A stretch of 64,000 nt of DNA. Source: Bdellovibrionota bacterium. Its GTDB lineage: Bacteria > Bdellovibrionota_C > UBA2361. The translations under genes were made by a program, and so were the position numbers. Below, piece after piece: positions 1 through 64,000 of the stretch. A model generated the notes under the pieces. The model was not told the DNA's origin and did no database searches. It saw nothing but the letters and a program-made list of their open reading frames with translations. How positions within the stretch are numbered: position 1 is the first letter of the stretch; the number at the start of each line of letters is the position of its first letter. Location: NCBI GenBank assembly GCA_044352465.1, contig JBILDU010000001.1, positions 84,211-148,210 on the forward strand. Direction: 5' to 3'.

Positions 1-6
1 AGGATT

Positions 7-663
7 ATGAGTAGCTCTCACGCTCACGAAGTCACGAGTGGACCTCCACACGTGCACCACATGGACGCGCCAACGGCCTATTCGTCGGCGAAGCTCGGCA
101 TGTGGCTCTTCCTCGCAACTGAGGTCCTCCTCTTCGGTGGTCTTTTCGCCGCGTTCGCCCTATATCGGTGGATGTATCTCGAGGAGTTTCACCATGCGAG
201 TAAGCAGCTCAACTGGATGCTCGGTATGCTCAATACCGGAGTCCTCATCTTCTCAAGTTATACCGCGGCGCTCGCTGTGGATGCGGCGCAACGTAACGAC
301 AACAAGCGAGTCTCAAAGCTTCTCCTGACGACCATCATCTGCGGTGGCATCTTCTTGGTGGTGAAGTTCTTCGAGTACAAGGCGAAATACGAGCACGGGT
401 ACTTCCCAGGCCTCGAGACCTTTAATAGCCCTGAGTTCAACTCAAGCTACAAGATGTTCTTCGGGCTCTATTACTGCATGACGGCTCTCCACGGCCTTCA
501 CGTCATCCTCGGTATTGGTGTTCTCTACTGGGCGTATCGAATGGCCAAACGCAACCGCTTCTCGAGGGAGTATTACACTCCGGTGGAGATGGGCGCGCTC
601 TATTGGCACTTGGTCGACCTTATCTGGATCTATCTCTTCCCGCTTCTTTACCTCGTTGGGTAG
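7..663 (+). CDS. ctaE: cytochrome c oxidase subunit III
   Basis: 218 aa polytopic membrane protein with the conserved C-terminal HLVDLIWIYLFPLLYLVG-type motif of subunit III. AGGA RBS lies before the ATG at position 7. Confidence 0.85.
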   Translation: MSSSHAHEVTSGPPHVHHMDAPTAYSSAKLGMWLFLATEVLLFGGLFAAFALYRWMYLEEFHHASKQLNWMLGMLNTGVLIFSSYTAALAVDAAQRNDNKRVSKLLLTTIICGGIFLVVKFFEYKAKYEHGYFPGLETFNSPEFNSSYKMFFGLYYCMTALHGLHVILGIGVLYWAYRMAKRNRFSREYYTPVEMGALYWHLVDLIWIYLFPLLYLVG

Positions 664-694
664 TCGGACGAAGAAAATTTTTTAGGAGCAGATC

Positions 695-1117
695 ATGAGT
701 TCTCACAGCCACTCCCACGCAGGACACGATGGCCATCACGACGGACCGGGGCACGTGCTTGACCGAAAGATTTATAACCGAGTCTTCGGTGCTCTGCTTA
801 TATTGACGGTGATCACCGTTGCGGCGTCGCGAGTCGATTTCGGAATGTTGAACCTTGTCGTAGCGATGATCATCGCTTCAATCAAGGCCGGAATCGTGGC
901 GCTCTTCTTCATGCATTTAAAGTATGAGGATAAGCTTACCTGGTTGTTCGTCTTTTTTCCGATACTGCTCCTCTTCACCCTCATCGGTGGTGTCTTCACC
1001 GACAACCCCCTCCGCGCAAAGCCAGAGCCGGTAAAGGTCGTGGATACCTTGAAGCAAGGTGGGGAAGTGAAGGCCCCAATGGCTCCGCCCGCGCCAGAGA
1101 GCTCGATGGCGCACTAA
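695..1117 (+). CDS. cytochrome c oxidase subunit IV (bacterial CoxD/CtaF-like small membrane subunit)
   Basis: 140 aa, His-rich N-terminus, two or three TM helices, FFMHLKYE motif typical of prokaryotic oxidase subunit IV. Sits immediately downstream of subunit III. Confidence 0.7.
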   Translation: MSSHSHSHAGHDGHHDGPGHVLDRKIYNRVFGALLILTVITVAASRVDFGMLNLVVAMIIASIKAGIVALFFMHLKYEDKLTWLFVFFPILLLFTLIGGVFTDNPLRAKPEPVKVVDTLKQGGEVKAPMAPPAPESSMAH

Positions 1118-1141
1118 CAGTGCATGCCGGCGGATTAAAAT

Positions 1142-1168
1142 GGGGCCCTTGAGGCCCCGTTTTTTTGT
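1142..1168. terminator. bidirectional Rho-independent terminator between the cox operon (+) and glyQS (-)
   Basis: Perfect hairpin GGGGCCCTTGAGGCCCC followed by a T7 run on the + strand. The reverse strand has TTTTAAT after the stem. Confidence 0.7.
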
Positions 1169-1271
1169 CTTTTGGGCGGTTTACAAACGCGGAGGCTCGG
1201 CGTGCTCGTGCGCACCGATTCTGCAGACGGTAAGAGGAAAATTATTGCAACGGAGATTCGTTACCGCCTCT

Positions 1272-2786
1272 TTAAGCGTTTTCGACCCGTTGCTTCACCG
1301 TCTCAAGGGCGGCAGCGATCTTGATACGTTCTTGTTTTGTTGTGTTCCGATCGCGGATCGTCACGCACTCGTCTTTTAAGGTTTCCCCATCAACGGTGAG
1401 GCAATACGGGGTTCCGATCTCGTCGTGGCGGGCGTAGCGCTTGCCGATGCTCTGCTGTTCATCGTAGCTCGCGTTGAGGCCAGCTTTGTGGAAATCGGCG
1501 ACGATTTTACGGGCCGCCTCGGGCATCCCATCTTTCTTCGTCAGTGGTAGCACCGCCGCTTTATACGGCGCGAGCTTCGGGTTGAGCTTCAAGACTACCC
1601 GCGTCTTTTCTTGCCCGTCGGCGTCGATACCTTTCTCTTCGGCGTAGGCATCGATAAGGAAGACGAGCACTCCGCGGGTAAGGCCCGCCGCGGGCTCAAT
1701 CACGTACGGGGTGTAACGCCACCCCGGCTTGCCGGTCGCCGGGTCGTTCTTTTGTTGATCGAAGTAGCTGAGTTTTACTCCTGAAGCTTCGGCATGCTTC
1801 GCCAGATCGTAATCGGTGCGTGAAGCTACTCCTTCCAGCTCTCCCCAGCCCCACGGATAGGCGTATTCGATGTCGTAGCAGTTGTCGGCATAATGAGCGA
1901 GCTCATCAGCGGCGTGTTGCCGTAATCGGAAGCCGTCCTTGCTGTTCGCCAGGCTTTGCCACCAATTCATACGAGCGTCCTTCCAGTAGTCGAGCCACTG
2001 AGCTTGAGTGCCCGGCTCGCAGAAGAACTCCATCTCCATCTGCTCAAATTCGCACGAGCGAAAGATAAAGTGTTCGGTCGTAATTTCGTTACGGAAGGAT
2101 TTGCCGATCTGGGCGATACCAAACGGTACCTTCATCGACATCGATTGCTGTACGTTATTAAACTGCACGAACATCGCCTGAGCAGTTTCAGGTCGTAGGT
2201 ACACGGCCGACGGCTGAATCGCCGCCTCAAGCTTGGCTCGAAGCTCCCCTCGGGGAATCGCCTTGTCCGCGATCTGATCCAAGATGCTATCGAGCGGGTC
2301 GACCGGCCCTAAGGCAGTGCGGAACATGAGGTTAAACTGCCGCTCATCGGAGAGCTCTCCGGCGCCGCAATGGGGGCATACATATCCTCGCGCCGGCACC
2401 GTGCCAGCGACGAGCTGCCCGCCTTTCTTGCCCCCCTTGGGAAAGGATATCTTCGTTCCTGGCTCTGCTTTCGGAGCCTTGTCAGCGCGGAAGCGCTCCT
2501 TACAGTTTAAACAATCAACGAGTGGGTCGGAGAAACCTGCAAGGTGACCGCTCGTTTTCCAGACGGTGGGGTGCATAATGATTGAGCCGTCCATTCCCAC
2601 GATGTCTTCCCGCTCGTGGACCATGGCGCGCCACCATTGGGCGGCGATGTTACGCTTAAGCTCCGCCCCAAGGGGACCGTAGTCGAAGGAGCTCTTTAAT
2701 CCCCCGTAGATCTCACTACTCTGAAAAACGAAGCCGCGTCGTTTACAGAGGGAGATTACTTTGGTCATCAGATCGAGTTCGGACAT
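1272..2786 (-). CDS. glyQS: glycyl-tRNA synthetase, class II homodimeric GlyQS type
   Basis: ORF 1272..3179. The true start is the internal ATG (MSELDLMTKV...) at 2786. The N-terminus (SSEIYGGLKSSFDYGPLGAELKRNI) and Zn-finger-like CxxC...CPHCG insertion are typical of bacterial GlyQS. Confidence 0.88.
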   Translation of the reverse strand: MSELDLMTKVISLCKRRGFVFQSSEIYGGLKSSFDYGPLGAELKRNIAAQWWRAMVHEREDIVGMDGSIIMHPTVWKTSGHLAGFSDPLVDCLNCKERFRADKAPKAEPGTKISFPKGGKKGGQLVAGTVPARGYVCPHCGAGELSDERQFNLMFRTALGPVDPLDSILDQIADKAIPRGELRAKLEAAIQPSAVYLRPETAQAMFVQFNNVQQSMSMKVPFGIAQIGKSFRNEITTEHFIFRSCEFEQMEMEFFCEPGTQAQWLDYWKDARMNWWQSLANSKDGFRLRQHAADELAHYADNCYDIEYAYPWGWGELEGVASRTDYDLAKHAEASGVKLSYFDQQKNDPATGKPGWRYTPYVIEPAAGLTRGVLVFLIDAYAEEKGIDADGQEKTRVVLKLNPKLAPYKAAVLPLTKKDGMPEAARKIVADFHKAGLNASYDEQQSIGKRYARHDEIGTPYCLTVDGETLKDECVTIRDRNTTKQERIKIAAALETVKQRVENA

Positions 2787-2929
2787 AGGGCACCGTGAGG
2801 AAGGTAGTTGTAAGGCCCTCGTAAAATTGCACAAAAAGGCGAAAAAGGGAAGAAAACGAGGTGGTTGGGCGCTAGAAGGTGGTTTCGGAATAGGCTGCTG
2901 TGCAGGGAAGATTTGAGGGACAGCGCCAC

Positions 2930-4453
2930 TCATGGTGGGCTGACGACGTTGCGACCGAAGTGGTCCCGTTCGCACGCAGTGCGGTGCAGGTATCGCAGAA
3001 CCGCTTCGACCGACCGCTCGAGATCCCCCGAGGTGTCGAGCGTATACCAATGCTCCGGCTGCGGCGGAGCTGTGTACTGCCGTTCGACCACCCCACGGTG
3101 AGCGTTTGAAGCATCGTTGGTGCGGTGACACACCCTTTGTAGCGCCACTTCTTTGGGCACAACACACCAGATTCCGCAAAAGGGGAGACCGTAATCCAAC
3201 GCTACCTGCGCGCTCATTTCACGTTGATACCGTTCTCGATGCACCCCATCGAGCACGATCACCCCACCTCGCGGTAACGCATGGCGGGCTCGTTCACTGA
3301 GCCCCCGGTAGACCGCCTGTGAAACAGCCTCGGTATAGGCCGATTCGGGCGCGGTTTCGAGTGGTCTTAAGCCGAGAATATGCTTCCGCACCACATCCGT
3401 GCGCACGACGATCCCACCGAGTCGGGTAGCGATCGCCCGAGCGAGGGTCGTTTTGCCGCTCCCCGAGAGCCCCCCGATAGCGATAATTCGTGACGGGGGG
3501 TGGGTAAGGGATTCGCTCGCTGTGTCGAGGTATCGATCGACTAACGTATGATCCTCGGCGTCAGCTCCCGCGATAAGATGTATCTTTGCCCGAATGAGGG
3601 CTCGATGTGCGCTGTAGAGGGAGAGCAGGGGAAGGCCGGCGAAATCGTCGCTCTCCTCAAGGTAGAGATTGATCGCCAGGGTCGCAAGCTCACGGAGGCC
3701 GTGCGCGCTCAGGTCCATCGTGAGAAATCCGATATCCGACCAGACATCTCCGCTTCCGAGTTCGGTGCTAAACTCGATACCGTCGAACGGCGTCGGTTCC
3801 TTATCGAGAAAGGTAATATTGTTGAGGTGAAGGTCGCCATGAATCGCCCGGACATGGGTCGTGCGGCGTGACTCGATGAGTGCGTGGTGGCGCTCGAGCT
3901 CGTATTCGAGTCGACCGGTAAGATCTTCGATGAGACGAGCGCGGTGGTGTCTCGGAATCTCCGCGATATTTTGGAGGATCTGTTGCCGAATCGTGGCGAA
4001 ATTACCCCATTCGGGGCGAATATCGGCGAGACGGTGGAAAGCTGCGACCCGGCATATGAGGGCGCCGATATCGTTGGGGGTGAGCGCTCGCCGAATGGCG
4101 CGCTTACTCCAAAGATCCTCATCGGAAAAGCGGCGCATCTTGAGTCCGTATTCGACGATCTCACCTCGCCCTTCGATATTATACTCGCCGCCCTCGAGTC
4201 CGATCGCGATGATACCACCGTAGAGCGTTGGAGCGTAACGTCGATTCAGCTCTAGTTCCCGTTCGCACATCGCCTGACGGACGGAGCGGGAGCGGAAATC
4301 GAGAAAGGGAAGGCGGACCGCTTTTTTGAACTTATAAGCGGTGTCGGCGGCTAAAAATATGTCTGAGATGTGGGTTTCGATATGGCGGACCCCCGTTACT
4401 CCCGGCCCATAGCTGTGGGGGGTAAGAAGAAAGCGTTTAACCTCCGAATCCAT
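2930..4453 (-). CDS. bifunctional aminoglycoside-phosphotransferase-like kinase fused to a P-loop (AAA_33-type) kinase domain
   Basis: N-terminal APH/choline-kinase-like motifs (IHGDLHLNNI...D). C-terminal Walker A GLSGSGKTTLA followed by a kinase-like domain. Confidence 0.7.
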   Translation of the reverse strand: MDSEVKRFLLTPHSYGPGVTGVRHIETHISDIFLAADTAYKFKKAVRLPFLDFRSRSVRQAMCERELELNRRYAPTLYGGIIAIGLEGGEYNIEGRGEIVEYGLKMRRFSDEDLWSKRAIRRALTPNDIGALICRVAAFHRLADIRPEWGNFATIRQQILQNIAEIPRHHRARLIEDLTGRLEYELERHHALIESRRTTHVRAIHGDLHLNNITFLDKEPTPFDGIEFSTELGSGDVWSDIGFLTMDLSAHGLRELATLAINLYLEESDDFAGLPLLSLYSAHRALIRAKIHLIAGADAEDHTLVDRYLDTASESLTHPPSRIIAIGGLSGSGKTTLARAIATRLGGIVVRTDVVRKHILGLRPLETAPESAYTEAVSQAVYRGLSERARHALPRGGVIVLDGVHRERYQREMSAQVALDYGLPFCGIWCVVPKEVALQRVCHRTNDASNAHRGVVERQYTAPPQPEHWYTLDTSGDLERSVEAVLRYLHRTACERDHFGRNVVSPP

Positions 4454-4769
4454 CGCTAAAATATCGCAGTCGTTCGTCTTTTACGGTACCGGGACGATCA
4501 TACCCCTACAGCAAACTGAACCGAGTGCCCCAACCGAAGGGGGGCTTCCCCCAAGAGTAGGTTTGGGGGGGCGGAGTAGTCGTGCAATGAAAAATTTCAG
4601 CGGTTGTGTTATGATTCGGGGATGGCGAAGTGCGGGGGGATTTCAAAAATGCCTTCGCGACGCTCCATAAACAGGCAGCACAAACGCCGCTGGTGTTTGG
4701 AGCGATTCATACCGAGGCCCAGGTAGGCGGTTCGGGTGACCACTGGAGCATCAACAAGAGATAATCCGT

Positions 4770-5510
4770 ATGCACGTTCTTTGCCTCCACGGAAATTTCG
4801 GTGCCCCGGAGGATTGGGATGCTCTCACGGCTACATTGGCGCGGGGGGTTAAAGGAGCCACGTTCGAGGCGCCCAATCTATGGGCGCTTGACCCGGCTGA
4901 GCCAATTGAAGAGCTTGCTCACCGCATCGTGACCGCAAAGGGGGCTGGAAGGCAGGTCTTCGTGATGGGGTATTCGCTTGGGGGCCGCTTGGCGCTGGAG
5001 CTTTTAGCCCGGCGGGAAACGCCGCTCGATGGAGCGATACTCTGCTCAGTCAATCCTGGGCTTAGTGAACCCGCTGTCAGACGCGATCGACTTGCGAGCG
5101 ATGCGCGCTGGGCCGATAAAGTGGCGGATCTCGCGAACCCGTGGCGAAATGTTGTTACTGAGTGGAATGGACAAGCCGTCTTCGCTGGCTCAGCTCCCCG
5201 TCCCAGTGTTTCCTTTGCCTCCGCCGAGCAAGAACGAAAGGTGCGGAGTGCTATCGCGCGAGGCTTTCGAGAGTGGTCGCTCGGTGCCTTGCCCTCTCGG
5301 TGGTCAACCCTTGAGAAAGTGCGATGTCCGGTACTTTGTCTTGCGGGTGAGCATGATACAAAGTTTCGGTTGCTCCTCGATACTATCGAACGTTTTCCCA
5401 ACCCCCGAATCGTTTGTGGTGTTGTCCCAGGGGCGGGACATCGGGTAATACTCGACAATCCCGAGGCTTGTGCCCTCCGCGCCGCGGTTTTTTTGACGCG
5501 CCATGAATAG
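4770..5510 (+). CDS. alpha/beta-hydrolase, possible MenH (SHCHC synthase)
   Basis: 246 aa. The nucleophile elbow GYSLGGR matches the MenH-type motif. A catalytic His lies near the C-terminus (GAGHRV). It sits about 6 kb from menF/menD, so the MenH assignment is an inference. Confidence 0.5.
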   Translation: MHVLCLHGNFGAPEDWDALTATLARGVKGATFEAPNLWALDPAEPIEELAHRIVTAKGAGRQVFVMGYSLGGRLALELLARRETPLDGAILCSVNPGLSEPAVRRDRLASDARWADKVADLANPWRNVVTEWNGQAVFAGSAPRPSVSFASAEQERKVRSAIARGFREWSLGALPSRWSTLEKVRCPVLCLAGEHDTKFRLLLDTIERFPNPRIVCGVVPGAGHRVILDNPEACALRAAVFLTRHE

Positions 5511-5561
5511 AGCATGAGAAAATCTTTGCTCTTTTGATTAAAAGCGCTCTAAACATAGCCC

Positions 5562-5963
5562 ATGATACGTAAAGCATCGACCGACGATATCCCCGCCATC
5601 GTGGCGCTGGTGAGCGCCCATTTAGGCACCCTTTTGCCTCGAACATATGAGGATTACATTGAGCTGCTCCCGCTCACCTGGGTAGCGACCGACGGTGGAC
5701 GAGTGGTCGGAAGTTGTGTTCTCGAGGTCTATAGCTCAAAGATCGCCGAGATTCGGTCCTTCGTTGTCGATAAGGAATATCGTAGCCAAGGATTTGGTAA
5801 GGGGCTCATAGAGGCGGCGGTCGCGGAGGCACGAAGTCGCCATATCCACGAGATTATGGTTGTCACTTCGAGTCCTCAGTATTTTGAAAAATTAAATTTT
5901 GGAGCGTGCCTCGGGGAGAAATACGCTCTTTTTTGGAACGGCCAGAAGAAGGTCGAGTCGTGA
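5562..5963 (+). CDS. GNAT family N-acetyltransferase, candidate short-form N-acetylglutamate synthase
   Basis: 133 aa with an acetyl-CoA binding motif (RSQGFGKGLIEAA). Its stop overlaps the argC GTG start (GTGA). Confidence 0.55.
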   Translation: MIRKASTDDIPAIVALVSAHLGTLLPRTYEDYIELLPLTWVATDGGRVVGSCVLEVYSSKIAEIRSFVVDKEYRSQGFGKGLIEAAVAEARSRHIHEIMVVTSSPQYFEKLNFGACLGEKYALFWNGQKKVES

Positions 5964-7000
5964 AGCCGTGCGGGGTTATCATCATTGGAGGGAGCGGCTA
6001 CGGAGCTGGTGAGCTCCTCCGTTTATTATCTCTCCACCCCTCGATAGAAGTGTGCGGAGTGGTTTCCCGCTCGCATGCGGGTGCCGCGGTCGATTCGGTC
6101 CATACTCACCTCACCGGCATAACGAAACTTTCTTTTCAAAGCGATCCGCCACTTCAAGATCTGCGCCGATTCAAGAAGAGTGCGGTGATTTTAGCGATGC
6201 CGAGTGGCCAGGCAGTTGGAGCTATCGCGCAGCTCCGCCGTGCGGGATTGGCTGAGGAGGTAACGATTCTTGATCTGTCGGGGGACCTCCGTCTGAGAGA
6301 TGAAGCTACCCATTCGCGCTTTTACCCAGAGGCGCCGTTTGCGCCCGATATTCGGCGTACCTTTTGCTACGGACTTCCCGAACTCTCTGATGAGCGTCGA
6401 TCGCAGATCGCAAATCCAGGATGTCTCGCGACCGCTGCGATCCTCGCGCTCGCCCCGTTTGCTTCAGGGGCGTTCGTCGGTTCGATCGTCATCGATGCCA
6501 AGACGGGCACATCGGGGGCTGGGCGGGAGCCGCAAGCTTCGATGCACCATCCCGCCCGAGCGAGCGATTTCACCGCATACAAGGCGCTCCAGCACCGGCA
6601 TGAGCCCGAGATAGTTCAGGCGTTCGGCGGCGATTTTCAGCGGCGGCATCCCCTGATGTTTGTGCCGCACCTCATCCCGGTACCGCGAGGGATCTTTGTA
6701 ACGGTCTATGGAGAGCTTTCCGAGCTGTCGACAGCTGAGGAGGTTTCGGCTCGGGTACGAGAGTTCTATCGTTCGTCCCGATTTATCCGGGTACGCCCGA
6801 CACCCCCTCGGCTCGTTGATGTCGTCGGGACGAATTTCTGTGATATCGCGGTGTCGGTTCGCGGGCGTCAGATAGTGGTGATGACGGCGATAGATAACCT
6901 GGGGAAAGGTATGGCCGGCCAAGCCATTCAGAATCTCAATCGGGCATTCGATCTGCCGGAGGACCTCGGTCTGCTCGGGACGGCTCTTGGCCCGGTATAG
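5960..7000 (+). CDS. argC: N-acetyl-gamma-glutamyl-phosphate reductase
   Basis: Rossmann motif IIGGSGYGAGELLRLL near the N-terminus. Active-site Cys lies in the NPGCLATAAILAL motif. The GTG start at 5960 is inferred; the ORF track opens at 5906. Confidence 0.85.
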   Translation: MKPCGVIIIGGSGYGAGELLRLLSLHPSIEVCGVVSRSHAGAAVDSVHTHLTGITKLSFQSDPPLQDLRRFKKSAVILAMPSGQAVGAIAQLRRAGLAEEVTILDLSGDLRLRDEATHSRFYPEAPFAPDIRRTFCYGLPELSDERRSQIANPGCLATAAILALAPFASGAFVGSIVIDAKTGTSGAGREPQASMHHPARASDFTAYKALQHRHEPEIVQAFGGDFQRRHPLMFVPHLIPVPRGIFVTVYGELSELSTAEEVSARVREFYRSSRFIRVRPTPPRLVDVVGTNFCDIAVSVRGRQIVVMTAIDNLGKGMAGQAIQNLNRAFDLPEDLGLLGTALGPV

Positions 7001-7022
7001 GCGCACGGTCACCGAGGGCTTC

Positions 7023-7922
7023 CTAACGGATCGTCGCCCTCTCGAGGCCAACACTAAAGAGCGGATCGACGATCTCTCCTGTCTGGAACTGCGGAGCGGA
7101 CGACTGAGTTATTCGAACGGTGATATCGACCTCGGCATCTCGACCGGTCGGTAATCCGCTCACCACGAAGCTCCCACGGTTTTTGCCGAAACGAACCGCG
7201 ACCCGTATCCTCGCCGAGCTCGTTCGGACGAGTAGCGAAAACCGACCGTTCCCCCCAGAAACTACCGATCCACTTCCAGCAACCGAGAGACGGACGTTCG
7301 GTACCGGCGAGCCGATTTGATTTACCACTCTTCCTCGAATCGAGTGCTCTCGTTCCCCCGACACACCGTTCGGTGTTCCGATCGGCCGGGGGGTTGGGCC
7401 CGCCGTTGGATGTGGCGTCGGGCGTGGACCGGAGTCGTCCACCGTCACATCGGTGACGATACCGGAGACGAGATCGATCGTAATCGAAAACTCGATCGGT
7501 GTCGTTTGGTCTCCAGGAGAGAGGCCGGTGAGGGTAGCGGAACCCTCAAATCCCTCCCGCTCGATAAGCAGTCGTGCCGCGCCGTCTTCCACAACCACCT
7601 CAAGGGCGAACCTCCCCTGGTCGTCGGTAGTAGTCGAATCTCCCGTCTCAAGCTGTGTTACCGTGGCGCCGGGGACCGTTCCTCCCGATGTATCGACCAC
7701 CGTTCCGACGACGAGCGTCTTTAACTGGTCGCCGGTGCCGCGGGTGCCACCACCGCAGCCAACGAGACCACAAGTGAGGATGAAAGTCGCGAGGATCGCG
7801 GTAAGAAAACCCCAAAACTGATGCCACGACGATCGCTGGAGCGAAGAGCGAACCAGCATTCGATCAATAAAACTATCGCGGCCTTCGCCGGGCACAGTGT
7901 TCCTGAACGTTCCTCGGTTCAA
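7023..7922 (-). CDS. lipoprotein with carboxypeptidase-regulatory-like (transthyretin-fold) domains
   Basis: Signal peptide with lipobox LTCGLVGC. Two GxVxDxxGxPVxxA...GxFxL modules and a Pro/Thr linker. Its start overlaps the upstream gene stop (ATGA). An alternative start is at 7859. Confidence 0.55.
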   Translation of the reverse strand: MNRGTFRNTVPGEGRDSFIDRMLVRSSLQRSSWHQFWGFLTAILATFILTCGLVGCGGGTRGTGDQLKTLVVGTVVDTSGGTVPGATVTQLETGDSTTTDDQGRFALEVVVEDGAARLLIEREGFEGSATLTGLSPGDQTTPIEFSITIDLVSGIVTDVTVDDSGPRPTPHPTAGPTPRPIGTPNGVSGEREHSIRGRVVNQIGSPVPNVRLSVAGSGSVVSGGNGRFSLLVRTSSARIRVAVRFGKNRGSFVVSGLPTGRDAEVDITVRITQSSAPQFQTGEIVDPLFSVGLERATIR

Positions 7923-8740
7923 TGCTCCTCCGTTTCGCTTTTCGGCGAGTGTATGGCGTTAAAGCTTGAAAATGATACTCGAGCGGTTTCGCCTTTGAAA
8001 CTCGGATCTGGATTCACGTCTTGGTCGAACTTAGCGAGCTCCGCTCGAGCACGGAGATGGAAGGCGTGACCCTCTCGCAAAAACCAGCTCTGGAGGTACT
8101 CAACCCCTTCGGGTCGAATCTTGTCGTACTCGGTGCGAAGGTGGTGTCGTGGGGGATTCGTTTCTTCGAAGACGTTCGCTTCGACGGTATCGGTTAGATC
8201 GCTCAAGTCTGCGGAGAGGATATCGGCCCCTTCGTCGATCTTCTGTGCTCCCCGTGGGATAAAGTTCTCGACGAGGAGGCGAACTCCACGGGGAGTTTGC
8301 TCAACAAACTTCATGCGTATCATCTCAAAGAGCACCGTCGCGGGGCCGATATCGCTACTTACCGAAGCGACCAGTTTCGCAAAGTCTCCCGTCTCCGACG
8401 TGAGCGACAAAACTTTGGGCACCCCGGGTTTCGTTGAGAAGCGACGATCCATTCGCCACTGATTGATTATCCGAAATATAAGATTCGATTGCTCACGCTT
8501 CGGTGGGGTTCCTTGCAGGAGCCGATCGATATCGCGTCGCTGTAGACCGGTGATAACGCTGAGGCGGCTGCGGGTTACCTTCGCATTCTGTTTTTGGAGC
8601 TCTTCTTCCGCTACCGACAAGAACTCCGCTTTGAAGCAATCGATAACGTCCTGCACTTTGAGAGCGTGCCGCGCGCAGAACCGCGCCGCCGGGCGAAGTA
8701 ACGCCCGAAGGAGGGGACGAATGGTGCTCTCAGCGTTCAT
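7919..8740 (-). CDS. hypothetical cytoplasmic protein, possible HTH regulator
   Basis: 273 aa with no signal peptide. The N-terminal segment TRSRLSVITGLQRRDIDRLL resembles a helix-turn-helix. It is translationally coupled to the downstream lipoprotein gene. Confidence 0.4.
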   Translation of the reverse strand: MNAESTIRPLLRALLRPAARFCARHALKVQDVIDCFKAEFLSVAEEELQKQNAKVTRSRLSVITGLQRRDIDRLLQGTPPKREQSNLIFRIINQWRMDRRFSTKPGVPKVLSLTSETGDFAKLVASVSSDIGPATVLFEMIRMKFVEQTPRGVRLLVENFIPRGAQKIDEGADILSADLSDLTDTVEANVFEETNPPRHHLRTEYDKIRPEGVEYLQSWFLREGHAFHLRARAELAKFDQDVNPDPSFKGETARVSFSSFNAIHSPKSETEEH

Positions 8741-8775
8741 ACGTGGCTTTTACACTAGTATAGCATCATCCGATG

Positions 8776-8808
8776 TTAATTCAAATATTTGAATTAATTA
8801 TTAATTAA
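8776..8808. promoter_or_regulatory. AT-rich divergent promoter region containing a 22-bp perfect palindrome TTAATTCAAATATTTGAATTAA followed by TTATTAATTAA
   Basis: Read directly from the sequence. The region is strongly AT-rich relative to the genome. It lies between the divergent genes starting at 8740 (-) and 8926 (+). Confidence 0.5.
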
Positions 8809-8925
8809 ATTGAGAAAGACGTTGCATGAAAAAAGTATGTCACATTTTGGGCAAAAAGCCCAAAACTATGGTATGGTATCTGGAGTAGAAAGAAAAACCT
8901 AAACATGAGTAGAGGAGGAATCACT

Positions 8926-9336
8926 ATGAAGTTTTATCGAACGATTGCTGCAGCCCTAGCCGTAGCGATCTTTGGGGTGAACCCCGTCCGGGCCGCCCCG
9001 CTCATCTCGGTTTCAGGAGCGGTGTGCGATACAACGCGCGAGCGCTTATACGTAACTCCCCCGGATCCCGGCGTGGATCGGTGCACGCCGTCGGACCGTC
9101 GTTCTCGGGGGGTTAAGGTAACGGCGCGGAGCGAGAAAACGGGGCGAATCCTTGCTCAAACGAGGACGAGCAAAAACGGCGCTTTCGTGCTGAAGCTCCG
9201 CCCCGGAAGGTACGTCATCTTCGTCGAGAACGGAGGGTACTCTCTGACCGTTACACTCGGAAACAAGAGGATTCGGAACATCGACTTTATAAGGAACATC
9301 GTCTTCATCGCGGAAGATTCCGGCCGGACGTCTTGA
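8926..9336 (+). CDS. small secreted protein with a carboxypeptidase-regulatory-like domain
   Basis: Strong AGGAGG RBS before the ATG at 8926 (ORF track starts at 8905). Signal peptide MKFYRTIAAALAVAIFGVNPVRA. CarbopepD_reg-like motif VKVTARSEKTGRILA...NGAFVLKLRPGRYVIFV. Confidence 0.55.
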   Translation: MKFYRTIAAALAVAIFGVNPVRAAPLISVSGAVCDTTRERLYVTPPDPGVDRCTPSDRRSRGVKVTARSEKTGRILAQTRTSKNGAFVLKLRPGRYVIFVENGGYSLTVTLGNKRIRNIDFIRNIVFIAEDSGRTS

Positions 9337-9337
9337 T

Positions 9338-9940
9338 GTGAAGACGCCGGATAGAGGCGGGGAGAGAGAAATGACTAAAAAACGAGAGAGGCAGATGGAG
9401 ATGAAAGCCGTCGGAAACAACGTGAGGCGGGTCTTGATTGCGGCGTTCGTTATACCGCTCTTTATCGCGAGCGGAGCAAGAGCGGAGCAAAAATACCTGG
9501 TTAAGGTCGGTGTCTTTGAGGACATCAGAGTGTGCCCTTTATATCTACCCAACCCGTGCGAGGCTGCACCGGTTGGCCCGATTAAGGGGGTGCGGGTAAC
9601 GTTTCGAACGAGCACCGGAAAGCTTCAAGGTCGGGTGCGCACCGCTCGAGACGGGATCGCCAGATTCCGTCTTCCAAACGGTGAGTATGTAGCCTCGATC
9701 AATCTACCCGGATATCGGCAGAGATTCATCGTCGATAACCGTAAGCCCGAGATGGTTGTGATGTCGATCGGGAAAGCGAAGGTTAAGGACTACGGACTGA
9801 TAGGGCATCGCGGAAGAAGCTCGGTACCAATAAGCCCGGTGCCAATAAGCCCGGTGCGGGTGCAAAGTATCCCCGTTTTCGCTACCATAGATGGGTTATT
9901 GAGGCTCAATCGTGGTCGCGAAGATGGAGATTTTTATTGA
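9338..9940 (+). CDS. small secreted protein with a carboxypeptidase-regulatory-like domain
   Basis: Signal peptide ...VRRVLIAAFVIPLFIASGARA. The likely start is an internal Met near 9395-9401. Motif VRVTFRTSTGKLQGRV...DGIARFRLPNGEYV. A 15-bp tandem duplication encodes VPISPVPISPV. Confidence 0.5.
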   Translation: MKTPDRGGEREMTKKRERQMEMKAVGNNVRRVLIAAFVIPLFIASGARAEQKYLVKVGVFEDIRVCPLYLPNPCEAAPVGPIKGVRVTFRTSTGKLQGRVRTARDGIARFRLPNGEYVASINLPGYRQRFIVDNRKPEMVVMSIGKAKVKDYGLIGHRGRSSVPISPVPISPVRVQSIPVFATIDGLLRLNRGREDGDFY

Positions 9941-10044
9941 TCGGTATCGACACCCGTCGCTCTTCGTTTCGCTGCCCCCGGTGGCGGAGCGGCCGCGGCG
10001 GCTGATCGGTGGTTACGGCGCCGGACGAGCGATGACCGAAAAGA

Positions 10045-11058
10045 TCACACACGGTACCTTTTAAAAAACCGAGAAGCGATCTCCGGCTTCTGGCATAGGG
10101 CTGAAGAGAAAGAGAGTAACGCGATGCCGGAAAGACCGAGCACGAGGTTGATATCAGGCGCGGGGAAAACGGCTTGTATTATAATGACCGAGAGGACGGG
10201 GAGGAGGTAGATTATCGAGGTCACCTTTTCAATCGGAATCGCTTGGCGTCTCGCTTCGGCGACAGCTCTTGTCCACACAAAATAGCCAACGCCATCCATG
10301 ACGATGCCAAAGAGGATAGTGATCGCGAGCGAGAGCGGTGGGACCTCGTGAAGGGAGCCCAACTCCGGTAGTGAAAACGGGAGGAGGACGAGCATCCCGG
10401 AGATCGAGGAGAGCACCAGAAACCGAAATTGCTGGTCCGCGCTGATGGTGCTACTGAACGCTGAGTAGAACCCATACGCAGCACCGGCGGCGAGACCCAA
10501 CGCGACCGCGATCCACGGTAGGTCACCGAGCGAGGTCGGTGAGACCGAGAATAGAACGAGAGCAACAGCGACCGCGCCGAGAGCCATGCCGATAAGAAGA
10601 ACGGCTCGCTCAAGCCGCGTGGACGTATTCGCGGGTGGCCCATACTCCTCGCTCATCTCGGAGGGTTGGCGATCCACCGGACTACCGGTGCGCTGAGAGA
10701 AGAGGAGCGCGCTAAAGATAGCAGTAAAGAGCGGCCACGTGTAATTCAGTGCGGCGCTGAGCGCTGCGACCGGGGTATGGCGAAAGCTCCCCCCATAAAA
10801 GAGCCAGTACCACCCGTATCCGAAACTCGAGATGATTCCGATCGGGGCCAGGATCTCACGGGCTGAAACAGAGACCCAACTCCCGGTGATCAGACGCGCA
10901 CCGATCTGGAAGGTAAGAAAGGTGCAGAACGTGCTGAGAAGAAAGAGCCCAGCACCGGAGTGAAACGCCATAATCTTTCCACCGACCGCTCCAAACGCCC
11001 ACAGGAGCACCGTCGTCCAAGCGAGTGCGCGGGGGGAGGCTAGAAAAGTCGATAGCAT
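10045..11058 (-). CDS. DMT-superfamily (EamA-like) transporter
   Basis: 337 aa with about 10 predicted TM helices and two duplicated EamA-like halves. Confidence 0.5.
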   Translation of the reverse strand: MLSTFLASPRALAWTTVLLWAFGAVGGKIMAFHSGAGLFLLSTFCTFLTFQIGARLITGSWVSVSAREILAPIGIISSFGYGWYWLFYGGSFRHTPVAALSAALNYTWPLFTAIFSALLFSQRTGSPVDRQPSEMSEEYGPPANTSTRLERAVLLIGMALGAVAVALVLFSVSPTSLGDLPWIAVALGLAAGAAYGFYSAFSSTISADQQFRFLVLSSISGMLVLLPFSLPELGSLHEVPPLSLAITILFGIVMDGVGYFVWTRAVAEARRQAIPIEKVTSIIYLLPVLSVIIIQAVFPAPDINLVLGLSGIALLSFSSALCQKPEIASRFFKRYRV

Positions 11059-11340
11059 ATACCGAGCTCAGAACGAGGGTGTTCACACGTATCTCGGCCA
11101 GACCGGGATTGCAAGCGTACCTGAGAAGAGGGCAGATCCTTGGAGGTCATCATCGATAATCCACCGCTCAGATACATGCTCGCGGAGCGGTTTTTATCGG
11201 CTCCAGAGTAAGGCATGGCTGTATTTTTTTTTGAAATCGACGTATTTTTTGGGGAATCTCGGTACTCGTTCCGTAATTTTTTAGTAAGAAAAGTGAGTGC
11301 ATACGCCGAGTGCTCCTCCCCCTCACGAAGCAGCTTCAAT

Positions 11341-12417
11341 ATGAGAAAGATATTCGACGAGCGCTTCGAAGAGGGATGTGCCAATGAAGAGGCCAGTGTA
11401 CCGAGCGTTTTTCTTGGGGGACCCTCCACCGCCGCGGTGTTCGCCGGTTTTGGCGCGCTTACGGCGGTCGCTGCACCCCCACCTCAGAGCGTGGCGTTCT
11501 ACGCCCCCGACTTTCAACTCTCGAGTCCCGAGCCGTGGTTCGTGCCGGAGCGATATGAGTCTATCGTCGCCACGCCCCGTGGACCGGTCGCGCCCCTTAC
11601 CAGCGGAACCTCTTTTATCCCCCTTCAGCGTAACGTGGTCGAAGGCGAGGTTGAATCGTTGCTCGCTCTTCTTCGAAGCGGTGAGCTTAGGAAGATAGTC
11701 CCCGTTTGGTTCGAGCGGAGCGAGTGGGTTCCGCACGAATCGGAGAGGGGGGCGTTGTATCGAAACGTTCTCTATCACCGTGGTGATCAGAGCCCGTACG
11801 GCTTTTTTGGAACGAACGAGGGCATGATCGGTCTAACTCCGGAGGTCCTCTTTCACGTCGATAGCGCTGGTGTGATCGGGACGATGGCGCTTGCAGGAAC
11901 CCATCCGGTGCAGGGTAGGTTAACGGCGGCTGACCTGTTATCGGACGAAAAGGAACGGCGAGAGCATCGCCTCGTCGTCGAGTTTATTGAGGGAGCGCTC
12001 TGCGACCTCGGTGATGTCGCGATCGGAGAGACCATGGTGCGGGAGCTTCCGCGGCTACGCCATCTGTATACCCCGATAACGGTCTCTCCGCGTCGCCCAC
12101 CTCAGTTTGAGGAGCTGGTGCGGAGACTCCATCCCACCCCAGCGCTCGGTGCGGTGCCGCGTGAGAGTGGACTACGGCGACTTTTTGAACGTGAGGGGGT
12201 CATTCCGCGAGGTCGTCACGGAGCCCCCTTCGGAGTGGTGTTCCCGAGCGGTGAGATGTTGTGTGTCGTGGCGATTCGAAATCTTCAATGGGATCAAAGC
12301 GGTTCGATGATCGGCGCAGGGTGTGGTATCGTCGCGGGGTCCGACCCAGCGCGAGAGTTTAAAGAGGCTACCGCCAAGATCTCCTCTGTCCGGACGATAT
12401 TAGGGCTTAAAGGGTGA
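11341..12417 (+). CDS. menF: isochorismate synthase
   Basis: Chorismate-binding enzyme motifs (PTPALGAVP, GAGCGIVAGSDPAREFKE). The ORF opens at 11215, but the ATG at 11341 follows an AT-rich promoter-like stretch. Its stop overlaps the menD start (GTGA). Confidence 0.75.
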   Translation: MRKIFDERFEEGCANEEASVPSVFLGGPSTAAVFAGFGALTAVAAPPPQSVAFYAPDFQLSSPEPWFVPERYESIVATPRGPVAPLTSGTSFIPLQRNVVEGEVESLLALLRSGELRKIVPVWFERSEWVPHESERGALYRNVLYHRGDQSPYGFFGTNEGMIGLTPEVLFHVDSAGVIGTMALAGTHPVQGRLTAADLLSDEKERREHRLVVEFIEGALCDLGDVAIGETMVRELPRLRHLYTPITVSPRRPPQFEELVRRLHPTPALGAVPRESGLRRLFEREGVIPRGRHGAPFGVVFPSGEMLCVVAIRNLQWDQSGSMIGAGCGIVAGSDPAREFKEATAKISSVRTILGLKG

Positions 12418-13982
12418 AAAATCGGAGTCTGGCTACTGCAGCGCTGAATCTCCTCGCGAAGCTCGGGGTGATGGAGGTGTGTGTCTGTGCGGGGCGACGG
12501 GATGCCCCCCTCATCCAAATTCTCGAAAAGCAGCGGGGCTTCCGGGTACATTCGTTTTTTGAGGAGCGGAGCGCCGCTTTCTTTGCGCTTGGTTGCGCGA
12601 AGAGAACCGGGCGTCCGGGGGCGATCGTGACCACCTCGGGGACGGCGGTGGCGGAGCTTCTCCCAGCATTCATCGAGGCGCATTATAGCGGCTACTCACT
12701 CATCGCCGTGACGGCCGATCGTCCCCGGAGGCTCCGTGGCACCGGCGCGCCGCAAACGATCGATCAGGTGGGGATCTTTGGCTCGTACGTCGCGCAATGT
12801 ATCGATCGTGAGGTGGGAGAAGAACTCCCCCACGATATCCTCCTCGACCGAGGGTCGCTTCACCTTAACCTTGCATTCGATGAGCCTCTGAACGAAGGGG
12901 AGCCACCAACACTTGATTTCGACGTTGCTGCCGGAGAGTCGCCTCGCTCGCTCGAAACCACTGTGTTGACGGAAAAGCTTACCCGGTTCCTCGCAGGGGG
13001 TACCTCGCCCCTTGTCGTGGTAGGTCCGGTGAAAGCGACTGCGCGGGAAGGGGTGGAGCGGTTCGTTCGTGCGCTCAAAGCGCCGACCCTTGTGGAGGGA
13101 GCATCGGGGCTCCGGGGGGCGCCGTCTCTTCAAGATATAGAACTCGTCGGTGGAAACAACTTCCTCCAAAAACTTCTTTCCGCAGGCACGTTCGACCGAA
13201 TAGTTCGGGTTGGTGGGGTGCCGTCAGCGCGGGTATGGCGCGACCTCGACGAGAAATTTTCCTCTCTCCCGGTGCTGCACATCACCGACACCGTGTTCCC
13301 GGGGCTTGGCCGGGGAGATGTGGTGACGGTCGCGCTCGAAGGATTACCGGCACGACACATGCCGGAGTGGGGAGCGACGAGTGCGAACGTATCTGTACAT
13401 GACCGTAGGGCAGGTGCGGCGTTAGTCGAGTGTATCGAAAGCGAGCCTACCTCGGAGGTAGCGCTCGTGCGGGCGCTCTCGGAGCGGATTGCTGCGGAAG
13501 CCGCGGTGTATCTCGGTAACAGCCTACCGATTCGGGAATGGGATCTCGGTGCGGTACGGGAGAAGATGTGGCGCGCTGTCGAGGCGAATCGGGGTGCAAA
13601 CGGAATCGATGGTCAGCTCTCGACCTTTTTCGGGTGGAGCCTCGAAGCGACGGAGCGTTGGTGTATCCTCGGCGACCTGACAACTCTATATGATCTCAGT
13701 GCGCCGTCGTGTGCGCCCGAGAGCGGTAAGATCCGGATCGTCATCGTCAATAACGGGGGGGGCCAGATCTTTCGGCGAATGTTTTCTGAGAAGCTCTTTA
13801 GAAACGAACACTCCGTTTCGTTTGAAGGGTGGGCCTCGATGTGGGGCTTTGCATACCTCCGGGTTGATGGGGCTCCGGTCCCCGCAGATCTCCCCGATCG
13901 CGTTGTCATCGAAATTCGCCCCGACCAAGCGGCGAGCGATCGGATGTGGGCGCGATACGATTCGCTCTCGATGACTCGCTAG
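12414..13982 (+). CDS. menD: SEPHCHC synthase (ThDP-dependent)
   Basis: 522 aa with N-terminal ThDP-pyrimidine-binding region (GRPGAIVTTSGTAVAELLPAFIEA) and overall MenD architecture. GTG start. Confidence 0.8.
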   Translation: MKNRSLATAALNLLAKLGVMEVCVCAGRRDAPLIQILEKQRGFRVHSFFEERSAAFFALGCAKRTGRPGAIVTTSGTAVAELLPAFIEAHYSGYSLIAVTADRPRRLRGTGAPQTIDQVGIFGSYVAQCIDREVGEELPHDILLDRGSLHLNLAFDEPLNEGEPPTLDFDVAAGESPRSLETTVLTEKLTRFLAGGTSPLVVVGPVKATAREGVERFVRALKAPTLVEGASGLRGAPSLQDIELVGGNNFLQKLLSAGTFDRIVRVGGVPSARVWRDLDEKFSSLPVLHITDTVFPGLGRGDVVTVALEGLPARHMPEWGATSANVSVHDRRAGAALVECIESEPTSEVALVRALSERIAAEAAVYLGNSLPIREWDLGAVREKMWRAVEANRGANGIDGQLSTFFGWSLEATERWCILGDLTTLYDLSAPSCAPESGKIRIVIVNNGGGQIFRRMFSEKLFRNEHSVSFEGWASMWGFAYLRVDGAPVPADLPDRVVIEIRPDQAASDRMWARYDSLSMTR

Positions 13983-14002
13983 ACCGATGATTCCATCCTT
14001 TT

Positions 14003-14253
14003 TGAGGGCCGGATTCTATCTAGCCGAAGCGCCGCAGGTGGTTCAATCGATCTGGAGGGCCGGATTCTATCCGGCCGAGTAGCGCCATTGGTGATTCGAG
14101 CGCGGCTCGACAGAGTCGAGCCCTCCACACGGTTGCGGTGATTCGATCATATTGGAGGGCCGGACTCTGTCCGGCCGAGTAGCGCCACTGGTGATTCGAG
14201 CGCGGCTCGACGGAGTCGAGCCCTCCACAGGCCGCCTGGGGTGATTTGATCAC
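14003..14253 (+). repeat. structured ~100-bp tandem repeat (2.5 copies), REP/MITE-like
   Basis: Unit TGGAGGGCCGGATTCTATCCGGCCGAGTAGCGCCATTGGTGATTCGAGCGCGGCTCGACAGAGTCGAGCCCTCCACA. Each unit has two internal hairpins (GCCGGA...TCCGGC and GGCTCGAC...GTCGAGCC) flanked by GGAGGG/CCCTCC. Full copies at 14053-14152 and 14153-14253, plus a partial copy at 14003-14052. Confidence 0.85.
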
Positions 14254-14326
14254 GGCTGAACTGAATCTCGCTCCCCAAACAATGACGTTGCCGGTCGCGT
14301 GATAATCGAGTACTCCGGTAGTTACT

Positions 14327-15376
14327 ATGGAGCAGCACAGATCGCCTAGCGCACCGCCGAAGCTCTCTCCTGGGGATAAGGTCGCCATACTTTCCCCCTC
14401 TTTTTGCGCTCCGGCGGTGTGGCCCCATGTTCACGAGCTCGGACTAAAGAGGCTCCGTGAACGTTTCAGCCTTGAGCCGGTTGAGTATCCGACTACACGA
14501 AAATTCGGAGCCGCCCCCGCCGAGCGTGCAGCGGATCTCGTTGCGGCGTTTGAGTCCCCCGAGATTAAGGCGGTTTTTGCCACGATCGGCGGAGACGACC
14601 AGGTCGTCTGGATAAAGGATCTCCCCGCGGAGCCTTTTCGTCGAAATCCGAAGCCGTTCTTCGGCTACAGCGATAACACCCATTTCATGAACTTCTTGTG
14701 GCTAAACGGCGTGCCCTCGTTTTACGGTGGCGCGATCTTCACCGAGTTCGCGGCGTTCGGTGGCATGGACGACTTTACCGTAGAGTATCTGCGCCACGCC
14801 CTCTTTGGGGGTGGCGCGGTGGCGCTCAAGAGCAGCGCGACCTGCAACGATATCGATCGAGACTGGAGCGACCAAAGCCTTATCGAGGTAAAGCCTGAGT
14901 ACGAACCGAACTCGGGGTGGCTCTGGGACGGAGACGGCATCGCCGAGGGAACCACCTGGGGTGGCTGTCTTGAGTCGGTGGACGAGCTCTTACGCCACGG
15001 AACCGCGATTCCAAGCCTTACCGACTTTGAAGAGATCATCTTGCTCCTTGAGACATCGGAGGAGCTCCCCTCAGCACCGTATGTGAATCGAGTGATGAGA
15101 GCGCTTGGGGAGCGAGGGATCCTCGGTCGTATACGGGGTCTTCTCGTCGGCCGACCGAAAGGATGGAGCTTCGATCAACCGTTATCGGCTCCGGCGAAAG
15201 CCGCGTACCGAAAGACACAACATGAGGTATTTGTGCGTGGCGTTCGTTCCTACAACGCCGCGGCACCGATAGTTCAGAACCTCGACTTCGGGCACACAGC
15301 GCCGCAGATCTGTATTCCTTTTGGCGGCCGGTGCGTGATCGACGGCTCTTTACGAGAGATAGAAGTCCAATTTTAG
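14327..15376 (+). CDS. LD-carboxypeptidase (peptidase S66, LdcA/MccF-like)
   Basis: 349 aa. Catalytic Ser motif FFGYSDNTHF. C-terminal His region and overall S66 layout. Confidence 0.7.
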   Translation: MEQHRSPSAPPKLSPGDKVAILSPSFCAPAVWPHVHELGLKRLRERFSLEPVEYPTTRKFGAAPAERAADLVAAFESPEIKAVFATIGGDDQVVWIKDLPAEPFRRNPKPFFGYSDNTHFMNFLWLNGVPSFYGGAIFTEFAAFGGMDDFTVEYLRHALFGGGAVALKSSATCNDIDRDWSDQSLIEVKPEYEPNSGWLWDGDGIAEGTTWGGCLESVDELLRHGTAIPSLTDFEEIILLLETSEELPSAPYVNRVMRALGERGILGRIRGLLVGRPKGWSFDQPLSAPAKAAYRKTQHEVFVRGVRSYNAAAPIVQNLDFGHTAPQICIPFGGRCVIDGSLREIEVQF

Positions 15377-15499
15377 GATCCCGATCTCAAATTTGTCGTA
15401 TCGACTCTCAGCGAACAGCCACTGGCCCCGCTCGCTTGGGGCGATTACTCTGCCATAAAATAAGAATTGATGTATCGAATAATCAGTGCATTAGACCGT

Positions 15500-15871
15500 T
15501 TAATCAGCGGACACAGCTTTTGCATTTTTGAATGCCTGCTCACATCGTACGGTACATCTGAGAAAAATCGCTTCGAAATATGATCCTTCCTCAATCAGGC
15601 AATCCCTTAACTGAGCGCACCAGTATCCACACTGAACGCAGCTCAGGATGTCTTTCTGCTTTTCGCAGAGCGCGACCGCACCTTCCGCATTCGCCCTTGC
15701 GAGTGCACATTGGTCGCTTCCCCTAGAAGCGAAATCGGGATCTGCCTGCTCCAAAATTACTGTGAGCTCTGCGAGCTCGGAATCAAGCTGCTCAATCGGA
15801 GATGCGAGCACGCTTCCAGGGATACTTGAGACGAGGCAGAGGATTGTCGTAAAAATGTAAGCAAAACGCAT
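15500..15871 (-). CDS. small secreted cysteine-rich protein
   Basis: Signal peptide MRFAYIFTTILCLVSSIPGSVLA. The mature ~100 aa has 7 Cys, including CVQCGYWC. The local GC is clearly lower than in the surroundings. Confidence 0.5.
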   Translation of the reverse strand: MRFAYIFTTILCLVSSIPGSVLASPIEQLDSELAELTVILEQADPDFASRGSDQCALARANAEGAVALCEKQKDILSCVQCGYWCAQLRDCLIEEGSYFEAIFLRCTVRCEQAFKNAKAVSAD

Positions 15872-16660
15872 ATATAAACCCCACATGGTACCGTTAGCCG
15901 AAGCTGATTAAGACCTTAGCAACTGGTCAGCTTTCAGAATAAAGTTATGCGAGGCAAGACCGCTGCTGTGCGCTAATGGTGCGCGATTTTGCTTAGTGGT
16001 TTCCGCTTGGTCTGGGTCAGCTACGTCAGAGCACCTCTTTTCCCGCGTGGCTGGGCTAGTGTGGATGTATTACGAATCGGCTTATTGGAGGATGTACCAT
16101 CTCATCGGTACCGTGCAGCAGGCCCATTTCGATTACCCAGAATAAGTGATGAGCAAAAGCGGCAGCCTTATGAGATGCTATGGCGTTCCTCGCCATCGAG
16201 CTTTCATTAAAACTATTTGTAGGGAGGCGGGACAATTTTGTCCCAACCACGCGGTCGTCGGAGTCTGGTCGACCGCGAACAGATGTAACGCCTCCGCGGG
16301 GGCGTGGACGACCGGGAGCGGGGAGCGCTAAGCAGTTACAGGGGCAAATAATTGCGCGCGGGCGAAGACGTAGCGCGGAGCGAACCGAACCGTATTCAGG
16401 GAACCTCCCTTATTGACTCAGCGTTGTTCGCTTTGCTCCTATTCCCCAACGGTAAGGAGTTTACCGTTGAGGAGTCACGCCACGTGGGGCGAAGGAGTAC
16501 GCGTCGAGCTGATACTCAAGGTCAGATGTGAATTGGACAGGGGGCTCGGGGAAGGTCCCTCGGCCGATTCGATACGCGAGCCGCTTTGCTTTTGCAGTTG
16601 CCCGGCTCTCCCTGGCCAGGCTAATGATTCTTTCAGAAGATGAAGAAGTTTCCGAGAGAA

Positions 16661-18748
16661 TCACCAGAGCCCCTCCAACGGAGCTCCAGTCAAGCGATTC
16701 ACGACGCGAGGGCGGATCTTGAGCTTTGACTCAATCGAGCTTAGGAGGTGCCCAACAGGTGTCTGTGCCCAAGAGTCAACGGGACGTTGAATCACCGCGA
16801 CGACGGGGGTCACTGCATCAAATCGAGCCGCCTCGGCGTGACGATAGAGCTGGGTGCCCACGATGTTGTCTCCGAGAGAATGATGCTCCTTGTAGTTTTT
16901 ACTGACGAGGGTGTCGAGGGTACGTTTCACCTCGATTCCGAGGGTCTCCCCGGCCTTACTGCGAGCGATAATATCGTACTCAAAGCCATGCCTAATCGGT
17001 GAGCTGAGGCCGATAATCGTGTATTCACTCTTACTCAGGGCGACAGCCGTCGCCGCTTCGATGGGGAAGCCGGAGAAATGTTGAGTATCGTCTCCTTTCG
17101 CCCGTGCGCGGAGAACGACGAGGCTGTTGTCGAGAAGCTTTTCGATCCCTTTCACGTTGAGGCGGTCAAGATGTACGAGGTTTTCCAGGAAAAGAATCAC
17201 CTTCTCATCGCCAGCTGTATCGTATTGACGTGGTGCAACAAGAGCGATCTCACGTAGCTTTGCGATCGGATACCGTTCCGAACTAAGTTCGTTGAGGGCA
17301 TGCGCAAGGCGGCGAACGTGCCCCTCAATATCCGGGCATCGAGCCTGCCGGGCGAATGTGTGAAGAATCGATTGGATCTCGGGAGCGCGTATACCGTCTG
17401 TGCCTTCGAGCCCCTCCATTCCGTGGCGCACAGCCGCGCGTATTCCCTGATTCGGCTCACGGGTGAGCTCCATCGAGATCTGGAGAGAACGGCCGAGTAT
17501 CTTCTTGTATCCGGGCTCGGACTGTGGAATCGGTACCAAGGCTCCTTCGGCTGCACGGCGAATGACCTCGGCACCTTCCGCGGTGGTAACGAGGAATTGC
17601 TCGATGGGGACATCCCAGCGTGCGAGGGTGGCGAGACGTTTTAGGTGAGAGATTTTTTCGGGTCCACGTTTCAGTGGTTCCGCAAGCCGGTGTTCGATCC
17701 ATGTGGATGGATACATGAGCAATGTAAGCTCGACAACCGTCTCGTGAAGTTCGTTCATGTCACTAGCCGTGACGGTACATTTTTCGGGGATGTTGCACGC
17801 AAGATTGCGAGTTACCGTTGAGAGCCGTGGAAGGAGCTCCCTCCCGAGCTGGAGCTCCTGAGCGGCGACGGATGTGAGATATCCTCGCTCGGTGAGCTTC
17901 TCTAGCCACGACTCGGTTGTGGTAAGTCCGTATGCACGGAGGCGATCCATTTGTCCTAGGATAGCGGTGATTGAAGCGAAGGACGCTTCGGTAGCTTCGC
18001 TGAGATGTCGACACCCTTGCCGGAGTTCATTCAGGGTCTTGAGGTGGTCTCGCCCCTCGGGCCCAACAAAGTCCTGAACGAGTGGTACGATGAGTCGGTC
18101 AGCGCTGTTTTTCTCGACGTCCTCGAGGAGCTCAGAGAACTGCAGGTGTTCCTCAAGTGTCGTAAGCTCGAGACGTATAAATTGCTCGCACATACCGAGG
18201 AGCTCGGGGCCGGAGTCGCGAATGGGCTGAACGATTTGCTCACGGAGCGCAGTGACTTCAGAGCGAACCTCGGCCGCGGCAGGTCCAGATACCGCCTGAA
18301 ACGGTTGAGCCGCGATCAACTCGGGTTGTGGCGACTCGGGGCTCGATTCACGCGGGGTGAGGTTTTCATTTGAGAGGGGATTCGAGGGGAAGGCATCGAA
18401 GATCAGTTGGGTGATAACCCGGTATTCCGCGGTTCGGTCACTCGTACGAAAGGTATCCGGTAGTATCCCAGGATTTCGATTCGCGCGACGCTCGAAGATA
18501 TGAAGCTTGTGTTCTACCTCGGCGCGGAATGTAGCGCTGCCAAGCTCCGTATCGCCTCTCGCAGCCTCAAAAGCGGCGTAGACCGGGTCCGATCTCAGGA
18601 ATCGCTCGGTTTGTGCAAGGCCAACGAGAGGTGTCCGGCCCCGGAGTTCCTGATTCGGCGCCCTGGCGAGACGTTCAACGGCGTCGTACGCCGCTTCGCG
18701 CTGAGCCGGCGAAAGGCGTAGATCGATCGCTGTCTCGCTTTTGATCAT
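16661..18748 (-). CDS. large hypothetical protein with C-terminal PD-(D/E)xK nuclease-like domain
   Basis: 695 aa, mostly helical. The C-terminus carries E (PIEAATAVAL), D (FEYDIIA) and ExK (GIEVKR) with canonical restriction-endonuclease-fold spacing. No N-terminal motif was recognised. Confidence 0.55.
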   Translation of the reverse strand: MIKSETAIDLRLSPAQREAAYDAVERLARAPNQELRGRTPLVGLAQTERFLRSDPVYAAFEAARGDTELGSATFRAEVEHKLHIFERRANRNPGILPDTFRTSDRTAEYRVITQLIFDAFPSNPLSNENLTPRESSPESPQPELIAAQPFQAVSGPAAAEVRSEVTALREQIVQPIRDSGPELLGMCEQFIRLELTTLEEHLQFSELLEDVEKNSADRLIVPLVQDFVGPEGRDHLKTLNELRQGCRHLSEATEASFASITAILGQMDRLRAYGLTTTESWLEKLTERGYLTSVAAQELQLGRELLPRLSTVTRNLACNIPEKCTVTASDMNELHETVVELTLLMYPSTWIEHRLAEPLKRGPEKISHLKRLATLARWDVPIEQFLVTTAEGAEVIRRAAEGALVPIPQSEPGYKKILGRSLQISMELTREPNQGIRAAVRHGMEGLEGTDGIRAPEIQSILHTFARQARCPDIEGHVRRLAHALNELSSERYPIAKLREIALVAPRQYDTAGDEKVILFLENLVHLDRLNVKGIEKLLDNSLVVLRARAKGDDTQHFSGFPIEAATAVALSKSEYTIIGLSSPIRHGFEYDIIARSKAGETLGIEVKRTLDTLVSKNYKEHHSLGDNIVGTQLYRHAEAARFDAVTPVVAVIQRPVDSWAQTPVGHLLSSIESKLKIRPRVVNRLTGAPLEGLW

Positions 18749-19239
18749 TGCCCGACTGAGCCTGTTTGTAACCTCTTATGTTATGGAGTGTTTCAGCCCG
18801 TAGGTGCGCAGGAGCCGGAGATATGGGGTAAGGTGTTGGAACGCCTTGGCTCATTCGGAATCGTGCCATCGCACGGTGAGAGAAATCGCAACTCTCATGC
18901 GAAGTGCTCTCCGGGGAAAAGCTCTCCTGAAGAAGCACGGTCGCTTTTTGATGCATCTCGTCGCTGATGAGACCGGGGAAGGTGGAGTCGGGAGCCGTGG
19001 TTACAGACCGCTGGGGCGTAGCTTCGCTCAAGACCGGAGAGAGTTAAAAATCTTTAAAAGCTCATAGTGCGGAGTGATAGATCGGAGAAAAAGGAGGGCG
19101 AACGAGAGTGTGCCGCAAAGAGCGGAGAGGTAGAGGGATCGGTGGATCGGCGTAGCGGGAGCAAAGGCGAATGGAGGCGGAGCCTCGTTCCTAGGATGGT
19201 GAGGTCGCGCTCGTAAACCTTTCGTCGTGACCCGTCACG

Positions 19240-19926
19240 ATGATAGCCTCGAGGGGCATGTGGACGATCTACCGACACACAAAAGGGATGCATTACCTCT
19301 CGCTCGGGCAAGCAACTCACTCGGAGACGCTTGAGCCTCTTGAGGTGTACCGGGCGCTCTACGACAACGAACTCGCTTCGATGTGGGTGCGCCCGCACGG
19401 GATGTTTCACGGCCCCGCTGATGCAGGGGGGAAGCGTTTTGAGGTAGTGGGGCGGGTGCGGGTGGTGTATCCGGAAGATGAGGCGACCGTGCTCGGTTTC
19501 GGGCACGATGCGTGGGGTCATGGGCTCTCCGTGACCGAATTTGTATCCACTTACTCGACGAATCTGAACCATCTCCGCGGAACGCGGTATCTTTTTGAGC
19601 TTCCCTCCGGAGAGATCGTCGGGAACCTGAATACTATCAGGTTTTGCCGGTCCCTGGTGGGGCTCGCGTCGATGTCGGTGGCCCCGTCTGTAAGGAGGCG
19701 GGGGATAGCATCCCTTCTCCTTCGCGCGGTGATAGAGCTTTTTCGAGCCGAGGATCCAGCGACCCGATTTATACTCTATTCGGAGGTGGGGTTAACGCTG
19801 TACGAGCGAATCGGCTTTTCGGCGCTTCCCACGGAGTTACAGTTTCATCCCCCCGCGGTAGCGATGGTGACGGGGGAAGGGGGCCTTTCTGACGATGAAG
19901 CTGAGTTCTTATGGACGTATTTCTAG
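19240..19926 (+). CDS. DUF1653 domain fused to GNAT acetyltransferase
   Basis: N-terminal YRHTKG...YRALYDN...MWVRPHGMF matches the DUF1653 signature. C-terminal GNAT motif (RRRGIASLLL...LYERIGF). Confidence 0.6.
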   Translation: MIASRGMWTIYRHTKGMHYLSLGQATHSETLEPLEVYRALYDNELASMWVRPHGMFHGPADAGGKRFEVVGRVRVVYPEDEATVLGFGHDAWGHGLSVTEFVSTYSTNLNHLRGTRYLFELPSGEIVGNLNTIRFCRSLVGLASMSVAPSVRRRGIASLLLRAVIELFRAEDPATRFILYSEVGLTLYERIGFSALPTELQFHPPAVAMVTGEGGLSDDEAEFLWTYF

Positions 19927-20370
19927 GCCGGCCTTTACGGGCTGGTTGTGAGTCTGAGTCGGTGTCTGATGGCCTGAGCACTTTCCAAGCTTCAACCCAC
20001 GTGAGTTTTGGGAACTTGAATTCGGTCTGGTATGACACAAAGGGTGAGACGGCGAAGTACTCTCACTCGCCGATTCGCCTTCAGTTGAGTCGGATTAAGA
20101 GCTGTTATCTAAACGAGTAGCGCAAAGTACCCAACATCGTGTACTCGAGAGCCGACCTGGTGAAGCTCGCGGGGGCGTACGGGCATCCCGGGGCCGATCG
20201 GGATCAGACCGTAGTTTGTGGGGCTGATGGGTCAATGGCCTCTCCGTGCTTTGGCAATAAAGTCTATATCTATCAGTGGGTTGGGGCTGGTGGAGCTTTC
20301 GTCTCGGCCTAGCAGGTGAGTTCTAGTAGCGTTTTTGGTTAGAATCAGTCCCCCGGAGGAAGAGGTAGGT

Positions 20371-21183
20371 ATGTGGGAAACGATCAAAAAGTACGAAGAT
20401 ATCAAGTTCGAGAAGACGAGCGACGGAATCGCGAAGATTACGATTAACCGTCCCGAGCGGCGAAATGCTTTTCGCCCTCAGACCGTGCTTGAGATGCAAG
20501 ATGCATTTAATCTCGCGCGTGACGACGATCAGATCGGTGTCGTCATTTTAACCGGGGAGGGGCCCGAGGCTTTTTGCTCCGGTGGCGATCAAAAGATCCG
20601 TGGTCACGCGGGCTATATCGATTCTCAAGGGGTACCTCGGCTGAACGTGCTCGATCTGCAAAAGCAGATTCGTGGGCTCCCGAAGCCCGTCGTGGCGATG
20701 GTCGCGGGGTACGCGATAGGCGGTGGCCATGTTCTCCACGTGGTGTGCGATCTCACGATCGCTGCGGATAATGCCAAGTTCGGGCAGACCGGACCGAAGG
20801 TCGGCTCGTTCGATGGTGGGCTTGGCAGCTCCTACCTCGCGCGGATCGTCGGTCAAAAGAAAGCCCGGGAGATCTGGTTTTTGTGTCGGCAGTACGATGC
20901 GCAGCAAGCCCGTGAGATGGGGCTGGTGAACTGGGTGGTGCCGCTTGCTGAGCTCGAGACGGAGACCTTAAAAGTATGCCGGGAGATGCTTGAGCTTTCG
21001 CCTTTGGCGCTCCGGTGTCTGAAGGCGTCGCTTAACGCCGATTGCGACGGGCAGATGGGGCTTCTCGACCTCGCCGGCAACGCGACCCTTCTCTACTACA
21101 TGACTGAGGAAGCCAAGGAGGGAAAGCAGGCGTTCGTTGAGAAGCGGAAGCCTAACTTTAAAAAATTTCCGCGGCTGCCGTAA
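20371..21183 (+). CDS. menB: 1,4-dihydroxy-2-naphthoyl-CoA synthase
   Basis: Crotonase fold with MenB-specific motifs ([26 protein letters not shown]). GGAGG RBS before the ATG at 20371; the ORF track starts at a TTG at 20335. Confidence 0.88.
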
Positions 21184-21186
21184 CCG

Positions 21187-22089
21187 ATGTCCCTGGCCCC
21201 TTGGATAGCGGCTGCGCGGCCGAAGACCCTCACTGCGGCGCTGGTGCCGGTTGTGGCGGGTTCGGCGCTGGGAGCACGGTTGTCGTTGGCAACTGAGTTT
21301 GCGTGGTTCGTCTCGCTGGCTGCGCTCATCAGCGCAACCGCGATACAGGTTGGTACGAATCTCTTCAACGACGTCCTCGATTTCGAGAAAGGTGCCGACA
21401 CCGCGGCGCGAGTGGGGCCGACGCGGATTACCCAATCGGGGGGTGCCTCTCCTGAGCGGGTCTATCGGGTAGCGATCGGGACGTTCCTTGTTGCGATCCT
21501 CTTCGGTGCTTACTTGGTCTGGCACGGCGGTGCGCCGATTCTTATCATCGGGCTCCTTTCTCTTCTTTTTGGATATGCCTACACGGGCGGACCCTACCCG
21601 TTAGCGTATCGCGGTCTCGGTGATCTTTTCGTGCTGATATTTTTTGGGATTGTGGCGGTCACGGGGATGGTGTTTCTCCACACCGGGTTCTGGCCGTTTG
21701 CGGGATTCGTGGCAGGGCTTCAGATCGGCTCACTCGCCGTCGTCCTCATCGCGATTAATAATCTGCGGGACCGTGAAACCGATAGTCGTGTTGATAAGCG
21801 AACGCTTGCGGTTATCTTGGGCGAGCGCGGGGCAAAGATCGAGATAGTGGCGCTCTTAATCGCTCCATTTTTGTTAGGGCTTTATTGGGTTGAGACCCCT
21901 TTTAGCTGGGCCGCGGTGCTGCCACTTGTCCTCTTGCCGTTCGCAGTACGGGTAGCGCGTGAGATCTGGGCGATGAAGCCGAGCGGAGAGCTCAATCGGT
22001 ATCTCGGTCGGTGCGCGTTTGTTCACTTGGGGTTCGGTGCTCTGCTGACGATCGGCTTTCTATTGGGGGCGGTGCCTCTTGGGAACTGA
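21187..22089 (+). CDS. menA: 1,4-dihydroxy-2-naphthoate polyprenyltransferase
   Basis: UbiA-family membrane protein with NDVLDFEKGADT and NNLRDRETDSRVDKRTLAV motifs. Confidence 0.85.
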   Translation: MSLAPWIAAARPKTLTAALVPVVAGSALGARLSLATEFAWFVSLAALISATAIQVGTNLFNDVLDFEKGADTAARVGPTRITQSGGASPERVYRVAIGTFLVAILFGAYLVWHGGAPILIIGLLSLLFGYAYTGGPYPLAYRGLGDLFVLIFFGIVAVTGMVFLHTGFWPFAGFVAGLQIGSLAVVLIAINNLRDRETDSRVDKRTLAVILGERGAKIEIVALLIAPFLLGLYWVETPFSWAAVLPLVLLPFAVRVAREIWAMKPSGELNRYLGRCAFVHLGFGALLTIGFLLGAVPLGN

Positions 22090-23218
22090 CTTCGGGGCTG
22101 TGGAGTTTCGGCTCGGGTGGGGCGATTTCAAGCTCCTTCTCGATCCCCGTTTTGGTGCGGAGAGGCGGGGTGATTTTGAAGCGTTGCTCCGCCCGGTTGC
22201 CCCACCAGGCGGTGGTATCTGGGTAGCCTCATCGGGGACAACTCGAAAAGAGGGCACGGGGTATCGGTTCATTGCACTTACCGAGGCTGCGCTGGTGACC
22301 TCTGCTCAGGCGGTAAATGCCCATCTTGCAGCGACAAAAGAAGATATCTTTGTGTCGTGCCTGCCCGATTTTCATGTTGGTGGTCTCGGGCTCCAGGTGC
22401 GGGCCGCTCTCCTCGGGGCACGATTTGTTAGGAGTGCCGGCAACGCTCGTCCGTGGAGCGCTCTTGAATTTGCGAGAGATGTTGAAGCCAATCGGGGAAC
22501 GATCCTCTCGCTGGTACCGACTCAGGTAGTTGACCTGGTAAGGGCGGGTATCGCGGCGCCGAGCTGTGTGCGTGTCGTGGTCGTTGGCGGCGGCGCGCTG
22601 TCCTTTCGTGAGTACCAGGAGGGGCGGGCGCTCGGGTGGCCGCTGCTACCGAGCTACGGATGCACTGAGTGTAGCTCGCAGATCGCGACCGCATCACTGG
22701 AGAGCCTTCAAACTCATCGGGGTAGCACGCTGCCGCCGCTCAAGCTTCTCTCCCATATCGAGGCGCGAGAGGAGGAGGGTGCTCTGCTCATTCGAAGCAG
22801 GGCTTTGTTCTCGTGTGCGGCGAGCCTGATGGACGATTCGGTCACCGTGGAGCCACTCGCGCCAGGTGCCTGGTTTCAGACCTCTGATCGCGTCGCCATC
22901 GAGGGAGACACGATAGCACCGCTCGGGCGTGTCGATGATCTTATCAAGATCGGCGGGGAGGGGGTGAATCTGCACGAGCTTTCCCTCCTCGTTCGTGATA
23001 TCCGAGAGGTGATATCGATGCAGGGCGATGTTCTCTTAAGGGCGATACCAGACGAACGGTTTGGTAACGTCCTGTCGCTGCGCGTGACTAATGCCGCCCT
23101 TGGAGAGGTCATTCGCGAGAGATTTAACGAACAGGTTCTCCCTTTTGCGCAGATACGCTCGGTAGAGCTCGTAGAAGTGATTGAGCGAACGGCCCTGGGA
23201 AAGCTGAAACGAGGATAA
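22079..23218 (+). CDS. menE: o-succinylbenzoate-CoA ligase (short adenylate-forming enzyme)
   Basis: AMP-binding motifs SSGTTRKEG, SYGCTE and IKIGGEGVNLHELS. Positioned after menB-menA. Confidence 0.65.
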   Translation: MGTDFGAVEFRLGWGDFKLLLDPRFGAERRGDFEALLRPVAPPGGGIWVASSGTTRKEGTGYRFIALTEAALVTSAQAVNAHLAATKEDIFVSCLPDFHVGGLGLQVRAALLGARFVRSAGNARPWSALEFARDVEANRGTILSLVPTQVVDLVRAGIAAPSCVRVVVVGGGALSFREYQEGRALGWPLLPSYGCTECSSQIATASLESLQTHRGSTLPPLKLLSHIEAREEEGALLIRSRALFSCAASLMDDSVTVEPLAPGAWFQTSDRVAIEGDTIAPLGRVDDLIKIGGEGVNLHELSLLVRDIREVISMQGDVLLRAIPDERFGNVLSLRVTNAALGEVIRERFNEQVLPFAQIRSVELVEVIERTALGKLKRG

Positions 23219-23227
23219 GGAGGGATT

Positions 23228-23554
23228 ATGCGATGCCGGGCGGCTGTATTTTCGATCCTCCTCCTGCCGTATATCTTTGCCCCACTTGATGCAAACGCAT
23301 ATCGTGAGGACGAGAGCGAAGCTCAGGTTGAGGCCGACATAGATCGGGGTGAGAATAAGTTAATCGAGAAGCTCGTCGAAATTGAGCAAGATCTTGCCCA
23401 GAATACGAAGAAGGCGCTGAAAGCGGAGGAGCGCCGAGATGTGGAGCTATTTCGTCGAGAGCTGAGTCGAAATGAGTCGGTATCAACGGACGACGACTCT
23501 ATCGCTGAGATTAGTCGAGAGGTCGATACTCTTACGCGGACATCCGACCGGTAA
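23228..23554 (+). CDS. small secreted coiled-coil protein
   Basis: Signal peptide MRCRAAVFSILLLPYIFAPLDANA followed by a charged helical region. Confidence 0.4.
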   Translation: MRCRAAVFSILLLPYIFAPLDANAYREDESEAQVEADIDRGENKLIEKLVEIEQDLAQNTKKALKAEERRDVELFRRELSRNESVSTDDDSIAEISREVDTLTRTSDR

Positions 23555-23558
23555 TGAA

Positions 23559-25145
23559 TTACGGTGTGATCTCGATATAGCGAGTTGTAAGCGCTACCTC
23601 AGATCCCCTCGATGTGCGGGAAAGACATACGATCCCCCGTAAGCCATCAGTGAACTCCCGGCTTTCGCAGTCGCAACTCAGCCGGGTCGTCGCACCACCA
23701 AGTTTACAGCCGTAATCAGAGACATAGAGCGCTGCGTTCCAAAAATGCTCCCACGAAGGTGGTACCGCTTCATCACAGATGCGGACGAGTACAGAGTCAG
23801 GGCGTGGAGTGAGCGTTTCAGGGAGCGGGAGTGTTCGCAGGGCAGCGATGGTCTCGTGAGCAAACGGTGGAGTAAAATGGGCAGGCGGCTGCCACGCCAA
23901 GAGTAGGGGGGTGCGATAGAAGACGATCACGCCGACCATGAGGAACGTAGCAAGTATACTTCCATGGCGGAGGGTCTTGTATTCGCTTTTTAGGAGGGCG
24001 TGAACGAGAACAGCGAGAAGAAGAGCGCCACAGATATACAGTCCAAAAAGACGGTGGCCTCTGATGTAGGTGATCGATAGGAGAGGGATCGTCAGCGCTG
24101 CACCAGCAAGGACAACGACCATGAGATAAAATCGTTTGTGTTCCTCTAGAATTTCGCGTGAGCGTCGAGCGTCTGCTCCGCAGAGAGTTGATATCGTCAC
24201 GGCCGCGAAGGCCGCCAGTGCAAGCCACAGCTCAAGGCTACCTGCTTCGCTTAGGGTCTCAGAACTAAAGTAAGATGGTGACCACTCAAAGATCGCCGGT
24301 ACCTCTTTGATTCGCGCGAGGATAGTTTCCCTCCATTCTCCAAAAAGTGTTCCCGATGGAGTTACAAGGCTCTCCGTGCGCCCTTCAAAGAGAGTTTGAT
24401 CGAAGCGGATACCGGGATGGAGAAGCTTTAAAATAAAGCCGCTGAAGATCGCCGATCCAAGGAAAATAGTTGTGAATCGGAGTCGGTAGCCTCGAGTATC
24501 ATTACACCAAAGGCGATAACTACCGATAAGGGAGAGTGCTATGACCGCAAGAGGACGAGAGACGGTATAGGTCTCGTAGGAGAGAGCGATGAGGAGTGGA
24601 AAGATGAAGAGAAGCAGGGTGGCTTTGCGGATGTTTTGCCGTCGAAGCGCTGAGTCAAGTGCAGCGAGGCTCCAGAGGAGGAAGGTAAACCAAGCTGCTG
24701 ACGTGATGGTGAGCTTCGATTCATAGAGGTACGAGATAAGCTGAGTGCTGAAGCCGACCGTGGTAAGCAGGAGCATGGTCGGGAAGAAGGTGAAGCTGAG
24801 AGTGCGTGCGAGGCCCCACAGTCCCAAAAGGGTGAGAGCAAAAAAGGCAACGCCGATAATTCGGTGAAGGACGTAGGTGTCGATGGAGTGGCGCAGAAGC
24901 TTCGTGGGAACGACGTAGAGCAGGCTTAACGAGCGTTGATCGGTAACGTTTGAGGTAGGGCCCTCGAGCCCTTTGAGTGGATTCGGGTCGCACAACGCTC
25001 CCAGGCGGGGGGCGAAGTTATACGCGAGGCCGTACTGTTCTTGGAACATGAAGTTTGGGTTCACACTCATCCGGAGGCGAGAGCCAACAAGGAGGGTAAT
25101 CGCGACAATGAAGAGCAAAAGACCGACGTGAGTAGTGCGTTTCAT
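23559..25145 (-). CDS. polytopic membrane protein, possibly a GT-C-like glycosyltransferase
   Basis: About 528 aa from the internal ATG at 25145 (MKRTTHVGLLLFIV...). Many TM helices and a Cys-rich extracytoplasmic C-terminus. The function is inferred only from architecture. Confidence 0.35.
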   Translation of the reverse strand: MKRTTHVGLLLFIVAITLLVGSRLRMSVNPNFMFQEQYGLAYNFAPRLGALCDPNPLKGLEGPTSNVTDQRSLSLLYVVPTKLLRHSIDTYVLHRIIGVAFFALTLLGLWGLARTLSFTFFPTMLLLTTVGFSTQLISYLYESKLTITSAAWFTFLLWSLAALDSALRRQNIRKATLLLFIFPLLIALSYETYTVSRPLAVIALSLIGSYRLWCNDTRGYRLRFTTIFLGSAIFSGFILKLLHPGIRFDQTLFEGRTESLVTPSGTLFGEWRETILARIKEVPAIFEWSPSYFSSETLSEAGSLELWLALAAFAAVTISTLCGADARRSREILEEHKRFYLMVVVLAGAALTIPLLSITYIRGHRLFGLYICGALLLAVLVHALLKSEYKTLRHGSILATFLMVGVIVFYRTPLLLAWQPPAHFTPPFAHETIAALRTLPLPETLTPRPDSVLVRICDEAVPPSWEHFWNAALYVSDYGCKLGGATTRLSCDCESREFTDGLRGIVCLSRTSRGSEVALTTRYIEITP

Positions 25146-25488
25146 GTGAGGGATCACCTTATCAGGGGGCACGTGGAGTAAGGGGGCGTGACGCCGTATA
25201 ATGTAGGAGATATTCTCTGTAATATCGAGCCATGACAAGGGGTTATGGTATGTTGCGCCGTTAGTTCACGAGGCCATAACAGGGATAGAGAGGGGGAGAA
25301 GCTCATCCAGAGTGGCTCTTTGGCTCCCCACGCGCTTTCACATCTTCATACGGGTAGTTCACATCGATTTTAAGGTTGTAGGGGTGGTGCACTCACTTTC
25401 CGGCTTCTAGGGAAGCTCGAAGGCGAGTGTACCACTCGCCATTGTGGCGAACTGGACACTGATAGATCTCTCGAAAAGGAGCAACGTC

Positions 25489-25980
25489 ATGTCGGTTCAG
25501 TGGTTCAAGATCGTGTTCGTTTCCATCTTGGTCGTCTTCCTCGCAGCGTGTCAGACCGCGGGTGATCGCACCGTGTTCAAGGCGGAGAAGACGGCGTCCT
25601 ACCAGTCGCTTGAGCGCGAGCTCAACGACGAGGTGAAGGGGCTCACGGCTGAGTACGATGCTACCAAGGACACCGCTCTGCGCGACCAAATTCGCGCTGA
25701 TCGGACCGCGGCCGCTCGTGACTTGGACGAAGTGCGTCTGCGTGCCAACACGGAGAAGCGGGTGTACCGGGAGTCGGAACGCAATGCCGCTCGGGCTGAA
25801 CGCAACAAGTTCAACCGTCGGCAGGGCAACCAGATCCAGGTCCGCGTCGATCCTTTCGGTTGGATGGAGGACGACGAGGACGAGAAGTACATCGATCGTG
25901 ATGGAACCCTCGGTCGTGACGATGACATCCGCGCTCGCATGGCGGAACGCGCAGATCGTCGTCGTCAGCGTCAGGGGTAA
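25489..25980 (+). CDS. charged lipoprotein
   Basis: Signal peptide with lipobox VFLAAC, then a highly charged Arg/Glu/Asp-rich helical region. Confidence 0.5.
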   Translation: MSVQWFKIVFVSILVVFLAACQTAGDRTVFKAEKTASYQSLERELNDEVKGLTAEYDATKDTALRDQIRADRTAAARDLDEVRLRANTEKRVYRESERNAARAERNKFNRRQGNQIQVRVDPFGWMEDDEDEKYIDRDGTLGRDDDIRARMAERADRRRQRQG

Positions 25981-26177
25981 CACGATAGGAGGTAAAAGCG
26001 AATAACGTCAAAAGCGTTGTTTGTGGGCTTGCATCGGTCGAGCACTGTATTTGTACAGTGCCCCCGCACTGCTGCAACTACTGTTCTCGATCGATGTGAG
26101 CTCCCTCCTTTTCTCTTTTTCCCCGCTATTTTGCTGAACGTCCGAAACTTCCGTTCAAATGCGAGCTCGTTTCCCCT

Positions 26178-26330
26178 GTGGCGCTCGTCGGCCGGACAGA
26201 GTCCGGCCCTCCAATGCTTTTGAATCACCGCAATCGTGTGGAGGGCTCGACTCTGTCGAGCCGCGCTTGAATCACCTGTGGTGCTCGTCGGCTGGATAGA
26301 GTCCGGCCCGCTAATGATTGCTCGCATCAT
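26178..26330 (-). repeat. inverted-orientation copy (~1.5 units) of the 100-bp structured repeat seen at 14003-14253
   Basis: The reverse complement of 26178-26330 aligns with the repeat unit at 14053-14253. Examples: GGCCGGACAGAGTCCGGCCCTCCAAT and GGAGGGCTCGACTCTGTCGAGCCGCGCTTGAATCACC. Confidence 0.8.
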
Positions 26331-26357
26331 CGGTTGTGTCCGCCGTCCGTGTTTCGA

Positions 26358-29300
26358 TCAATACGAATAACTTTGCCCCTCCTGGGCTCGTCCCGCGATG
26401 AGGTCGTCGATCGATTCGAGGGCAAAGGTGTTGATGTAGATGACCTCACCGATCCTTTCTAAGATTCCGGTCGCGAGGAGGCACGAGCTTGAAAGAACGA
26501 TGCGACGATACTTTTCAAAAACGTCAGGGCGGATAATAAGGTTCGTAATCCCCGTTTCATCTTCAAGGGTAATAAACACTACCCCTTTCGCGGTGCCGGG
26601 GCGTTGACGGATAATCGCGACCCCCGCAACCGATACGGTGCGCTCACGGGGGAGGCGAGTGAGTTTCTTGAGCGCCCCTGCGGTAAAGACGTTTCTTTTC
26701 GTAAGCTCGTGACGAATAAATCCGATCGGGTGCCCTTTTAAGGAAAGTCCACTTGCGGCGTAGTCGGCGAACATCTCTTGTTGCGCTGTGGTGGTAGGGA
26801 GAAACGCTTTCGCCGGTGTGTTGTTTTGGTAAGGCAGGGTCGCTCTATCAACGGGAAGCGGGATCTCGGGCAGCGCTTTGATGGCCCAGAGCGCCTCTCG
26901 ACGGTTAAGCCCGAACGAGCTGAACGCATCACCCCGGGCGAGTGTCTGTAGCGTTGAGCGATAGGGGCGCTCCGAAGATTCGCTATAGTCGCTCGTTACG
27001 GCGAGCCAAAACTCTTCGATGGTTTTTGACGCTGGATGACGCTCATAAGAGCTCACCAGAAGCTCAGCCTCTCTATGAGGAAGTCCTTTAAAAAGTCTTA
27101 AACCCAATCGCACTGCGGGACGTTTCGAGGTTTCATCTTCCTCGAGCCGCGCGTCCCACCCGCTATAGGCGATATCCGCCTCTCGCACACACACCCCGTG
27201 CTCTTGGGCGTCACGCACTATTTGGGCTGGGGCATAAAAGCCCATCGGTTGGCTATTAAGGAGCGCTGCGGCGAATTCGGCAGGATAGTGATGTTTAATC
27301 CACGCCGAGGCGTAGACGAGATGAGCGAACGATGCCGCGTGTGATTCCGGAAAGCCGTATTCGCTAAACCCCTTAATCTGCTCCATACACGTTTCAGCGA
27401 ACTCAACCGAGTAGCCGTTTCGGGTCATGCCGGCTACGATCTTTTGTTTAAACGTTGTAATCACCTCTTTATTGCGTTTCCACGCCGCCATCGCGCGGCG
27501 AAGCTTCTCCGCCTCACCGGGTGAAAAGTCGGCGAGCACGATCGCAAGCCGCATCGCTTGTTCTTGAAAAAGGGGGACGCCGAGAGTTTTTCCTAAGATC
27601 GCTTTTACCTGTTCGTCGGGGAAGTGAACCTTCTCTTTGCCGCTCCGGCGCTTTAAATACGGATGCACCATATTGCCGTGAATGGGTCCGGGGCGGACGA
27701 TCGCGACCTCGATAACAAGGTCATAAAAACACCGCGGACGAAGCCGCGGAAGCATCGACATCTGGGCGCGCGACTCGATCTGAAAGACGCCAACGGTGTC
27801 GGCGCGGCAGATCATATCGTAAACCGATGAGTCGTTTTGAGGGATCGAATGAAGTTGAAGGGAAGCTTTATTCTCTTCTTGTCGCCGGTTATTGACCAAC
27901 TCAAGCGCTTTGCGGATACAGGTCAGCATCCCAAGCGCTAGAACGTCGATTTTTAACATTCCGAGGGCGTCGATATCGTCTTTATCCCATTCGATGATAG
28001 TGCGATCCGCCATGCCGGAGTTTCGGATCGGTACCGTTTCTGAGAGCGGCTCTTGAGAGATGATAAAGCCCCCCACATGTTGTGAGAGATGGCGGGGAAA
28101 CCCTAAAAGCTCGTGACTAAGCCGGATCGCGTTTTGAATCGTTGTATCGTCTGGGTCTAGTCCAAGCGCTTTAAGATCCTCCGCCGCGATAATACAATCG
28201 GTCCACCGGTGAACGAGTTTTGCAAGTTTATCGACGATCTCGAGCGAAAGGCCTAACGCTTTGCCGACTTCGCGGATAGCGCTTCGATACCGATAGGTGA
28301 TGACCGCACAGGTAAGCCCCGCCCGATTTCGCCCGTATTTTGAGTATATATATTGAATCACCTCTTCTCTACGCTCGTGCTCAAAGTCGATATCGATATC
28401 GGGTGGTTCGTTCCGTTCTTTGCTGACAAAGCGAGCGAAGAGAAGGTCGATGGTCGCGGGGTCGACCGAGGTTATCCCTAAACAGAAACAAACTACTGAG
28501 TTCGCCGCGGCTCCGCGGCCCTGGCACAAGATCCCCCGACTTCGGGCAAAGCGGACGATATCGTGGCAGGTAAGGAAATACTTTTCGTACTGAAGGTCCT
28601 TAATAAGGTGGAGCTCCTCGCGGATCGCTTGCTCGACTTTTGGAGGAATGCCGTTTGGGTATCGCTCCTCCGCCCCCCCCCAGGTCTTTGTGGTAAGGTA
28701 TGTATGGACATCGTGGCCCGCTGGGCAGATCTCGGTCGGGTATTCGTAGCGCAGCTCATCGAGCGAAAACCCGGCGGTCATCTCAGTAAGTTCGAGCGTT
28801 CTATGGAGAGCGGGGCGATCGTCTCTAAAAAGGCGCTCCATTTCTTCGACCGGTTTTAGATACCGCTCCCCGTTTGGAAAAAGTTTAAACCCGGCGGTGT
28901 GAACGGTGCAGCCTGCGCGGATAGCGGTGAGGACGTCGTGAAGGGGGCGGCGTGCTCGGGAATGGTAGTAGGGATCGTTCGTAGCGATAAGTGGAAGTGT
29001 GAGCGTCGTCGCCGTAGCGCGGGTCATCTCGAGCGCGCGGGGACAAAAAAAGTCATAATTTTTCGTGAGCGCCATCGACCACACGGCGCGATCGGTTGCT
29101 GCATTCAGAAGCGCACCGACGATCGGAACGATGTCGAGCGGTGGAGCGCTGCTATCGCGTACGGTGGGGAGAGGCGGGGGGATCACGATGACGGCGAGAC
29201 CTTGATGGTAGTTTAAAAAGTCGGTCGTGGTGAGTAAGCACCGGGCACCGGGAAGCCGTGTTTTTCCGAGTGTTAACAGGGAGCAGAGGTTCCCATATCC

Positions 29301-29672
29301 TTTGCGGTTCAATGGGAATACGGCGAGATCAAGGGTTTGAAATTGCGATTCGATGGGGGCCTCGAGATCGACCGTTACGGGGGGGGCTTCGGCTGGGATA
29401 AGGGTAAGCCGGGCCCCAGGGCGGTACGGCATGCCGATGTCACGTGCCGCGGTATGGGCGCGTACGATTCCAGCGAGGGTTGTGTGATCGGCGAGGCCGA
29501 GCGCGGCATAGCCCAATTCTGCAGCGGTGGCGACGTATTCTTCCGGGTGGCTCGCACCACGTAGGAAAGAGAAGTTCGTCGTTATCAGAAACTCGGCGTA
29601 GCTCGGTCGTTTCGGCGCGCGCCGCACGGGGAGGATCGGAGGTTTTATCTTATCGTAGGGCTTATCGGGCAT
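26358..29672 (-). CDS. dnaE2: error-prone DNA polymerase III alpha subunit
   Basis: 1104 aa. N-terminal PHP domain begins PSYAEFLITTNFSFLRGASHPEE, typical of DnaE2/ImuC. Sits downstream of imuA-imuB. Confidence 0.88.
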   Translation of the reverse strand: MPDKPYDKIKPPILPVRRAPKRPSYAEFLITTNFSFLRGASHPEEYVATAAELGYAALGLADHTTLAGIVRAHTAARDIGMPYRPGARLTLIPAEAPPVTVDLEAPIESQFQTLDLAVFPLNRKGYGNLCSLLTLGKTRLPGARCLLTTTDFLNYHQGLAVIVIPPPLPTVRDSSAPPLDIVPIVGALLNAATDRAVWSMALTKNYDFFCPRALEMTRATATTLTLPLIATNDPYYHSRARRPLHDVLTAIRAGCTVHTAGFKLFPNGERYLKPVEEMERLFRDDRPALHRTLELTEMTAGFSLDELRYEYPTEICPAGHDVHTYLTTKTWGGAEERYPNGIPPKVEQAIREELHLIKDLQYEKYFLTCHDIVRFARSRGILCQGRGAAANSVVCFCLGITSVDPATIDLLFARFVSKERNEPPDIDIDFEHERREEVIQYIYSKYGRNRAGLTCAVITYRYRSAIREVGKALGLSLEIVDKLAKLVHRWTDCIIAAEDLKALGLDPDDTTIQNAIRLSHELLGFPRHLSQHVGGFIISQEPLSETVPIRNSGMADRTIIEWDKDDIDALGMLKIDVLALGMLTCIRKALELVNNRRQEENKASLQLHSIPQNDSSVYDMICRADTVGVFQIESRAQMSMLPRLRPRCFYDLVIEVAIVRPGPIHGNMVHPYLKRRSGKEKVHFPDEQVKAILGKTLGVPLFQEQAMRLAIVLADFSPGEAEKLRRAMAAWKRNKEVITTFKQKIVAGMTRNGYSVEFAETCMEQIKGFSEYGFPESHAASFAHLVYASAWIKHHYPAEFAAALLNSQPMGFYAPAQIVRDAQEHGVCVREADIAYSGWDARLEEDETSKRPAVRLGLRLFKGLPHREAELLVSSYERHPASKTIEEFWLAVTSDYSESSERPYRSTLQTLARGDAFSSFGLNRREALWAIKALPEIPLPVDRATLPYQNNTPAKAFLPTTTAQQEMFADYAASGLSLKGHPIGFIRHELTKRNVFTAGALKKLTRLPRERTVSVAGVAIIRQRPGTAKGVVFITLEDETGITNLIIRPDVFEKYRRIVLSSSCLLATGILERIGEVIYINTFALESIDDLIAGRAQEGQSYSY

Positions 29673-29707
29673 AGGTAGTTAGCAGAGAATAGAGTGAGAA
29701 AAAATTC

Positions 29708-31363
29708 TCATACCCACACCCCGTGGACGAACCATTCGTGGGTGTGGTTATTCCGAAATACCCAGAGCCACGCTCCGTTTTCGGTCTGAACTTTAAAGTA
29801 ATCGCGCTCTTCCGCGGGGAGAGCGACATCCCCATGCCACCATTCCGGAGCGATCCGCTCTGGTCCGGTACCGTAGGTAATCTTTCCTCCACTGTGTCGC
29901 CAATCGATCCAGGAGGGCGGTTTGTCGGGGAGCATCGCGATAACTTTAGCTCGCTCAGGAGGCGAAAGAAGGTGCGGTGGTCGATCGACAATGAGGCTTT
30001 TGGTGGGGGCGCTCGGGAGCGGTTTCTTGCCGTCCGCGCGGATCGGCTCGAACGAAAAGCTGCGCTCGGGGATGTACGATGGGTGAAAAACCGCTCGCCG
30101 TACCCGCTCCTCTCCAAGTCCTACGACGAAGGTGTTCAACAGTTCGTTCCGCGCCCCTTCAATAATCGTCGTTTCGGGATCATCAAAGAAATCGTTTTGG
30201 GTATGGAGCGCCCGCTCGATATTATCGGCGGCAACGACGATGAGTTCCGCCCCCTCTTCAAACCGCATCGCTTCGATAGTCGGTGTGACGATAGAAGCGA
30301 GGTGGGAAAACTTTGTGGTGCTGCTGGTCAGGTGGATAGTTCGAAGGAGCGTCTTCTTGGTGCGCTCAAGGGAGCGTCCCTCGAGATAGACAAAAAAAGT
30401 ACGCGCTGTGTAACCACTCGTAGCGAGCCGCTTCAGAAGTTTTTCGATAAGTTTTATAATCGCGCGTGTCAGAGCGGCGTGGTGAGTCAGTGGGACATCG
30501 AAGTGTGCTGTCGTTCGAAAAATAGTCGGCAGAGGGAGTGCTCGCAGCGATTCTTCAACCCGGCCGAGTGCTTGATCGAGGCGGTTGAGAAGAAGGTGTC
30601 CGAAGCGAACGGTGAGGGTACGCGCGGGGATCTTTAAGAGTTCGCCGATTCGGGTTACTCCGACTTCATGGAGCGCTGTGCGTGTCGTGAGAGGGAGTCG
30701 TAACGCTTCAATCGGTAGAAGCGCGAGTGAGGTGCGTAGACTCGCTGTGTCGTTCACCTGCACGAGCGATTGCCCACCAAATCGTGCGAGTGCCCACGCC
30801 CCCCCGAGGGTAGGTGCGACTGCAGTGAATGCTGTGACTCCGCTGTGCGTGAAGCGATGCAGTAGTTTCCTTAAGAGCTCCTCAGTTTCGCCGTGGAGCC
30901 GCTCAGTGCCGGTAAGGTCAACGATGACTCCCCAGCGGAGGGAATCGGCGAAAAGATCGCTTTCGCGCCCCGTTTTCTTTGTTTCGAGGATCGGTGAGTG
31001 CAGTTCGGGGTCGAGCCCGACCAGGGGACTTAATCGCCCCATCCACCGGGCGATTTCAGTGAGGGCTTTGACGTCATCGCGAGGATGAAACGGGTGCACG
31101 ACGATCGCCGGGAGAAGCGCGCGCGCGAGGGCGAGATCCATCCCGGTCTGCACCCCAGCGCGGGCGCACTCCGTGCAGAACCGTTTGACGACGACGTGAT
31201 TCGCGTCGCTTGAGACGAGGGCGTATGGACCGGGGCGCTCAGGCGCGGCGCCGGTCTCGCGCGCTCTCTCCCGAAGTCGACGACGTGCTACGTCGATCGG
31301 CCACAGAGGGAGATAGATGGAGAGGTACGTTTTGGTCGTCATCGCTGCCGCACAGCTCCACAC
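29708..31363 (-). CDS. imuB: ImuB, Y-family-polymerase-like mutagenesis protein
   Basis: 551 aa. N-terminal YLSIYLPLWPIDV... matches the catalytically inactive UmuC/DinB-like fold. The likely start is the internal Met at 31342, which would reduce the imuA overlap. Confidence 0.7.
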   Translation of the reverse strand: MWSCAAAMTTKTYLSIYLPLWPIDVARRRLRERARETGAAPERPGPYALVSSDANHVVVKRFCTECARAGVQTGMDLALARALLPAIVVHPFHPRDDVKALTEIARWMGRLSPLVGLDPELHSPILETKKTGRESDLFADSLRWGVIVDLTGTERLHGETEELLRKLLHRFTHSGVTAFTAVAPTLGGAWALARFGGQSLVQVNDTASLRTSLALLPIEALRLPLTTRTALHEVGVTRIGELLKIPARTLTVRFGHLLLNRLDQALGRVEESLRALPLPTIFRTTAHFDVPLTHHAALTRAIIKLIEKLLKRLATSGYTARTFFVYLEGRSLERTKKTLLRTIHLTSSTTKFSHLASIVTPTIEAMRFEEGAELIVVAADNIERALHTQNDFFDDPETTIIEGARNELLNTFVVGLGEERVRRAVFHPSYIPERSFSFEPIRADGKKPLPSAPTKSLIVDRPPHLLSPPERAKVIAMLPDKPPSWIDWRHSGGKITYGTGPERIAPEWWHGDVALPAEERDYFKVQTENGAWLWVFRNNHTHEWFVHGVWV

Positions 31364-32246
31364 CCCACGTTGTTTTACGAGGAGCGGATCCTTTGTATTT
31401 TAAAAGCTCGATAATCCACCGAGGGTGGGAAGTCGTCGAAACCTCGGGGCGAATAAGCCATCGTGTTGTAAAAGCAGTGGCGGTGTCTTGCGGGCGTCCA
31501 CCTTGGCGTATGGGACGATAAAAAAGACCGATCGTATCTCCGGTGCGAGAAGCTAAGAGAAAACGTCGGCTGAGGGCGAATGAGATCTTTGGAAGCGATG
31601 CGATGACTACTCCAACAGCCGGAGAACGCAGTGCTGTATCGATAGTCCAAAAAGTTGCTTTCTGATTCGGCGGATCGAGAAAAAGACATCGCGAAAGGCT
31701 GCCGCTTACAGTTGAAGCGGGTTCTCGCTCGGAAAGAGCAGTAATTTGAGGCGGTATGCTATGAGCGGGTGCGTGAAAAATATGATCGAGGAAATGAGGG
31801 GTAGGCCAGGCGCTTTTACCGATCCAGGCAGCCAGCTTTGAGGTGGAGGGTGTTTCCTTCAAACCGAACCGATGAACTATCGCTCCGATCGCCGAGACTA
31901 TGGCGCTCGGAGCTTCTCTCAATCCGCTCTCAACGAAGAGCTCGTGAGCTGTGCCCGGGAGGAACCCCCCTTCGGGTAAGAGATCATCGAGTCCTGTCAC
32001 CTTGAACGGCTGGATAGCATTCGGGCGTCGGGCGCGGCCGATGCGGTTTCCGTATCCCGCTTTATTTTCGGCGAGCCAGAGAAGCCCGCGCGTACAGAGA
32101 GCCTCGATCGCAGCCGCGTTGTTTGTTGCGCTTTCGCCAACTTCTAAAGAAGGGATCGCTGGTAATAATCTTTGTGCCTCGGTTGGCATATCGTGCCGTC
32201 CCGCTAACCACTCGTTTTTATTGCTTGATATCTTTTTCTGCGTCAT
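31239..32246 (-). CDS. imuA: ImuA, RecA/SulA-like inducible mutagenesis protein
   Basis: Motif GLDDLLPEGGFLPGTAHELF matches the ImuA signature LDxxLPGGGLxxGxLHE. First gene of the cassette. Confidence 0.7.
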   Translation of the reverse strand: MTQKKISSNKNEWLAGRHDMPTEAQRLLPAIPSLEVGESATNNAAAIEALCTRGLLWLAENKAGYGNRIGRARRPNAIQPFKVTGLDDLLPEGGFLPGTAHELFVESGLREAPSAIVSAIGAIVHRFGLKETPSTSKLAAWIGKSAWPTPHFLDHIFHAPAHSIPPQITALSEREPASTVSGSLSRCLFLDPPNQKATFWTIDTALRSPAVGVVIASLPKISFALSRRFLLASRTGDTIGLFYRPIRQGGRPQDTATAFTTRWLIRPEVSTTSHPRWIIELLKYKGSAPRKTTWGVELCGSDDDQNVPLHLSPSVADRRSTSSTSGESARDRRRA

Positions 32247-32657
32247 TGAAGTGAGTCTCTGAGCGAGCGTTAATTCTATTATTATTCTATATCAAATAAA
32301 GATGCAATAGGGCAGATTCGCGATGCCAGCGTTGACCCGGCTAAGCGGCGGAGGGGGGATCTGATCATTTTTAGTGCTTTTGGGTGTTTCAATCGGGTAT
32401 ACCAGCGCGTGGAGGTGCGAAAAACACCACAAAGGTTCCGTTCGCCCGAGAGGCGATCCCCCGTTTTTACATTTCTGGGCCGTGGGTAGAGGGAGAGATT
32501 TTATACCGGCATCACGCCGTCGGCGGTGGTCTATGCAAAGCGCGCTTTGTGTACACCACCGTCAACGGTTCTAACGATCGACATACCAAATCGAGGGAGA
32601 CCTCGAATGTTGAACGTCCGTTGGTTGGTGCTGTGTCCCCATGAAGGAGCCATCATC

Positions 32658-33065
32658 ATGGCTAAGTCCCCGTGCGCCAAAGTGCGCATCCGTCGTGAAG
32701 CTGAAGACGGCCTCGTCCACCTCAGCAGTGGAGCCGAGGACGTCCCCCTCATCGACGTTCGTGCGCGGCGCTTCCAGTTCGAGTCGGGCGCTAGACTCCT
32801 CGTCAAGGTCACCCGTCGTCGTAACCGCCTCACGGCGTTCATCGATGCGGGTGATGGTGTGGAGCTCGTGGCCCCGAACGGCAACTCTTCCATGATGTGG
32901 TTCCGGGTGGAGTTCAAGCTGGAGGAGGGTCGGATGTGCGATGTCAGAATCGTGCCTGGCCCCAAGACCGAGGACTCGCGCGATCGCTACCAGCGGTTTC
33001 GTGAACTCGTCGATGAGGAGGAGGCTAACCAAGGGTTCGTCGACGCTGATACGAGCGCGGTGTGA
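32658..33065 (+). CDS. hypothetical protein divergent from imuA
   Basis: AGGAG RBS lies 8 nt upstream of the ATG at 32658 (MAKSPCAKVRIRREAEDG...). About 135 aa with no recognisable motif. The ORF track extends it to 32526. Confidence 0.4.
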   Translation: MAKSPCAKVRIRREAEDGLVHLSSGAEDVPLIDVRARRFQFESGARLLVKVTRRRNRLTAFIDAGDGVELVAPNGNSSMMWFRVEFKLEEGRMCDVRIVPGPKTEDSRDRYQRFRELVDEEEANQGFVDADTSAV

Positions 33066-33282
33066 CGAATCCTAGGTGGTGATGCATTCGTGCGCATCTC
33101 CTGATCGGATGGCGAAATCACTCCCTCGAACACACCCCTCAAAGGTGTTTTCTTGGTTGTGCTTCGCCCTCCGACATATCACGCCAGCGAACGCAGCAAG
33201 CCAGCGAGCTGTCGCCCTGCCTTCGCCCGCGAAGATCTCGCCTGCTACTAACGCGCCAAGAGCGCGCCGGCACGACAAGCTC

Positions 33283-33870
33283 CTACGTTTTATAACTTGA
33301 GGGGCTCCAGCAAGTTACAAGAACCATCCGTTCTCCGGCGGTTACCGGCTCGACTCCGTGGACGATGATCCCACGAGAGATAAAAAGGGAATAAGGCGGG
33401 ATATCGGGGTAATTGCGTGCCCCGTTTCGCTCCTCGAAGTACGCCCCACCTTCGTAGGTTCTCCCGAAATGAAATATGGCGAAGACGTCATCGTTACCGT
33501 GACGGTGCGCGGGTAGCGCCGAGCCAACAGGCATACGATGTAGCTGCGCTCCTTCAGCGAAGCGACGCTCCTCGAGGATGCCACTCATCAATGCGATCGC
33601 TTCGGGGGAGCGGAGCCTGTCGTTTATTGAGCGGGCCTCAACCCCGAAGTCCTGTAAGACCCCTCGGCTCCGAATATCTGAAATTCGAATGCCGTCTTCT
33701 TTGCTAAAAGAAGCTTCACGGAAGGACAAATTGCCGAGGACGTCCTCTATATGGCGAAGCTCAAAAATACCCCGCAGCTCCTGCTCCCGAATCGTCACCG
33801 TGTCGTTCGCGCGAATAGTCGCAGCGAGCTCCGGTACGTTTCGGATGTCGGTGTGTTGGTGTCGTTCCAT
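33283..33870 (-). CDS. cupin / Fe(II)-2OG-oxygenase-like protein
   Basis: 195 aa. HRHGNDD...IVHGVEPV looks like a metal-binding facial triad, and MVLVTCW ends a beta-rich core. Confidence 0.3.
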   Translation of the reverse strand: MERHQHTDIRNVPELAATIRANDTVTIREQELRGIFELRHIEDVLGNLSFREASFSKEDGIRISDIRSRGVLQDFGVEARSINDRLRSPEAIALMSGILEERRFAEGAQLHRMPVGSALPAHRHGNDDVFAIFHFGRTYEGGAYFEERNGARNYPDIPPYSLFISRGIIVHGVEPVTAGERMVLVTCWSPSSYKT

Positions 33871-34216
33871 GGCGCCGAAGGTTACGCTGTTAGGCGGCCG
33901 AGCTCAATAGAAATGTTTAAAAACACCACCCGTCGTGATCGCACTCATAAGCATCGATGCTCCGGTGTGGTGAGATGCTTGGACATCGGCTCTGTATGGG
34001 GGACGGCAAGCTCGATAAGCGAAGCGTCATCCAGCAGGGCCGATTTTTTTTGAGGTGTCGAGCCGCGGACATGTGGCTGGAGTGCTCTGGAGCGTCCAGA
34101 GGATTTGGCCCAACTTTAAAAATGGGTAGGTGCCGATGAGGGAGGCCGCCGCTCGTACTCTGTCCCAAAAGTCTGTTCACCTGAGAGCCGGCTCGTGGAT
34201 GGAACCCGAGGGCGGA

Positions 34217-34630
34217 TCACTCATTCGTGGGATTCGTTACTTCGGGCAGGAGCGGAATTCCGGAGAGGTCGCTCTCGAACGGCTCCGTTGTGCTCGGAGA
34301 TAGGGGGGTTGCCCGCTCGACATGGGTGCTTGGGGTCTCATAGTCCCGATCGTGGTGCAGTCCCCGAACGGTGCGACTCTCCTCGGTGATGTTGCGCGGT
34401 TCGGTTACCCGCGAGGTCTCCGGTGACTCCGTCTCCGGAAGGTTGAGACGAGCTCGTTCCGGAGCGTGTGTCGATTCGATCGTTGGTTGGGGGATAGGTG
34501 GCGTTAGATCGGTGGCGCCGAGCTTTGCGTTTGGTTGCGCTAGTCCCATAACCCCGACGGTCGCCATAAGCACGGTGAGAAACAAGTTCCCGATGCCGCT
34601 ATTGGATGTACGAAAATTTCGATACGTCAT
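34217..34630 (-). CDS. small membrane-anchored low-complexity protein
   Basis: 137 aa with an N-terminal hydrophobic segment (GNLFLTVLMATVGVMGLA), then a Pro/Thr/Glu-rich tail. Confidence 0.3.
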   Translation of the reverse strand: MTYRNFRTSNSGIGNLFLTVLMATVGVMGLAQPNAKLGATDLTPPIPQPTIESTHAPERARLNLPETESPETSRVTEPRNITEESRTVRGLHHDRDYETPSTHVERATPLSPSTTEPFESDLSGIPLLPEVTNPTNE

Positions 34631-34711
34631 TGTCCCGCCTCAGTAGTCCACTTGGAAGAATTCGCGAGAGGGACCGTATCGTGGAAGAATCGACCGCCTT
34701 TATGAGCCGAG

Positions 34712-35608
34712 TCATGACTGCGCAGCGGCGGTGATAAGTTGCGCAAGGTGGGTGATAATCGGGGTTGCAACGTCGATTCCAGTAGTTGATTCGATCCCGC
34801 TTAAGCCGGGAGAGGAGTTTACCTCAAGGATAAGTGGCCCAAGGTCGGTTTCGATGATATCGACCCCAGCGATTGAGAGTCCCATGGCGTGAGTCGCTCG
34901 GAGAGCGAGCTCTTCGAGCGCAGGATCGAGTGTAAGCCGTTCCGCCGTACCTCCGCGGTGGAGATTGCTGCGAAACTCGCCGAACCGGCCGTGGCGACAC
35001 ATCGCGGCAATAACCCTATCACCAACGACAAAGGCGCGGATATCTGATGACCGCGCTTCGGGAAAATATCTCTGAATAATAATCGGTAGTCGATTCGCCA
35101 GCATTGTTTCCGCGATCGCGCTTGCGCTGGTCGGGCTTTCGGCCAACATCACGCCGACTCCTTGAGAGCCGTGCACGGTCTTCACGATATATTGCGATCC
35201 CCCCAGGAGATGGAGGGCACCTCGAATATCGCTCGCGCGTCGCACGGCGATCGAGGGGGGGACTGGAAGGTTGAGCTGGCGCAGCCGTTGAGCGGTATGA
35301 AGCTTGTCGTGTGAGGCGCGGATCGATTCACTTACGTTTATCGCGACACACCCGGTAGCTTCGAACTGTTTGAGGACGGCGAGCCCAAACGGATCGCTCG
35401 CCGCGCTAAGCCGCGGAATGACCCCATGAAAGCGGGGGAGCCGCGTACCTTTGAAAAAAAGCGCGATCCCCGCAGGCTCGACCACCAAGGTAAGATCGGA
35501 CGCTGCGACAAGCTCCATCGAGTGGCCGCAGGCGAGAGCAGCTTCGCGCAGCCGCACTGAGCTTGGCGATGAGGTGTGCTCGACGTTTAAGGTAACAAGA
35601 TTCACCAT
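34712..35608 (-). CDS. rimK: RimK-family ATP-grasp ligase (alpha-L-glutamate ligase)
   Basis: 298 aa ATP-grasp enzyme with C-terminal motif LEVNSSPGLSGIESTTGIDVATPII. Confidence 0.7.
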   Translation of the reverse strand: MVNLVTLNVEHTSSPSSVRLREAALACGHSMELVAASDLTLVVEPAGIALFFKGTRLPRFHGVIPRLSAASDPFGLAVLKQFEATGCVAINVSESIRASHDKLHTAQRLRQLNLPVPPSIAVRRASDIRGALHLLGGSQYIVKTVHGSQGVGVMLAESPTSASAIAETMLANRLPIIIQRYFPEARSSDIRAFVVGDRVIAAMCRHGRFGEFRSNLHRGGTAERLTLDPALEELALRATHAMGLSIAGVDIIETDLGPLILEVNSSPGLSGIESTTGIDVATPIITHLAQLITAAAQS

Positions 35609-35611
35609 CGC

Positions 35612-37072
35612 TTGTCTTTAACCGGGCGAAAGCTCAAAGTGAGTAGCGTAACCATGACACACAACCACCCTCCAGACGAATCGGACCGCACCCCCTCGCT
35701 TCGCGCCGCGGTCAAAGACGGCATGGCTCATTCTGTCATGATCGGCGCCGGTGAGACTTATCTTGGGGTCTACGGCATTTTTCTTCAAGCAACGACCTTG
35801 CAGGTCGGTCTTCTCGCCACATTCCCGGCGTTTCTTGGGGCGATCTTCCAGGCTGTCGCGGTTTTCTTCATGCCTTTTTTTAAGACGCGGCGCCGCCCGA
35901 TCGTGGTGAGCGCCGTTTTAAATGGCCTCATCTGGTTTCCGATCGCGCTCATCCCTTTCGCTTTCGGAGTTGGCCCCCAAGCGGTCTGGGTATTGATATT
36001 TCTGGTAACGATTTATCATATCGCGGGGAACTTTGGCGCCCCGATCTGGAGCAGCCTTATTGGGGATCTCGTCCCAGCTCATCGCCGGGGGCGCTATTTT
36101 GGACGGCGTAATAAGCTCATCGGGCTCTCGACTTTTATCGCCGTTATCGCGGCCGGGCAGACCCTCGAGGTCAGTAAGGATCTTGCGGTTGCAGGGGTCG
36201 GATTTCTTGCCATCTTTATCGTGGCGGGATTAGCCCGTTTACTCTCCGCCCATTGGTTGTGCGGGTACGAGGATCCGGAGCACGTCGTTCGGCGTGAGGA
36301 GATGTTCTCCTTTTATCAATTCATTCGTCGGCTTCCGCACTCGAACTTTGCGCGGTTCGTACTTTTCTTCGCCACGATTAACTTCGCGGTCGCTTTCGCC
36401 GGGCCGTATTTTGCCCTGTACATGCTTCGAGACCTCAAGCTCTCGTATCTGGAGTTTACCCTTCTTTCTGCGGCCGTAACGGTCACTCAGTTTTTCACGA
36501 TGCAGCATTGGGGCCGCATCAATGACCGATTCGGGAGTAAAAAAATTCTTAATATCTGCGGAATCGCGGTCGCGCTTGCCCCGGTTTTATGGCTTTTTTC
36601 GGCTGAGTTTTGGTGGATCCTCTGTATCCAGATCTATGCGGGCTTTGTGTGGGCTGGGTTTAATCTTGCCTCAACTAATTTTATGTTCGATGCGGTGACC
36701 CCGCCAAAGCGTGCCCGTTGCGCGGCCTATCAATCGTTGGTGAATGCAGCTTTTGTTCTCTTGGGATCGTTTCTGGGGGGCTGGACTGCCGAGCTTATTC
36801 CGACCGATATCCCACTCGGCTTTACGACCCTGGAGCTCTCGTCCCCGCTCCTCGTTCTTTTTTTCCTCTCGGGGGTTCTGCGGCTTGTCGCGGCGGCCCT
36901 CCTCCTTCCACGCTTTAAGGAGGTGCGCCCGGTCGAGCAGATTGCCCATCGCCATCTTGTGTTTCAGGTCACCAATCTCCGACCTTTAAGTGGGGCTACC
37001 TTTAGTGTTATTAGTGGGTTCTTCCAGGGACGAAAGGGCAGAGAAAAAAGCCTCGACAAGGAGAAACCATGA
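35612..37072 (+). CDS. MFS transporter
   Basis: About 12 TM helices and an MFS-type loop motif (PAHRRGRYFGRRN). The start may be the internal Met at about 35654. Confidence 0.6.
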   Translation: MSLTGRKLKVSSVTMTHNHPPDESDRTPSLRAAVKDGMAHSVMIGAGETYLGVYGIFLQATTLQVGLLATFPAFLGAIFQAVAVFFMPFFKTRRRPIVVSAVLNGLIWFPIALIPFAFGVGPQAVWVLIFLVTIYHIAGNFGAPIWSSLIGDLVPAHRRGRYFGRRNKLIGLSTFIAVIAAGQTLEVSKDLAVAGVGFLAIFIVAGLARLLSAHWLCGYEDPEHVVRREEMFSFYQFIRRLPHSNFARFVLFFATINFAVAFAGPYFALYMLRDLKLSYLEFTLLSAAVTVTQFFTMQHWGRINDRFGSKKILNICGIAVALAPVLWLFSAEFWWILCIQIYAGFVWAGFNLASTNFMFDAVTPPKRARCAAYQSLVNAAFVLLGSFLGGWTAELIPTDIPLGFTTLELSSPLLVLFFLSGVLRLVAAALLLPRFKEVRPVEQIAHRHLVFQVTNLRPLSGATFSVISGFFQGRKGREKSLDKEKP

Positions 37073-38292
37073 AGCATTATACCGCCGATCAGGTGAAAGC
37101 TGCGAAGAGTTCCGACGCCGTCGGGGGCATTCTTCTCTTTCTCGCCGCAGCGCTCTCCCTTTTTGGAGCTAACTCCCCCTGGAGCGAGAGCTATTTTTCG
37201 CTGATGGGGAGCGAGTGGGCCAAGCATTTCATTCACGCGGTGAATGATGGGCTGATGGTCATCTTTTTCCTCCTCGTCGGGCTCGAGATTAAGCGGGAGT
37301 TTTTAGGGGGCGATCTCGCGACGAAAGCGGAGCGGATCTTACCTATTTCCGCCGCTGCCGGTGGAATGGTGGTACCGGCACTACTCTTTTGGGCGGTCGT
37401 TGGAGAGAGCTCCTTTGCTCACGGCTGGGCCATCCCCTGCGCGACCGATATTGCCTTCTCGCTTGGGGTGCTCGCGTTGGTTGGAAAGCACGTCCCGACA
37501 ACCCTGAAGATATTTTTGACGGCGCTCGCCATCGTTGACGATCTCGGTGCAATCCTGATTATCGCCTTTTTCTACAGCCATGAGCTTGCGCTGATACCGT
37601 TTTTTATCGCCAACTTGATTTTAGCGATTCTGGTCCTCCTTAATCTTAAGGGCGTACGGAGTCTGCCGTTATATCTCTTCCTTGGTCTTTGCATGTGGGC
37701 ATGCGTGTTTAACTCCGGCGTACACGCAACGATTGCGGGTGTGCTGCTCGCGCTTACTATCCCATTCAGGCCGAAGGGAGGTGGTCCGGTTGATGAGCAT
37801 GAGGCACCTCTCTTAAGGCTGGAACATGCCCTGAAGCCGTGGGTGACCTTTCTTATCTTGCCGATTTTTGCGTTTGTGAATTCCGGGGTGAACCTTCAGG
37901 GGGTGACCGCGGCCACTTTTATGGAGCCGCTGACCTTGGCGATAATCGTCGGACTTTTCGTTGGAAAGCAGGTGGGTGTTTTTTCATTCGCCGCACTGGC
38001 GATTAAGCTGGGGTTTGCAAAGATTCCGAACGGCTCCTCGTGGGCACAGCTCTATGGTGTGGCACTCCTTTGCGGGATCGGCTTTACGATGAGTCTCTTT
38101 ATCGGCGATCTCGCTTTTCCAGGGGGGGATGTGACCCCGCAGGTTCGTCTTGGCGTCATCTTTGGCTCGCTGTTATCGATGGTTTTTGGGGCGCTGGTCC
38201 TGAAGTTTGCATGTGCACGGGCGCAGCGGTTGACGGCGTCGGCGAATAGAGGGGCGGATGGAACTTCGTCGGGGATAGTCCAGGAGGGGTAG
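37069..38292 (+). CDS. nhaA: Na+/H+ antiporter NhaA
   Basis: NhaA signature IPCATDIAFSLGVLALVG and overall topology. Confidence 0.85.
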   Translation: MKHYTADQVKAAKSSDAVGGILLFLAAALSLFGANSPWSESYFSLMGSEWAKHFIHAVNDGLMVIFFLLVGLEIKREFLGGDLATKAERILPISAAAGGMVVPALLFWAVVGESSFAHGWAIPCATDIAFSLGVLALVGKHVPTTLKIFLTALAIVDDLGAILIIAFFYSHELALIPFFIANLILAILVLLNLKGVRSLPLYLFLGLCMWACVFNSGVHATIAGVLLALTIPFRPKGGGPVDEHEAPLLRLEHALKPWVTFLILPIFAFVNSGVNLQGVTAATFMEPLTLAIIVGLFVGKQVGVFSFAALAIKLGFAKIPNGSSWAQLYGVALLCGIGFTMSLFIGDLAFPGGDVTPQVRLGVIFGSLLSMVFGALVLKFACARAQRLTASANRGADGTSSGIVQEG

Positions 38293-38363
38293 CTCAGGCG
38301 AGGTCGTAGGGTTCTTTCTGCCTGTGCCCTACCTCAGAAGCTCGTGTACCTGAAAACCGGTCT

Positions 38364-38394
38364 AGCAAAGGGAGTCCGAGCCCTTGCTTTGTCT
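38364..38394 (+). terminator. possible terminator after nhaA
   Basis: Hairpin AGCAAAGGG..CCCTTGCT followed by TTTGTCT. The T-run is weak. Confidence 0.3.
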
Positions 38395-38599
38395 GAGACG
38401 CCTGTGGGTTTCGTTCAGCTTACTTCGACGAGCGCAGTCGACGCGAGTGTCCGGCTGAGCTTACGGCCGAAGCCCGATAATTGCACCTTGCTCCGGTCTC
38501 GATGCGGCGCTCATTGTGTCGCTGCGGCGGTATTTTGAGTAGCGATTAAAAGCGCGGTATCCTGCTTGGAGCCCGTGTGCCAAACGAGGTAATGCTTCG

Positions 38600-39532
38600 A
38601 TGGACATTCGACCTCACGTTGACCTCACCCAAGGGCCTACCACTCTCGAGAAGGAGTCCCGTATCCAATGGGTACCTCCGTTTAGTTTCAGCAAGGGGGG
38701 GAGCTCTTACGGGATCTCCGGCAATTGGAATATGGCCCCCTTCATCGACGAGGTATCGAAGATTATCCTCAATCTTCCGAATGTGGGGCCTGCCTGGTGG
38801 ATCGAGCGATGCGTTGCCCAGAGATTCGGACGAGACCTCAAGGTGGGCGAACAGATCGATCTAAAAGCCATCGACGTTATCTCGAGTGTCTATAAGATAA
38901 AAATACCGGGCGATTTATCGACCGACTTTATTCGCGTCGCCCATCACTATGGGCTTGAGCACTCTGGTGATGCGAAGTTCAAGCGTGTTTCCGAGTCTAC
39001 CCCTCCCACTGAACTAGAGGGCCGCCTACCTGGGCGTGAAGCGATTCGGAGACTTGCCATTCCCGAGATCCCTCTTCCCGACCGGTGCGACCCCCGGATC
39101 TATCGACCGAGTATCGGAACCCATATGAATTGCAGTGGCACCACGGAGCAGTGGGAGCACCTCATGGAGTGGGAAGGGCGAAGCGATGCTGACTGTGTGC
39201 TCCGCTATTTAAGGGCATACAACTCATTCATCCGCGAGCCCACCGGAGCTCGTTTAATCGAAGCGACACGTAATCCAAGAACAGGCACCGATCCGTATTT
39301 TCTGGGGATGACGTATATCGCCGATGTTTTTGCGATGCCGAAGGGCGAAAACGAAAAGTTAAGTCCGGAGCAAAAGTCGGTCTACGAATTACTCTCTCTC
39401 ATGCACGCTGCTTTCATGACGTCATTTTCGCTCGAGGCGATGATGCGTTCAGATCTTGAATTATGCGACCAGCGACTCTACGACGGACTTGCGCAGGCCT
39501 TTGTGGCAACTCACGCGTCGACGGAGTCCTGA
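38600..39532 (+). CDS. hypothetical protein
   Basis: 310 aa, cytoplasmic, no recognisable motif. Flanked by long non-coding stretches. Confidence 0.4.
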   Translation: MDIRPHVDLTQGPTTLEKESRIQWVPPFSFSKGGSSYGISGNWNMAPFIDEVSKIILNLPNVGPAWWIERCVAQRFGRDLKVGEQIDLKAIDVISSVYKIKIPGDLSTDFIRVAHHYGLEHSGDAKFKRVSESTPPTELEGRLPGREAIRRLAIPEIPLPDRCDPRIYRPSIGTHMNCSGTTEQWEHLMEWEGRSDADCVLRYLRAYNSFIREPTGARLIEATRNPRTGTDPYFLGMTYIADVFAMPKGENEKLSPEQKSVYELLSLMHAAFMTSFSLEAMMRSDLELCDQRLYDGLAQAFVATHASTES

Positions 39533-39954
39533 TTGTTTGGTAGCGAGGCGGCGAACTCCTCCTTGCCGAGCTGTCCGGTTGGATGAGCTTGATATCGCGC
39601 AGCGCGCGCATTCTATTCTCTGTAGCAGCCCTCGGAAGCTCAACGATAGCCCGTGAGGGGAAAGGGTTCCTATGTGACACCCTGCTTGCGTGTCGATAGC
39701 CGATAACAAAAATCAGCTTTCGTCGTATGGTTTCTCTTCATAGCCATTAAAGTTTGTATGTTCGCGGCGAAGGGGGGTCTGGGGCGGTGACTGGAATCCG
39801 TATCTCAAGCTCTACGGGGTCACGGGTGAATAAAGACCGTACTCTGGTCGGCTATGGGCGCATCAACGCCCCGTCTCTCTTAGGTATTAGCGAGGAATCC
39901 CTTTGTCCTCGTTTTCTGGAAAATAACTCTCCGGTGTGCTAAGGTCGGCGCAGA

Positions 39955-40050
39955 ACCTTGGGGGTGTCGGTGGGCAAGAAAGGCTCAGCCGGCTGAGATT
40001 ATACCCTTTGAACCTGACGCGGGTAATGCCGCCGCAGGAAAGAGGCGTCG
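39955..40050 (+). promoter_or_regulatory. TPP (thiamine pyrophosphate) riboswitch
   Basis: Contains the conserved THI-box elements GGGGTG..., CTGAGA, TACCCTTTGAACCTGA and GGTAATGCC...GGAA. Sits directly upstream of thiS-thiC. Confidence 0.9.
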
Positions 40051-40127
40051 CGGCGTGACTTATTCGAGTCCCTTCGCACTCATGCGTGAGTATCTGCTCA
40101 CACCCTCCCCGCAAGTTTGGGGTTTCG

Positions 40128-42254
<2,127 letters not shown>

Positions 42255-42255
<1 letters not shown>

Positions 42256-42875
42256 TGGAGCTTCCGTTTGAGATAGTTGTTATCTCTCCACCGGAGAGCG
42301 GCTCCTTTGAGGGGGAGATTGTGAACGATCTATTTCAGGCGGGGCTCACCCGTTTTTATCTTCGGAAAGGAGGGGCTTCCAAAGCCGAGCTTTCGGAATA
42401 CCTCCGCCGAATCACCCCCCGATTTTATGACCGAGTGGTGGTGGGGAGCCACTTTGAGCTCGTCGACGATTTTGGGCTCGGAGGTGCACACCTACCGACC
42501 GAGGCGCGGCTGCATCAGGAGACCTTTAGCCGATGGGCGGGGCGGCGAGCGGAGAAGGGAATGCGGCTGAGCACCTCGGTTCACTCGGTGAGTGAGCTTG
42601 AGGCGTTGGGAGCGAACTTCGATTTCACGTTTCTCTCGCCCGTTTTTGGGAGCCTTTCTAAGGATCTTCCGCGGGGAGCATTTAGCGAGGCTGAGCTTCG
42701 ACGTGCGACGACAGCGGGGCTGAATCTGGTCTACGCGCTGGGCGGCATCAATCCGGGGACGATCGCGGAGGCGCGAGTGCTTGGGTTTAAGGGGTGCGGG
42801 GTTATCGGGAGCGTTTGGAGCGCATCCGATCCGGTGGGGGCGTTTAAGGAACTACAAAAGGAGGCGGGCGTATGA
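42255..42875 (+). CDS. ThiE/TenI-family protein (second thiamine-phosphate-synthase-like paralog)
   Basis: TMP-TENI fold (HFELVDDFGLGGAHLP, LSPVFGS, ALGGINPGT). It diverges from the canonical ThiE at 43700. Confidence 0.6.
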
Positions 42876-43693
42876 GTGTGGTCTCGAAACTCGAACGTCC
42901 GGTAGCGCTGACGATCGCCGGGCTCGATCCGAGCGGTGGAGCAGGGATACTCGCCGATATCAAGACCTTCGAGCAGTGTGGAGTATACGGCTTTGGGGCG
43001 GCAAGTGCTCTGACTTACCAAAGTGATGTCGAGTTTCGGGGGCTCACCTGGCTCTCCTTCGAGGAGATTGCGCGGCAACTAACCCCCCTCTTTGCTCGGT
43101 TTCAGGTGGGTTACGCTAAAATCGGGATCGTCGAGGATCTGGCGACACTCGAACAGGTTATGGATCTCCTCCTTGACCATAAGCCGGATATGAGGATTGT
43201 GTGGGATCCGATCCTCGCCGCGAGCGCGGGGTATGCATTTCACCAAGCATGGGACTTAGCGGCCGTGAAACGGATCGCGAAGCGGTGCGCGGTTATCACC
43301 CCTAATTATGACGAGATGCTGGGGATTCTCCCCGGCAGGTCTGCGCGGGAGGGGGCTGAGCAGCTGAGCGCTCTTGTGCCGGTGCTTTTAAAAGGGGGGC
43401 ACGCGCCCGGTGAGGTAGTAGTCGATACTTTGTGTATGCAGGGGGAGTGCTACGAGTACCGGACGCCACGACTTCCTGAGGCCCTGGGCGTGTCGGGTAA
43501 GCACGGCTCGGGGTGTGTGCTTGCCGCAGCGATCACGGCAGCACTGGCGCGAAGTGAGGAGCTTCCAGCGGCGTGTGAGCACGGTCGAGTGTATACGCAG
43601 CGATTCCTACGGAGTGGCGCGACTCGGCTCGGATTTCACACCGGGATGGGCCCGACGATGAGTAGCACTTTTTTTCACGGCGCGAAGGAGTAG
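42872..43693 (+). CDS. thiD: hydroxymethylpyrimidine/phosphomethylpyrimidine kinase
   Basis: Motif LTIAGLDPSGGAGILADIKTF and the conserved C-terminal kinase region. Confidence 0.85.
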   Translation: MSVVSKLERPVALTIAGLDPSGGAGILADIKTFEQCGVYGFGAASALTYQSDVEFRGLTWLSFEEIARQLTPLFARFQVGYAKIGIVEDLATLEQVMDLLLDHKPDMRIVWDPILAASAGYAFHQAWDLAAVKRIAKRCAVITPNYDEMLGILPGRSAREGAEQLSALVPVLLKGGHAPGEVVVDTLCMQGECYEYRTPRLPEALGVSGKHGSGCVLAAAITAALARSEELPAACEHGRVYTQRFLRSGATRLGFHTGMGPTMSSTFFHGAKE

Positions 43694-43699
43694 CAGCCG

Positions 43700-44341
43700 A
43701 TGAGAACGATCGAACCGGTGCAATTTATCACCCCCGATAGACCGAGTGATTACCACGTCAGCTACGTCGAAAAGGCGTGTTGGGGCGGCGTTCGGTGGGT
43801 ACAGCTTCGGGTGAAGGGGCGGGATTTTCATGAGTGGTGCGCACTTGCCCTCGAGGTGAAGGGCGTGTGTCGAAATTACGGTGCAGTCTTTATCGTGAAC
43901 GACTCGGCTGAGGTCGCAGCGGCAGTAGATGCCGATGGGGTGCATGTGGGGGAGAACGATACGCCACCTGAAAGGGCGCGTGAGATCGTGGGGCCCGGTA
44001 AGATAATTGGAGCTACGGCGAATACGCTCGAAGTGGCCCGTCGTCACGTCGAGGCAGGGGTCGATTACCTCGGTGTGGGGCCGTATCGGTATACGGATAC
44101 CAAAGCGAACTTAAGCCCTGTGCTCGGCTGCGCAGGGGTGCGAGATCTCTGCCAGGGGCTTCGAGACCGCGGGGCTTTGACTCCGGTGGTCGTTGTCGGA
44201 GGGGTTACCCCGACCGATATTTCGGAGATTCGGGCGGCGGGGGCGCACGGTGTTGCGGTCAGCGGGGCTATCTCAGCGGCTCAGGATAAGATGGCGGCGG
44301 CTCGAAGTTTCGTCGAGCAGTTTTATGGAGTAACGGCATGA
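43700..44341 (+). CDS. thiE: thiamine-phosphate synthase
   Basis: Motifs [27 protein letters not shown] and [13 protein letters not shown]. Confidence 0.8.
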
Positions 44342-45108
44342 CGGTGGCGTTAGAGATCGGCGGAAAGAAGCTCGCCTCGAGGCTTTTTCTGGGTACCGGA
44401 AAATTCAGCTCGGCCGCAGTGATGCGTGAAGCGGTCGCGGCGTCTGCAAGCGAGCTTGTGACGGTGGCGCTCAAGCGGGTGAACGTTCGAGCGGAAATAG
44501 ACTCCATGATCGAGCACTTAAACCTTCCGGGGGTAAATCTTCTTCCGAATACCTCGGGGGTTCGTACGGCGAAGGAAGCTGTTTTGGCGGCACATCTTGC
44601 CCGCGAGGCGCTGGAGACGAATTGGCTTAAACTTGAGATCCATCCTGATCCTCAGTATCTCCTCCCCGATCCAATTGAGACGCTCCTTGCGTGTGAGGAA
44701 TTAGCAAAAGACGGCTTTATTATCTTGCCCTATGTCAACGCGGATCCGGTGCTGTGCAAGCGGCTCGAGGAGGCGGGGGCTGCAGCGGTGATGCCGCTCG
44801 GCGCTCCTATCGGGAGTAACCAAGGGCTTCAAACGAAAGCGATGCTCGAGATCATCATCGCCCAGAGTAACGTTCCGGTGGTTATCGATGCGGGGCTGGG
44901 AGCCCCCTCCCATGCGGCGGCGGCGCTTGAGATGGGAGCGGCCGCGGTGCTCGTGAACACCGCGATCGCGGTGGCGGGTGATCCGGTTGAGATGGCCCGG
45001 GCATTTCGTGAGGCGACGGTGGCGGGGCAGCGCGCACGAGAGGCCAGTCTGGCGCGGCCAGAGGTGCGGGCTGTGGCATCGAGTCCTTTGACAGCGTTCT
45101 TAGATTAG
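44338..45108 (+). CDS. thiG: thiazole synthase
   Basis: Motifs [20 protein letters not shown] and [21 protein letters not shown]. Confidence 0.9.
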
Positions 45109-45113
45109 TACGT

Positions 45114-46256
45114 ATGAGTTTTGAGAACGTTCTCGAGACATATCGGTGGGAGGAGATAACGGCACAGATAGATGCCGCCTCGTCCCGTGATGTTGAGCGT
45201 GCCCTTCAAGCGACGGGACGTCGATCGTTTGAGGATTTTCTCGCGCTGGTTTCTCCCGCAGCGCGCAACTATCTTCCCCTTATGGCGGAGGAGAGCCAGC
45301 GAGTCACCCAACGGCGATTCGGAAAAACGATTCAGCTCTATGCACCGATGTATCTCTCTAACGAGTGCCAGAATATCTGCACCTACTGTGGGTTTTCCTT
45401 TCATAACAAAATCGCCCGAAAGACCCTGATAGATGAGGAGATCCTCCGCGAAGTCGGAGTGATAAAGTCATACGGGTATGACCATATCCTGCTCGTCTCG
45501 GGCGAAGCCCAAAAAACGGTGGGGAGCGATTACTTTGAAAACGCGGTTCGGCTTATACGGCCGCACTTTAGCCACATCTCGCTTGAGGTACAGCCGCTGG
45601 AGGAAGTGGAGTATCGGCGGCTTATGGAGGCGGGTGTCCAGACGGTGCTCGTCTATCAGGAGACCTACAACCGGGAGCGCTATAAGAGCTATCACCCGAA
45701 GGGTAAGAAATCGAACTTCTCGTATCGGCTTGATACGCCGGAGCGGCTCGGGCGAGCGGGGATATATAAAATAGGGCTCGGCGCGCTTTTGGGGCTTGAG
45801 GAGTGGCGGACCGATACGGCGTGTGTCGCACTCCACCTTGCATATCTCCGGAAGAAATTTTGGCGCACAAAGTTTTCGCTCTCTTTCCCGCGGCTTCGCC
45901 CCGCGGAGGGGTATCTTGAACCGAACGTCGTGATGACCGATCGGGACCTTGTGCAGCTTATCTGTGCATTTCGGCTTTTTGATGAGAACGTGGAACTTTC
46001 GCTTTCTACGCGGGAGAGCCCGAAGTTTCGGGATAATGTGGTGCAGCTTGGGGTGACCTCGATGAGCGCCGGCTCAAAGACCGAGCCCGGTGGGTATTCA
46101 CAACCCCACGCAGCGCTCTCCCAATTTGAGATAAGCGACGAGCGAACGCCCGCAGAGGTCGCTCAGATGATCGCGGCGCAAGGCTATGAGCCGGTATGGA
46201 AGGATTGGGATCCTGTGCTTGAGGGGGGAGCTTCCCCCAATAATGGGGCGCTCTGA
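45114..46256 (+). CDS. thiH: 2-iminoacetate synthase (radical SAM tyrosine lyase)
   Basis: Radical-SAM CxxxCxxC within NICTYCGFS and the ThiH-specific C-terminal domain. Confidence 0.85.
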   Translation: MSFENVLETYRWEEITAQIDAASSRDVERALQATGRRSFEDFLALVSPAARNYLPLMAEESQRVTQRRFGKTIQLYAPMYLSNECQNICTYCGFSFHNKIARKTLIDEEILREVGVIKSYGYDHILLVSGEAQKTVGSDYFENAVRLIRPHFSHISLEVQPLEEVEYRRLMEAGVQTVLVYQETYNRERYKSYHPKGKKSNFSYRLDTPERLGRAGIYKIGLGALLGLEEWRTDTACVALHLAYLRKKFWRTKFSLSFPRLRPAEGYLEPNVVMTDRDLVQLICAFRLFDENVELSLSTRESPKFRDNVVQLGVTSMSAGSKTEPGGYSQPHAALSQFEISDERTPAEVAQMIAAQGYEPVWKDWDPVLEGGASPNNGAL

Positions 46257-47377
46257 TGTCCGTTGACCGCGAACGGTTTAGCCGCCAGATAATGCTCCCC
46301 GAGTTCGGAGAGGTTGGGCAGCGCCGTCTTTTAGACGCGAGCGTCCTTGTTGTTGGCGCGGGCGGACTTGGAAGCCCGGTGCTCCTGTACCTTGCGGCAG
46401 CGGGTGTTGGACGGATCGGGATTGTTGATGGCGATACGGTGGCGGTGCATAACCTCCACCGTCAGGTGCTCTTTCATGATAACGATATTGGGAGCAAAAA
46501 GGCGGAGTGTGCCGCACGGGAGGTCTCAGCCATTTTCCCCGGTGGTCGGGTCGATATCGTTTCAGCTCCGTTAACACCAGAGAACGCGCGCGAGGTGGTT
46601 GCCCCGTACGATCTTCTGGTCGACGGGACCGATAATTTCTCCACCCGGTATCTCGTCAATGACGTCTGCGTTGAGCTTCAAAAGCCGTGGGTATCGGGAG
46701 CTGTGTTTAGATTTTCAGGGCAGGTAACGGTTTTTAACGTGCTCCAAAAAAACGGTGCACGGGGTCCCACCTATCGGTGCCTGTTTCCCGAGCCCCCGGC
46801 ACCGGAGAAGGTGCCGGGATGTGGAGAGAGCGGTGTCCTCGGCGTTGTCCCTGGTGTCGTGGGCACCGTCATGGCGTCTGAGGCTGTAAAGCTCCTCGCT
46901 GGGATCGGTGATGTTCTCTCGGGGAAGCTCTGGACCTTCGATGCGCTTACCAATGCGAGCCGAACGGTCGAGTTTGAGCGAGAGGACGCCGCTGGTGCTG
47001 CCCGAGTGAAGAGTGCTGAAGAGTATCGATATCTGTGTGGAGTAAAGACGGAGGCAACAATGAAAGAGATTACCCCGAGGGAGCTTAAAGCGAAGCTCGA
47101 TGCGAAAGAGGATTTTACCCTTATCGATGTGCGCGAACCATTTGAGCGGGATATCGCTACGATCGGTGGAGTTTCGATTCCCCTGGCTGAGGTCGTAAAT
47201 CGGGCAGGAGAGATACCCAAAGATAAACCGGTGGTGATCTATTGCCGTAGCGGCGGGCGAAGTGGCCGCGCATGCGCTGAGCTTGAACAGCGGTTTCAGT
47301 TTAAAAATCTTATTAACCTTGCAGGTGGAATCCTACGGTGGAGCGACGATGTCGATCCGGCGGTGAAAAAATATTGA
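46256..47377 (+). CDS. thiF: ThiF/MoeZ-type E1-like adenylyltransferase fused to a C-terminal rhodanese domain
   Basis: Nucleotide-binding motif VLVVGAGGLGSP. C-terminal rhodanese active-site IYCRSGGRSGRA. Start overlaps the thiH stop (TGATG). Confidence 0.8.
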   Translation: MSVDRERFSRQIMLPEFGEVGQRRLLDASVLVVGAGGLGSPVLLYLAAAGVGRIGIVDGDTVAVHNLHRQVLFHDNDIGSKKAECAAREVSAIFPGGRVDIVSAPLTPENAREVVAPYDLLVDGTDNFSTRYLVNDVCVELQKPWVSGAVFRFSGQVTVFNVLQKNGARGPTYRCLFPEPPAPEKVPGCGESGVLGVVPGVVGTVMASEAVKLLAGIGDVLSGKLWTFDALTNASRTVEFEREDAAGAARVKSAEEYRYLCGVKTEATMKEITPRELKAKLDAKEDFTLIDVREPFERDIATIGGVSIPLAEVVNRAGEIPKDKPVVIYCRSGGRSGRACAELEQRFQFKNLINLAGGILRWSDDVDPAVKKY

Positions 47378-47617
47378 GGCTTCGCCTCACAGCCGAAATC
47401 CAGCGCTCTTCGGATATTTTGCGATCGGAATGGGGATCGAGAGTCTCAGCCGCCCCAACTCTCGTCGTACGTAATCCCAATCGAACTCAATCGTGCTGAA
47501 GAGGATGTCCTTTAAGTCATCGAGATCTTGAAAGGGGAATAAACCCCACCACCGGTCGAAGACCCAACTTCCGAATAACCCGCTCAGCGGTTTTCAGTGA
47601 GTCCTTGGGTTTCTCCG

Positions 47618-47986
47618 TCACCGATGCGAAATCGACATCCCGTGTGCCCCGCGCCTGAGTGCGATAAAGACTCCCCGCGTGTCCAACCACGAGGCAGTAC
47701 CGGGCGTTGGGGCTCTCGACAACAGCAATTCATATGCTTTGAGGAATGCGGCGATAGCAGCTCGGTCGGTGTCGCCGCAGGTGAGCGCAAAACACCGTCG
47801 ATTCCCTCGCCTGGTCTCTGTGAGAAGCCCCGCTTCCAAGAGCCGGCGAAGGATGTCCGAGACCCCGGAGGGGGAGAGCTTATACTCATGAGCTAGGGCC
47901 CGTAGATGCCGGGGCTCGGGAGCGTAGGAAGTCGACAAGGGAAGCGGGCATACAAATAATGTCCGATTTATCGAACAGTATGGCAA
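47618..47986 (-). CDS. hypothetical small protein, possible winged-helix
   Basis: 122 aa. The segment SPSGVSDILRRLLEAGLLTETRRG looks HTH-like. The assignment is weak, and the long minus-strand ORF here may be chance. Confidence 0.25.
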   Translation of the reverse strand: MPYCSINRTLFVCPLPLSTSYAPEPRHLRALAHEYKLSPSGVSDILRRLLEAGLLTETRRGNRRCFALTCGDTDRAAIAAFLKAYELLLSRAPTPGTASWLDTRGVFIALRRGAHGMSISHR

Positions 47987-48301
47987 GGATGCGAACGGCG
48001 CTCTGACCCGAGCTGGTCGTCGCTCATAGAGTCAACGGTGCAAAAAGAGCGAGCTTTGACTCGACATGAGAGAAATCACTCCGATATGGACACACGGAGT
48101 ATGGTTACTCAATGAATTGATCGCTATCTCTGCGTGGGCCGGCGTGGATGCTTTAGTGGCTGGTAGGCATGAACTGCAGACAGTCGACGCCACAACCAAA
48201 ACGAGAATGGTCGGTGAAATAGAGAGATCAAGATTTCCAGAACAAAACCTTCAACAAACGAGAGCAGTCACAACAAGAGGGATCACCACCTCTCACCGAG
48301 G

Positions 48302-48340
48302 GCACCGGGGTTCGACGTATCGCTACGTGAACCCCGGTGC
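48302..48340 (-). terminator. 39-nt near-perfect extended hairpin immediately 3' of csrA
   Basis: Sequence GCACCGGGGTTCGACGTATCGCTACGTGAACCCCGGTGC has a 12-bp GC-rich stem. The loop region is itself palindromic. Confidence 0.45.
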
Positions 48341-48366
48341 GTGGTGAGTCCTCCAGCCGGTATCGC

Positions 48367-48711
48367 TCAGTGGATACCGGGGAAGTTCGATTGACTTCCC
48401 ACGATCGCCGCACGGAGAACCGGATTGGTGGATGTGGGGGTCCTCCCAATCAGCTCGTTGCGGATGATGGGGATCTCGATGGGAGCGTTCACGAGAACCA
48501 TGACCTTCTTGGGATGAATCTCGGCGATCCCGATCGAGATTTCCGCGAACATGAACGTGTCGCCGGCGCCGACAGTTGTCTCGATGTGGAAACCCCTGGG
48601 CTCCTTCGTCTTGACGATGCTGATGCGAGCGAATCTCGTTCCGACCGATAGGATCTTCAGCGTGTACTCTCCGATGAAAATCTTCTCCCCCGTCCGACGC
48701 GTAAGCTTCAT
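48367..48711 (-). CDS. csrA: CsrA-family RNA-binding protein, atypical single-chain tandem (pseudo-dimeric) form
   Basis: GGAGG RBS then ATG (MKLTRRTGEKIFIGE...). The protein is about 114 aa. Residues 1-38 resemble CsrA strands beta1-beta4. Residues ~50-104 (FHIETTVGAGDTFMFAEISIGIAEIHPKKVMVLVNAPIEIPIIRNELI) resemble a second CsrA copy that includes the VNAP...R.E motif. Confidence 0.6.
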   Translation of the reverse strand: MKLTRRTGEKIFIGEYTLKILSVGTRFARISIVKTKEPRGFHIETTVGAGDTFMFAEISIGIAEIHPKKVMVLVNAPIEIPIIRNELIGRTPTSTNPVLRAAIVGSQSNFPGIH

Positions 48712-49086
48712 ACGAACCTCCATGTCTGAACCACCTTCGCCTCTGTCACATCGTGTGGCAGAATCCATGCGAAAGTTCGCTCGGCGCTGAGGCCCTCTCG
48801 ACCTTAACAGCGAACGAACTCCCCCATGGAGCGAAACCCTTCTACCCAGAAATCTTGACCATGCAATTTTAAGCGTAATGATTCCGCTAAGCAAATCGGG
48901 TGGATGGGTGATTTTATTCGAGCTATTTGACTAAGTTTACCTCAGCTCGTACTCTCGTTTCCGTTGGACTGAAATGGGTAGCGTAGGTCCACGTTTGATT
49001 CCTCTCGGCGAGTGGGTTGCCCCCCACCCAAGCCTTGGTGAAATCGTTGAAACCGAAGGTAACTTCGGCTCGATTCGTCATGTGTT

Positions 49087-52000
49087 TTGGAGTGGTGCAT
49101 GTTCGGCAACGCGTTCGGCAGTCAGAGCTCTCCGGTAAATCTCCACGGTATCGAATTATCTTTCTTGAAAGGTGCGTGGTGCTCCAGCTTCGCTGTGTTT
49201 TTCGGTCTCTTTTTTAGTGGGGCTGTCGAGGCCTCCCCCCCCATCTCTGGTACCCCAACAGCGCCGAGCTGCAGCAGTGCTGGGTTTGATCTCGCGCGGC
49301 GATATTGCTGTTGTAAGCCCCGTCATATCGGGTTTGCGGTAGCTGAAAATCTCCTAGCGGAAGGGGTTTTTTCAGAGGCGACTACGCTCGCACCTCCGAG
49401 AGGTGTGTCGAAACCGATCGCGTTTCTATGCCGGAATGCCAATCCGTGGGAGAGCCCCACAGCGCCGCTCAATCCAGCGACAAGCGCGTCATCGTTGAAT
49501 GCTGCCGGAGCGCTCTGCCGTTGCGATCCAGCAACCGCTAATCGCTACTGTGATGGGCCGACTCCTACTCCCACGCCGTCGCCAACCCCAACACGAACGC
49601 CGACACCGACGCCGACAAGCACCCCGACGCCCACCCCCACACCAATAGTGACTCTCTCTCCATCGCCCGAACCGGAGGTGACCGTGACCCCACCGCCGGT
49701 GGTGACTATCGATCCTGGAAATGATCAAAGCCCCAATTGCGAGATATCGGGGCGTGTTCCGACGCCGCTCCCACGGCCGGCTCTTCGCCTCACGGAGCGC
49801 AGGCTCCGGGCGTGGAGCGATGTAGGAAACCGCTCGGACATCGAGTCGTCCGCAGAGCCGGAACGCTCAGCAGTCGAGGAATGGGGAGCTTGGGGGGGGC
49901 CGGGACGGGTCGTGATGGTTGGGCGGTACGATAGTAACTATAACGGGCTGCCCGACTTTTTAGACGGGATAGAGGGAATTGAGAGCCTCGATCGGATCCG
50001 ACAACAGAATGGCATTCCGCGCAGCTCGACGAGCCGTCACTTCGTGATGATCGAGGTTGAGATCGAGGGGGGAGCACCGGCAGCCTACTACGTGCCGGAT
50101 CGGATGGCGCCGGGTGGGGAGCGGATTGAGTCGCCGAGCTTACGCATCGACTACAGTGGTTCGCCCCTTCTCCCGGACCCAATCGGGTGTCCTTTTTTTC
50201 GGGGGCTTCAGGCCGCGTGGGGGTCCTCGGGTGTGACGTGGGGGGGGTACGATGAGCGTGTTGCCTCGACCCTCGCAGACTGTGGACTATCCTCCGGTGG
50301 TTGGCGGGTTTGGACTAAAAACGGACAGTATCTTCGAGATGCGCGCTCAGTCCCCGCTGGTGGAGATTACGTCCCCTCAGGGATCGAGATCCCTCTCCAC
50401 AATCTTGATACCTCGGGGAATCGGGTCCGATTTTACGTTGAAGCTACCCCGCTGGGAGAGTTAGCTCGCGATTTCGATATCACGCTTCGTTATGGGCGAG
50501 TGATATCGGGAGACACGTTACCGCGGGAGTCGGTATCACACGAGCGGGTTAGCCTTCTACCGGTGGATCTTATCTATCAGGATGCGCGGACACACGGGCC
50601 GATCTGGGTCTCGCCTGAAGACGGATCCCGCGACCCTGAGGGTGAGGTGAGACTAGCACTCGACCGAACTTTCGCGCCGCGACTCCCGGCCCTCTCACCG
50701 TCATGGAGCGCTATCGATGCCGATTCGGGTGCATTCCTCGTTCAAGGAGCGCTTACCGATGGAGCTTCGCTTATCAGTATCGCGCTGCAAGAGCGTTTGG
50801 AGGGGCGTTACCAAGGGGGGGGCAATCCACTTCGCCGTTACGCAACTTGGGCGGATGACAATGGGAACCAGCACTGTTACACCCCGTTTGAAGATAATGT
50901 TTTCCTTGGTATTCGCCGTAAGGGTGGTCCGCTTCAAGGCGAGGAGCAGCCGGCTAATCTGCCGAATGTGTACGGTGGCTTCCATCCGCCGATCGGACCA
51001 CATGGGGAGCTTAATCTCTTACCAAGGATGCCGATGCCGAGCGACTCCGCGACCGCAGAGGAGTGGGGATACTCGACGAGGATCAATCTGGGGAGTGGTA
51101 TCCGACCCCAACGGTACCCCGTTTTGAATGCGATCGGGGGATATTACCTCCCACCCAATAACTTTATCTCGGGTCTCGCGCCGGGTGATAACGACTCTCG
51201 ATACGGTGGTGGTTCGATCGTGCTTGAGCGCTCGGTCAATCAACCGGAGGAGGTTGCGCCGATGGAAGTGGTGCTCTACCGACGGGTAGGGAGCCGAGTC
51301 GTTGTATTAGAGGTTCAGCCGTTCTATCTTCGGCGGCCTCCGGTGGTGTTGGTGCACGGCATGAACGGTGATGGTCGGGATTACTGGCCGTGGGATCTGT
51401 GGGCCGAGCGTAATCCCACGCATCTAGACGGCTTACCAACCCGGATCTATCGCGCTGACTACAGTTTCTCGGCAGGGCTCGGCTATACCGAGAATTTTAC
51501 CGCGGTGCCAAAAGCGATTCAGCAAGCGCTTGTGGAGTACCGTTGGGCTTACGACAACACCTTTGTTCCACCCCCTGATGCAACCGGACCTGTTGAGCCT
51601 CCCTTCGATCCGCCGGCGGTGATGCCCCATCCTTCTTTCGGATTTTATGGGGACTCACACCGGGTCTATGCGTGGCACCGACCGGAGCGTGCGTTTAAGG
51701 GGATCAACTACGCAGCCACCCGGGTTGATGTTGTAGCCCATAGTATGGGGGGACAACTGGTTCGCACCTATGTCTCGAATCTTGGTGATAACACCGGTAT
51801 GACCGGTGTAACACGTGCCCATCCCGATACCCGCCGAAAGCCGAGAGGGGCTGTGGATTTCTCGATGCCGGCAGCGTTAATCCCAGGCACCGGAGTGCCT
51901 GGCATTCCGGCGCGGTTCCAGAACCTACGACTGCAGATCCCACCGCGGATTGACCGAAGCGGGGATAGTTGGACTTTCTGGTACGCCGCGGATCTTGAGG

Positions 52001-53013
52001 CCTCTCGGTTGCAGATACCGAAGTATCAGCGAAGTTTTAACTATGGAACCGGAGATATTCGGCGGTTTATTCCGATCGGCTCGCCTTTTAAAGGTGCTCC
52101 CGCTGCGTGGATCACTGAGCGGGCCTACTCACCATCTCAAAGAACTTTTTGGAATACTATTCTAAGCCAGTACGGTGGCTCTTCGGCAGCCGCTCAGTGG
52201 CTCAAAGATAACAATTTGGTAGATCGGAGGTCGAGTTTTCCGCTCTATCCGACCTGCCATGCCGATCTTGTGCCGGGCAGTCGGATCCAATCTCTTCTTG
52301 AGGAGGAAAACCGGTATCCAGAGGGCCGCTATAGCGTGAGTTGGTCGCCGATCGTTGGACAAGCTATGCGTCATCACGCGATCGAGTTGTCTCGACTAGG
52401 GATGTCCGCGTTTGTTGTTGAACGGTGCGATCCATTCTGTGTCCAGCCATGGGAAGTTGCGTGGCAGCAGCTCATGACGTCGATCTATGGAACTCCGGAT
52501 ATCAGCGAAAGTTGGTATCCCAACGGTACCCATGACGATATGGTCGTGCCGGGCTTTTCCCAACGCAATGCTGGGATCGGCAGCCGGCTTGTACGGACAT
52601 ATGAGTATGGGGATTACGAAGACCAAGGTGGCAGGCGGATCATCGTCGATGAATGGGATACGATCTTCCCCCAGGTTAGTGCGGATTCAGAGTGGATCAC
52701 CGGCTCGCGCGAGTACCCAAATTCCGGGCTCGGTACTACCGTTGTGGAGCTACCCCATAGTCGGTCCCGTGTCATGCAACTACGGCTGTTAAGCGATCTT
52801 CAACAGATACTTGGTCTTGAGAGCATGTTCTCTTCGGATCTCCTCGAGGCCCAAAACGGTGGGCGGTTCACCCCGAATGGGTGGGACTATCGCGAGAGTT
52901 CCCTCTTGAGGATGGTTCTCGAAACGCTCCGTGGCGCCGAGGGATTACCGACCAACGTCGCGGACTCATCTGCTGGCCCAGCCGGCATGAGTCGTAATTC
53001 ACTAGGACGGTAA
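49087..53013 (+). CDS. giant secreted protein with a Pro/Thr linker and a lipase class-2 (Lipase_2/PGAP1-like) alpha/beta-hydrolase domain
   Basis: 1308 aa. Signal peptide ...FAVFFGLFFSGAVEA. PTPTPTPSPTPT linker (residues ~155-200). Lipase_2-type motifs PVVLVHGMNGDG and VDVVAHSMGGQLVRTYV (GxSxG), then candidate Asp/His in CHADLVPGS and GTHDDMVVPG. A possible alternative TTG start lies near 49165. Confidence 0.7.
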   Translation: MEWCMFGNAFGSQSSPVNLHGIELSFLKGAWCSSFAVFFGLFFSGAVEASPPISGTPTAPSCSSAGFDLARRYCCCKPRHIGFAVAENLLAEGVFSEATTLAPPRGVSKPIAFLCRNANPWESPTAPLNPATSASSLNAAGALCRCDPATANRYCDGPTPTPTPSPTPTRTPTPTPTSTPTPTPTPIVTLSPSPEPEVTVTPPPVVTIDPGNDQSPNCEISGRVPTPLPRPALRLTERRLRAWSDVGNRSDIESSAEPERSAVEEWGAWGGPGRVVMVGRYDSNYNGLPDFLDGIEGIESLDRIRQQNGIPRSSTSRHFVMIEVEIEGGAPAAYYVPDRMAPGGERIESPSLRIDYSGSPLLPDPIGCPFFRGLQAAWGSSGVTWGGYDERVASTLADCGLSSGGWRVWTKNGQYLRDARSVPAGGDYVPSGIEIPLHNLDTSGNRVRFYVEATPLGELARDFDITLRYGRVISGDTLPRESVSHERVSLLPVDLIYQDARTHGPIWVSPEDGSRDPEGEVRLALDRTFAPRLPALSPSWSAIDADSGAFLVQGALTDGASLISIALQERLEGRYQGGGNPLRRYATWADDNGNQHCYTPFEDNVFLGIRRKGGPLQGEEQPANLPNVYGGFHPPIGPHGELNLLPRMPMPSDSATAEEWGYSTRINLGSGIRPQRYPVLNAIGGYYLPPNNFISGLAPGDNDSRYGGGSIVLERSVNQPEEVAPMEVVLYRRVGSRVVVLEVQPFYLRRPPVVLVHGMNGDGRDYWPWDLWAERNPTHLDGLPTRIYRADYSFSAGLGYTENFTAVPKAIQQALVEYRWAYDNTFVPPPDATGPVEPPFDPPAVMPHPSFGFYGDSHRVYAWHRPERAFKGINYAATRVDVVAHSMGGQLVRTYVSNLGDNTGMTGVTRAHPDTRRKPRGAVDFSMPAALIPGTGVPGIPARFQNLRLQIPPRIDRSGDSWTFWYAADLEASRLQIPKYQRSFNYGTGDIRRFIPIGSPFKGAPAAWITERAYSPSQRTFWNTILSQYGGSSAAAQWLKDNNLVDRRSSFPLYPTCHADLVPGSRIQSLLEEENRYPEGRYSVSWSPIVGQAMRHHAIELSRLGMSAFVVERCDPFCVQPWEVAWQQLMTSIYGTPDISESWYPNGTHDDMVVPGFSQRNAGIGSRLVRTYEYGDYEDQGGRRIIVDEWDTIFPQVSADSEWITGSREYPNSGLGTTVVELPHSRSRVMQLRLLSDLQQILGLESMFSSDLLEAQNGGRFTPNGWDYRESSLLRMVLETLRGAEGLPTNVADSSAGPAGMSRNSLGR

Positions 53014-53028
53014 TAAGCGAGGGGTTGT

Positions 53029-54528
53029 ATGAGGAACGACACTGTTACGAAAGCAGCTTTATTCGCCGCGGGCGGTACGACCTTGGCCTCGTTGGGATTC
53101 GGTGCGTTTCATGAACGGAGCGTCCATGGCCCAGACTTCACCGCGAATCATGAGGCCTATCCGAGGAGCGTAACAACGCACGGTGAGCCGATAGCTCGCT
53201 CCCGTACCTCGCCCGGCGCCTTGGGACTCACGATGGCGGGGGTTGCGGGTATCGAGCGACTCTACGGCGACCGGTCGGAGTTGGCTCAGGAGCTCATCGC
53301 GACGACAACCCTGCAGGGTAAGATCGGTGCGACGTTGGCGCGGCTGAAACGGGCCTACAGCGAGGGAATAGAGCGAGGGGACCGTACCGGTGTCATTGAG
53401 GAGACGCAACGACTGGAGCGATTAGTTTCGACCCTCGACCGGACCGTGCTTGCGATACCACTCGACCCCAGTGGTGATAGAGCAAAGACGGTGGGAAGTG
53501 CGTTACAAGGGGTAGTCGTGCCATCTCCGTCAACGCCGAACTGGCACGATCTGATAGTGAGCTGTGAGAAGATCGAAGCGCGGCTACTCCCCCATGGGAG
53601 TCCCGATGTGGGGCTCTCTATCGATAGCACACTGTCGAATCTGAGAGATCAGCTCGGGATGTTAACACGCCCAGACTATTTACCGAGTGATAACAAAACT
53701 GCGCCGAGTAGTATGAGTATGTATGCTGCGGTACGGCTCGGGAACTCGGTGCCCGGTATCTCGACCGTACGATGGCTTATCTTGCCCCATGCGACGGTGG
53801 CGCAAGAGCTGCAGGGGCTCATGCGCCAACTGGGTGCTGATCGCGAGCTCCTGGTGAGATGGTCTAAAGATAGTAGCCAATTTGCATCGATGTGGGGGGA
53901 GCTATCCCCGATCGGGCGAGAGTATGTGTCTGTTCAATCGCTCGCGCTCGCTGACGGAACCAAAGCGCCGACTCGCGTCACCGTGGTCTCACCCGACGAG
54001 CGGTATCTGCTTGAGGCAGGCAAGGAATACGCCCGCACTCGGGAGGACTTATTTCGAGCCTATCGAGAACTTATGAACCCGGCCGATGGAGGATTCGCCG
54101 ATAATGAATTCGATGTACAGCACGTCGTTGAGCGGGCGTCGAAGCTGCGGGATGACTTCGTCCGGTCTCTCCCGAAGACCTCAACCCGATACCTCGAACA
54201 GTTATCGATGGCCATCACCGCTCAAGATCGCGAGGCGTGTCTGACCGGAGCGAATACGTTAATGACTGAGACATTCCCCGAGGGGCCGATGGTGAGAGCT
54301 GAGATCGAATCAGCCCGTGAAACTCTCGCAGCGGTCATCACAGCGCTCGAAGGAGACACAGCGAAGGGAGCTCCTATCGCGATCGGACTGGCGAGCACCA
54401 TCACGTGGGCGAGGCAATGCCTCGATCCCGCCGCTGAGAATTCGTTTTCTGCGGTGAAGTCCGGCACAGTTGAGCGGAGTCTCGAACTCGCCCGAGATGC
54501 GACGATGCGGAGCTTCATTCGGCCGTGA
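53029..54528 (+). CDS. hypothetical helical protein encoded 16 nt downstream of the lipase-domain gene
   Basis: 499 aa. N-terminal hydrophobic anchor KAALFAAGGTTLASLGFGAF. The rest is predicted helical and Ala/Leu/Arg/Glu-rich. No motif recognised. Confidence 0.5.
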   Translation: MRNDTVTKAALFAAGGTTLASLGFGAFHERSVHGPDFTANHEAYPRSVTTHGEPIARSRTSPGALGLTMAGVAGIERLYGDRSELAQELIATTTLQGKIGATLARLKRAYSEGIERGDRTGVIEETQRLERLVSTLDRTVLAIPLDPSGDRAKTVGSALQGVVVPSPSTPNWHDLIVSCEKIEARLLPHGSPDVGLSIDSTLSNLRDQLGMLTRPDYLPSDNKTAPSSMSMYAAVRLGNSVPGISTVRWLILPHATVAQELQGLMRQLGADRELLVRWSKDSSQFASMWGELSPIGREYVSVQSLALADGTKAPTRVTVVSPDERYLLEAGKEYARTREDLFRAYRELMNPADGGFADNEFDVQHVVERASKLRDDFVRSLPKTSTRYLEQLSMAITAQDREACLTGANTLMTETFPEGPMVRAEIESARETLAAVITALEGDTAKGAPIAIGLASTITWARQCLDPAAENSFSAVKSGTVERSLELARDATMRSFIRP

Positions 54529-54633
54529 CTTCGGCGAGCTCAGTCTCACGGAGCTCGAAAGCAGAGATGCCGAAGAAGCGAGCACTCGGCCCCCCGGACC
54601 GATGTTGAGATAAAAAACTTTCCGCTCGAAGCA

Positions 54634-56727
54634 CTATCCCGGAAACTTAAAGACCGTCCAAAGGCTACTGTATCGATCGGTCCACAAGCGGGTACGCCGC
54701 TCGATCGGAGTCGTCGCAGGCGCGATTTCGGGATGATTGAGAAAACTTTGATTGCGGGTGATGATCACGGAATCGCTCGGGGATCTCAATTCAGATGGCA
54801 TGCCACCATCGGTAAGAAGCGCGCTGTGCAGTTCGGCTTTATGGGCAATCGTCGCGAGAACCGGTGCCAGGTCGATGTAGAAATTGGAGATGTGAAAAAC
54901 AAGCACTCCCTCCGGCTTCAATTTCGTGAGGTAGCTCCTTATCGCCTCATCGGTGAGAAGATGAGTTGGGATAGCGTCACCGCTAAAAGCATCAAGAAAA
55001 ATTACATCGAACGGTTCGCTGTCCCACCGTTCAAACTCGAGTCGCCCGTCCCCAATACTTACCGTCACCGTACCACGACTCTTTGAGAGAAAAGTGAACC
55101 GTTCTTGGGCGATCTGGTGGACGGTTGGATTCAATTCCACGAAATGATAGCGGTCGCCGGGGCGTGCGTAGGCGGCCACGGTGCCGATGCCGAGTCCGAC
55201 AACTCCGACTGAGATAGGTGCTCCCGAGAACGTGCGTAACACCCGCCCGATAGCACTTGTCGGGCCGTAGTAGGTGGTCGGGTCGAGCTCTTGTGATTCC
55301 TCGATTCGCTGAATGCCGTGGATGGTCGAGCCGTGACTGAATTCCCGATAGGCTGACGGTCCTTGCGTTCGTTCGGTGACTTTTAGAACTCCGTAAAAGT
55401 TGCGGGTGATGAGGTTTGATTGGCCCGGAGAGCCTTGTTGAGTCCGATCGAACGTGAGGAGACAGATCCCGAGGGCGAGGAGTACGAAAAGGGGGAGCGG
55501 CTTAACCGGTCCGGTGGATTGTTGCCGATCGAGGCTCCACCGATGAACCAGCAGTGGCGCTGCAATAGCCAAGATGAGCTCGAGGTTTTGCGAGAAGATC
55601 AGCGGGGCCCCGATGCCGACGAAAAGACCTCCCAGTGCCCCCCCGAGCGCGAGTTGACGGTAAAAACGGGGTAGGGCTTGTGGGGCGGGCCGCGAGCGGG
55701 CGAGCTCAGTGTGGCACACCAAGCAACCTAGCGTCATAGTGACGAGAAGGCTGAGCATCGAGAGCGCCGGTCGACCGAGATATGCGGCGCCGAGGTAGCT
55801 AAAAAGAGCGAGGATATAGAGCGGGAGGCACCATTTGAGGTAGTCGCTCCGGAGCGAACCGAACGCTACCGTGAAGGTCGCGAGGTAGAGGGCGAGGGGA
55901 AGCACCCACAAAAGGGGCACGGGGGCGATATCGGCCGAGAGGTGGTGAGTCGTCGAGAGGAGTAACATCACCCCGAATGCCGAGGTGGCTATCCAAAAAA
56001 GCTCGTCACCGCTCCGGACGCTCGGCTGTGCCACCTGAACCATTTGACGGACGGGCGCGGGTTCTTTTGAACGAAGAGCGGTGATGTAGATACCGATCGC
56101 ACCAAACGCCATGAGCCACAGCACGGATTGCCACAGCGACATCTGGATAGGCAGGTCAAAACGAGGTTCAATCAGAAAAGGGTAGGTAAGGAGTGCGAGG
56201 AACGAAGCACCGTTCGAGAGCGCATAGAGGTGGTAGGGGGTGCGATCCCGAAAGGTATGTAGCCAGTGCTGACAGAGCGAGCTTGTCATCGAAAGAGCGA
56301 TAAACGGTAATCCGACGGTGTGGCCGAGCAGAAAAAGAATGTGCACCGTGGGTTGAAGCGTTTGATCTGCGGTGCTTTGCAAGAGCGTGGTGAGCGGGGA
56401 GAAAAATCCCGCTGCGATGAGGAGCCCGCTGAAAACGATTATCTGATAGCGTGGGGAGATAGCGACGCTCAGTCGATCGACCGCAAGATAGCCAAGATAG
56501 AGAGCGCACTGAAAAAAGACGGCGCAGGTTACCCATACCGCCGCGGCTCCGCCAAATTTAGGCAGGAGCACCTTTGCAACCAGTGGCTGAATTTGGAAGA
56601 GGAGAAATGCTCCCAAGGTTACCTCGAGAGCGATGAGTAGGTAGAGGGGGTCTACAGCTGAGGGGCGGCTCGCCCGAGCGGGGTCAGCCGAAGTTTCGCG
56701 GGGTGCATCGGTCAAGGTACCTGACAT
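54634..56727 (-). CDS. polytopic membrane domain fused to a spermidine-synthase-like aminopropyltransferase domain
   Basis: 697 aa with about 12 TM helices. C-terminal motifs VGVVGLGIGTVAAY, FDVIFLDAFSGDAIPTHLLT and GVLVFHISN. Confidence 0.65.
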   Translation of the reverse strand: MSGTLTDAPRETSADPARASRPSAVDPLYLLIALEVTLGAFLLFQIQPLVAKVLLPKFGGAAAVWVTCAVFFQCALYLGYLAVDRLSVAISPRYQIIVFSGLLIAAGFFSPLTTLLQSTADQTLQPTVHILFLLGHTVGLPFIALSMTSSLCQHWLHTFRDRTPYHLYALSNGASFLALLTYPFLIEPRFDLPIQMSLWQSVLWLMAFGAIGIYITALRSKEPAPVRQMVQVAQPSVRSGDELFWIATSAFGVMLLLSTTHHLSADIAPVPLLWVLPLALYLATFTVAFGSLRSDYLKWCLPLYILALFSYLGAAYLGRPALSMLSLLVTMTLGCLVCHTELARSRPAPQALPRFYRQLALGGALGGLFVGIGAPLIFSQNLELILAIAAPLLVHRWSLDRQQSTGPVKPLPLFVLLALGICLLTFDRTQQGSPGQSNLITRNFYGVLKVTERTQGPSAYREFSHGSTIHGIQRIEESQELDPTTYYGPTSAIGRVLRTFSGAPISVGVVGLGIGTVAAYARPGDRYHFVELNPTVHQIAQERFTFLSKSRGTVTVSIGDGRLEFERWDSEPFDVIFLDAFSGDAIPTHLLTDEAIRSYLTKLKPEGVLVFHISNFYIDLAPVLATIAHKAELHSALLTDGGMPSELRSPSDSVIITRNQSFLNHPEIAPATTPIERRTRLWTDRYSSLWTVFKFPG

Positions 56728-56842
56728 AAGGAGATAAAAAAGAAGCGTAGACTCGTCGCGTGTCTATGTGACGGCATCTTTCGCGATCTCTCAGTCCTCG
56801 CTACGATTTCAGTCCGGCACGCCTGTTTAATGAGGATACAAT

Positions 56843-57910
56843 ATGCAGCCCGTCAGAGCTATCGGTAACGCAAGTCCGACCGCCGAATTGAAACCGATTG
56901 AGATTCCCCGGCGAGAGGTCGGTGAGCACGATGTAGAGATTGAGATCCTGTACTGTGGTATTTGTCACTCCGATCTTCATACCGCTCGAAACGAGTGGTC
57001 GATATGGCCAACGGTCTATCCCTGTGTCCCGGGGCATGAAATCATCGGACGGGTGAAGAGCGTCGGCCCGGGAGTCACTCGCCACACCGTTGGGGCGATG
57101 GTGGGAGTCGGGTGTATGGTCGATTCGTGTGGGGCCTGTGGAAGCTGCCAGGAGAGCCTCGAGCAGTACTGTGATACGGGCGGGACGATTTTCACCTACG
57201 GGACTCCTGATCCTCACGGAACAGCACCGGTTACTTACGGTGGGTACTCTGAAAAGATAGTAGTCAACGAAAAATTCGTCCTCAAAGTATCGGAAAAGTT
57301 GAATCCAGCGGCGGCCGCGCCGCTTCTCTGTGCTGGCATTACGCTGTATTCGCCCCTCCGTCATTGGAAAGCGGGACCGGGTAAAAAAGTGGGGATCGTA
57401 GGACTCGGTGGGCTTGGCCATATGGGGGTTAAATTCGCTCACGCCTTTGGGGCCGAGACGGTGCTTTTTACGACATCGCCCGGCAAAGTTGCGGATGGTA
57501 AACGTCTCGGCGCAGATACGGTTGTCATATCGAGCGATGCGGGAGCGATGGCGCAGCATACGCGCTCTTTTGATCTCATCGTCGATACCGTCTCCGCAGC
57601 CCACAACCTCGATCCGTATATCGGTCTTCTGAAGCGGGATGGCGCGCTCGTTTTGGTCGGAGCACCGGAGCATCCGCATCCCTCTCCGACGGTGTTTAAC
57701 CTCCTTCTGGCGCGGCGTTCGGTTGCAGGGTCAGGCATCGGTGGTATTCGTGAGACTCAGGAGATGCTCGATTTTTGCGCGGCCAAGGGAATCGCCTCGG
57801 ATATTGAGCTTATTGGTGCAGGAGAAATCAATCGGGCGTATGCGCGGATGTTGGAGGGCGACGTTAAGTACCGGTTTGTTCTCGATATGGAGTCGCTACG
57901 CGGAAGGTAG
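56843..57910 (+). CDS. zinc-dependent NAD(P) alcohol dehydrogenase (cinnamyl-ADH-like)
   Basis: Motifs GHEIIGRV, the structural Zn Cys cluster CGACGSCQ...C, and GLGGLGHMGVKFA. Confidence 0.8.
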   Translation: MQPVRAIGNASPTAELKPIEIPRREVGEHDVEIEILYCGICHSDLHTARNEWSIWPTVYPCVPGHEIIGRVKSVGPGVTRHTVGAMVGVGCMVDSCGACGSCQESLEQYCDTGGTIFTYGTPDPHGTAPVTYGGYSEKIVVNEKFVLKVSEKLNPAAAAPLLCAGITLYSPLRHWKAGPGKKVGIVGLGGLGHMGVKFAHAFGAETVLFTTSPGKVADGKRLGADTVVISSDAGAMAQHTRSFDLIVDTVSAAHNLDPYIGLLKRDGALVLVGAPEHPHPSPTVFNLLLARRSVAGSGIGGIRETQEMLDFCAAKGIASDIELIGAGEINRAYARMLEGDVKYRFVLDMESLRGR

Positions 57911-58108
57911 TTGGTAAGCGAGTCGCCATCGGTGCGACTCCTATGCCCTTCAAGAACGTCGGGAGTAGAGGGGCCGCGCGCGCCGTCTGGGGGGGCGAAG
58001 AGCCGTCTTTCAGATGGTCGCTCGGCCGAATTTCCCGTCATAGGGTGAATACCGATCGCCTCTCAGCTTTATCAAAGCTGCAAGGTGACTGGTCATAACA
58101 TCTTGCGC

Positions 58109-58576
58109 TTAGGAGACCCGGCGTCGCCGGATCTTCAGCAAAGAGCGCCCCTCTGGTGCGGCACTCTCTCCGTCGACGCGGAACGTTTCCCACCTTACCT
58201 GGCCGTCTTCGATGAGTTTTTTAAGCCGTTGTTGAGATTCGGAGAGACGTGCGCCCCCCGATTTCACCTCAATGAAAGTGATACCCTCCGCGGGATCGAA
58301 ATGAATGAAGTCGATCGGCTGACCGAGAAAAACGGTGCTCGTGCCGTCTTTCTTCACATCAACGGGAAAGTCCTCAAGTATCGGGGCTAGCGACTCGGCG
58401 ATCTTTCCGGTGCGAACCTCAGAGCTTTTTTTCTGCGAGAGAATCGCTGCAATACGGGCATCAAAGGAAAAGAGCCACCAGAACAAGGGCTTCGCGAGGA
58501 GGATCGCGACGATCGCCACGGTGATGAAGCTCGCGATGCGATGGGTGGAAACAAAATCGAGGATAGTCTGTCCCAT
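58109..58576 (-). CDS. membrane-anchored PD-(D/E)xK endonuclease-like protein (COG4741-like)
   Basis: 155 aa. N-terminal TM segment (IASFITVAIVAILLA). Motifs DFIHFD ... ITFIEVKSG ... QRLKKLIE fit the Hjc-like D...ExK arrangement. Confidence 0.45.
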   Translation of the reverse strand: MGQTILDFVSTHRIASFITVAIVAILLAKPLFWWLFSFDARIAAILSQKKSSEVRTGKIAESLAPILEDFPVDVKKDGTSTVFLGQPIDFIHFDPAEGITFIEVKSGGARLSESQQRLKKLIEDGQVRWETFRVDGESAAPEGRSLLKIRRRRVS

Positions 58577-58640
58577 CGAATCGCCGCGGCCCCTGCGTCC
58601 TCATCTCCTGCGCGCGCTCTATTTGTTTGAGCGCGGCCCC

Positions 58641-59159
58641 TTAGTGGTGGTGTCCCCCCGGTCCGTGAGCGTGCCCGTGCTCAAGCTCTTCCTTTGTCGC
58701 GGCACGAACGTCGATGACCTCGACATCAAAAGTGAGTGTTTTCCCGGCAAAGGGGTGATTCTGGTCGACGGTAACGGTGTCTTTGTTCACCTTCGTGATT
58801 CGCGCAACCGCGACCTCACCATCGGGCGCGGCGAATTGAAAGATCGCTCCGACTTTGAGTTCTTTTTTGTCCTTGAATTGGCTCTTTTGTAATTCCGCGA
58901 CAAGCTCTTCGTCGTAGTCGCCGTATCCGTGCTTGGGGGCGATGTCGACCGAAAATTTAGCTCCGATCTCTTTTCCCGAGAGAGCCTTTTCCAACCCGGA
59001 GATGATCTGATCATGGCCATGCAGGTACATGAGTGGCTCTTCGCCCCGCGATGACTCGACCTTTTTGCTCCCTTCTTTGACGGTGTAGTGGATCGAGACG
59101 ACCTTATTTTTGGCGACTTTGTCTTTCATGTCTTCCTTCATCGGATAGCCCGAGGTCAA
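58641..59159 (-). CDS. slyD: FKBP-type peptidyl-prolyl isomerase SlyD
   Basis: FKBP domain with an IF insertion and a His-rich C-terminal tail (HGHAHGPGGHHH). The likely start is an internal Met near 59129-59141. Confidence 0.8.
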   Translation of the reverse strand: MTSGYPMKEDMKDKVAKNKVVSIHYTVKEGSKKVESSRGEEPLMYLHGHDQIISGLEKALSGKEIGAKFSVDIAPKHGYGDYDEELVAELQKSQFKDKKELKVGAIFQFAAPDGEVAVARITKVNKDTVTVDQNHPFAGKTLTFDVEVIDVRAATKEELEHGHAHGPGGHHH

Positions 59160-59228
59160 GGATACCGGGTTATTTCATTTCCGCCAGTAGGGTGTTCGTC
59201 GAGCCGCTTTCTTCGTGCCTCGACGAGC

Positions 59229-59396
59229 CTACTCGCGGGAGGCCGTGTCGCGGGGGGATGAAGGCGTGGCCTTCTTTGAGCAGCCACATTTTTTGCCGCA
59301 GCCACGTGATGACATCGCGTGAATTCCGCCGAAAAGAAGCCAGGCGACCGCACCGAGACCAAGCATAACCAAGATGATGTTCTCTAAGGTTGGCAT
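59229..59396 (-). CDS. FeoB-associated Cys-rich small membrane protein (not in the supplied ORF track)
   Basis: My translation gives 55 aa (MPTLENIILVMLGLGAVAWLLFGGIHAMSSRGCGKKCGCSKKATPSSPRDTASRE): one TM helix followed by a CGxxCGC motif. The ATG lies 4 nt after the feoB stop. Confidence 0.55.
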   Translation of the reverse strand: MPTLENIILVMLGLGAVAWLLFGGIHAMSSRGCGKKCGCSKKATPSSPRDTASRE

Positions 59397-59400
59397 CACA

Positions 59401-61509
59401 TTATCCTATAACTCGGCTTAGCGCTTGATAGGTGAGGAAGGCTGCCAGGTACGCAAGTGTTGTCATGTAGGTAAACATGAAGATCGGCCACCGCCATGAG
59501 TTAGTTTCGCGCCGGCAGACGGCGAGAGTTGACATGCATTGGCAAGCGAAGACGTAGAAGACCATGAGGGCGAGCGCCGAGGCGAGGGTAAAAGTTCCTG
59601 CATCGCGCCGTTCCTCGAGCGCTTTGATGACCGGTCGAGACTCGTCGGACTCGTCAGCTTCAAGGTTGTATACCGTGGCCAGCGAGGCGACAAACACCTC
59701 TCGTGCCGCGAAAGAGGCGAGGATGCCGACCCCGATCTCCCAGTTAAATCCGAGCGGCCGAATCGCTGGCTCGATGGCGTGACCGATTTTTCCGGCATAG
59801 CTTTCCTCGACCTTGTCGGAGGGGAAGGCGGCGAGAAACCATAAAACGATCGAGCACGCTAAGATCATGGTGCCGGCGCTCTTTAAAAAGAGAACAACCC
59901 GATCGATGACGTCGCGCAAAACCATTTTCATCGCTGGAAGGCGAAAAGGCGGCATCTCCATAACAAAGAGGGCCGGGGTGCCCCGGAGGAGCGAGGCCTT
60001 TAATAGCCACGCAACGAGGGCCGCTCCAGCGATGCCGAGAAGGTACATTCCGAGCAGGACGAGGCCCTGAAGTGAGATAAAGCCAAGGTAAAGCTTACTC
60101 GGAATGAATGCCGCGATGAGCAGAGCGTAAACGGGGAGGCGTGCACTGCAGCTCATGAGAGGCGCGATGAGTATCGTGGTCAGGCGGTCGGCAAAAGAGG
60201 GGATGGAGCGGGCCGACATAATACCCGGAATCGCGCAGGCAAAGGAGCTGAGGAGTGGGATAAAAGAGCGCCCTTGAAGGCCGACTTTGCGCATGATTCG
60301 GTCCATGAGGAATGCGGCGCGGCAGAGGTACCCGGTTTCCTCGAGGATGCCGAGGAACAAAAAGAGGATGGCGATTTGGGGGACAAAGATAACAACGCTC
60401 CCGACCCCAGCGATGACTCCGTCAACGAGGAGACTTTCGAGCTTGCCGTCGGGCATCGATGCTTTCACAAAGGTCCCGAGCTGGGCGAACGCCGAGTCGA
60501 TGAGGTCCATCGGGGCGCTCGCCCACAAGAAGATCGCTTGAAAAATAACGGTCATCACGCCGAGGAAGATGAGACTTCCCCAAATTTTATGGGTGATGAG
60601 CGCATCGCAACGCTCAGCCCAGCGCCGTTTGTCGGAGTGAGCTTGGACACACGAATTTTTGACGACCTGGTTAATCCACTGGTAACGGGCGGTCGCCTCA
60701 AAACTCATTGCATCGAGTCCGTGGTGGGCGAGGTCGGCTCGTGCCTCGAGAACCGCGTTCCGCATCGCCTCGGAGCTTCCCTGGCTCGATTCGCTGAGGA
60801 GCGCCGTTCCGATGAGAAGGCTCGGAATCGTTGGGCGGGCGTGGCCCGCAAGTTGGGCCGCGGTACCGAGCTTCGTGGCTCTGTCGGTAAAGGGGGATTC
60901 CGGTGGAAGCCATTGAAATGTCGGGGCGGGGGTAACGTGACGTCCGTTTGCGACCCGCTCGATCTCGGCGCGCAGAACTTCGAGTCCGCTACCTTTGCTC
61001 GCCGTGAGCGGCACGACCGGCACGCCAAGGAGTCGCCCGAGGATCTCGGTGCGTATCGTGAGTCCGCGCTCGGCAGCGATATCGCTCATGTTGAGGGCGA
61101 CGATTATCGGCCGGCCAAGATCGATTAGTTGCGTTGTCAGATACAGGTTGCGTTCAAGATTGCTTGCGTCGAGGACGGCGACGATAAGGTCCGGTAATTG
61201 CTCGCCTTCGATTTGTCCGAGGAGGGCGGCCGTGGCTATTTGTTCGTCGAGGGAATTCCCGGAGAGGCTATAAATGCCCGGAAGATCGAGGAGTCGAGCG
61301 TTCTCTACTCCCGGAAGGGCGATCGCTCCGATCTTTTTCTCGACGGTAACCCCAGGGTAGTTGGCGACTTTATACCGCAGGCCGGTAAGCCCATTAAAAA
61401 TGGTTGTTTTGCCGCAATTCGGATTGCCCGCGAGTGCCACCGTATACGGCGATCCCGAAGAGTGCACTCCGCTCGGTGCGCGAGGTGTTGATGACTGCGC
61501 TGACGACAT
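59401..61509 (-). CDS. feoB: ferrous iron transporter B
   Basis: N-terminal G-protein domain (GNPNCGKTTIFN) followed by the polytopic permease domain. 702 aa. Confidence 0.9.
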   Translation of the reverse strand: MSSAQSSTPRAPSGVHSSGSPYTVALAGNPNCGKTTIFNGLTGLRYKVANYPGVTVEKKIGAIALPGVENARLLDLPGIYSLSGNSLDEQIATAALLGQIEGEQLPDLIVAVLDASNLERNLYLTTQLIDLGRPIIVALNMSDIAAERGLTIRTEILGRLLGVPVVPLTASKGSGLEVLRAEIERVANGRHVTPAPTFQWLPPESPFTDRATKLGTAAQLAGHARPTIPSLLIGTALLSESSQGSSEAMRNAVLEARADLAHHGLDAMSFEATARYQWINQVVKNSCVQAHSDKRRWAERCDALITHKIWGSLIFLGVMTVIFQAIFLWASAPMDLIDSAFAQLGTFVKASMPDGKLESLLVDGVIAGVGSVVIFVPQIAILFLFLGILEETGYLCRAAFLMDRIMRKVGLQGRSFIPLLSSFACAIPGIMSARSIPSFADRLTTILIAPLMSCSARLPVYALLIAAFIPSKLYLGFISLQGLVLLGMYLLGIAGAALVAWLLKASLLRGTPALFVMEMPPFRLPAMKMVLRDVIDRVVLFLKSAGTMILACSIVLWFLAAFPSDKVEESYAGKIGHAIEPAIRPLGFNWEIGVGILASFAAREVFVASLATVYNLEADESDESRPVIKALEERRDAGTFTLASALALMVFYVFACQCMSTLAVCRRETNSWRWPIFMFTYMTTLAYLAAFLTYQALSRVIG

Positions 61510-61576
61510 GAAACTCGTTTCACTCAGTGACTGCGACTAACTCGGCGTGAAGTCGCTGGGGCGCTCTCTTGTCGGC

Positions 61577-61861
61577 TTAGGCGAGCGCGACCTCTACGTG
61601 ACGCGCCTCCGAGCGACGCAAGGAAAGGCTGTATCCCAACGCTTGAATCTTCATCGGATCTCCCAGCGGGGCTATCGACAGGACCTCGATCTTTGTTCCA
61701 CTGACGATTCCCATCGAGAGAAGTTTGTTACAGAGCGTTTTATTCTCGTTTGAAACTCCGACGACAACCCCTTTCTTACCGCTCGGGATTGAGTCGAGGG
61801 TGGCCCGGCGCTCCGGTACCGACAAGTCGCTAGAGACATCGAGAGCCAGAGCGTTTGCCAT
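61577..61861 (-). CDS. feoA: ferrous iron transport protein A
   Basis: About 94 aa from the internal Met (MANALALD...). FeoA SH3-like motif LLSMGIVSGTKIEVL. Sits upstream of feoB. Confidence 0.7.
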   Translation of the reverse strand: MANALALDVSSDLSVPERRATLDSIPSGKKGVVVGVSNENKTLCNKLLSMGIVSGTKIEVLSIAPLGDPMKIQALGYSLSLRRSEARHVEVALA

Positions 61862-62084
61862 ATCGAGACCTCGAAAATGAGAGACTGAGAAAACGAGAAA
61901 CCTAGAAAATAGGGCTCTGTTTTTTATAAAAATCTTTGCTCGTGAGTAATTGAGAGGTTTTGGGCCGGACCTCCAATAACGAGCCAACTCTGGTAACCCT
62001 AGGGCAGATATGGGTGGTGTGTCAAGTTGTTGGTTGGGGTTGCGCTTGTTTGCTATATCAAGCGCTAATCTTGATTAGTTTAGT

Positions 62085-63095
62085 CTAGTTAGGGTGAGTC
62101 TTGGGAATGCGCGGCACCTTTGTAGGGTCGTTAATGCCCCGCTCACGGTAAGAGCGGGCATCTTGGGGGGTAAAGCCCAGGGATTGCCATTTAACCGCCT
62201 CCAGGGGATCGAGTCCGGCACGTAACCATAGGGTAGCCTCAGTAGCCGAAAAGCCGGCCTCTTTCCAGGTAACCATAACGGCTGGTAGTTCGATCCCGCC
62301 TTTGCGCCATAAGGCTGCTTCGGCTGGGTCGGTGCCGTAAGCACGCCAGTATCCTGCATCGGTCGGGGTAAAGCCCTGATTGAGCCACTTAGCTCCCTCT
62401 TGTTCAACGAATTCAACCGTGAGGAACGTAAGTCCCCCCCGAAACGGCGCGGTCAGGATGTTGATGTCGTGAACTTGAGTGAGAGCGAGCGGGGAGAGCT
62501 TGGCGCACTCCGTGCCGAATCCGGCGAGGAACGTGGGGCCAAGATCATTTTCCGGATTGGTGAGGGCTTGGGAGGCGGTGTAGGTCAATTCGACTTCGGC
62601 GAGTAGTCGGGGCTCTAAGCCGCGGTGATAGGCGGTGAATTCGGTAAGCTTCATCGCCTCACCGAACTGGATATTGCCTAGGCAATAGAAGTGGCTTGCT
62701 ACCTTCATACGGGCAAGGCACGCGCAAAGCACCTGCAGCTCGTCCCGCGGTAGTGTTGCGAGGTCGCCCCGACTTGTTGCGCGGCTACAGACATCGCTGA
62801 CCCAGCGCAACTCTGGCTTCATCGCATCAAGCATATCGAGCGCCCTTTTCGCGTCGAACGTGCCTGGAGTGGTCCAATGCGCGGCAAACAGAGGAGAGCC
62901 TTGAAAGAGTTCGTTAAGCCACTGCCCGATTCTTTGAAGCGCCTCCCCGCTCCGTTGGAGCTCTTGAGGGTCTACGCCAGGGACGCCGAAATCCGAGAGT
63001 ACTTTAAAAAAGACGTAGCGCCCCTGGTAGCTTGAGCGGAGGTAGTTGAGCACGGAGAGGGAGTACTCAATGTCAGGGGTTAGGGTCGTTTTCAC
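62085..63095 (-). CDS. hypothetical protein with C-terminal 13-14-aa tandem Trp-Gly repeats
   Basis: 336 aa. Residues ~225-320 hold 6-7 tandem units of the form W-x3-G-(F/L)-x-P-x2-A-x2 (AKWLNQGFTPTDAGY, WRAYGTDPAEAAL, WRKGGIELPAVMV, WKEAGFSATEATL, WLRAGLDPLEAVK, WQSLGFTPQDARS). Confidence 0.45.
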   Translation of the reverse strand: MKTTLTPDIEYSLSVLNYLRSSYQGRYVFFKVLSDFGVPGVDPQELQRSGEALQRIGQWLNELFQGSPLFAAHWTTPGTFDAKRALDMLDAMKPELRWVSDVCSRATSRGDLATLPRDELQVLCACLARMKVASHFYCLGNIQFGEAMKLTEFTAYHRGLEPRLLAEVELTYTASQALTNPENDLGPTFLAGFGTECAKLSPLALTQVHDINILTAPFRGGLTFLTVEFVEQEGAKWLNQGFTPTDAGYWRAYGTDPAEAALWRKGGIELPAVMVTWKEAGFSATEATLWLRAGLDPLEAVKWQSLGFTPQDARSYRERGINDPTKVPRIPKTHPN

Positions 63096-63512
63096 GTCGA
63101 GTAGTAACTTTATATGGCCTTTGTGGCGCGAGCTCCGGGTTCATTGCCACCAAAACCGCAGAGCGGGGGGCTTAGCCCTGATAAGACTATCGGCGCACCG
63201 CACGATGAGCTTCACCGGGTAGTCGGCATCCTCGACTGGCCCTTATTGACGGCGGTTCTTGGCTAAGCTCCTCGGTAAAAGCAGAGTGGTCAGATTTACG
63301 GCCCCGTCCGGTATTTTTAATGGGTGGGGCTAGTTATTTCAGCCTCTTGCGGCAGTCCGGCATCGGGTGAGTTCTCTAGGCCGCTAAAAGCGCTGAGGGC
63401 GTGAGGATTTAGAAAACGATTTGAAAAATAATCCTTATGTAATTTTGTCATGTTACACTAACGGCTGTAGGAAATTTTTAACCACCTTGAAATTAGTGTG
63501 GACACTCGATAG

Positions 63513-63567
63513 GTGCACACATATACCTAGTATGTTGGGTGGTCGAGAGACACAACATATAGTGATT
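63513..63567 (+). promoter_or_regulatory. candidate pair of NrdR-box-like palindromes upstream of the nrd gene
   Basis: ACACATATACCTAGTATGT and ACACAACATATAGTGAT lie in an AT-rich leader and resemble the NrdR operator consensus acaCwAtATaTwGtgt. The match is imperfect. Confidence 0.3.
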
Positions 63568-63773
63568 CGGTGGGTAGTTTTGGCGCCGCAGTCACTAAAG
63601 ATAACGAAAAATAGAACAAAAGTTTGGCCATCGGGTGTGGTCGCGGGCTTGTTTTGTCTTCAGTCGTGAGTGGGTGTCGCTCGGAAGCCGAGCTTACGTT
63701 GTAAACACGAAATACGGCGTAAATTAGGATAGCGAGCAAACTAGAAAAGCGCAGTTGAGGGGAGAGGCGGTTA

Positions 63774-64000
63774 TGGCTACGGAAACTATCGATGTTCAAA
63801 AAACGGCGGGCACTGTGGACGCGAAGTCTGCAATCGGAAGCTCTTCGTTGGCCCGCTCCGCAGGGGAGCGCGCGGCGGGGCAACCGCTGCCGTCGGAGCA
63901 AGAGCGGCTGAGCTGCTTTACCGTGGTGAAGCGCAACGGCATGCTCGTGCCGTTTCGGCGCGATAGAATTTTTAGCGCTATCGAAGCGGCCTTCCGTGCG
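63774..64000 (+). CDS. ribonucleotide reductase large subunit, N-terminal ATP-cone (5' partial, runs off the window)
   Basis: Translation MATETIDVQK...CFTVVKRNGMLVPFRRDRIFSAIEAAFRA contains the ATP-cone signature V.KRNG...PF...KI..AI..A. There is no stop before the window ends. Confidence 0.6.

Follow-up and report, generated by a model that had tools for sequence, protein, structure and literature searches.

Genes and features around the menD-menB interval

The window analyzed here is a 64-kb stretch of DNA from a lineage that has been little sampled and is closest, among named groups, to Bdellovibrionota. Its menaquinone (men) genes form two groups on the same strand: menD ends at position 13982 and menB starts at 20371, and approximately 6.4 kb of unrelated genes lie between them. 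The relevant features are as follows (positions in the window, strand, identity).

4770..5510, plus strand: menH-like alpha/beta hydrolase (Abhydrolase_6, E 1e-15)
11215..12417, plus strand: menF, isochorismate synthase (Chorismate_bind, E 3.8e-40; best NCBIfam matches to isochorismate synthase models)
12414..13982, plus strand: menD, SEPHCHC synthase, last gene of the putative upstream men unit (TIGR00173, 286.8 bits versus a cutoff of 244.2)
13985..14250, plus strand: REP/BIME-like array, starting 3 nt past the menD stop and absent from this site in the closest relative, L001
14327..15376, plus strand: MccF-like S66 serine peptidase, 349 aa (Peptidase_S66 and S66C domains)
15500..15886, minus strand: cys128, secreted Cys-rich ORF of 128 aa, whose N-terminus resembles a signal peptide and whose mature part contains 8 Cys (also called by JGI)
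15887..16660, no strand: 775-bp gap without a supported gene, holding only short overlapping ORFs and partly of low GC
16661..18748, minus strand: p695, 695 aa, whose extended N-terminal and middle portion is helical and includes a conserved NQELRGR (residues 32-38), followed by a predicted nuclease domain at the C-terminus
16664..17086, minus strand: predicted PD-(D/E)xK nuclease-fold domain of p695 (approximately residues 555-695)
19240..19926, plus strand: DUF1653-GNAT fusion, 228 aa (DUF1653 E 1.5e-13; Acetyltransf_7, _1 and _10)
19965..20192, plus strand: pseudogene remnant covering the last 76 codons of what was a GT2/methyltransferase-like gene and interrupted by an in-frame stop (20121-20123)
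20315..20370, plus strand: menB promoter-like block and ribosome-binding site (-10-like TAGAAT at 20340-20345; GGAGGAAGAGG before the ATG)
20371..23218, plus strand: menB-menA-menE, the putative downstream men unit, syntenic in L001
20371-21183, plus strand: menB (NF005637, 496 bits)
21187-22089, plus strand: menA (equivalog model NF004751, 281.6 bits, above cutoff)
22079-23218, plus strand: menE (menE model is the best match)
26172..26335, minus strand: second array of this repeat family, immediately following the dnaE stop and in dnaE orientation
26358-29672, minus strand: dnaE, the gene upstream of the second array

A preliminary description of this DNA had listed a hairpin repeat of 100-nt period, an S66 peptidase, a secreted Cys-rich ORF of low GC, a protein of 695 aa and a fusion of DUF1653 with GNAT in the interval, and our coordinates agree with it. 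It was also right that these genes lie outside menaquinone biosynthesis, and the genes that flank them are bona fide men genes. Its approximately 400 bp of non-coding DNA before menB must be revised, because the gene remnant at 19965-20192 lies there.

Among the men genes, NCBIfam equivalog models exceed their cutoffs for menD, menB and menA, and men models are the best matches but fall below cutoff for menF and menE. The JGI call puts the menF start at 11341. The start that is conserved in menB is the proposed ATG (20371) and not the TTG at 20335 that opens the longest ORF. In a three-way alignment of the window with two relatives (L001 and L013), positions 20315-20370 form the sole conserved block of the menB spacer. 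The menH-like hydrolase is 41% identical to an Abhydrolase_6 gene that abuts menF in L010, a member of a more divergent clade, and 33% identical to the MenH of the distant outgroup L008. Unrelated genes intervene between menH and menF both in the window, where they span 5.7 kb, and in L001. With this hydrolase present at 4770-5510, we rejected the notion that the DUF1653-GNAT protein replaces MenH.

The S66 protein carries PF02016 (E 1.6e-22) and PF17676 (E 2.6e-19) domains and, at the level of motifs, the entire catalytic triad (GYS115D, E242TSEE and FGH323T). In E. coli MccF, we take E243 and H311 to be the triad residues that accompany the serine. The best PDB matches are MccF-like or ‘MccC family’ proteins from B. 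anthracis (E 4.5e-43). MccF-like entries range from E 4.5e-43 to 1e-12 and LdcA-type entries from about 3e-15 to 7e-7, and the LdcA equivalog model gives 48 bits, far under its 378-bit cutoff. The protein probably acts in the cytoplasm as a serine carboxypeptidase on an amide bond, and by analogy with MccF-like enzymes its substrate may be an aminoacyl-nucleotide or a peptidyl compound.

The neighboring cys128 is the sole compositional outlier of the block (GC 0.494; GC3 z = -3.6; codon score z = -3.9). Searches of Pfam, NCBIfam, PADLOC and PHROG gave no match for it, and no homology was found between it and a 208-aa Cys-rich ORF of L001 (E 2.3) or between that ORF and the window. For the adjacent gap at 15887-16660, there is no Rfam match and nothing similar in any relative compared.

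The DUF1653-GNAT protein is 80% identical to the product of L001 positions 11763-12446, which occupies the same position before menB. The remnant that follows it was looked for in L001 and L013 and not detected; it is 59% identical (E 1e-22) to residues 332-407 of a 411-aa protein encoded at 16638-17873 of L010. This homologue lies 5 kb downstream of menD, an arrangement hinting that a larger intervening region may predate the clade that unites the window and L001 (clade A).

The hairpin repeat and the nuclease-like protein

The array downstream of menD is built from two alternating hairpin units of approximately 50 nt, each beginning GGTGATTC, which yield a period of 100 nt that runs for about 2.5 periods. 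It comprises two complete copies of 93 nt, offset by 100 nt and with 89% identity, and then a partial unit. Both unit types contain an 8-bp GC-rich stem, and the pair closing the stem is compensatory between copies (T-A at 14066/14070 versus C-G at 14166/14170). The RNA fold z-score of the array is -5.1, and 100 shuffles of the sequence produced no unit matches. TRF reported no tandem repeat in 12-22 kb, and the array was recovered by a separate repeat search. No Rfam family matched at E<=1 in 13.5-20.6 kb or 26.0-26.5 kb, and a promoter/terminator scan found sites no more numerous than in shuffles, none of them within the array.

Both arrays in the 64-kb window are 3'-intergenic, and L001 keeps one repeat unit at the syntenic dnaE site. 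With a second array located after dnaE, the repeat appears to be a dispersed, REP/BIME-like element of 3' regions and not the edge of an insert. One contig of a different sample stops precisely at the repeat array. The array is probably co-transcribed with menD, and with dnaE at the other site, and would act as a 3' stabilizing structure. A mobile or invertible 12-kb segment bounded by the inverted arrays at 14.0 and 26.2 kb was rejected because L001 is collinear throughout and has the unit only at its dnaE site.

The full length of p695 is backed by a homologue (P0002; 37% identity, 97% coverage), and the JGI annotation comprises only its C-terminal 429 aa. The family, whose members are approximately 690 aa long, accounts for 27 clusters among 1.84 billion representative proteins and is confined to related lineages (Bdellovibrionales and ‘Deltaproteobacteria’ MAGs). 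Searches of Pfam, NCBIfam and PDB sequences with p695 gave no match above threshold, and other members gave sub-threshold matches only. A PDB search with a p695 profile returned nothing at E<=10, and a homologue search with a 17-member alignment returned just two proteins that were already known. Neither tblastn against plasmids and phages nor PHROG produced a match.

At the level of prediction, the C-terminus has the alpha-beta-beta-beta-alpha-beta fold of restriction-endonuclease-like proteins, and the residues of the catalytic signature E / D / (D/E)xK, namely E564, D592, E606 and K608, are invariant in 17 family members, together with K617 and Q633. The protein probably acts as a metal-dependent nuclease, and its N-terminal two thirds, which are helical, would serve for targeting or regulation. 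Orthologues of p695 are 26-34% identical, versus 60-96% for neighboring genes. In five other genomes, p695 homologues stand alone among housekeeping genes, never beside S66, GNAT, Cys-rich or defence genes.

We also entertained a more speculative role, which we think rather unlikely: p695 might represent an uncharacterized, lineage-restricted, single-gene nuclease family engaged in genetic conflict (anti-phage, anti-MGE, or discrimination between self and non-self DNA in predatory Bdellovibrionota-like bacteria), and the REP-bounded menD-menB spacer might be a landing pad that captured it, and with it a detoxifying peptidase of MccF type and a Cys-rich secreted peptide. What suggested this idea is that p695 orthologues diverge in conserved neighborhoods yet retain every catalytic residue.

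Layout in relatives and history of the interval

MenD scans of genome contigs and of metagenome contigs returned two loci each. The layouts were mapped on a MenD tree, with the polarity set by one close relative (L001) and one 4.3-kb contig of the sister clade (L013). In L001 (clade A; MenD 75% and MenB 95% identical to those of the window), which is syntenic over approximately 25 kb, menD is followed by the 208-aa Cys-rich ORF, DUF1653-GNAT and menB. In L013 (clade B; MenD 69%, MenB 90%), menF-menD is followed by a 380-bp spacer and then menB, and the distant outgroup L008 (MenD 47%) has menF-menD-menH-menB-menA. Clade C (MenD 62-64%), to which L010 belongs, has menH-menF-menD and then a gene in convergent orientation, and menB does not occur within 10 kb.

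The preliminary description interpreted the interval as an insertion of 6.3 kb, to be judged by the spacing of menD and menB in relatives. With menD and menB separated by 380 bp in L013 and only by menH in L008, the interval does appear to be a derived gain. In addition, the closest relative does not share the layout, as L001 lacks S66, cys128 and p695 despite its extensive synteny. The part of the claim that fails is that of one insert, given that DUF1653-GNAT is common to the window and L001. Homology with L001 stops at 13966 and resumes at approximately 19216. Because DUF1653-GNAT precedes menB in L001 too, only 13967-19215 is specific to the window, and the content between the same anchors is 5.25 kb in the window versus a non-homologous 1.09 kb in L001. 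A tblastx comparison of the two menD-to-DUF1653 intervals revealed no common remnants, and no trace of S66, cys128 or p695 was found in the L001, L010 and L013 loci.

From these sequence comparisons, we consider it reasonably probable that menD and menB belong to separate men transcription units and that the spacer between these units has been filled stepwise by unrelated chromosomal genes. The gain appears stepwise because L001 has DUF1653-GNAT but not S66, cys128 and p695. The block would lie between transcription units because menB keeps its conserved promoter-like block, a division that we propose from sequence conservation. An original position inside a core operon, as first envisaged, is therefore doubtful, and clade C menD genes have no menB nearby. 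In a first step, the ancestor of the window and L001 would have gained DUF1653-GNAT just upstream of menB, where a GT2/methyltransferase-like gene, now the 76-codon remnant, would once have resided as well. In a second step, the segment from menD to DUF1653-GNAT would have turned over, leaving in the window the hairpin array as a 3' tail of menD, the MccF-like S66 gene, cys128 and p695, and in L001 the other Cys-rich secreted ORF. The four genes of the window would then be unrelated passengers in their own orientations, and not one functional module.

The same data bear on the possibility that a multi-gene menD-menB block was present in the ancestor of clades A to C, and that L013 and L001 deleted all or part of it. 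The identity between the remnant and its L010 counterpart is near that of MenD (62-64%), and so fits an orthologous leftover. Moreover, the composition of S66 and p695 is fully host-like and the p695 family is restricted to related lineages. However, the intervening genes of clade C (163, 553, 491 and 297 aa) leave no trace in the window, S66, cys128 and p695 are equally traceless in L001, L010 and L013, and the sister clade as well as a distant outgroup has menD next to menB. Loss from an ancestral block is consequently an unlikely account of the interval.

We give still less credence to the proposal that S66, cys128, p695 and DUF1653-GNAT arrived together as a single horizontally acquired island encoding an immunity/toxin or anti-phage module, a possibility to which the preliminary description leaned. 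Microcin C immunity activities include both MccF-type S66 enzymes and GNAT acetyltransferases (PMC8323819), the p695 nuclease signature is intact, and p695 orthologues evolve far faster than their neighbors, as conflict genes often do. The absence of S66, cys128 and p695 from L001, the mixed strands and the deviant GC3 of cys128 would also agree with an island. But the presence of DUF1653-GNAT in L001 without the remaining genes means that the arrival was not a single event.

Tests for mobility likewise speak against an island. No integrase or transposase domain was detected in the four main ORFs (Pfam, NCBIfam and PHROG; all four longer than approximately 120 aa), and no tRNA between 9 and 27 kb. 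Flanking repeats were limited to chance-level repeats of 14-29 nt, none of them at both borders, and the hairpin array occurs at a single border. The expected signature of recently transferred cargo did not materialize either: tetranucleotide z ranges from -1.66 to +1.05 across 13-20.5 kb (|z| at most approximately 1.7), and for S66, p695 and DUF1653-GNAT neither GC3 nor the codon score departs by more than 1.2 sd, leaving cys128 as the exception. The GC dip noted earlier is present but mild (0.49-0.51 at 15.2-16.2 kb versus a window mean of 0.567). Native composition may also be compatible with an old transfer or with a donor of similar composition. Among the features of genomic islands, the block thus has absence from the same site in close relatives, and lacks a mobility gene, an anchor or repeats, and deviant composition. 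A defence or competition role finds little encouragement, since PADLOC-DB 2.0 run on the four proteins gave only noise-level matches (CARF3 at 17.4 bits and ZorD at 9.4 bits, both on p695), p695 lacks relatives among PHROGs, plasmids and phages, and its homologues elsewhere reside among housekeeping genes.

For the men pathway, stepwise filling of a spacer would have little consequence: the genes are intact and menB has its own promoter-like region, and thus the interval would reflect ordinary gene turnover between transcription units. The value of the locus lies instead in a rare, fast-evolving family that combines a helical body with a predicted PD-(D/E)xK nuclease and is mis-called by automatic annotation, and in a REP/BIME-like hairpin repeat family from a barely sampled Bdellovibrionota-related lineage. 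A more general lesson is that accessory genes amid core genes do not amount to a defence island without evidence from mobility, composition or context.

Comparison with known systems

The S66 protein shares with MccF and MccF-like enzymes, which act in microcin C immunity and include a stand-alone B. anthracis homologue, the two-domain architecture and Ser/Glu/His motifs at matching positions, S118 being the catalytic serine of E. coli MccF (PMC8323819). It differs in having no mcc-like biosynthetic genes near it in the window. The p695 domain matches structures of PD-(D/E)xK nucleases of the NucS/EndoMS, XisH and AF1548 type at 10-15% sequence identity. Unlike these, it is fused to approximately 550 helical residues without detectable relatives, and no Pfam model reaches threshold.

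Repetitive extragenic palindromes (REP/BIME) of Enterobacteria and Pseudomonas are often located in 3' UTRs. The repeat described here resembles them in its short, GC-rich hairpin units, which are arrayed, strictly intergenic and placed right after stop codons, in an orientation that follows the upstream gene and with dispersal to at least two loci. In contrast, its units are approximately 50 nt long and direct rather than alternately inverted, two types alternate, and no Rfam family covers them.

Variable inter-operon regions that act as hotspots of gene turnover likewise have conserved flanks, non-homologous content in sister genomes and decayed gene fragments. The window spacer differs from them in having no integrase, mobility gene or tRNA anchor and in its native composition, and with only two genomes in the clade it cannot be shown to be a hotspot in the statistical sense. 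Finally, relative to the canonical menF-menD-menH-menB-(menC)-menE/menA cluster, whose contiguous form is found in the distant outgroup L008, the window has the same enzymes, order and strand, but unrelated genes occupy two gaps, one of 5.7 kb between menF and menH, which here lies upstream of it, and one of 6.4 kb between menD and menB.

Gene order between menD and menB in the window and its relatives

The DNA between menD and menB had been read, in a preliminary description, as an insertion of about 6.3 kb (13983-20370) that splits the menaquinone cluster. That observation is confirmed and its interpretation is partly supported. ORF listing and Pfam/NCBIfam scans recovered every gene that had been named. 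The window belongs to the JGI metagenome contig Ga0453694_0000001 (619,777 bp), and its positions 6661-27950 are identical to locus L006.

Genes of the menD-menB interval and its flanks
4770-5510 (+): menH-like alpha/beta hydrolase
11215-12417: menF
12414-13982: menD (TIGR00173, above cutoff)
14327-15376 (+): S66 peptidase
15500-15886 (-): cys128, a 128-aa ORF with a signal-peptide-like N-terminus followed by eight cysteines
16661-18748 (-): p695, a 695-aa ORF, no Pfam/NCBIfam family match
19240-19926 (+): DUF1653-GNAT fusion
20371 (ATG, the conserved menB start) to 23218: menB, menA, menE
26358-29672 (-): dnaE

Elsewhere in the window, a 507-aa ORF (2930-4453, -) joins an APH-like phosphotransferase region to an AAA_33/Zeta-toxin-like P-loop kinase domain.

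Close homologues of MenD are few (62-75% identity), and the next tier, with Bdellovibrio and Gemmatimonadota proteins among its members, reaches at most 49%. The MenD tree comprises three clades and an outgroup.

Gene order around menD by position in the MenD tree
Clade A (the window and its closest relative, L001): in L001, menD, 208-aa secreted ORF, DUF1653-GNAT (80% identical), menB
Clade B, sister of A (contig L013, L020, protein P0006): in L013, menF-menD, 380 bp non-coding, menB (MenB 90% identical)
Clade C, outside A and B (L010-12, P0010, L019): menH-menF-menD, then a convergent 155-176-aa gene
Outgroup, further out than clade C (L008-type sequences): in L008, contiguous menF-menD-menH-menB-menA

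In L010-12 the convergent gene is followed by unrelated genes, and menB does not appear within 10 kb; for P0010 and L019 the contigs stop at this gene 3' of menD. An insertion had been expected to reveal itself through relatives with menD-menB or menD-menH-menB, and both arrangements occur, in L013 and L008 respectively. The window and L001 are collinear over about 25 kb, but their homology ends at 13966 and picks up again at about 19216, and between these breakpoints 5.25 kb of window sequence and 1.09 kb of L001 sequence share nothing, even by tblastx. The L001 segment holds the 208-aa ORF (11050-11676, +), which has a signal-like N-terminus, 15 cysteines and no family match, and which is not homologous to cys128. 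The same slot is thus filled by two unrelated Cys-rich secreted ORFs. A further indel separates these syntenic genomes (window 8886-11812 versus L001 6655-8463): a 337-aa ORF (10045-11058, -; no Pfam match) lacks a counterpart in L001, and paired CarboxypepD_reg ORFs differ in length.

The most parsimonious order of events starts from an ancestor of clades A and B in which menD and menB were neighbours. The ancestor of clade A would then have gained DUF1653-GNAT, and the segment upstream of this gene would later have turned over independently. The insertion reading therefore holds to the extent that the interval was gained secondarily, from a state with menD next to menB, and fails in that it is not one insert.

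An alternative is that part of the intervening content predates clade A, and its chief argument comes from the roughly 400 bp before menB that had been called non-coding. This DNA contains a pseudogene remnant (19965-20192, +) encoding, with one in-frame stop (20121-20123), the C-terminal 76 residues of a GT2/methyltransferase-like protein of 411 aa. The clade C locus L010 has an intact homologue (16638-17873; 59% identity, E 1e-22) 5 kb downstream of its menD. The remnant is direct evidence that this site underwent rearrangement or deletion in the past; ancestral adjacency followed by gain and turnover is nevertheless the most economical account of the gene orders.

Repeat arrays and transcription units

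The menD stop directly precedes an array (13985-14250) of about 2.5 periods of a 100-nt repeat, whose two full copies are 89% identical. Each period consists of two ~50-nt units, both starting GGTGATTC and each with its own 8-bp GC-rich hairpin, GGCCGGAy-TCT-rTCCGGCC in one type and GGCTCGAC-rGA-GTCGAGCC in the other; one GGAGGG/CCCTCC pair brackets the two units together. One stem-closing pair shows a compensatory difference between copies (T-A versus C-G), and the RNA fold of the array is 5 sd below shuffles. TRF did not detect the array, no Rfam family matches it, and it holds no terminator-like T-run.

A second array of both hairpin units (26172-26335, -) lies immediately 3' of the dnaE stop and, like the first, sits behind a stop codon with the same orientation as the preceding gene. 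L001 carries a single unit at the syntenic dnaE site (about 18666-18704) and none at the menD site. Moreover, an identical 4-kb contig from another JGI sample (3300034122), equivalent to window 14248-18269, terminates exactly at the array edge, suggesting that the repeat breaks assemblies and is multi-copy in the genome. For these reasons we interpret the array as a dispersed 3'-end element of REP/BIME-like type and not as a border of the insert.

The description of the block as lodged inside a core operon is probably overstated as well. In a comparison of the window with L001 and L013, sequence conservation upstream of menB is confined to the final ~55 nt, a block that comprises a -10-like TAGAAT/TACAAT (window 20340-20345) and a purine-rich RBS and that persists even in the layout with menD next to menB. 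The clade C layout indicates that menD can end a unit. In addition, 5.7 kb of unrelated genes (5511-11214; asd, CarboxypepD_reg proteins, DUF6502 and the 337-aa membrane ORF) lie between the menH-like hydrolase and menF, and the two are likewise separated in L001, whereas menH adjoins menF in clade C relatives. The men gene set of clade A is therefore interrupted twice, at menH/menF and at menD/menB, and the latter interval is probably a spacer between transcription units.

Composition, mobility and defence

We found no sign that the block is mobile or was recently acquired by horizontal transfer. The reported GC dip is real (0.49-0.51 at 15.2-16.2 kb versus a window mean of 0.567), but the foreign origin drawn from it is not borne out: cys128, a short ORF, is the sole deviant gene in GC3 (z = -3.6), while S66, p695 and DUF1653-GNAT score within 1.2 sd in GC3 and codon usage relative to the window's 36 long ORFs. 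Across 13-20.5 kb, z-scores for tetranucleotide distance to the window lie between -1.66 and +1.05. There is no tRNA within 9-27 kb, no repeat delimiting the block, and no integrase or transposase domain in the four main ORFs by Pfam/NCBIfam.

Evidence for the suggested defence or competition module is likewise lacking. PADLOC gave no meaningful match, and the sole PHROGs matches were to an S66-like family that carries no annotation and to a generic acetyltransferase. Among five p695 homologue loci, none adjoins S66, GNAT, Cys-rich, defence or mobile-element genes, and no plasmid or phage relatives of p695 were found.

The p695 family and the S66 peptidase

A word-indexed search of 5.8 billion proteins returned one p695 homologue, P0002 (37% identity, 97% coverage), and JGI's shortened 429-aa call. 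JGI annotates only these C-terminal residues and covers the N-terminal part with two small + strand genes, the spurious ORFs at 18005-18373 and 18500-18721. An exhaustive profile search of 1.84 billion representatives yielded 27 clusters, about a dozen of them full-length (665-704 aa). Homologues back the entire 695-aa ORF. Those family members that carry a name are from Bdellovibrionales and 'Deltaproteobacteria' MAGs.

In a 17-member alignment, the N-terminus carries a conserved NQELRGR motif, and the invariant residues G534, G560, E564, A565, D592, E606, K608, K617 and Q633 form a PD-(D/E)xK signature. The AF2 model (built from 2 sequences; mean pLDDT 62.8) consists of helices to about residue 550 and ends in an alpha-beta-beta-beta-alpha-beta core. 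Its top PDB match by Foldseek is EndoMS/NucS (probability 1.0, but E 0.12, with none of the matches reaching E 0.001), and other family members give sub-threshold Pfam matches to NOV_C, DUF4143, UPF0102 and PDDEXK_5. Structure comparisons agree on the modeled C-terminal fold, and the original nuclease-motif label is thus supported at the level of predicted fold.

P0002 and two further homologues (P0124, P0125) occupy the identical slot of one conserved neighbourhood in a 43% GC lineage (purD, CHASE2 cyclase, M48, SH3_3, p695-like gene, DUF2817, H+-PPase, gidB), and two more lie among other housekeeping genes.

p695-like orthologues in the purD...gidB neighbourhood
L003: 10001-12067
L014: 8001-10097
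L016: 6001-8052

These orthologues share just 26-34% identity, whereas flanking genes are mostly 60-96% identical (lowest 42%, a 101-aa ORF), and their catalytic residues are invariant nonetheless. By this comparison the p695-like gene is the fastest-evolving of its neighbourhood. Such a pattern would fit either a conflict-related role or in-situ replacement, and for this reason a defence-type reading retains a modest probability.

The S66 protein retains the Ser115, Glu242 and His323 motifs. Its nearest solved structures are B. anthracis MccF-like/'MccC family' proteins (E 4.5e-43) and MccF itself; LdcA-type enzymes match at only 4e-7 to 3e-15, and its score against the LdcA equivalog model is far below cutoff. 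There are no mcc-like genes near S66. Stand-alone MccF homologues are numerous, and that of B. anthracis hydrolyses peptidyl- and aminoacyl-adenylates (PMC8323819). Taken as a whole, the menD-menB interval exemplifies a familiar form of genome plasticity. Worth remembering from it are the rare p695 family of fast-evolving predicted nucleases, the family of REP/BIME-like repeats and the gene remnant.

Follow-up and report, generated by a model that had tools for sequence, protein, structure and literature searches.

Two intergenic arrays of GGAG-tagged hairpins in a Bdellovibrionota-affiliated genome as probable REP/BIME elements of a RAYT system

Genomic setting of the repeats

The window (the whole stretch of DNA that was analysed, 64 kb in length) carries two clusters of short palindromic repeats. 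Site 1 (14003-14253) has menD on one side and an S66 LD-carboxypeptidase gene on the other, both encoded on the + strand, and at site 2 (26178-26330) a 163-aa ORF and dnaE2 converge with their 3' ends towards the repeats. Both sites fall between called genes, in agreement with the original prediction that they are intergenic and with the extragenic location expected of REPs. The first repeat of site 1 begins 21 nt past the menD stop codon (13982) and is preceded by the linker-like sequence GATGATTCCATC, and the doublet at site 2, read on the minus strand, starts ~45 nt downstream of the dnaE2 stop codon (26358). The site 2 array sits directly at the 3' end of the dnaE2 operon, which is a cassette of the SOS-mutagenesis type (26358-31363 on the minus strand, and beyond). 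Its dnaE2 gene encodes an error-prone polymerase of 1104 aa, an ORF of 477-551 aa before dnaE2 has weak impB/mucB/samB (ImuB-like) matches, and a further ORF of 335 aa has no Pfam match.

The window organism is known only from metagenomes, where its sequences include JGI and ENA contigs of 620 kb and 177 kb, respectively, as well as Logan contigs and a single assembly at NCBI. The nearest named relatives of its GlyRS and MenD proteins are found in Bdellovibrionales, Bdellovibrio, "Deltaproteobacteria" and Pseudomonadota MAGs, which places the host roughly near the Bdellovibrionota. The window was extended on its left (10 kb) and on its right (7.6 kb), and no further repeat copy was found in the added flanks. 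The ~82 kb of this genome therefore hold two repeat sites with 8 REPs, and REPs elsewhere typically exceed 100 copies per genome.

Anatomy of the repeat units

A search of the 64-kb window with the 23-nt motif GGAGGGCYSGAYTCYRTCSRGCC, allowing up to three mismatches, returned 8 matches where 0.04 were expected, a number that was equalled in 0 of 100 shuffles, and all of the matches are confined to the two sites. At site 1 the matches start at 14003 (+, 2 mismatches), 14054 (+), 14104 (-), 14154 (+), and 14204 (-), and at site 2 they start at 26190 (-), 26240 (+), and 26290 (-, 2 mismatches). The REPs are spaced 50-51 nt apart and mostly alternate in orientation (+ + - + - at site 1 and - + - at site 2). 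The repeat search recovered two 93-nt copies with 89% identity and a 100-nt period within site 1, as well as a 148-nt inverted match of 86% identity between site 1 and site 2. These results bear out the family of ~100-bp repeats, with an inverted copy at the second site, that had been described from the sequence at the outset. TRF (score 30) did not list the site 1 array that the motif and repeat searches detected. Elsewhere in the window, at 49570-49643, there is a 12-nt tandem repeat, CCCACCCCGACA, with 6.2 copies and 69% matches that may encode a Pro/Thr-rich stretch.

In a single REP a 5' head, (T/G)GGAG, leads into a stem of 8 perfect base pairs that is closed by a 3-nt loop, and two subtypes can be distinguished. 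Subtype A has the stem GGCCGGAY/RTCCGGCC (core CCGGAY) and subtype B has the stem GGCTCGAC/GTCGAGCC (core CTCGAC). The tetranucleotide GGAG directly precedes the stem in every intact copy in the window, and it is also found at this position in the variants from MAGs and in those that flank RAYT genes. A 5'-foot tetranucleotide of the kind that defines REPs is thus present, but its sequence is GGAG and not the canonical GT[AG]G or CGTC.

The 100-bp unit is made up of two ~50-nt half-units in which the hairpin and tag are mutually inverted. An A REP and an inverted B REP, joined by the 27-nt linker GAGTAGCGCCAYTGGTGATTCGAGCGC, form a 75-nt doublet, TGGAGGGC...GCCCTCCA, and successive doublets are chained with a period of 100 nt via a second (outer) linker that again contains GGTGATTCGA. 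At site 1 two doublets come after a degenerate solo A REP; at site 2 the minus strand reads as one doublet and then a solo A REP, which has a decayed inner linker and no B partner. The A-to-B orientation relative to the upstream gene is consequently the same at both arrays, which may be chance as there are only two sites. The regular spacing, the alternating REPs and the conserved linkers are those of a BIME; the linkers are conserved both in the window and in the MAG JBJOHD, where doublets are again surrounded by the outer-linker sequences ATTCGA... and CAG..CACCAC. When the doublets were used to build a covariance model, it identified three full doublets and two solo half-units in the 64-kb window and no copy beyond the two known sites. 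The coordinates of the individual features are included in Table 1.

Table 1. Features of the two repeat sites (window coordinates)
Feature	Position	Strand	Evidence or content
Site 1, solo degenerate A REP TGAGGGCCGGATTCTATCTAGCC	14003..14025	+	Motif with 2 mismatches; model match 14002-14046, 32 bits, E 1.5e-5
Site 1, REP doublet 1	14053..14127	+	0 mismatches in both REPs; model 97.3 bits, E 3.9e-21
Doublet 1, A REP	14054-14076	+	GGAG tag and hairpin GGCCGGAT-TCT-ATCCGGCC
Doublet 1, inner linker	between REPs 14054-14076 and 14104-14126		Conserved 27 nt, GAGTAGCGCCATTGGTGATTCGAGCGC
Doublet 1, inverted B REP	14104-14126	-	Hairpin GGCTCGAC-AGA-GTCGAGCC and CTCC
Outer linker CACGGTTGCGGTGATTCGATCATAT	14128..14152	+	Carries GGTGATTCGA, the motif preceding every REP on that strand
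Site 1, REP doublet 2	14153..14227	+	A REP 14154-14176, inverted B REP 14204-14226; model 95.9 bits, E 8.6e-21
Trailing outer-linker copy CAGGCCGCCTGGGGTGATTTGATCAC, end of array with no REP after it	14228..14253	+	Sequence reading
Site 2, REP doublet 3, inverted relative to site 1	26239..26313	-	Model 82.6 bits, E 1.3e-17; inverted repeat of 148 nt, 86%
Doublet 3, parts	26290-26312 (degenerate A REP); 26240-26262 (B REP)	- (A REP); + (B REP)	
Site 2, solo A REP	26160..26213 (REP 26190-26212)	-	Exact motif; model 44.8 bits, E 1.3e-8
Strain-variable segment holding the entire site 2 array	26111..26361	.	Comparison with L203 and L205

Hairpin folding and covariation

Each REP contains a short GC-rich palindrome in the form of a 19-nt perfect hairpin. 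When individual REPs are folded as single-stranded DNA the 5-nt head is unpaired and the hairpin has a free energy of -9.0 to -9.5 kcal/mol (z -3 to -4), and the three-way fold of doublet 2 has a free energy of -23.3 kcal/mol (z -3.3). Folded as RNA, the array region gives a z of -5.1 relative to shuffles. The two internal stem-loops that had been proposed for each unit do exist and fold as predicted, and their stems covary.

Covariation was examined in 206 unique public instances, collected with a search pattern that also permitted non-complementary combinations at three stem pairs. Stem pair 9-19 was Watson-Crick in 206/206 instances (C-G in 172 and G-C in 34), pair 12-16 in 205/206, and pair 8-20 in 200/206. 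Changes of the G-U type in the stems (T-G, 4) barely exceed C-A changes (3). When 16 doublets, taken from the window and from the MAG JBJOHD, were aligned, 92.6% of the positions in the local hairpins and the outer GGAG/CTCC helix were paired, and slid controls gave 21-51%. The same alignment contains 13 double-change cells, a number matched by 0/500 shuffles; within-genome copies often share ancestry, so these covariation counts do not represent independent events. A long hairpin of the REPIN type, in which the A REP pairs with the B REP, was rejected as the conserved structure since two of its positions are unpaired in 15-16 of the 16 doublets and its covariation is not in excess. Because the local pairing covaries and the long pairing does not, the individual REP hairpins are the conserved objects and A and B are stable, distinct subtypes.

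No Rfam family matched the repeats at the gathering threshold, and the matches obtained with E values up to 10 were meaningless (e.g., mir-4672, 17.9 bits vs a gathering score of 98). The sole Rfam family detected in the window is the TPP riboswitch (RF00059), at 39950-40058 (+), with 59.4 bits vs a gathering score of 54.3 and an E value of 4e-9.

Distribution in other genomes and metagenomes

The motif occurs in at least 160 public stretches overall. A scan of genome representatives returned 44 loci, most of which are from five MAGs labelled Pseudomonadota, Bdellovibrionota, Deltaproteobacteria, Thermodesulfobacteriota, and "uncultured bacterium", and a scan of metagenomes returned at least 120 stretches with the motif. 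Actinobacterial MAGs gave four single matches that appear to be due to chance, and two of these have imperfect stems. A BLAST comparison of the window with the genome-MAG loci (L001-L044) determined that the repeats alone match, with 70-92% identity, and that the flanks are unrelated. The nearest family member is the MAG JBJOHD, with 57 motif instances in 18 loci and ~15 doublets of the window type, which score 65-98 bits on the covariance model and lie in unrelated flanks.

The GC content of the hosts ranges from 51% to 72%, and across this range the tag and stem base, GGAG-GGC...GCC, is kept, in contrast to typical REPs, which are specific to a species. The dominant stem variant differs genome by genome. 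Array periods of 101-109 nt are common, and periods of 78 or 151 nt also occur. L030 5156-6002, in the Bdellovibrionota MAG JBBALZ, holds an array whose period is 109 nt and which has at least 8 units; its second hairpin is decayed (GCGCGCCGGGTTTTGCGCCCTCC), and an N run that interrupts the array suggests an assembly gap within the repeats. A rough count of gene contexts at the public loci gave 28 tandem, 12 convergent, and 2 divergent, but these counts carry little weight because the ORF heuristics are unreliable in high-GC DNA and put even the arrays that flank RAYT genes "inside ORFs".

A RAYT gene linked to the family

All ORFs of the window and of loci L001-L170 were searched with E. coli RayT and an HMM made from three sequences. 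Only two ORFs matched, L090 2174-2695(-) and L064 545-1012(+), and both of these genes, which are on metagenome contigs, have GGAG-headed REP arrays on both sides. They score 83.5 bits (L090) and 84.8 bits (L064) against NCBIfam NF047646, "REP-associated tyrosine transposase" (cut-off 80), and fall slightly under the threshold for Pfam Y1_Tnp. At the level of the family, L090 and L064 therefore have the organisation of a REPtron, a class 2 Y1/HUH RAYT gene flanked by its cognate REPs. A RAYT, the kind of transposase that the original prediction had suggested looking for elsewhere in the genome, is thus present beside family arrays on metagenome contigs. The window and the ~18 kb of added sequence (10 kb left, 7.6 kb right) yielded no RAYT gene.

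A search of the PDB with the clade RAYT returned a single relative, E. coli TnpA_REP (4ER8), with an E value of 1.7e-8. The database search returned 1488 homologues, many of which are named RayT by JGI, and the best 120 of the 1488 are mostly on ~1-kb contigs, as is expected because the bracketing repeats break assemblies. The HUH motif, Y115, N119, W94, Q95, and R104 are conserved in 103 full-length members of the clade, in which the counterpart of E100 is D and the counterpart of H101 is R or T.

Four more RAYT genes of the clade (P0090, P0044, P0098, P0112), none of which was found to come from the samples of the window organism, are flanked by GGGAG-headed hairpins. Their flanks are mostly of a "GA-bulged" type, GGGAG-GGC-GA-GGC-TCCT-GCC-GA-GCC, which occurs together with the perfect-stem type in the arrays of several contigs, so that several subtypes (perfect-stem A, perfect-stem B, and GA-bulged) coexist within one array. 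The commonest REP type beside the RAYT clade, GGGAGGGCGAGGCTCCTGCCGAGCC, is GA-bulged and folds no better than shuffles. Additionally, the stem variants at the RAYT-flanking arrays are CCCGAC and CCGCGC, vs CCGGAY and CTCGAC in the window.

Strain comparison and turnover of the arrays

It was originally suggested that the inverted copies mediate an inversion or mark the boundaries of a mobilised block, and the comparison of assemblies lends support to neither. The arrangement in four long independent assemblies of the same strain (L193-L195, L204) is identical to that of the window at the DNA level, with none rearranged between the two loci, although all of the compared same-strain assemblies are near-clonal and rare inversions could escape. 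A further 48-kb contig, for which gene calls were compared, has the same gene order. The 12-kb interval between the sites has an ordinary composition, which removes the possibility of a compositional island, and it contains ordinary menaquinone genes that are syntenic in a repeat-free relative (L206). The men gene order is kept in L206, a related species whose MenD is 74% identical, and no REP was found in its 13 kb, including the region downstream of menD.

To either side of site 2, the related strains L203 and L205 match the window at 95-97% identity. Both lack window positions 26111-26361 and have in their place 114 nt with one GA-bulged REP, TGGAAGGCGAGAGTCCTCTCGAGCC, so that the difference at site 2 is a replacement rather than a clean insertion. 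The differences among L203, L205, and L206 indicate that the arrays are recent and lineage-specific and that the region 3' of dnaE2 is a recurrent REP site. The REP in these two strains (L203 9344-9367 and L205 ~7900) has a GGAA head and reads GGC-GA-GAG-TCCT-CTC-GA-GCC, with compensatory inner-stem changes relative to the widespread GGC-GA-GGC...GCC-GA-GCC type.

Some other differences between the assemblies were observed. The block of LD-carboxypeptidase, a 128-aa ORF, and a 695-aa ORF downstream of site 1 (14327-18748) is absent from L206, and L205 has an extra PMT_2 glycosyltransferase gene (3245-5338) that is missing in the window. For the region 16661-18748 (-), the ENA and Logan assemblies have a single gene call of 695 aa where the JGI contigs have genes of 429, 122, and 73 aa, which is a gene-calling discrepancy, the sequence being unchanged. 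One Logan contig starts and terminates exactly within the two inverted B REPs, at 14102 and 26264, and it follows that the repeats break short-read assemblies.

Interpretation and alternative explanations

Both clusters are, with good probability, REP/BIME arrays of a REP system whose cognate enzyme is a RAYT. The GGAG family is of the REP/BIME-RAYT kind with a variant tag, as all of the structural criteria fit except the sequence of the tag. The anatomy of the units, the covariation of the stems, the dispersal across genomes, the RAYT genes flanked by arrays, and the gain or loss of an array between close strains are all directly observed. The copies in the window would have been placed by a RAYT of this kind, which the window genome may encode outside the stretch covered.

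Two alternatives treat the arrays as something other than a dispersed family and are readily weighed. The repeats could be a purely local duplication, in which one intergenic segment was copied 12 kb away and tandemly amplified with no wider family behind it, and it is true that the two sites stand alone in ~82 kb of the window genome and are 86% identical over 148 nt. Copies of the motif are, however, found in at least 160 public stretches, and the same doublet occurs ~15 times in another genome (65-98 bits) with unrelated flanks; these matches rule out a purely local duplication and upholds the earlier view of an element family with a conserved structure, and we consider the local origin extremely improbable. 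It is even harder to credit that the arrays are coding. ORFs of 122 aa (14020-14388, minus strand) and 119 aa (25971-26330, minus strand) do span the arrays, the second is called as a gene in some public assemblies (e.g., L195 14785-15144), and the two share a weak similarity (37% over 43 aa) as a repeat protein might. The first ORF has no Pfam match, though, and the similarity is what a palindromic repeat gives; because both ORFs are on the minus strand and the arrays are mutually inverted, they read opposite strands of the unit. Furthermore, close strains lack the array and show no other change, and the ORFs look like repeat artefacts.

The remaining alternatives accept a family and differ on what it is. 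In the first of these each ~75-nt doublet would be a MITE that arose by deletion from a DDE-type IS, is no longer autonomous and depends on a full-length IS for movement in trans, and TGGAGGGC/GCCCTCCA would be its terminal inverted repeats. The inverted sequences do bracket the doublet, which is conserved as a unit in two genomes, and an IS66-family transposase lies just past the right end of the window (TnpB_IS66 and DDE_Tnp_IS66, L202 971-2017, ~5.6-6.6 kb beyond the window's right end and near the end of the 177-kb ENA contig). The ends of IS66 are not known to be related to the GGAG-hairpin motif. A target-site duplication of at least 3 nt was found in 0/16 doublets and no parent IS was seen, so the combination of terminal inverted repeats, target-site duplication, and parent IS that marks a MITE is not present. 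The supposed terminal repeats are systematically different hairpin subtypes, each with internal covariation, solo half-units and head-to-tail arrays with fixed linkers occur, and the enzyme between the arrays is a Y1/HUH RAYT and not a DDE transposase. A MITE is thus very unlikely, and from the "REP/MITE-type" label first given to the repeats we retain the REP half, on account of the dispersal, the covariation, and the RAYT flanks, and discard the other. A somewhat less remote but still unlikely explanation is that the arrays are non-mobile functional RNA: selection would keep them in the menD and dnaE2 3' untranslated regions, where they would stabilise the mRNA or act as attenuators or a small RNA. 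The arrays start 21-45 nt after stop codons in the same A-to-B orientation to the upstream gene, the region folds far better than shuffles (RNA z -5.1), the stems covary, and few copies lie between divergent genes (2 vs 28 tandem and 12 convergent, by the rough count). The same units nevertheless flank RAYT genes and adjoin unrelated genes in many genomes, the size of the array varies between close strains, and Rfam has no match. T-G changes (4) are hardly above C-A changes (3), as under selection that is at the DNA level or strand-symmetric, and a T-run terminator is absent, by which an intrinsic terminator was also rejected. An RNA role is in any case compatible with REP identity and is more an added function than a true rival; in E. 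coli the mRNA role is secondary to REP identity, and a secondary role as an mRNA 3'-end protector is plausible here by analogy. A CRISPR-like reading was rejected since the "spacers" are conserved and the repeats alternate in orientation.

Proposed mechanism and significance

Under the preferred REP/BIME reading, the cognate RAYT would be a relative of E. coli TnpA_REP and, like it, a Y1/HUH nuclease that acts on single-stranded DNA. By analogy, it would recognise the folded hairpin together with the 5' tetranucleotide on single-stranded DNA, such as that at replication forks, and would cut and rejoin at the recognised REP hairpins. Through this cutting and rejoining, REP doublets would be established or multiplied in intergenic DNA, with a preference for positions immediately after genes. 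E. coli REPs are known for the protection of mRNA 3' ends and for protein binding, and a host-level effect of this kind, for example on the 3' ends of the menD and dnaE2 mRNAs, may also be exerted by the window arrays. The SD-like GGAGG and anti-SD-like CCTCC pair might additionally affect the translation or RNA fate of the neighbouring genes. We suggest tentatively, as a possibility that falls somewhat short of even odds, that the GGAG hairpins make up a third REP tag superfamily beside GTAG and CGTC, served by a RAYT clade that is large (at least 1488 homologues), mostly uncultured, and has D and R/T in place of E100/H101.

In this way two odd intergenic structures find a place in a class of element that is well understood, and there is no longer a reason to propose an inversion or mobilisation cassette. 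The repeats also have practical consequences, as they break short-read assemblies of the window organism and provoke spurious gene calls. The REP-RAYT partnership is extended to an uncultured lineage affiliated with the Bdellovibrionota that uses a different guide tetranucleotide, GGAG, and this provides a natural test case for how RAYTs read their tags (GTAG with E100/H101 vs GGAG with D100/R101).

Comparison with known systems

The REPs described in the literature end in GTAG/GT[AG]G, or in CGTC if they are of a second superfamily (PMC3733652, PMC6006769). A text search of PMC3733652 and PMC6006769 found no mention of a GGAG tag, and no GGAG-tagged REP class was found in the REP literature searched, though one may exist elsewhere. 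The stem-loops described here follow the same concept as the GTAG and CGTC palindromic superfamilies (PMC3733652), in which families of small stem-loops from many taxa have one terminal tetranucleotide tag in common, dimerise head to head or tail to tail, and are associated with RAYTs; the tag GGAG differs from both of theirs. A hairpin accompanied by a guide tetranucleotide is also a feature of IS200/IS605 ends (PMC6006769), and the small size and inverted ends resemble those of bacterial MITEs such as Correia and ERIC. Unlike IS200/IS605 elements and MITEs, the family has no internal transposase and no target-site duplication and is organised in tandem arrays.

The REPINs of Pseudomonas fluorescens (PMC3116915, PMC3337134) are likewise inverted REP doublets with a short spacer that are conserved as a unit across genomes, have solo REPs that resemble decayed doublets, and form their own variant population in each genome. 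In contrast to those REPINs, the two arms are different subtypes here, with a central base pair that is swapped in 16/16 doublets, and tandem arrays are prominent. It is because the arms are systematically different subtypes that the long REPIN hairpin is not what is conserved in this family.

The closest parallels are with E. coli, where the REP/BIME elements and RayT (TnpA_REP, YafM; 4ER8) also combine a short GC-rich hairpin with a conserved tetranucleotide at its 5' foot. In the BIME-2 elements of E. coli two REP subtypes (Y and Z2) alternate in orientation with fixed linkers, as A and B do here, and in both systems the REPs are intergenic and often located right after genes. RAYT genes are flanked by their own REP families, often of several subtypes, e.g., Y, Z1, and Z2 in E. 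coli (PMC3733652, PMC6006769, PMC3333891, PMC2817692), and the single Y1/HUH gene flanked by its own REPs corresponds to the E. coli REPtron (PMC3333891, PMC3479197). The clade RAYT aligns to E. coli 4ER8 with the HUH motif, Y115, and N119 conserved. The systems differ in the tag, which is GGAG here vs GTAG in E. coli, in the stem, which is a perfect 8 bp with a 3-nt loop where the E. coli stems are longer and bulged, and in the host, which is an uncultured Bdellovibrionota-affiliated lineage. The residues of E. coli TnpA_REP that contact GTAG, E100 and H101, are D and R/T in the predicted enzymes of the clade.

In RAYT subclasses 2.5 and 2.7, E100 is replaced by D and H101 is sometimes R (PMC6006769), and the E100D and H101R of the clade resemble these subclasses in the two residues. 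The REPs of subclass 2.5 carry GT[AG]G, unlike the GGAG of the family described here. Subclass 2.5 RAYTs (e.g., Stenotrophomonas) are associated with short REPs in which the foot and stem come to 10-13 nt (PMC6006769), and the foot and stem of the GGAG hairpins, at 4 + 8 = 12 nt, are of the same length.

Follow-up and report, generated by a model that had tools for sequence, protein, structure and literature searches.

The gene and its locus

The window, a stretch of 64,000 nucleotides from a contig of a Bdellovibrionota bacterium, carries in order menF-menD, an LD-carboxypeptidase gene, a 128-aa ORF, the gene studied here (Table 1), DUF1653-GNAT and menB-menA-menE. The same stretch is found on a JGI metagenome contig. 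A previous reading of the sequence alone (the sequence-only reading) had rightly placed the gene within the men cluster; menF-menD lies at 11215-13982 and menB-menA-menE at 20335-23218. It also described an adjoining low-GC patch. A mild patch is indeed present (15500-15999, GC 0.494), but it goes with the separate 128-aa ORF, ~775 bp downstream of the stop codon of the gene. The gene itself has a GC content of 0.571, a GC3 of 0.606 and a codon usage JSD of 0.038, all within the range of the housekeeping genes of the window. Neither tRNAs nor convincing flanking direct or inverted repeats were found around the segment that interrupts the men genes. With this native composition and no mobility signature, the insertion in the men cluster proposed earlier is a description of gene order and not a demonstrated mobile element.

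Scans for promoters and terminators around the gene gave nothing better than shuffled sequences. Three consecutive plus-strand ORFs in three frames (15989-16643) were considered as a frameshifted pseudogene lying downstream, a candidate that was rejected as none of them has a family match. The window holds two other ORFs of similar length and no paralog of the gene. The LexA box of the Bdellovibrio type is TTACN3GTAA; this consensus, which may not be that of the host, occurs at chance frequency and is absent upstream of the gene. No operator common to the gene and the nearby imuB-dnaE2 cassette was found, and the gene also lacks the AT-rich repeat that precedes the imuA-like gene.

The sequence-only reading had placed a 695-aa protein at 16661-18748. 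Its ORF runs over 695 codons from ATG to stop, its coordinates were confirmed codon by codon, and the minus strand, which that reading omitted, can now be added. Given the base composition, a run of 695 codons free of stops has a probability of ~1e-12. The protein aligns at full length with P0002 and about 15 further relatives of ~690 aa, and tblastn against independent loci covers residues ~5-27 through ~684-691. As homologs align over this span, the full 695-aa reading is correct. The public annotation gives another picture. Identical DNA is found on a 620-kb JGI metagenome contig, where the gene call (P0001) begins at M267 and is 429 aa long, with two small ORFs annotated on the opposite strand over the part of the gene before M267. 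Taken at face value, these calls would mean that only the 429-aa product is made, the 266 codons before M267 being non-coding or part of the opposite-strand ORFs. Such a reading has almost no probability: the upstream part is conserved at the protein level in ~12 distant relatives, with E34, G37, D54 and N92 invariant, the tblastn alignments begin at residues 5-27, GC3 and codon usage are equal on either side of M267, an identical 125-aa N-terminal fragment (P0009) was called as a protein in another sample, and the antisense ORFs have no family matches. As far as sequence comparison goes, the conservation data already contradict it. The public annotation, which truncates the protein to 429 aa and adds two spurious antisense ORFs, is wrong. 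Neither transmembrane nor hydrophobic segments nor a signal-like N-terminus are present in the protein or in the N-termini of its relatives. The gene encodes a genuine cytoplasmic protein of 695 aa.

Table 1. Coordinates in the window of the gene and of the parts of its product.
Feature	Positions	Strand	Remarks
Complete gene, 695 codons and stop	16661..18748	minus	ORF list and translation; stop codon 16661-16663
N-terminal conserved module, residues 1-125	18374..18748	minus	Alignment A5, 12 members
Variable acidic P/S/E/Q/A-rich linker, residues 126-164, pI 4.4	18257..18373	minus	Gap-rich, poorly aligned columns in alignment A3; pLDDT <50
All-alpha helical-repeat region, residues 165-504	17237..18256	minus	
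Two-helix module, residues 505-555, FLxNLAxL...GVxG, invariant G534	17084..17236	minus	Conserved in all 17-18 members
PD-(D/E)xK nuclease domain, residues 556-695, pI 9.0	16664..17083	minus	
Codon of E564 (helix 1; invariant G560 precedes)	17057..17059	minus	Invariant in 18/18 members; aligns with the glutamate of Hjc G-x3-E
Codon of D592 (strand 2, motif YDIIA)	16973..16975	minus	Invariant; aligns with D of PDIIA in ST1444 Hjc
Codons of E606-V607-K608 (strand 3, motif IEVK)	16925..16933	minus	E606 and K608 invariant; align with Hjc IEVK
Codon of K617 (helix after strand 3)	16898..16900	minus	Invariant
Codon of Q633 (start of second core helix)	16850..16852	minus	Invariant

A small family of Bdellovibrionota-type genomes

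A word-indexed homology search returned two proteins only, also when started from an 18-member profile or from P0013, and the family came to light only when 1.84 billion representative proteins were searched exhaustively with HMMER. It consists of 27 clusters among these 1.84 billion proteins, 13 of them below 1e-30 and most of 665-704 aa. Members of the 18-member alignment (A3) share 19-36% identity with the protein of the window and 20-40% with each other.

A hand-made and strict degenerate DNA pattern for the catalytic block, used to find loci, gave eleven matches. Five stretches came from GTDB species representatives, four of which were confirmed as homologs by tblastn, all four in Bdellovibrionota, Bdellovibrionales or 'Deltaproteobacteria' MAGs, and the same pattern yielded one further tblastn-confirmed homolog in the metagenome collection. 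Six of the eleven matches (L010-L012 and L014-L016) have no tblastn similarity to the protein and are probably due to chance. The family has so far been seen only in Bdellovibrionota-type genomes, a distribution that rests on the four reference genomes retrieved with this strict pattern, and no relatives were found on phage, plasmid or IMG/VR viral contigs. The protein of the window is the founding member of this small, previously uncharacterised family.

The carboxyl-terminal nuclease domain

The motifs PIEAATAVAL (E564), GFEYDIIA (D592) and GIEVKR (E606 and K608), on which the nuclease had originally been called, were all confirmed and lie in the last 132 residues. Taken by itself, the pattern E-x20-35-D-x8-20-E-x-K turns up in 54% of shuffles of the protein and in 5/35 other proteins of the window, falling to 0.7% of shuffles and 0/35 window proteins when hydrophobic context is added. 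Since the bare spacing is unspecific, the motif call rises above chance only through the conservation and structure evidence obtained later. Only nine columns are invariant in the 18-member alignment, namely G534, G560, E564, A565, D592, E606, K608, K617 and Q633.

The AlphaFold2 model of residues 505-695, built from 17 sequences (mean pLDDT 93.1, pTM 0.89), has in its nuclease part the succession helix (with E564), strand, strand (D592), strand (E606 and K608), helix, helix (Q633), strand, helix, strand. A full-length model from 2 sequences has these elements in the same succession in its nuclease domain. The core displays the alpha-beta-beta-beta-alpha-beta fold of the superfamily with a mixed central sheet, and the family-conserved residues follow its scheme, with E on helix 1, D at strand 2 and (D/E)xK on strand 3. 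Structure prediction, which could have spoken against the motif call, places E564, D592, E606 and K608 on canonical elements of a high-confidence model. The assignment of the C-terminal ~140 residues to a PD-(D/E)xK domain stands, and the residues named in the sequence-only reading are catalytic candidates that are family-invariant, on canonical elements and aligned with those of Hjc. These results show an intact PD-(D/E)xK domain of Hjc/NucS-like kind in the last ~140 residues. From the topology and the homology to Hjc, the four catalytic candidates would cluster in three dimensions, and the domain is very probably an active nuclease.

The amino-terminal ~550 residues

No motif could be assigned in the first ~550 residues from the sequence alone, and database searches agree with this: there is no Pfam or NCBIfam match at E<=10 and nothing meaningful in PHROGs, PADLOC or PDB. 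The module of residues 1-125 carries the motifs [AS]PNQELRGR (30-38) and FERLAxRNP (85-93) and the invariant residues E34, G37, D54 and N92, and is predicted to be helical with low confidence from a 2-sequence alignment. It has no relatives in Pfam, NCBIfam or PDB sequences. In the 2-sequence full-length model the N-terminal 162 residues have pLDDT <50 and the helical region reaches moderate values only. For residues 165-504, the only matches are to designed helical repeats and to solenoids of the importin/ATM-like kind. A PADLOC match to CARF3 (E 6.7e-4, residues 211-291) was rejected, as it is found in 1/18 members only and lies within an all-helical stretch. The helices of the two-helix module (507-529 and 535-550) have pLDDT >90 in the domain model, and this module precedes the nuclease in every member, including the few with different N-termini.

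The description of this region as a variable N-terminal domain does not hold, because it is family-specific and conserved across the family. It is therefore not the swappable variable sensor implied by the analogy with Shedu.

Genomic contexts and evolutionary rate

Eight independent contexts were compared: that of the window (with its JGI copy) and those of L001, L013, L008, L006, L007, L009 and L017. The L001 gene is preceded by genes for SH3_3, M48 peptidase and CHASE2 cyclase proteins and followed by DUF2817, H+-PPase and gidB genes. DUF2817 and then H+-PPase genes are found downstream also in L013, and a DUF2817 gene in L008. The other neighbours are an FtsX permease and a GH5 hydrolase (L006), a homogentisate-dioxygenase-like gene (L007), an ABC ATPase, a Ski2-like helicase and a phosphoglucomutase (L009), and PAS, PASTA and DUF2298 genes (L017). 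The DUF2817 neighbour common to three contexts points to vertical inheritance. No gene common to the window and the Bdellovibrionota homolog loci was found. Where neighbours could be mapped, the family gene is monocistronic and usually convergent with the next gene.

None of the eight contexts has recognisable defence, integrase or transposase genes, and the unannotated neighbours of the gene in the window have no PADLOC matches. This tally of residence in defence islands, advised when the nuclease was first proposed to act in defence, thus comes out at zero. Homologs embedded in housekeeping operons were to count against that proposal. In spirit this is what is found, for the homologs lie among housekeeping genes, but the gene is monocistronic and outside such operons. 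The gene is resident, monocistronic, chromosomal and vertically inherited, without a mobile island.

The rate of divergence was compared with that of two neighbouring genes in the three loci sharing synteny (L001, L013 and L008). Between L001 and L013, H+-PPase has 95% identity, DUF2817 60% and the family protein 28%, the latter being better conserved in the nuclease domain (40%) than in the N-terminal and helical parts (~25%). In the comparisons with L008, the family protein has 33-41% identity versus 61-64% for DUF2817. With 28% against 60% and 95% under conserved synteny, this looks like a resident gene that evolves fast. The fast divergence could instead reflect relaxed constraint on the scaffold. 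The gene keeps its place and its catalytic residues while the remainder changes far faster than the neighbours do, and no other feature speaks for a conflict-type role over one in core repair.

Proposed mechanism and role

We hold, at about even confidence, that the best overall explanation is a resident, gated nuclease, with a weak preference for a lineage-specific role in genetic conflict. In the mechanism that we propose, the C-terminal domain would cut DNA by Mg2+-dependent hydrolysis, with E564, D592 and E606-x-K608, together with K617 and Q633, as the putative metal-binding and catalytic set. The nuclease would be permanently fused to the two-helix module (FLxNLAxL..GVxG) and to a helical-repeat scaffold of ~340 aa, with the conserved N-terminal 'ELRGR' module of 125 aa attached through a flexible acidic linker. 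The most likely task of the helical part is to recognise a partner, which may be a protein or a DNA structure, and to gate the nuclease domain, which is basic. Such a sensor or gate role is suggested by analogy with the N-terminal and middle domains of other large single-chain PD-(D/E)xK enzymes. More speculatively, the acidic linker might serve as a tether, or mimic DNA on the basic domain.

The divergence of the protein, faster than that of its syntenic neighbours, gives a weak preference to a role in genetic conflict over one in core repair. A lineage-specific function in surveillance or destruction of foreign DNA is weakly favoured on these grounds, at somewhat less than even chance. In its most specific form, which we consider tentative, the protein would be a phylum-restricted, chromosomally fixed, single-chain immune or surveillance nuclease of predatory bacteria, not recognised before, in which a new sensor made of the 'ELRGR' module and the helical solenoid gates an Hjc-like cutter. 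It would be engaged in an arms race at a stable locus, with no movement from one defence island to another.

The protein could instead be a housekeeping nuclease for structure-specific repair or recombination, a Bdellovibrionota analogue of NucS, Hjc or FAN1 whose scaffold sets the cutter on branched or damaged DNA. Its motifs are closest to those of Hjc and UPF0102 and its fold is near that of NucS, all contexts are made of ordinary chromosomal genes with partly conserved synteny, its composition is native, and there is no toxin-immunity or defence partner. Against this stand the rarity of the family, with 27 clusters in 1.84e9 proteins, and a divergence (28% versus 60% and 95% for the neighbours) that would be unusual for a core repair factor. 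Moreover, the protein reaches the threshold of none of the FAN1/VRR_NUC, NucS and Hjc models, and multi-domain repair nucleases align with the catalytic core only. We regard a repair function as possible, though a good deal short of probable.

Less likely still is a mobile Shedu-type single-gene nuclease, anti-phage or abortive-infection, that came in with an insertion in the men cluster. The defence reading loses ground as the PADLOC matches are isolated and weak and the eight contexts lack defence or mobile genes, and the likeness to Shedu does so as no family member matches DUF4263 and the N-terminus is conserved. The much faster evolution of the protein relative to its neighbours leaves room for a conflict-type role of the non-mobile kind.

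A predation-linked enzyme specific to Bdellovibrionota, delivered to prey or acting on its nucleic acids, appears very improbable. The family is so far confined to a phylum of predatory bacteria, although the MAG organisms that carry it are not necessarily predators, and evolves fast. Bdellovibrio uses several nucleases in predation (e.g., PMC7925074, PMC3593177), and the prey-directed ones known are described as secreted or as having potential export sequences. A prey-directed role is disfavoured because no such signal, neither a signal peptide nor a hydrophobic segment, is present in the protein or at the N-terminus of any member.

Significance

The protein defines a new PD-(D/E)xK nuclease family with a previously undescribed N-terminal architecture of ~550 aa, a region for which no relative could be detected in Pfam, NCBIfam, PHROGs, PADLOC or PDB. 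Uncharacterised PD-(D/E)xK fusions are common. Should the nuclease be active and under the control of its N-terminal region, this would be a new domain architecture in the superfamily. It is unusual for a nuclease to combine a stable position with very fast divergence, and the phylum is predatory and poorly studied. The gene is a candidate for an immune or conflict function under vertical inheritance, and genes of this class are by design overlooked in defence screens that rely on islands. A lineage-specific repair enzyme would be of modest, specialist interest only. The 18-member alignment could seed a new family model.

Comparison with known systems

Direct family assignment was attempted with the protein and with family profiles against Pfam, NCBIfam, PHROGs, PADLOC and PDB, and was abandoned as nothing reached threshold. 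The sequence motifs are closest to those of the archaeal Holliday-junction resolvase Hjc (PF01870; PDB 1gef, 2wcw and 2eo0, the latter ST1444) and UPF0102/YraN (PDB 3fov). HMMER and hhalign comparisons with ST1444 and A. fulgidus Hjc put G-x3-E, D and E-x-K in register (hhalign probability 74.5%). However, the Hjc family model is matched by 2/18 members only, with E 0.13, and PDB profile matches have E 0.08-0.24. Hjc is also a small stand-alone protein, unlike the multi-domain 695-aa protein described here.

XisH (FdxN-element excision controlling factor, PDB 2okf), NucS/EndoMS (2vld and 5gke) and AF1548 (1y88) match at the fold level only, with 10-16% identity and no sequence-family match to any of them. 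NucS carries a distinct N-terminal DNA-binding domain. The N-terminal region of the present protein is in contrast all-helical, and it shows neither the two-domain organisation of NucS/EndoMS nor a match to its family model. The Can2/Card1 CARF nucleases match the protein only via the nuclease core, and their N-terminal Rossmann-like CARF domain has no counterpart in it.

The protein shares with Shedu the general idea of an N-terminal region and a C-terminal PD-(D/E)xK nuclease in one polypeptide. It differs from Shedu/SduA (DUF4263, PF14082) in that it has no Pfam match at E<=10, that DUF4263 is found in 0/18 members at E<=1, and that the N-terminus of the family is conserved, without association to defence genes and known from a single phylum. 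No SduA/Shedu model appears in the PADLOC output for the family. Models of the NERD, Cap4 and Mrr types are matched by 0/18 members at E<=1 in Pfam and PADLOC, and a 'Mrr-like' ZorD match in PADLOC (E 0.055) is limited to the protein of the window. The comparison with DUF4263, NERD and Cap4 suggested in the sequence-only reading thus gave no match in any member, and that with Hjc stayed below threshold with the motifs in register.

Among multi-domain repair nucleases, none aligns beyond the catalytic core of the protein. FAN1 has the architecture SAP-TPR-VRR_NUC (PMC4201288, PMC4103454), and the present protein does not have a VRR_NUC domain preceded by SAP and TPR. Upx is a single-protein PD-(D/E)xK anti-phage nuclease with demonstrated defence activity (PDB 9wuf; PMC13099982). 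It differs by its 1212-aa chain and by an N-terminal domain that holds a second, atypical nuclease core; the present protein has no sign of a second catalytic core, and no sequence similarity between the two was found. The N-terminal and middle domains of Upx buttress and regulate its C-terminal PD-(D/E)xK core (PMC13099982), which makes it the closest published analogy for the gating that may operate in the protein described here.

Gene calls and intervals around the nuclease gene

The public JGI annotation of the same DNA, on a 620-kb metagenome contig, starts the gene of the 695-aa PD-(D/E)xK protein at the internal M267, yielding a truncated 429-aa product; the stretch concerned is window 17948-18748. 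Both antisense ORFs that JGI calls over the conserved N-terminal coding region look spurious. Downstream of the nuclease gene, the 128-aa ORF has an atypical composition (GC 0.494, codon-usage JSD 0.18) and gives neither a family nor a PADLOC match. The gap of ~775 bp that separates the two (window 15887-16660) contains no JGI-called gene, and the three short plus-strand ORFs found there, one per frame, are all without a family match.

The interval between menD and the LD-carboxypeptidase gene carries ~2.5 tandem copies of a GC-rich, hairpin-containing unit of ~100 nt (window 13985-14229). A further copy, 89% identical and in the opposite orientation, is found at window 26179-26309 directly downstream of the dnaE2-like gene. 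The unit appears to be a dispersed intergenic repeat of the host genome, similar to REP or MITE elements.

Features discussed in the text, with coordinates in the window or in the loci L001 and L009, which carry homologs of the nuclease gene
Feature	Location	Strand	Basis or remark
337-aa ORF	window 10045-11058	-	no Pfam or PADLOC match
128-aa ORF downstream of nuclease gene	window 15500-15886	-	composition and family search
JGI-called ORF antisense to conserved N-terminal coding region	window 18005-18373	+	
JGI-called ORF antisense to conserved N-terminal coding region	window 18500-18721	+	
559-aa ORF	window 23559-25238	-	no Pfam or PADLOC match
Three-ORF group including dnaE2-like gene	window 26358-32246	-	Pfam domains on the same DNA and ORF order
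TPP riboswitch (Rfam RF00059)	window 39950-40058	+	59.4 bits
thiC	window 40324-42255	+	downstream of TPP riboswitch
1308-aa ORF	window 49087-53013	+	no Pfam match
499-aa ORF	window 53029-54528	+	no Pfam match
697-aa ORF	window 54634-56727	-	no Pfam match
WipA_Phos-family gene	L001 2893-4320	+	Pfam family
DEAD-box/Ski2-like (DSHCT) helicase gene	L009 858-3124	+	adjoins nuclease-family gene

Neighbours of the homologs

At L001, on a contig of 43% GC, a WipA_Phos-family gene lies ~6 kb from the gene of P0002, a full-length homolog with 37% identity to the nuclease protein. The Pfam family takes its name from WipA, a Legionella effector phosphatase. The helicase gene of L009 apparently falls into two ORFs, of 270 aa and 484 aa, that abut each other, perhaps through a frameshift or because of an error in the assembly.

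Other genes of the window

The host organism seems to encode many unassigned proteins, as the five large ORFs listed in the table as lacking a Pfam match illustrate. The TPP riboswitch ahead of thiC is an ordinary arrangement. The dnaE2-like gene encodes a 1104-aa DNA polymerase III alpha homolog, as assigned from Pfam domains. Two ORFs stand ahead of it: one of 335 aa without a family match, then one of 551 aa whose match to impB/mucB/samB (IMS) is weak. The AT-rich repeat ATAGAATAATAATAGAAT lies directly upstream of the 335-aa ORF. The order of the 335-aa ORF, the 551-aa ORF and the dnaE2-like gene matches that of the imuA-imuB-dnaE2 SOS mutagenesis cassette.

Follow-up and report, generated by a model that had tools for sequence, protein, structure and literature searches.

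Locus and reading frame

The window analysed here, a stretch of 64,000 nt of DNA from a Bdellovibrionota bacterium, carries on its minus strand an ORF at 48367–48711 whose 114-aa product, MKLTRRTGEKIFIGEYTLKILSVGTRFARISIVKTKEPRGFHIETTVGAGDTFMFAEISIGIAEIHPKKVMVLVNAPIEIPIIRNELIGRTPTSTNPVLRAAIVGSQSNFPGIH, begins with MKLTRRTGEK and ends with FPGIH. The genes of the window were of the housekeeping type (GlyRS, men genes, imuB/dnaE2, a TPP riboswitch with a thiamine operon, and feoB). FliW and flagellar genes were absent from the ORFs scanned within the 64-kb window, and no match to a Csr/Rsm-type sRNA family was obtained in the same 64 kb. The coding features are as follows.

48367–48711, minus strand: coding sequence of the CsrA-like long form, 114 codons and a stop, with a match to Pfam PF02599
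48717–48721, minus strand: Shine-Dalgarno sequence GGAGG, overlapping a CAUGGA motif (GGA = 48719–48721)
48610–48711, minus strand: N-terminal CsrA unit, aa 1–34, with β1 (KLTRR), β2, β3 and β4, lacking β5 and the helix (Pfam, hhalign, AF2)
48589–48609, minus strand: seven-residue connector, aa 35–41 (KTKEPRG), from β4 to β1′, without secondary structure in the AF2 model
48442–48588, minus strand: C-terminal CsrA unit, aa 42–90, with a degenerate β1′ (HIETTV, no Arg), β2′–β4′, VNAP, and β5′ carrying R84 and E86 (Pfam, profile alignment, AF2)
48370–48441, minus strand: C-terminal tail, aa 91–114, ending in the conserved FPGIH-COOH (subfamily conservation; AF2 confidence low)

The ATG at 48711 lies 5 nt downstream of the GGAGG at 48717–48721, and the mechanical ORF runs upstream as far as a TTG at 48894. 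In the homologue L096, an in-frame stop is located 12 codons upstream with no start in between, and in the homologue L095 a GTG at −13 is the only upstream in-frame start. The frame of the leader differs between homologue groups through small indels. Since upstream in-frame starts are not conserved among the homologues, the ATG at 48711 is a sound start. An N-terminal coding extension within the leader was ruled out because its frame and ATG are not conserved. The identical protein sequence was present on 12 metagenome contigs (ENA, JGI and Logan samples; the longest was 620 kb). The occurrence of the 114-aa protein on 12 contigs from several samples indicates that it is not an assembly artefact.

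The original prediction had described an ORF of about 114 aa at this position, with an N half bearing an LTRR-type β1 and no NAP/REE region after β4, and a C half bearing VNAPIEIPIIRNE with a β1′ equivalent devoid of Arg. The ORF was borne out, and the motifs of both halves are as described, the β1′ equivalent being IETTVG. It had named an upstream start as a possible flaw in this reading; no upstream start proved to be conserved.

Two CsrA copies in one chain

The protein scored 35.5 bits against the Pfam CsrA profile (PF02599; gathering cutoff, 27), and two partial stretches had to be added up to reach this score. Residues 2–32 matched profile positions 3–34 and residues 57–88 matched positions 17–48, with β3–β4 covered twice. 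CsrA chains of the PDB also matched in two pieces; in PDB 5Z38, the chain named 'Truncated-CsrA' matched the N part and the chain named 'wild type CsrA' matched the C part. The protein stayed below the equivalog level of NCBIfam, with 28.1 bits for NF002469 (cutoff, 73) and 26.7 bits for TIGR00202 (cutoff, 70.1).

Profile–profile comparisons were performed with hhalign, using an alignment of 28 long forms, an alignment of the 8 members of the window subfamily, and shuffles as a control. The halves of the subfamily were compared with an alignment of 104 canonical CsrAs. Subfamily aa 1–38 aligned with canonical CsrA residues 2–39 at a probability of 97% and E = 1.3e-10. For the 'extra' segment, aa 39–75, the profile was deliberately ended before NAP and β5′; aa 45–74 of it aligned with canonical CsrA 4–34 (93% probability, E = 3.1e-7) with a score of 34.6, compared with a maximum of 17.7 over 60 column shuffles. 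In this register, T46-V47-G48 stands opposite the canonical T5-R6-R7. When the N half was aligned with the C half over all 28 long forms, E was 3.4e-11 (shuffle maximum, 18.3; reversed-sequence score, 10.9). The same comparison within the 8-member subfamily alone was not significant (13.7; shuffles up to 19.0), hmmsearch with the subfamily middle segment, aa 39–75, gave no CsrA match among PDB sequences, and the identity between the two halves of the window protein is only 11%. In sister long forms, the two copies share 34–46% identity. One of them, P0030, has the first copy MLILTRRIGEAIYIGDNIAVIISGIKGNMIRIRTASP and then a second copy. The second copy is clear in homologous long forms, for example MLILTRR... 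followed by ELLVVTRK.... The sole NAP...R.E motif of the window protein lies in its second unit. Because both segments align independently to canonical β1–β4, a simple insertion within one domain is rejected in favour of a partial tandem duplication. By these profile comparisons, the window gene is a partial tandem duplication of CsrA, in which β1–β4 is followed by β1′–β5′, and the proposal of two CsrA-derived halves in one chain was thus upheld.

An exhaustive profile search of 1.84 billion representatives returned 22 matches, mostly long forms of 85–117 aa; one of the 22, P0016 (143 aa), is a complete CsrA–CsrA tandem. A word-indexed search added further long forms. A survey for the same long form had been suggested at the outset, and 28 long forms were collected. 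Long forms occur in at least three settings, namely the chromosomal PGIH subfamily, Marinomonas prophages, and the Pseudomonas phage vsMR. The window subfamily is characterised by its PGIH ending and chromosomal location, with Lake Mendota among the samples. Named relatives of its GlyRS, at 73–75% identity, are MAGs of Bdellovibrionales, Deltaproteobacteria or Pseudomonadota and point to Bdellovibrionota or 'Deltaproteobacteria' only loosely; ThiC, with 72–77% identity to many phyla, was uninformative. In the Marinomonas prophages, the long form is found beside cI/Cro-like and integrase genes, and the connector is 4–5 aa long, compared with 7 aa in the window protein; both the length and the sequence of the connector vary across the 28 sequences. 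One RefSeq entry of the Marinomonas prophage type is annotated as 76 aa, which corresponds roughly to the second copy plus the tail. The long form of phage vsMR is present but unannotated, and uncultured Caudovirales also carry phage-borne long forms. These phage and prophage proteins have the same architecture as the window protein, whereas the window subfamily is chromosomal. No member of this subfamily was found in viral collections by phage tblastn or by viral-contig scans with the window protein or the subfamily alignment. A genome-contig scan with the subfamily alignment and exact-pattern scans of metagenome and viral contigs for the conserved leader also gave no match.

Residues L3, R5, A76, R84 and E86 are invariant in the 28 long forms, G14 and P77 are nearly so, and position 6 is R or K in 25 of the 28. 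The equivalents of the conserved residues in E. coli CsrA are L4, R6, A36, P37, R44 and E46. The conserved residues map onto β1 of the N unit and β4′/β5′ of the C unit, and these make up precisely one pocket of the canonical type. The RNA-contact set (equivalents of L4/R6/R7 of β1 and R44/E46 of β5) is therefore present once in the window protein; the symmetry-related second pocket has neither a β5 after the N unit nor the arginines of β1′. The position of the β1′ Arg is occupied by V, A, W or S in the window subfamily, and R or K is kept in some other long forms. This distribution of invariant residues suggests only one complete RNA-binding surface, in agreement with the original prediction. 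In the closest pair, the window protein and P0002 with 85% identity, aa 39–57 hold 10 of the 17 substitutions. The pN/pS of this pair was about 1.0 for aa 35–57 and about 0.3 for aa 1–34 and 58–90, all from small numbers, and two further pairs repeated the trend. The region of the second, incomplete pocket thus appears to evolve near-neutrally.

In the canonical CsrA dimer, each antiparallel five-stranded sheet consists of β2–β4 of one subunit and β1 and β5 of the other (PMC7652899), and the RNA pocket is a β1′/β4/β5 patch (PMC5864733). When AF2 was run with the 28 long forms, the model of the window protein had a pLDDT of 84.7 (about 95 over aa 1–80) and a pTM of 0.71; with 5 close homologues only, the model was poor (pLDDT, 58.9). 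The strands of the N unit were predicted at aa 2–5, 10–13, 16–23 and 28–34, and those of the C unit at aa 42–47, 52–55, 58–66, 69–75 and 82–84. The structure prediction that had been proposed as a check thus placed nine confident strands in one chain, with one β5 and no confident helix past β5′. Mapped onto the canonical topology, one sheet would be five-stranded and the other four-stranded. Foldseek of the model against PDB chains gave nothing useful. In BFVD, single-chain phage proteins of 81–114 aa shared this fold, with TM up to 0.84 and an rmsd of 1.8 Å, and one of these was named 'Carbon storage regulator'.

The mRNA and its structured untranslated regions

Conservation outside the CDS was examined in an alignment of 7 divergent loci. 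The following features were found.

48866–48894, minus strand: predicted σ70-like promoter, with −35 TTGCTT (48889–48894), a 17-nt spacer and −10 TAAAAT (48866–48871), from the alignment of 7 loci
48712–48860, minus strand: structured conserved 5′ UTR (RNAalifold and pair counts)
48846–48859, minus strand: 5′ arm of the terminal helix (GUCAAGAUUUCUGG), located where transcription is predicted to start
48830–48836 with 48735–48741, minus strand: enclosing stem of the 5′ UTR
48765–48829, minus strand: long covarying hairpin of the 5′ UTR
48764–48766, minus strand: GGA in the 5′ UTR
48742–48762, minus strand: near-invariant small hairpin of the 5′ UTR, UCUGCCACACGAUGUGACAGA
48358–48381, minus strand: hairpin CCGGUAUC/GAUACCGG, whose loop holds the stop codon; present in part of the subfamily only
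48302–48340, minus strand: 39-nt hairpin of the 3′ UTR, separated from the stop codon by 26 nt, with a GNRA tetraloop as its cap (GCGA in the window, GAAA in L090)
48227–48240, minus strand: 3′ arm of the terminal helix, CUGGAAAUCUUGAU, where conservation stops for the more distant homologues

Both promoter hexamers and their spacing are kept in the 7-locus alignment, and the transcription start is predicted at about 48859. The RNAalifold consensus of the 5′ UTR comprised 50 pairs; 96% of cells were paired, and 9 of the pairs carried compensatory changes. These values were not reached in any of 500 shuffles, and slid controls did not come close either. The terminal helix of 14 bp was paired in 100% of 84 cells on the sense strand when G-U was included, with 2 compensatory pairs, and wherever the arms differ, the change is compatible with G-U pairing on the sense strand alone. 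This helix also forms in the minimum-energy fold computed for the 643-nt transcript as a whole (z = −6.5). A 116-nt stretch that includes the 39-nt hairpin had a folding z of −6.75. This hairpin, which had been noted earlier directly 3′ of the gene, is kept in the 7 loci with compensatory changes. No Rfam match was obtained for this RNA, and we regard the UTR element as a candidate for an undescribed structured RNA.

Over the 7 divergent loci, identity was 75–99% in the 5′ UTR, 67–100% in the last 18 nt of the CDS, and 36–74% in the CDS core. The 3′ UTR was 46–95% identical, with about 50% identity to the three most distant loci, and the flanks outside the unit from the promoter to the 3′ arm were unrelated among the loci. 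The window and L092 are the most extreme pair: their leaders match at 100% for at least 100 nt and their 3′ UTRs share 94% identity, the proteins share 44%, and even conserved residues are encoded by different codons. A 14-nt core, CCACACGATGTGAC, was found in all 15 subfamily loci and in none of 80 unrelated ThiC loci.

Three other explanations of such a unit were discarded. A transposon or MITE with terminal inverted repeats was ruled out by the sense-only G-U compatibility of the arm differences and by the position of the 5′ arm at the predicted transcription start. An integron cassette was ruled out since the unit has its own promoter and thiF synteny is shared by 2 of 6 loci, and DGR-like mutagenesis was ruled out since the CDS is saturated with divergence at all bases.

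The leader contains two CA(U/A)GGA motifs, one of which lies over the Shine-Dalgarno sequence. L093 and L094 lack the GGA at the Shine-Dalgarno sequence, and L095 has GGG in place of the upstream GGA. Because the leader GGAs are not universal among the homologues, GGA-mediated autoregulation is uncertain, though plausible.

A putative monovalent CsrA

The action of CsrA, a textbook global regulator, is understood in terms of a symmetric homodimer whose two RNA pockets bridge GGA sites that occur in pairs. The canonical protein, of about 61–75 aa, is an obligate homodimer with two identical RNA pockets and a C-terminal helix, whereas the window protein has 114 aa, nine predicted strands, one pocket, an FPGIH tail and no confident helix after β5′. 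The LTRR-type β1, the GxxxxIG turn and the NAP...R..E β5 motif with the equivalents of R44 and E46 are shared with canonical CsrA/RsmA (PF02599; PDB 1Y00, 2BTI, 2JPP), and the interleaved β-sandwich is probably shared as well.

We consider it probable that the protein, as a monomer, is equivalent in a single chain to the core of the CsrA dimer. With one RNA pocket, it would bind GGA sites 1:1 without being able to bridge, and it would be produced from an autonomous, end-paired mRNA that is likely its own target. A β1–β4 unit (aa 1–34), having lost β5 and the helix, would be joined through a short turn to a β1′–β5′ unit (aa 42–88). One chain would then supply nine of the ten strands of the dimer core, with β4 passing into β1′ as a hairpin, and should therefore fold alone into a dimer-like core. 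The complete pocket would be formed by L3, R5 and R6 of the N-unit β1 together with A76, P77, R84 and E86 of β4′/β5′. Such a product may act as a translational regulator that binds GGA-motif RNA monovalently; on its own, one molecule would be unable to link two sites as CsrA does. The gene is probably transcribed as its own unit, and its mRNA, with paired ends, would be tightly regulated and probably very stable. The structured UTR RNA probably controls expression of the gene and may well be a target of the protein, which would constitute autoregulation. A conserved RNA-contact surface on a drifting scaffold, combined with an ultra-conserved RNA, fits the view that recognition of that RNA is the main constraint on the protein.

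An engineered protein of this design exists. Re-CsrA (Ye et al. 2018, PDB 5Z38) consists of CsrA 1–44, the linker GGGGSGGGGS and a full CsrA, and was built to have a single ligand site (PMC5864733). In its crystal structure, M1–P37 of the first moiety and M1–K55 of the second are ordered and form a compact core of nine strands with one intact ligand site, through which it binds both RNA and CesT (PMC5864733). The window protein likewise has, in one chain, a first copy truncated at its C end and then a complete second copy. Re-CsrA is artificial, with two identical E. coli sequences and a 10-residue Gly-Ser linker; in the window protein, the turn is short and native, the halves have diverged strongly, and β1′ is degenerate. 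A second laboratory construct, HD-CsrA (Mercante et al. 2009), is a heterodimer with one R44A pocket which, as summarised in PMC7652899, was unable to fully repress glgC; according to the same summary, CsrA bridges sites 10–63 nt apart. Like the window protein as predicted, HD-CsrA has one functional RNA surface, although it consists of two chains. Full repression of glgC thus needs both pockets, and a natural monovalent form is therefore predicted to be weaker or qualitatively different in regulation. We regard the window protein as a natural counterpart of Re-CsrA, and the long form recurs in bacteria and phages.

More speculatively, and with perhaps a modest chance of being right, the locus might be a self-contained ribonucleoprotein module in which an mRNA panhandle of about 630 nt, a new structured element with ultra-conserved, GNRA-capped UTRs, is coupled to a monovalent CsrA that conserves no surface other than its RNA pocket. 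The RNA would be the cognate target or an additional sensor of a ligand or protein, the fast-evolving pseudo-site and FPGIH would engage a partner, and the whole would represent a new 1:1 Csr logic in place of bridging or sponging.

An alternative to a monomer is that two chains pair, either in a diabody-like manner, with each N unit packed against the C unit of the partner chain, or through the β2′ edge that the missing β5 leaves exposed, to give a protein that is bivalent like CsrA with a different geometry. The short connector (7 aa here, 4–5 aa in the Marinomonas type), the sheet edge that has no fifth strand and the conserved FPGIH tail, which could mediate contacts, are consistent with such pairing. 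A long connector is, however, not required. β4 of CsrA is the antiparallel neighbour of β1 of the other subunit, and because β4 of the N unit directly precedes its sheet neighbour β1′, a tight hairpin of 4–8 residues suffices. In addition, all nine strands of the monomer were modelled at a pLDDT of about 95, and Re-CsrA, by analogy, suggests that such a chain acts as a single-site unit. We therefore judge pairing of chains to be unlikely.

It could also be supposed that the RNA is the main functional product, a structured regulatory or riboswitch-like RNA, and that the ORF is a fast-decaying or weakly functional CsrA paralogue. UTR conservation is much above that of the CDS, and the GNRA loops, covarying helices and terminal helix point in the same direction. 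The overall dN/dS of the CDS is high (0.5–0.86), and between the window and L090 the CsrA-like protein is only 27% identical, whereas ThiF, ThiH and ThiG share 75, 87 and 88% aa identity. On the other hand, all 8 divergent subfamily members have an intact ORF (101–119 aa) and a purine-rich SD-like sequence, which is GGAGG, AAGGAG or GGGGG. The residues that contact RNA in CsrA are invariant, and both binding units showed the pN/pS of about 0.3 given above. The C-terminal PGIH is kept in 8 of 8 members (as PGMH in L096), the Phe before it is kept in 6 of them, and the FPGIH codons vary synonymously (TTC/TTT, CCC/CCT, GGT/GGG/GGC, ATC/ATT). Preservation through synonymous changes indicates that FPGIH is selected as a peptide and is not a mere by-product of the stop-codon hairpin. 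An ORF of little consequence is thus quite improbable. Least credible of all is a single CsrA domain with an unrelated inserted loop and normal dimerisation: the failed hmmsearch and the insignificant N-versus-C score of the subfamily would suit it, but aa 39–75 align with canonical CsrA at E = 3e-7, well above the shuffles, and the second copy is unmistakable in homologous long forms.

If the protein is indeed a single-pocket, single-chain CsrA, it bears on the importance of CsrA bivalency, for which engineered heterodimers and single-chain constructs have been the only probes to date. A natural form that has been maintained in evolution would be a direct test of what a monovalent CsrA can do. 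The long form recurs in a freshwater Bdellovibrionota-like lineage, in phages and in prophages, and the partial duplication shows a route from an obligate intertwined dimer to a monomer. The mRNA, with UTRs more conserved than its CDS, adds a candidate for a new structured RNA. Nothing in the literature searched described a natural CsrA of tandem or single-chain form. Phage CsrAs described to date are short forms (PMC7366521), and family surveys present CsrA as homodimers of 65–75 aa with no mention of tandem forms (PMC7366521; a 2026 survey of about 7500 homologues, PMC13443453). Current annotation, which follows this size and dimeric state, hides the long forms, and at least one RefSeq record calls the second copy only.

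A topological rearrangement in the CsrA family has a precedent in RsmN/RsmF of Pseudomonas aeruginosa (PDB 4KJI, 4K59). In RsmN, the helix has moved between β2 and β3, and the short chain forms a two-site homodimer without duplication. These structures matched the AF2 model of the window protein weakly, with TM values of 0.64–0.67 normalised to the target.

The C-terminal motif and the second pocket

Two stretches of the window protein stood out for their pattern of conservation.

48370-48384, aa 110-114: FPGIH-COOH, the C-terminal motif
48541-48609, aa 35-57: connector plus beta1'-beta2', which makes up the degenerate second pocket

The FPGIH-COOH motif was kept across all eight members, even though their pairwise identity falls to 27%; the variants were PGMH in one member and replacement of the Phe in two. 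The codon changes at the motif were synonymous, indicating that selection acts on the peptide. This motif might contact a partner protein or RNA, or it might occupy the sheet edge left open by the absent strand. In contrast to the remainder of the protein, where pN/pS was approximately 0.3, residues 35-57 showed near-neutral evolution (pN/pS approximately 1.0), and 10 of the 17 substitutions between the closest pair (the window protein and P0002) fell in this stretch.

Untranslated regions of the CsrA-like gene

Across loci L089-L096 of the subfamily (window 48227-48894, minus strand), the coding sequence was much less conserved (36-74% identity) than its own 5' UTR (75-99%) and 3' UTR (46-95%). 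The UTRs contain covarying helices, one hairpin in them has a GNRA cap, and the 5' and 3' ends of the transcript pair in a helix of 14 bp. No Rfam family matched these UTRs.

Long forms and other CsrA-like proteins

Long forms were also found in prophages and in a phage.

L008 6001-6306, with loci L097 and L098 and cluster members P0142, P0143 and P0154: Marinomonas-type long forms of 100-114 aa
L104 301-579 (OR687460.1 22204-22482): unannotated long-form ORF of Pseudomonas phage vsMR

The Marinomonas-type forms sit in prophages, adjoining genes for cI/Cro-like, Rha and integrase proteins. One RefSeq member, from M. arenicola, is annotated at only 76 aa, which is roughly what the second copy and its tail would span together; the annotation may therefore have overlooked the first unit, or translation may begin at an internal start. 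The ORF of vsMR, a cultured phage, has the long-form architecture MLILTRRRNDCLLIG...GKFGIDAPREVLVLREEL.

The 143-aa protein P0016 is a complete CsrA-CsrA tandem of two full domains, both of which carry LSRH...APxEIPVHRQEVY. P0016 would thus have both pockets in one covalently linked dimer, and would represent another type of natural single-chain CsrA. In P0005 (207 aa), the last 80 residues correspond to a P0003-like long form from its C unit through the tail, and they are joined to an unrelated N-terminal region that begins with a signal-peptide-like sequence. P0005 probably reflects a chimeric contig or a frameshift in the gene call.

Other genes of the window

26358-31363, minus strand: DnaE2 (1104 aa) and an ImuB/DinB-like gene
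39950-40058, plus strand: TPP riboswitch (59.4 bits)
40324-47377, plus strand: thiamine operon (thiC, thiE-like, thiD, thiE, thiG, thiH, thiF-rhodanese)
47618-47986, minus strand: 122-aa ORF with winged-helix-like sequence
49087-54528, plus strand: genes for a 1308-aa protein, then a 499-aa protein

The thiamine operon, with the TPP riboswitch upstream, is convergent with the CsrA-like gene. Locus L090 has the same synteny, yet its CsrA-like protein is 27% identical to that of the window. The 122-aa ORF, whose Pfam wHTH match was weak (E 9e-4), occupies the approximately 990-bp gap separating thiF from the CsrA-like gene; it is absent from public gene calls on the same contigs, and the sequence at this position differs in other loci of the subfamily. 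The gene for the 1308-aa protein is divergent from the CsrA-like gene. Its product had no Pfam match; it contains a linker rich in Pro and Thr, and a GxSxG motif (AHSMGG) resembling that of alpha/beta hydrolases. The gene for DnaE2, an error-prone polymerase, adjoins the ImuB/DinB-like gene, and the pair is a mutasome cassette.
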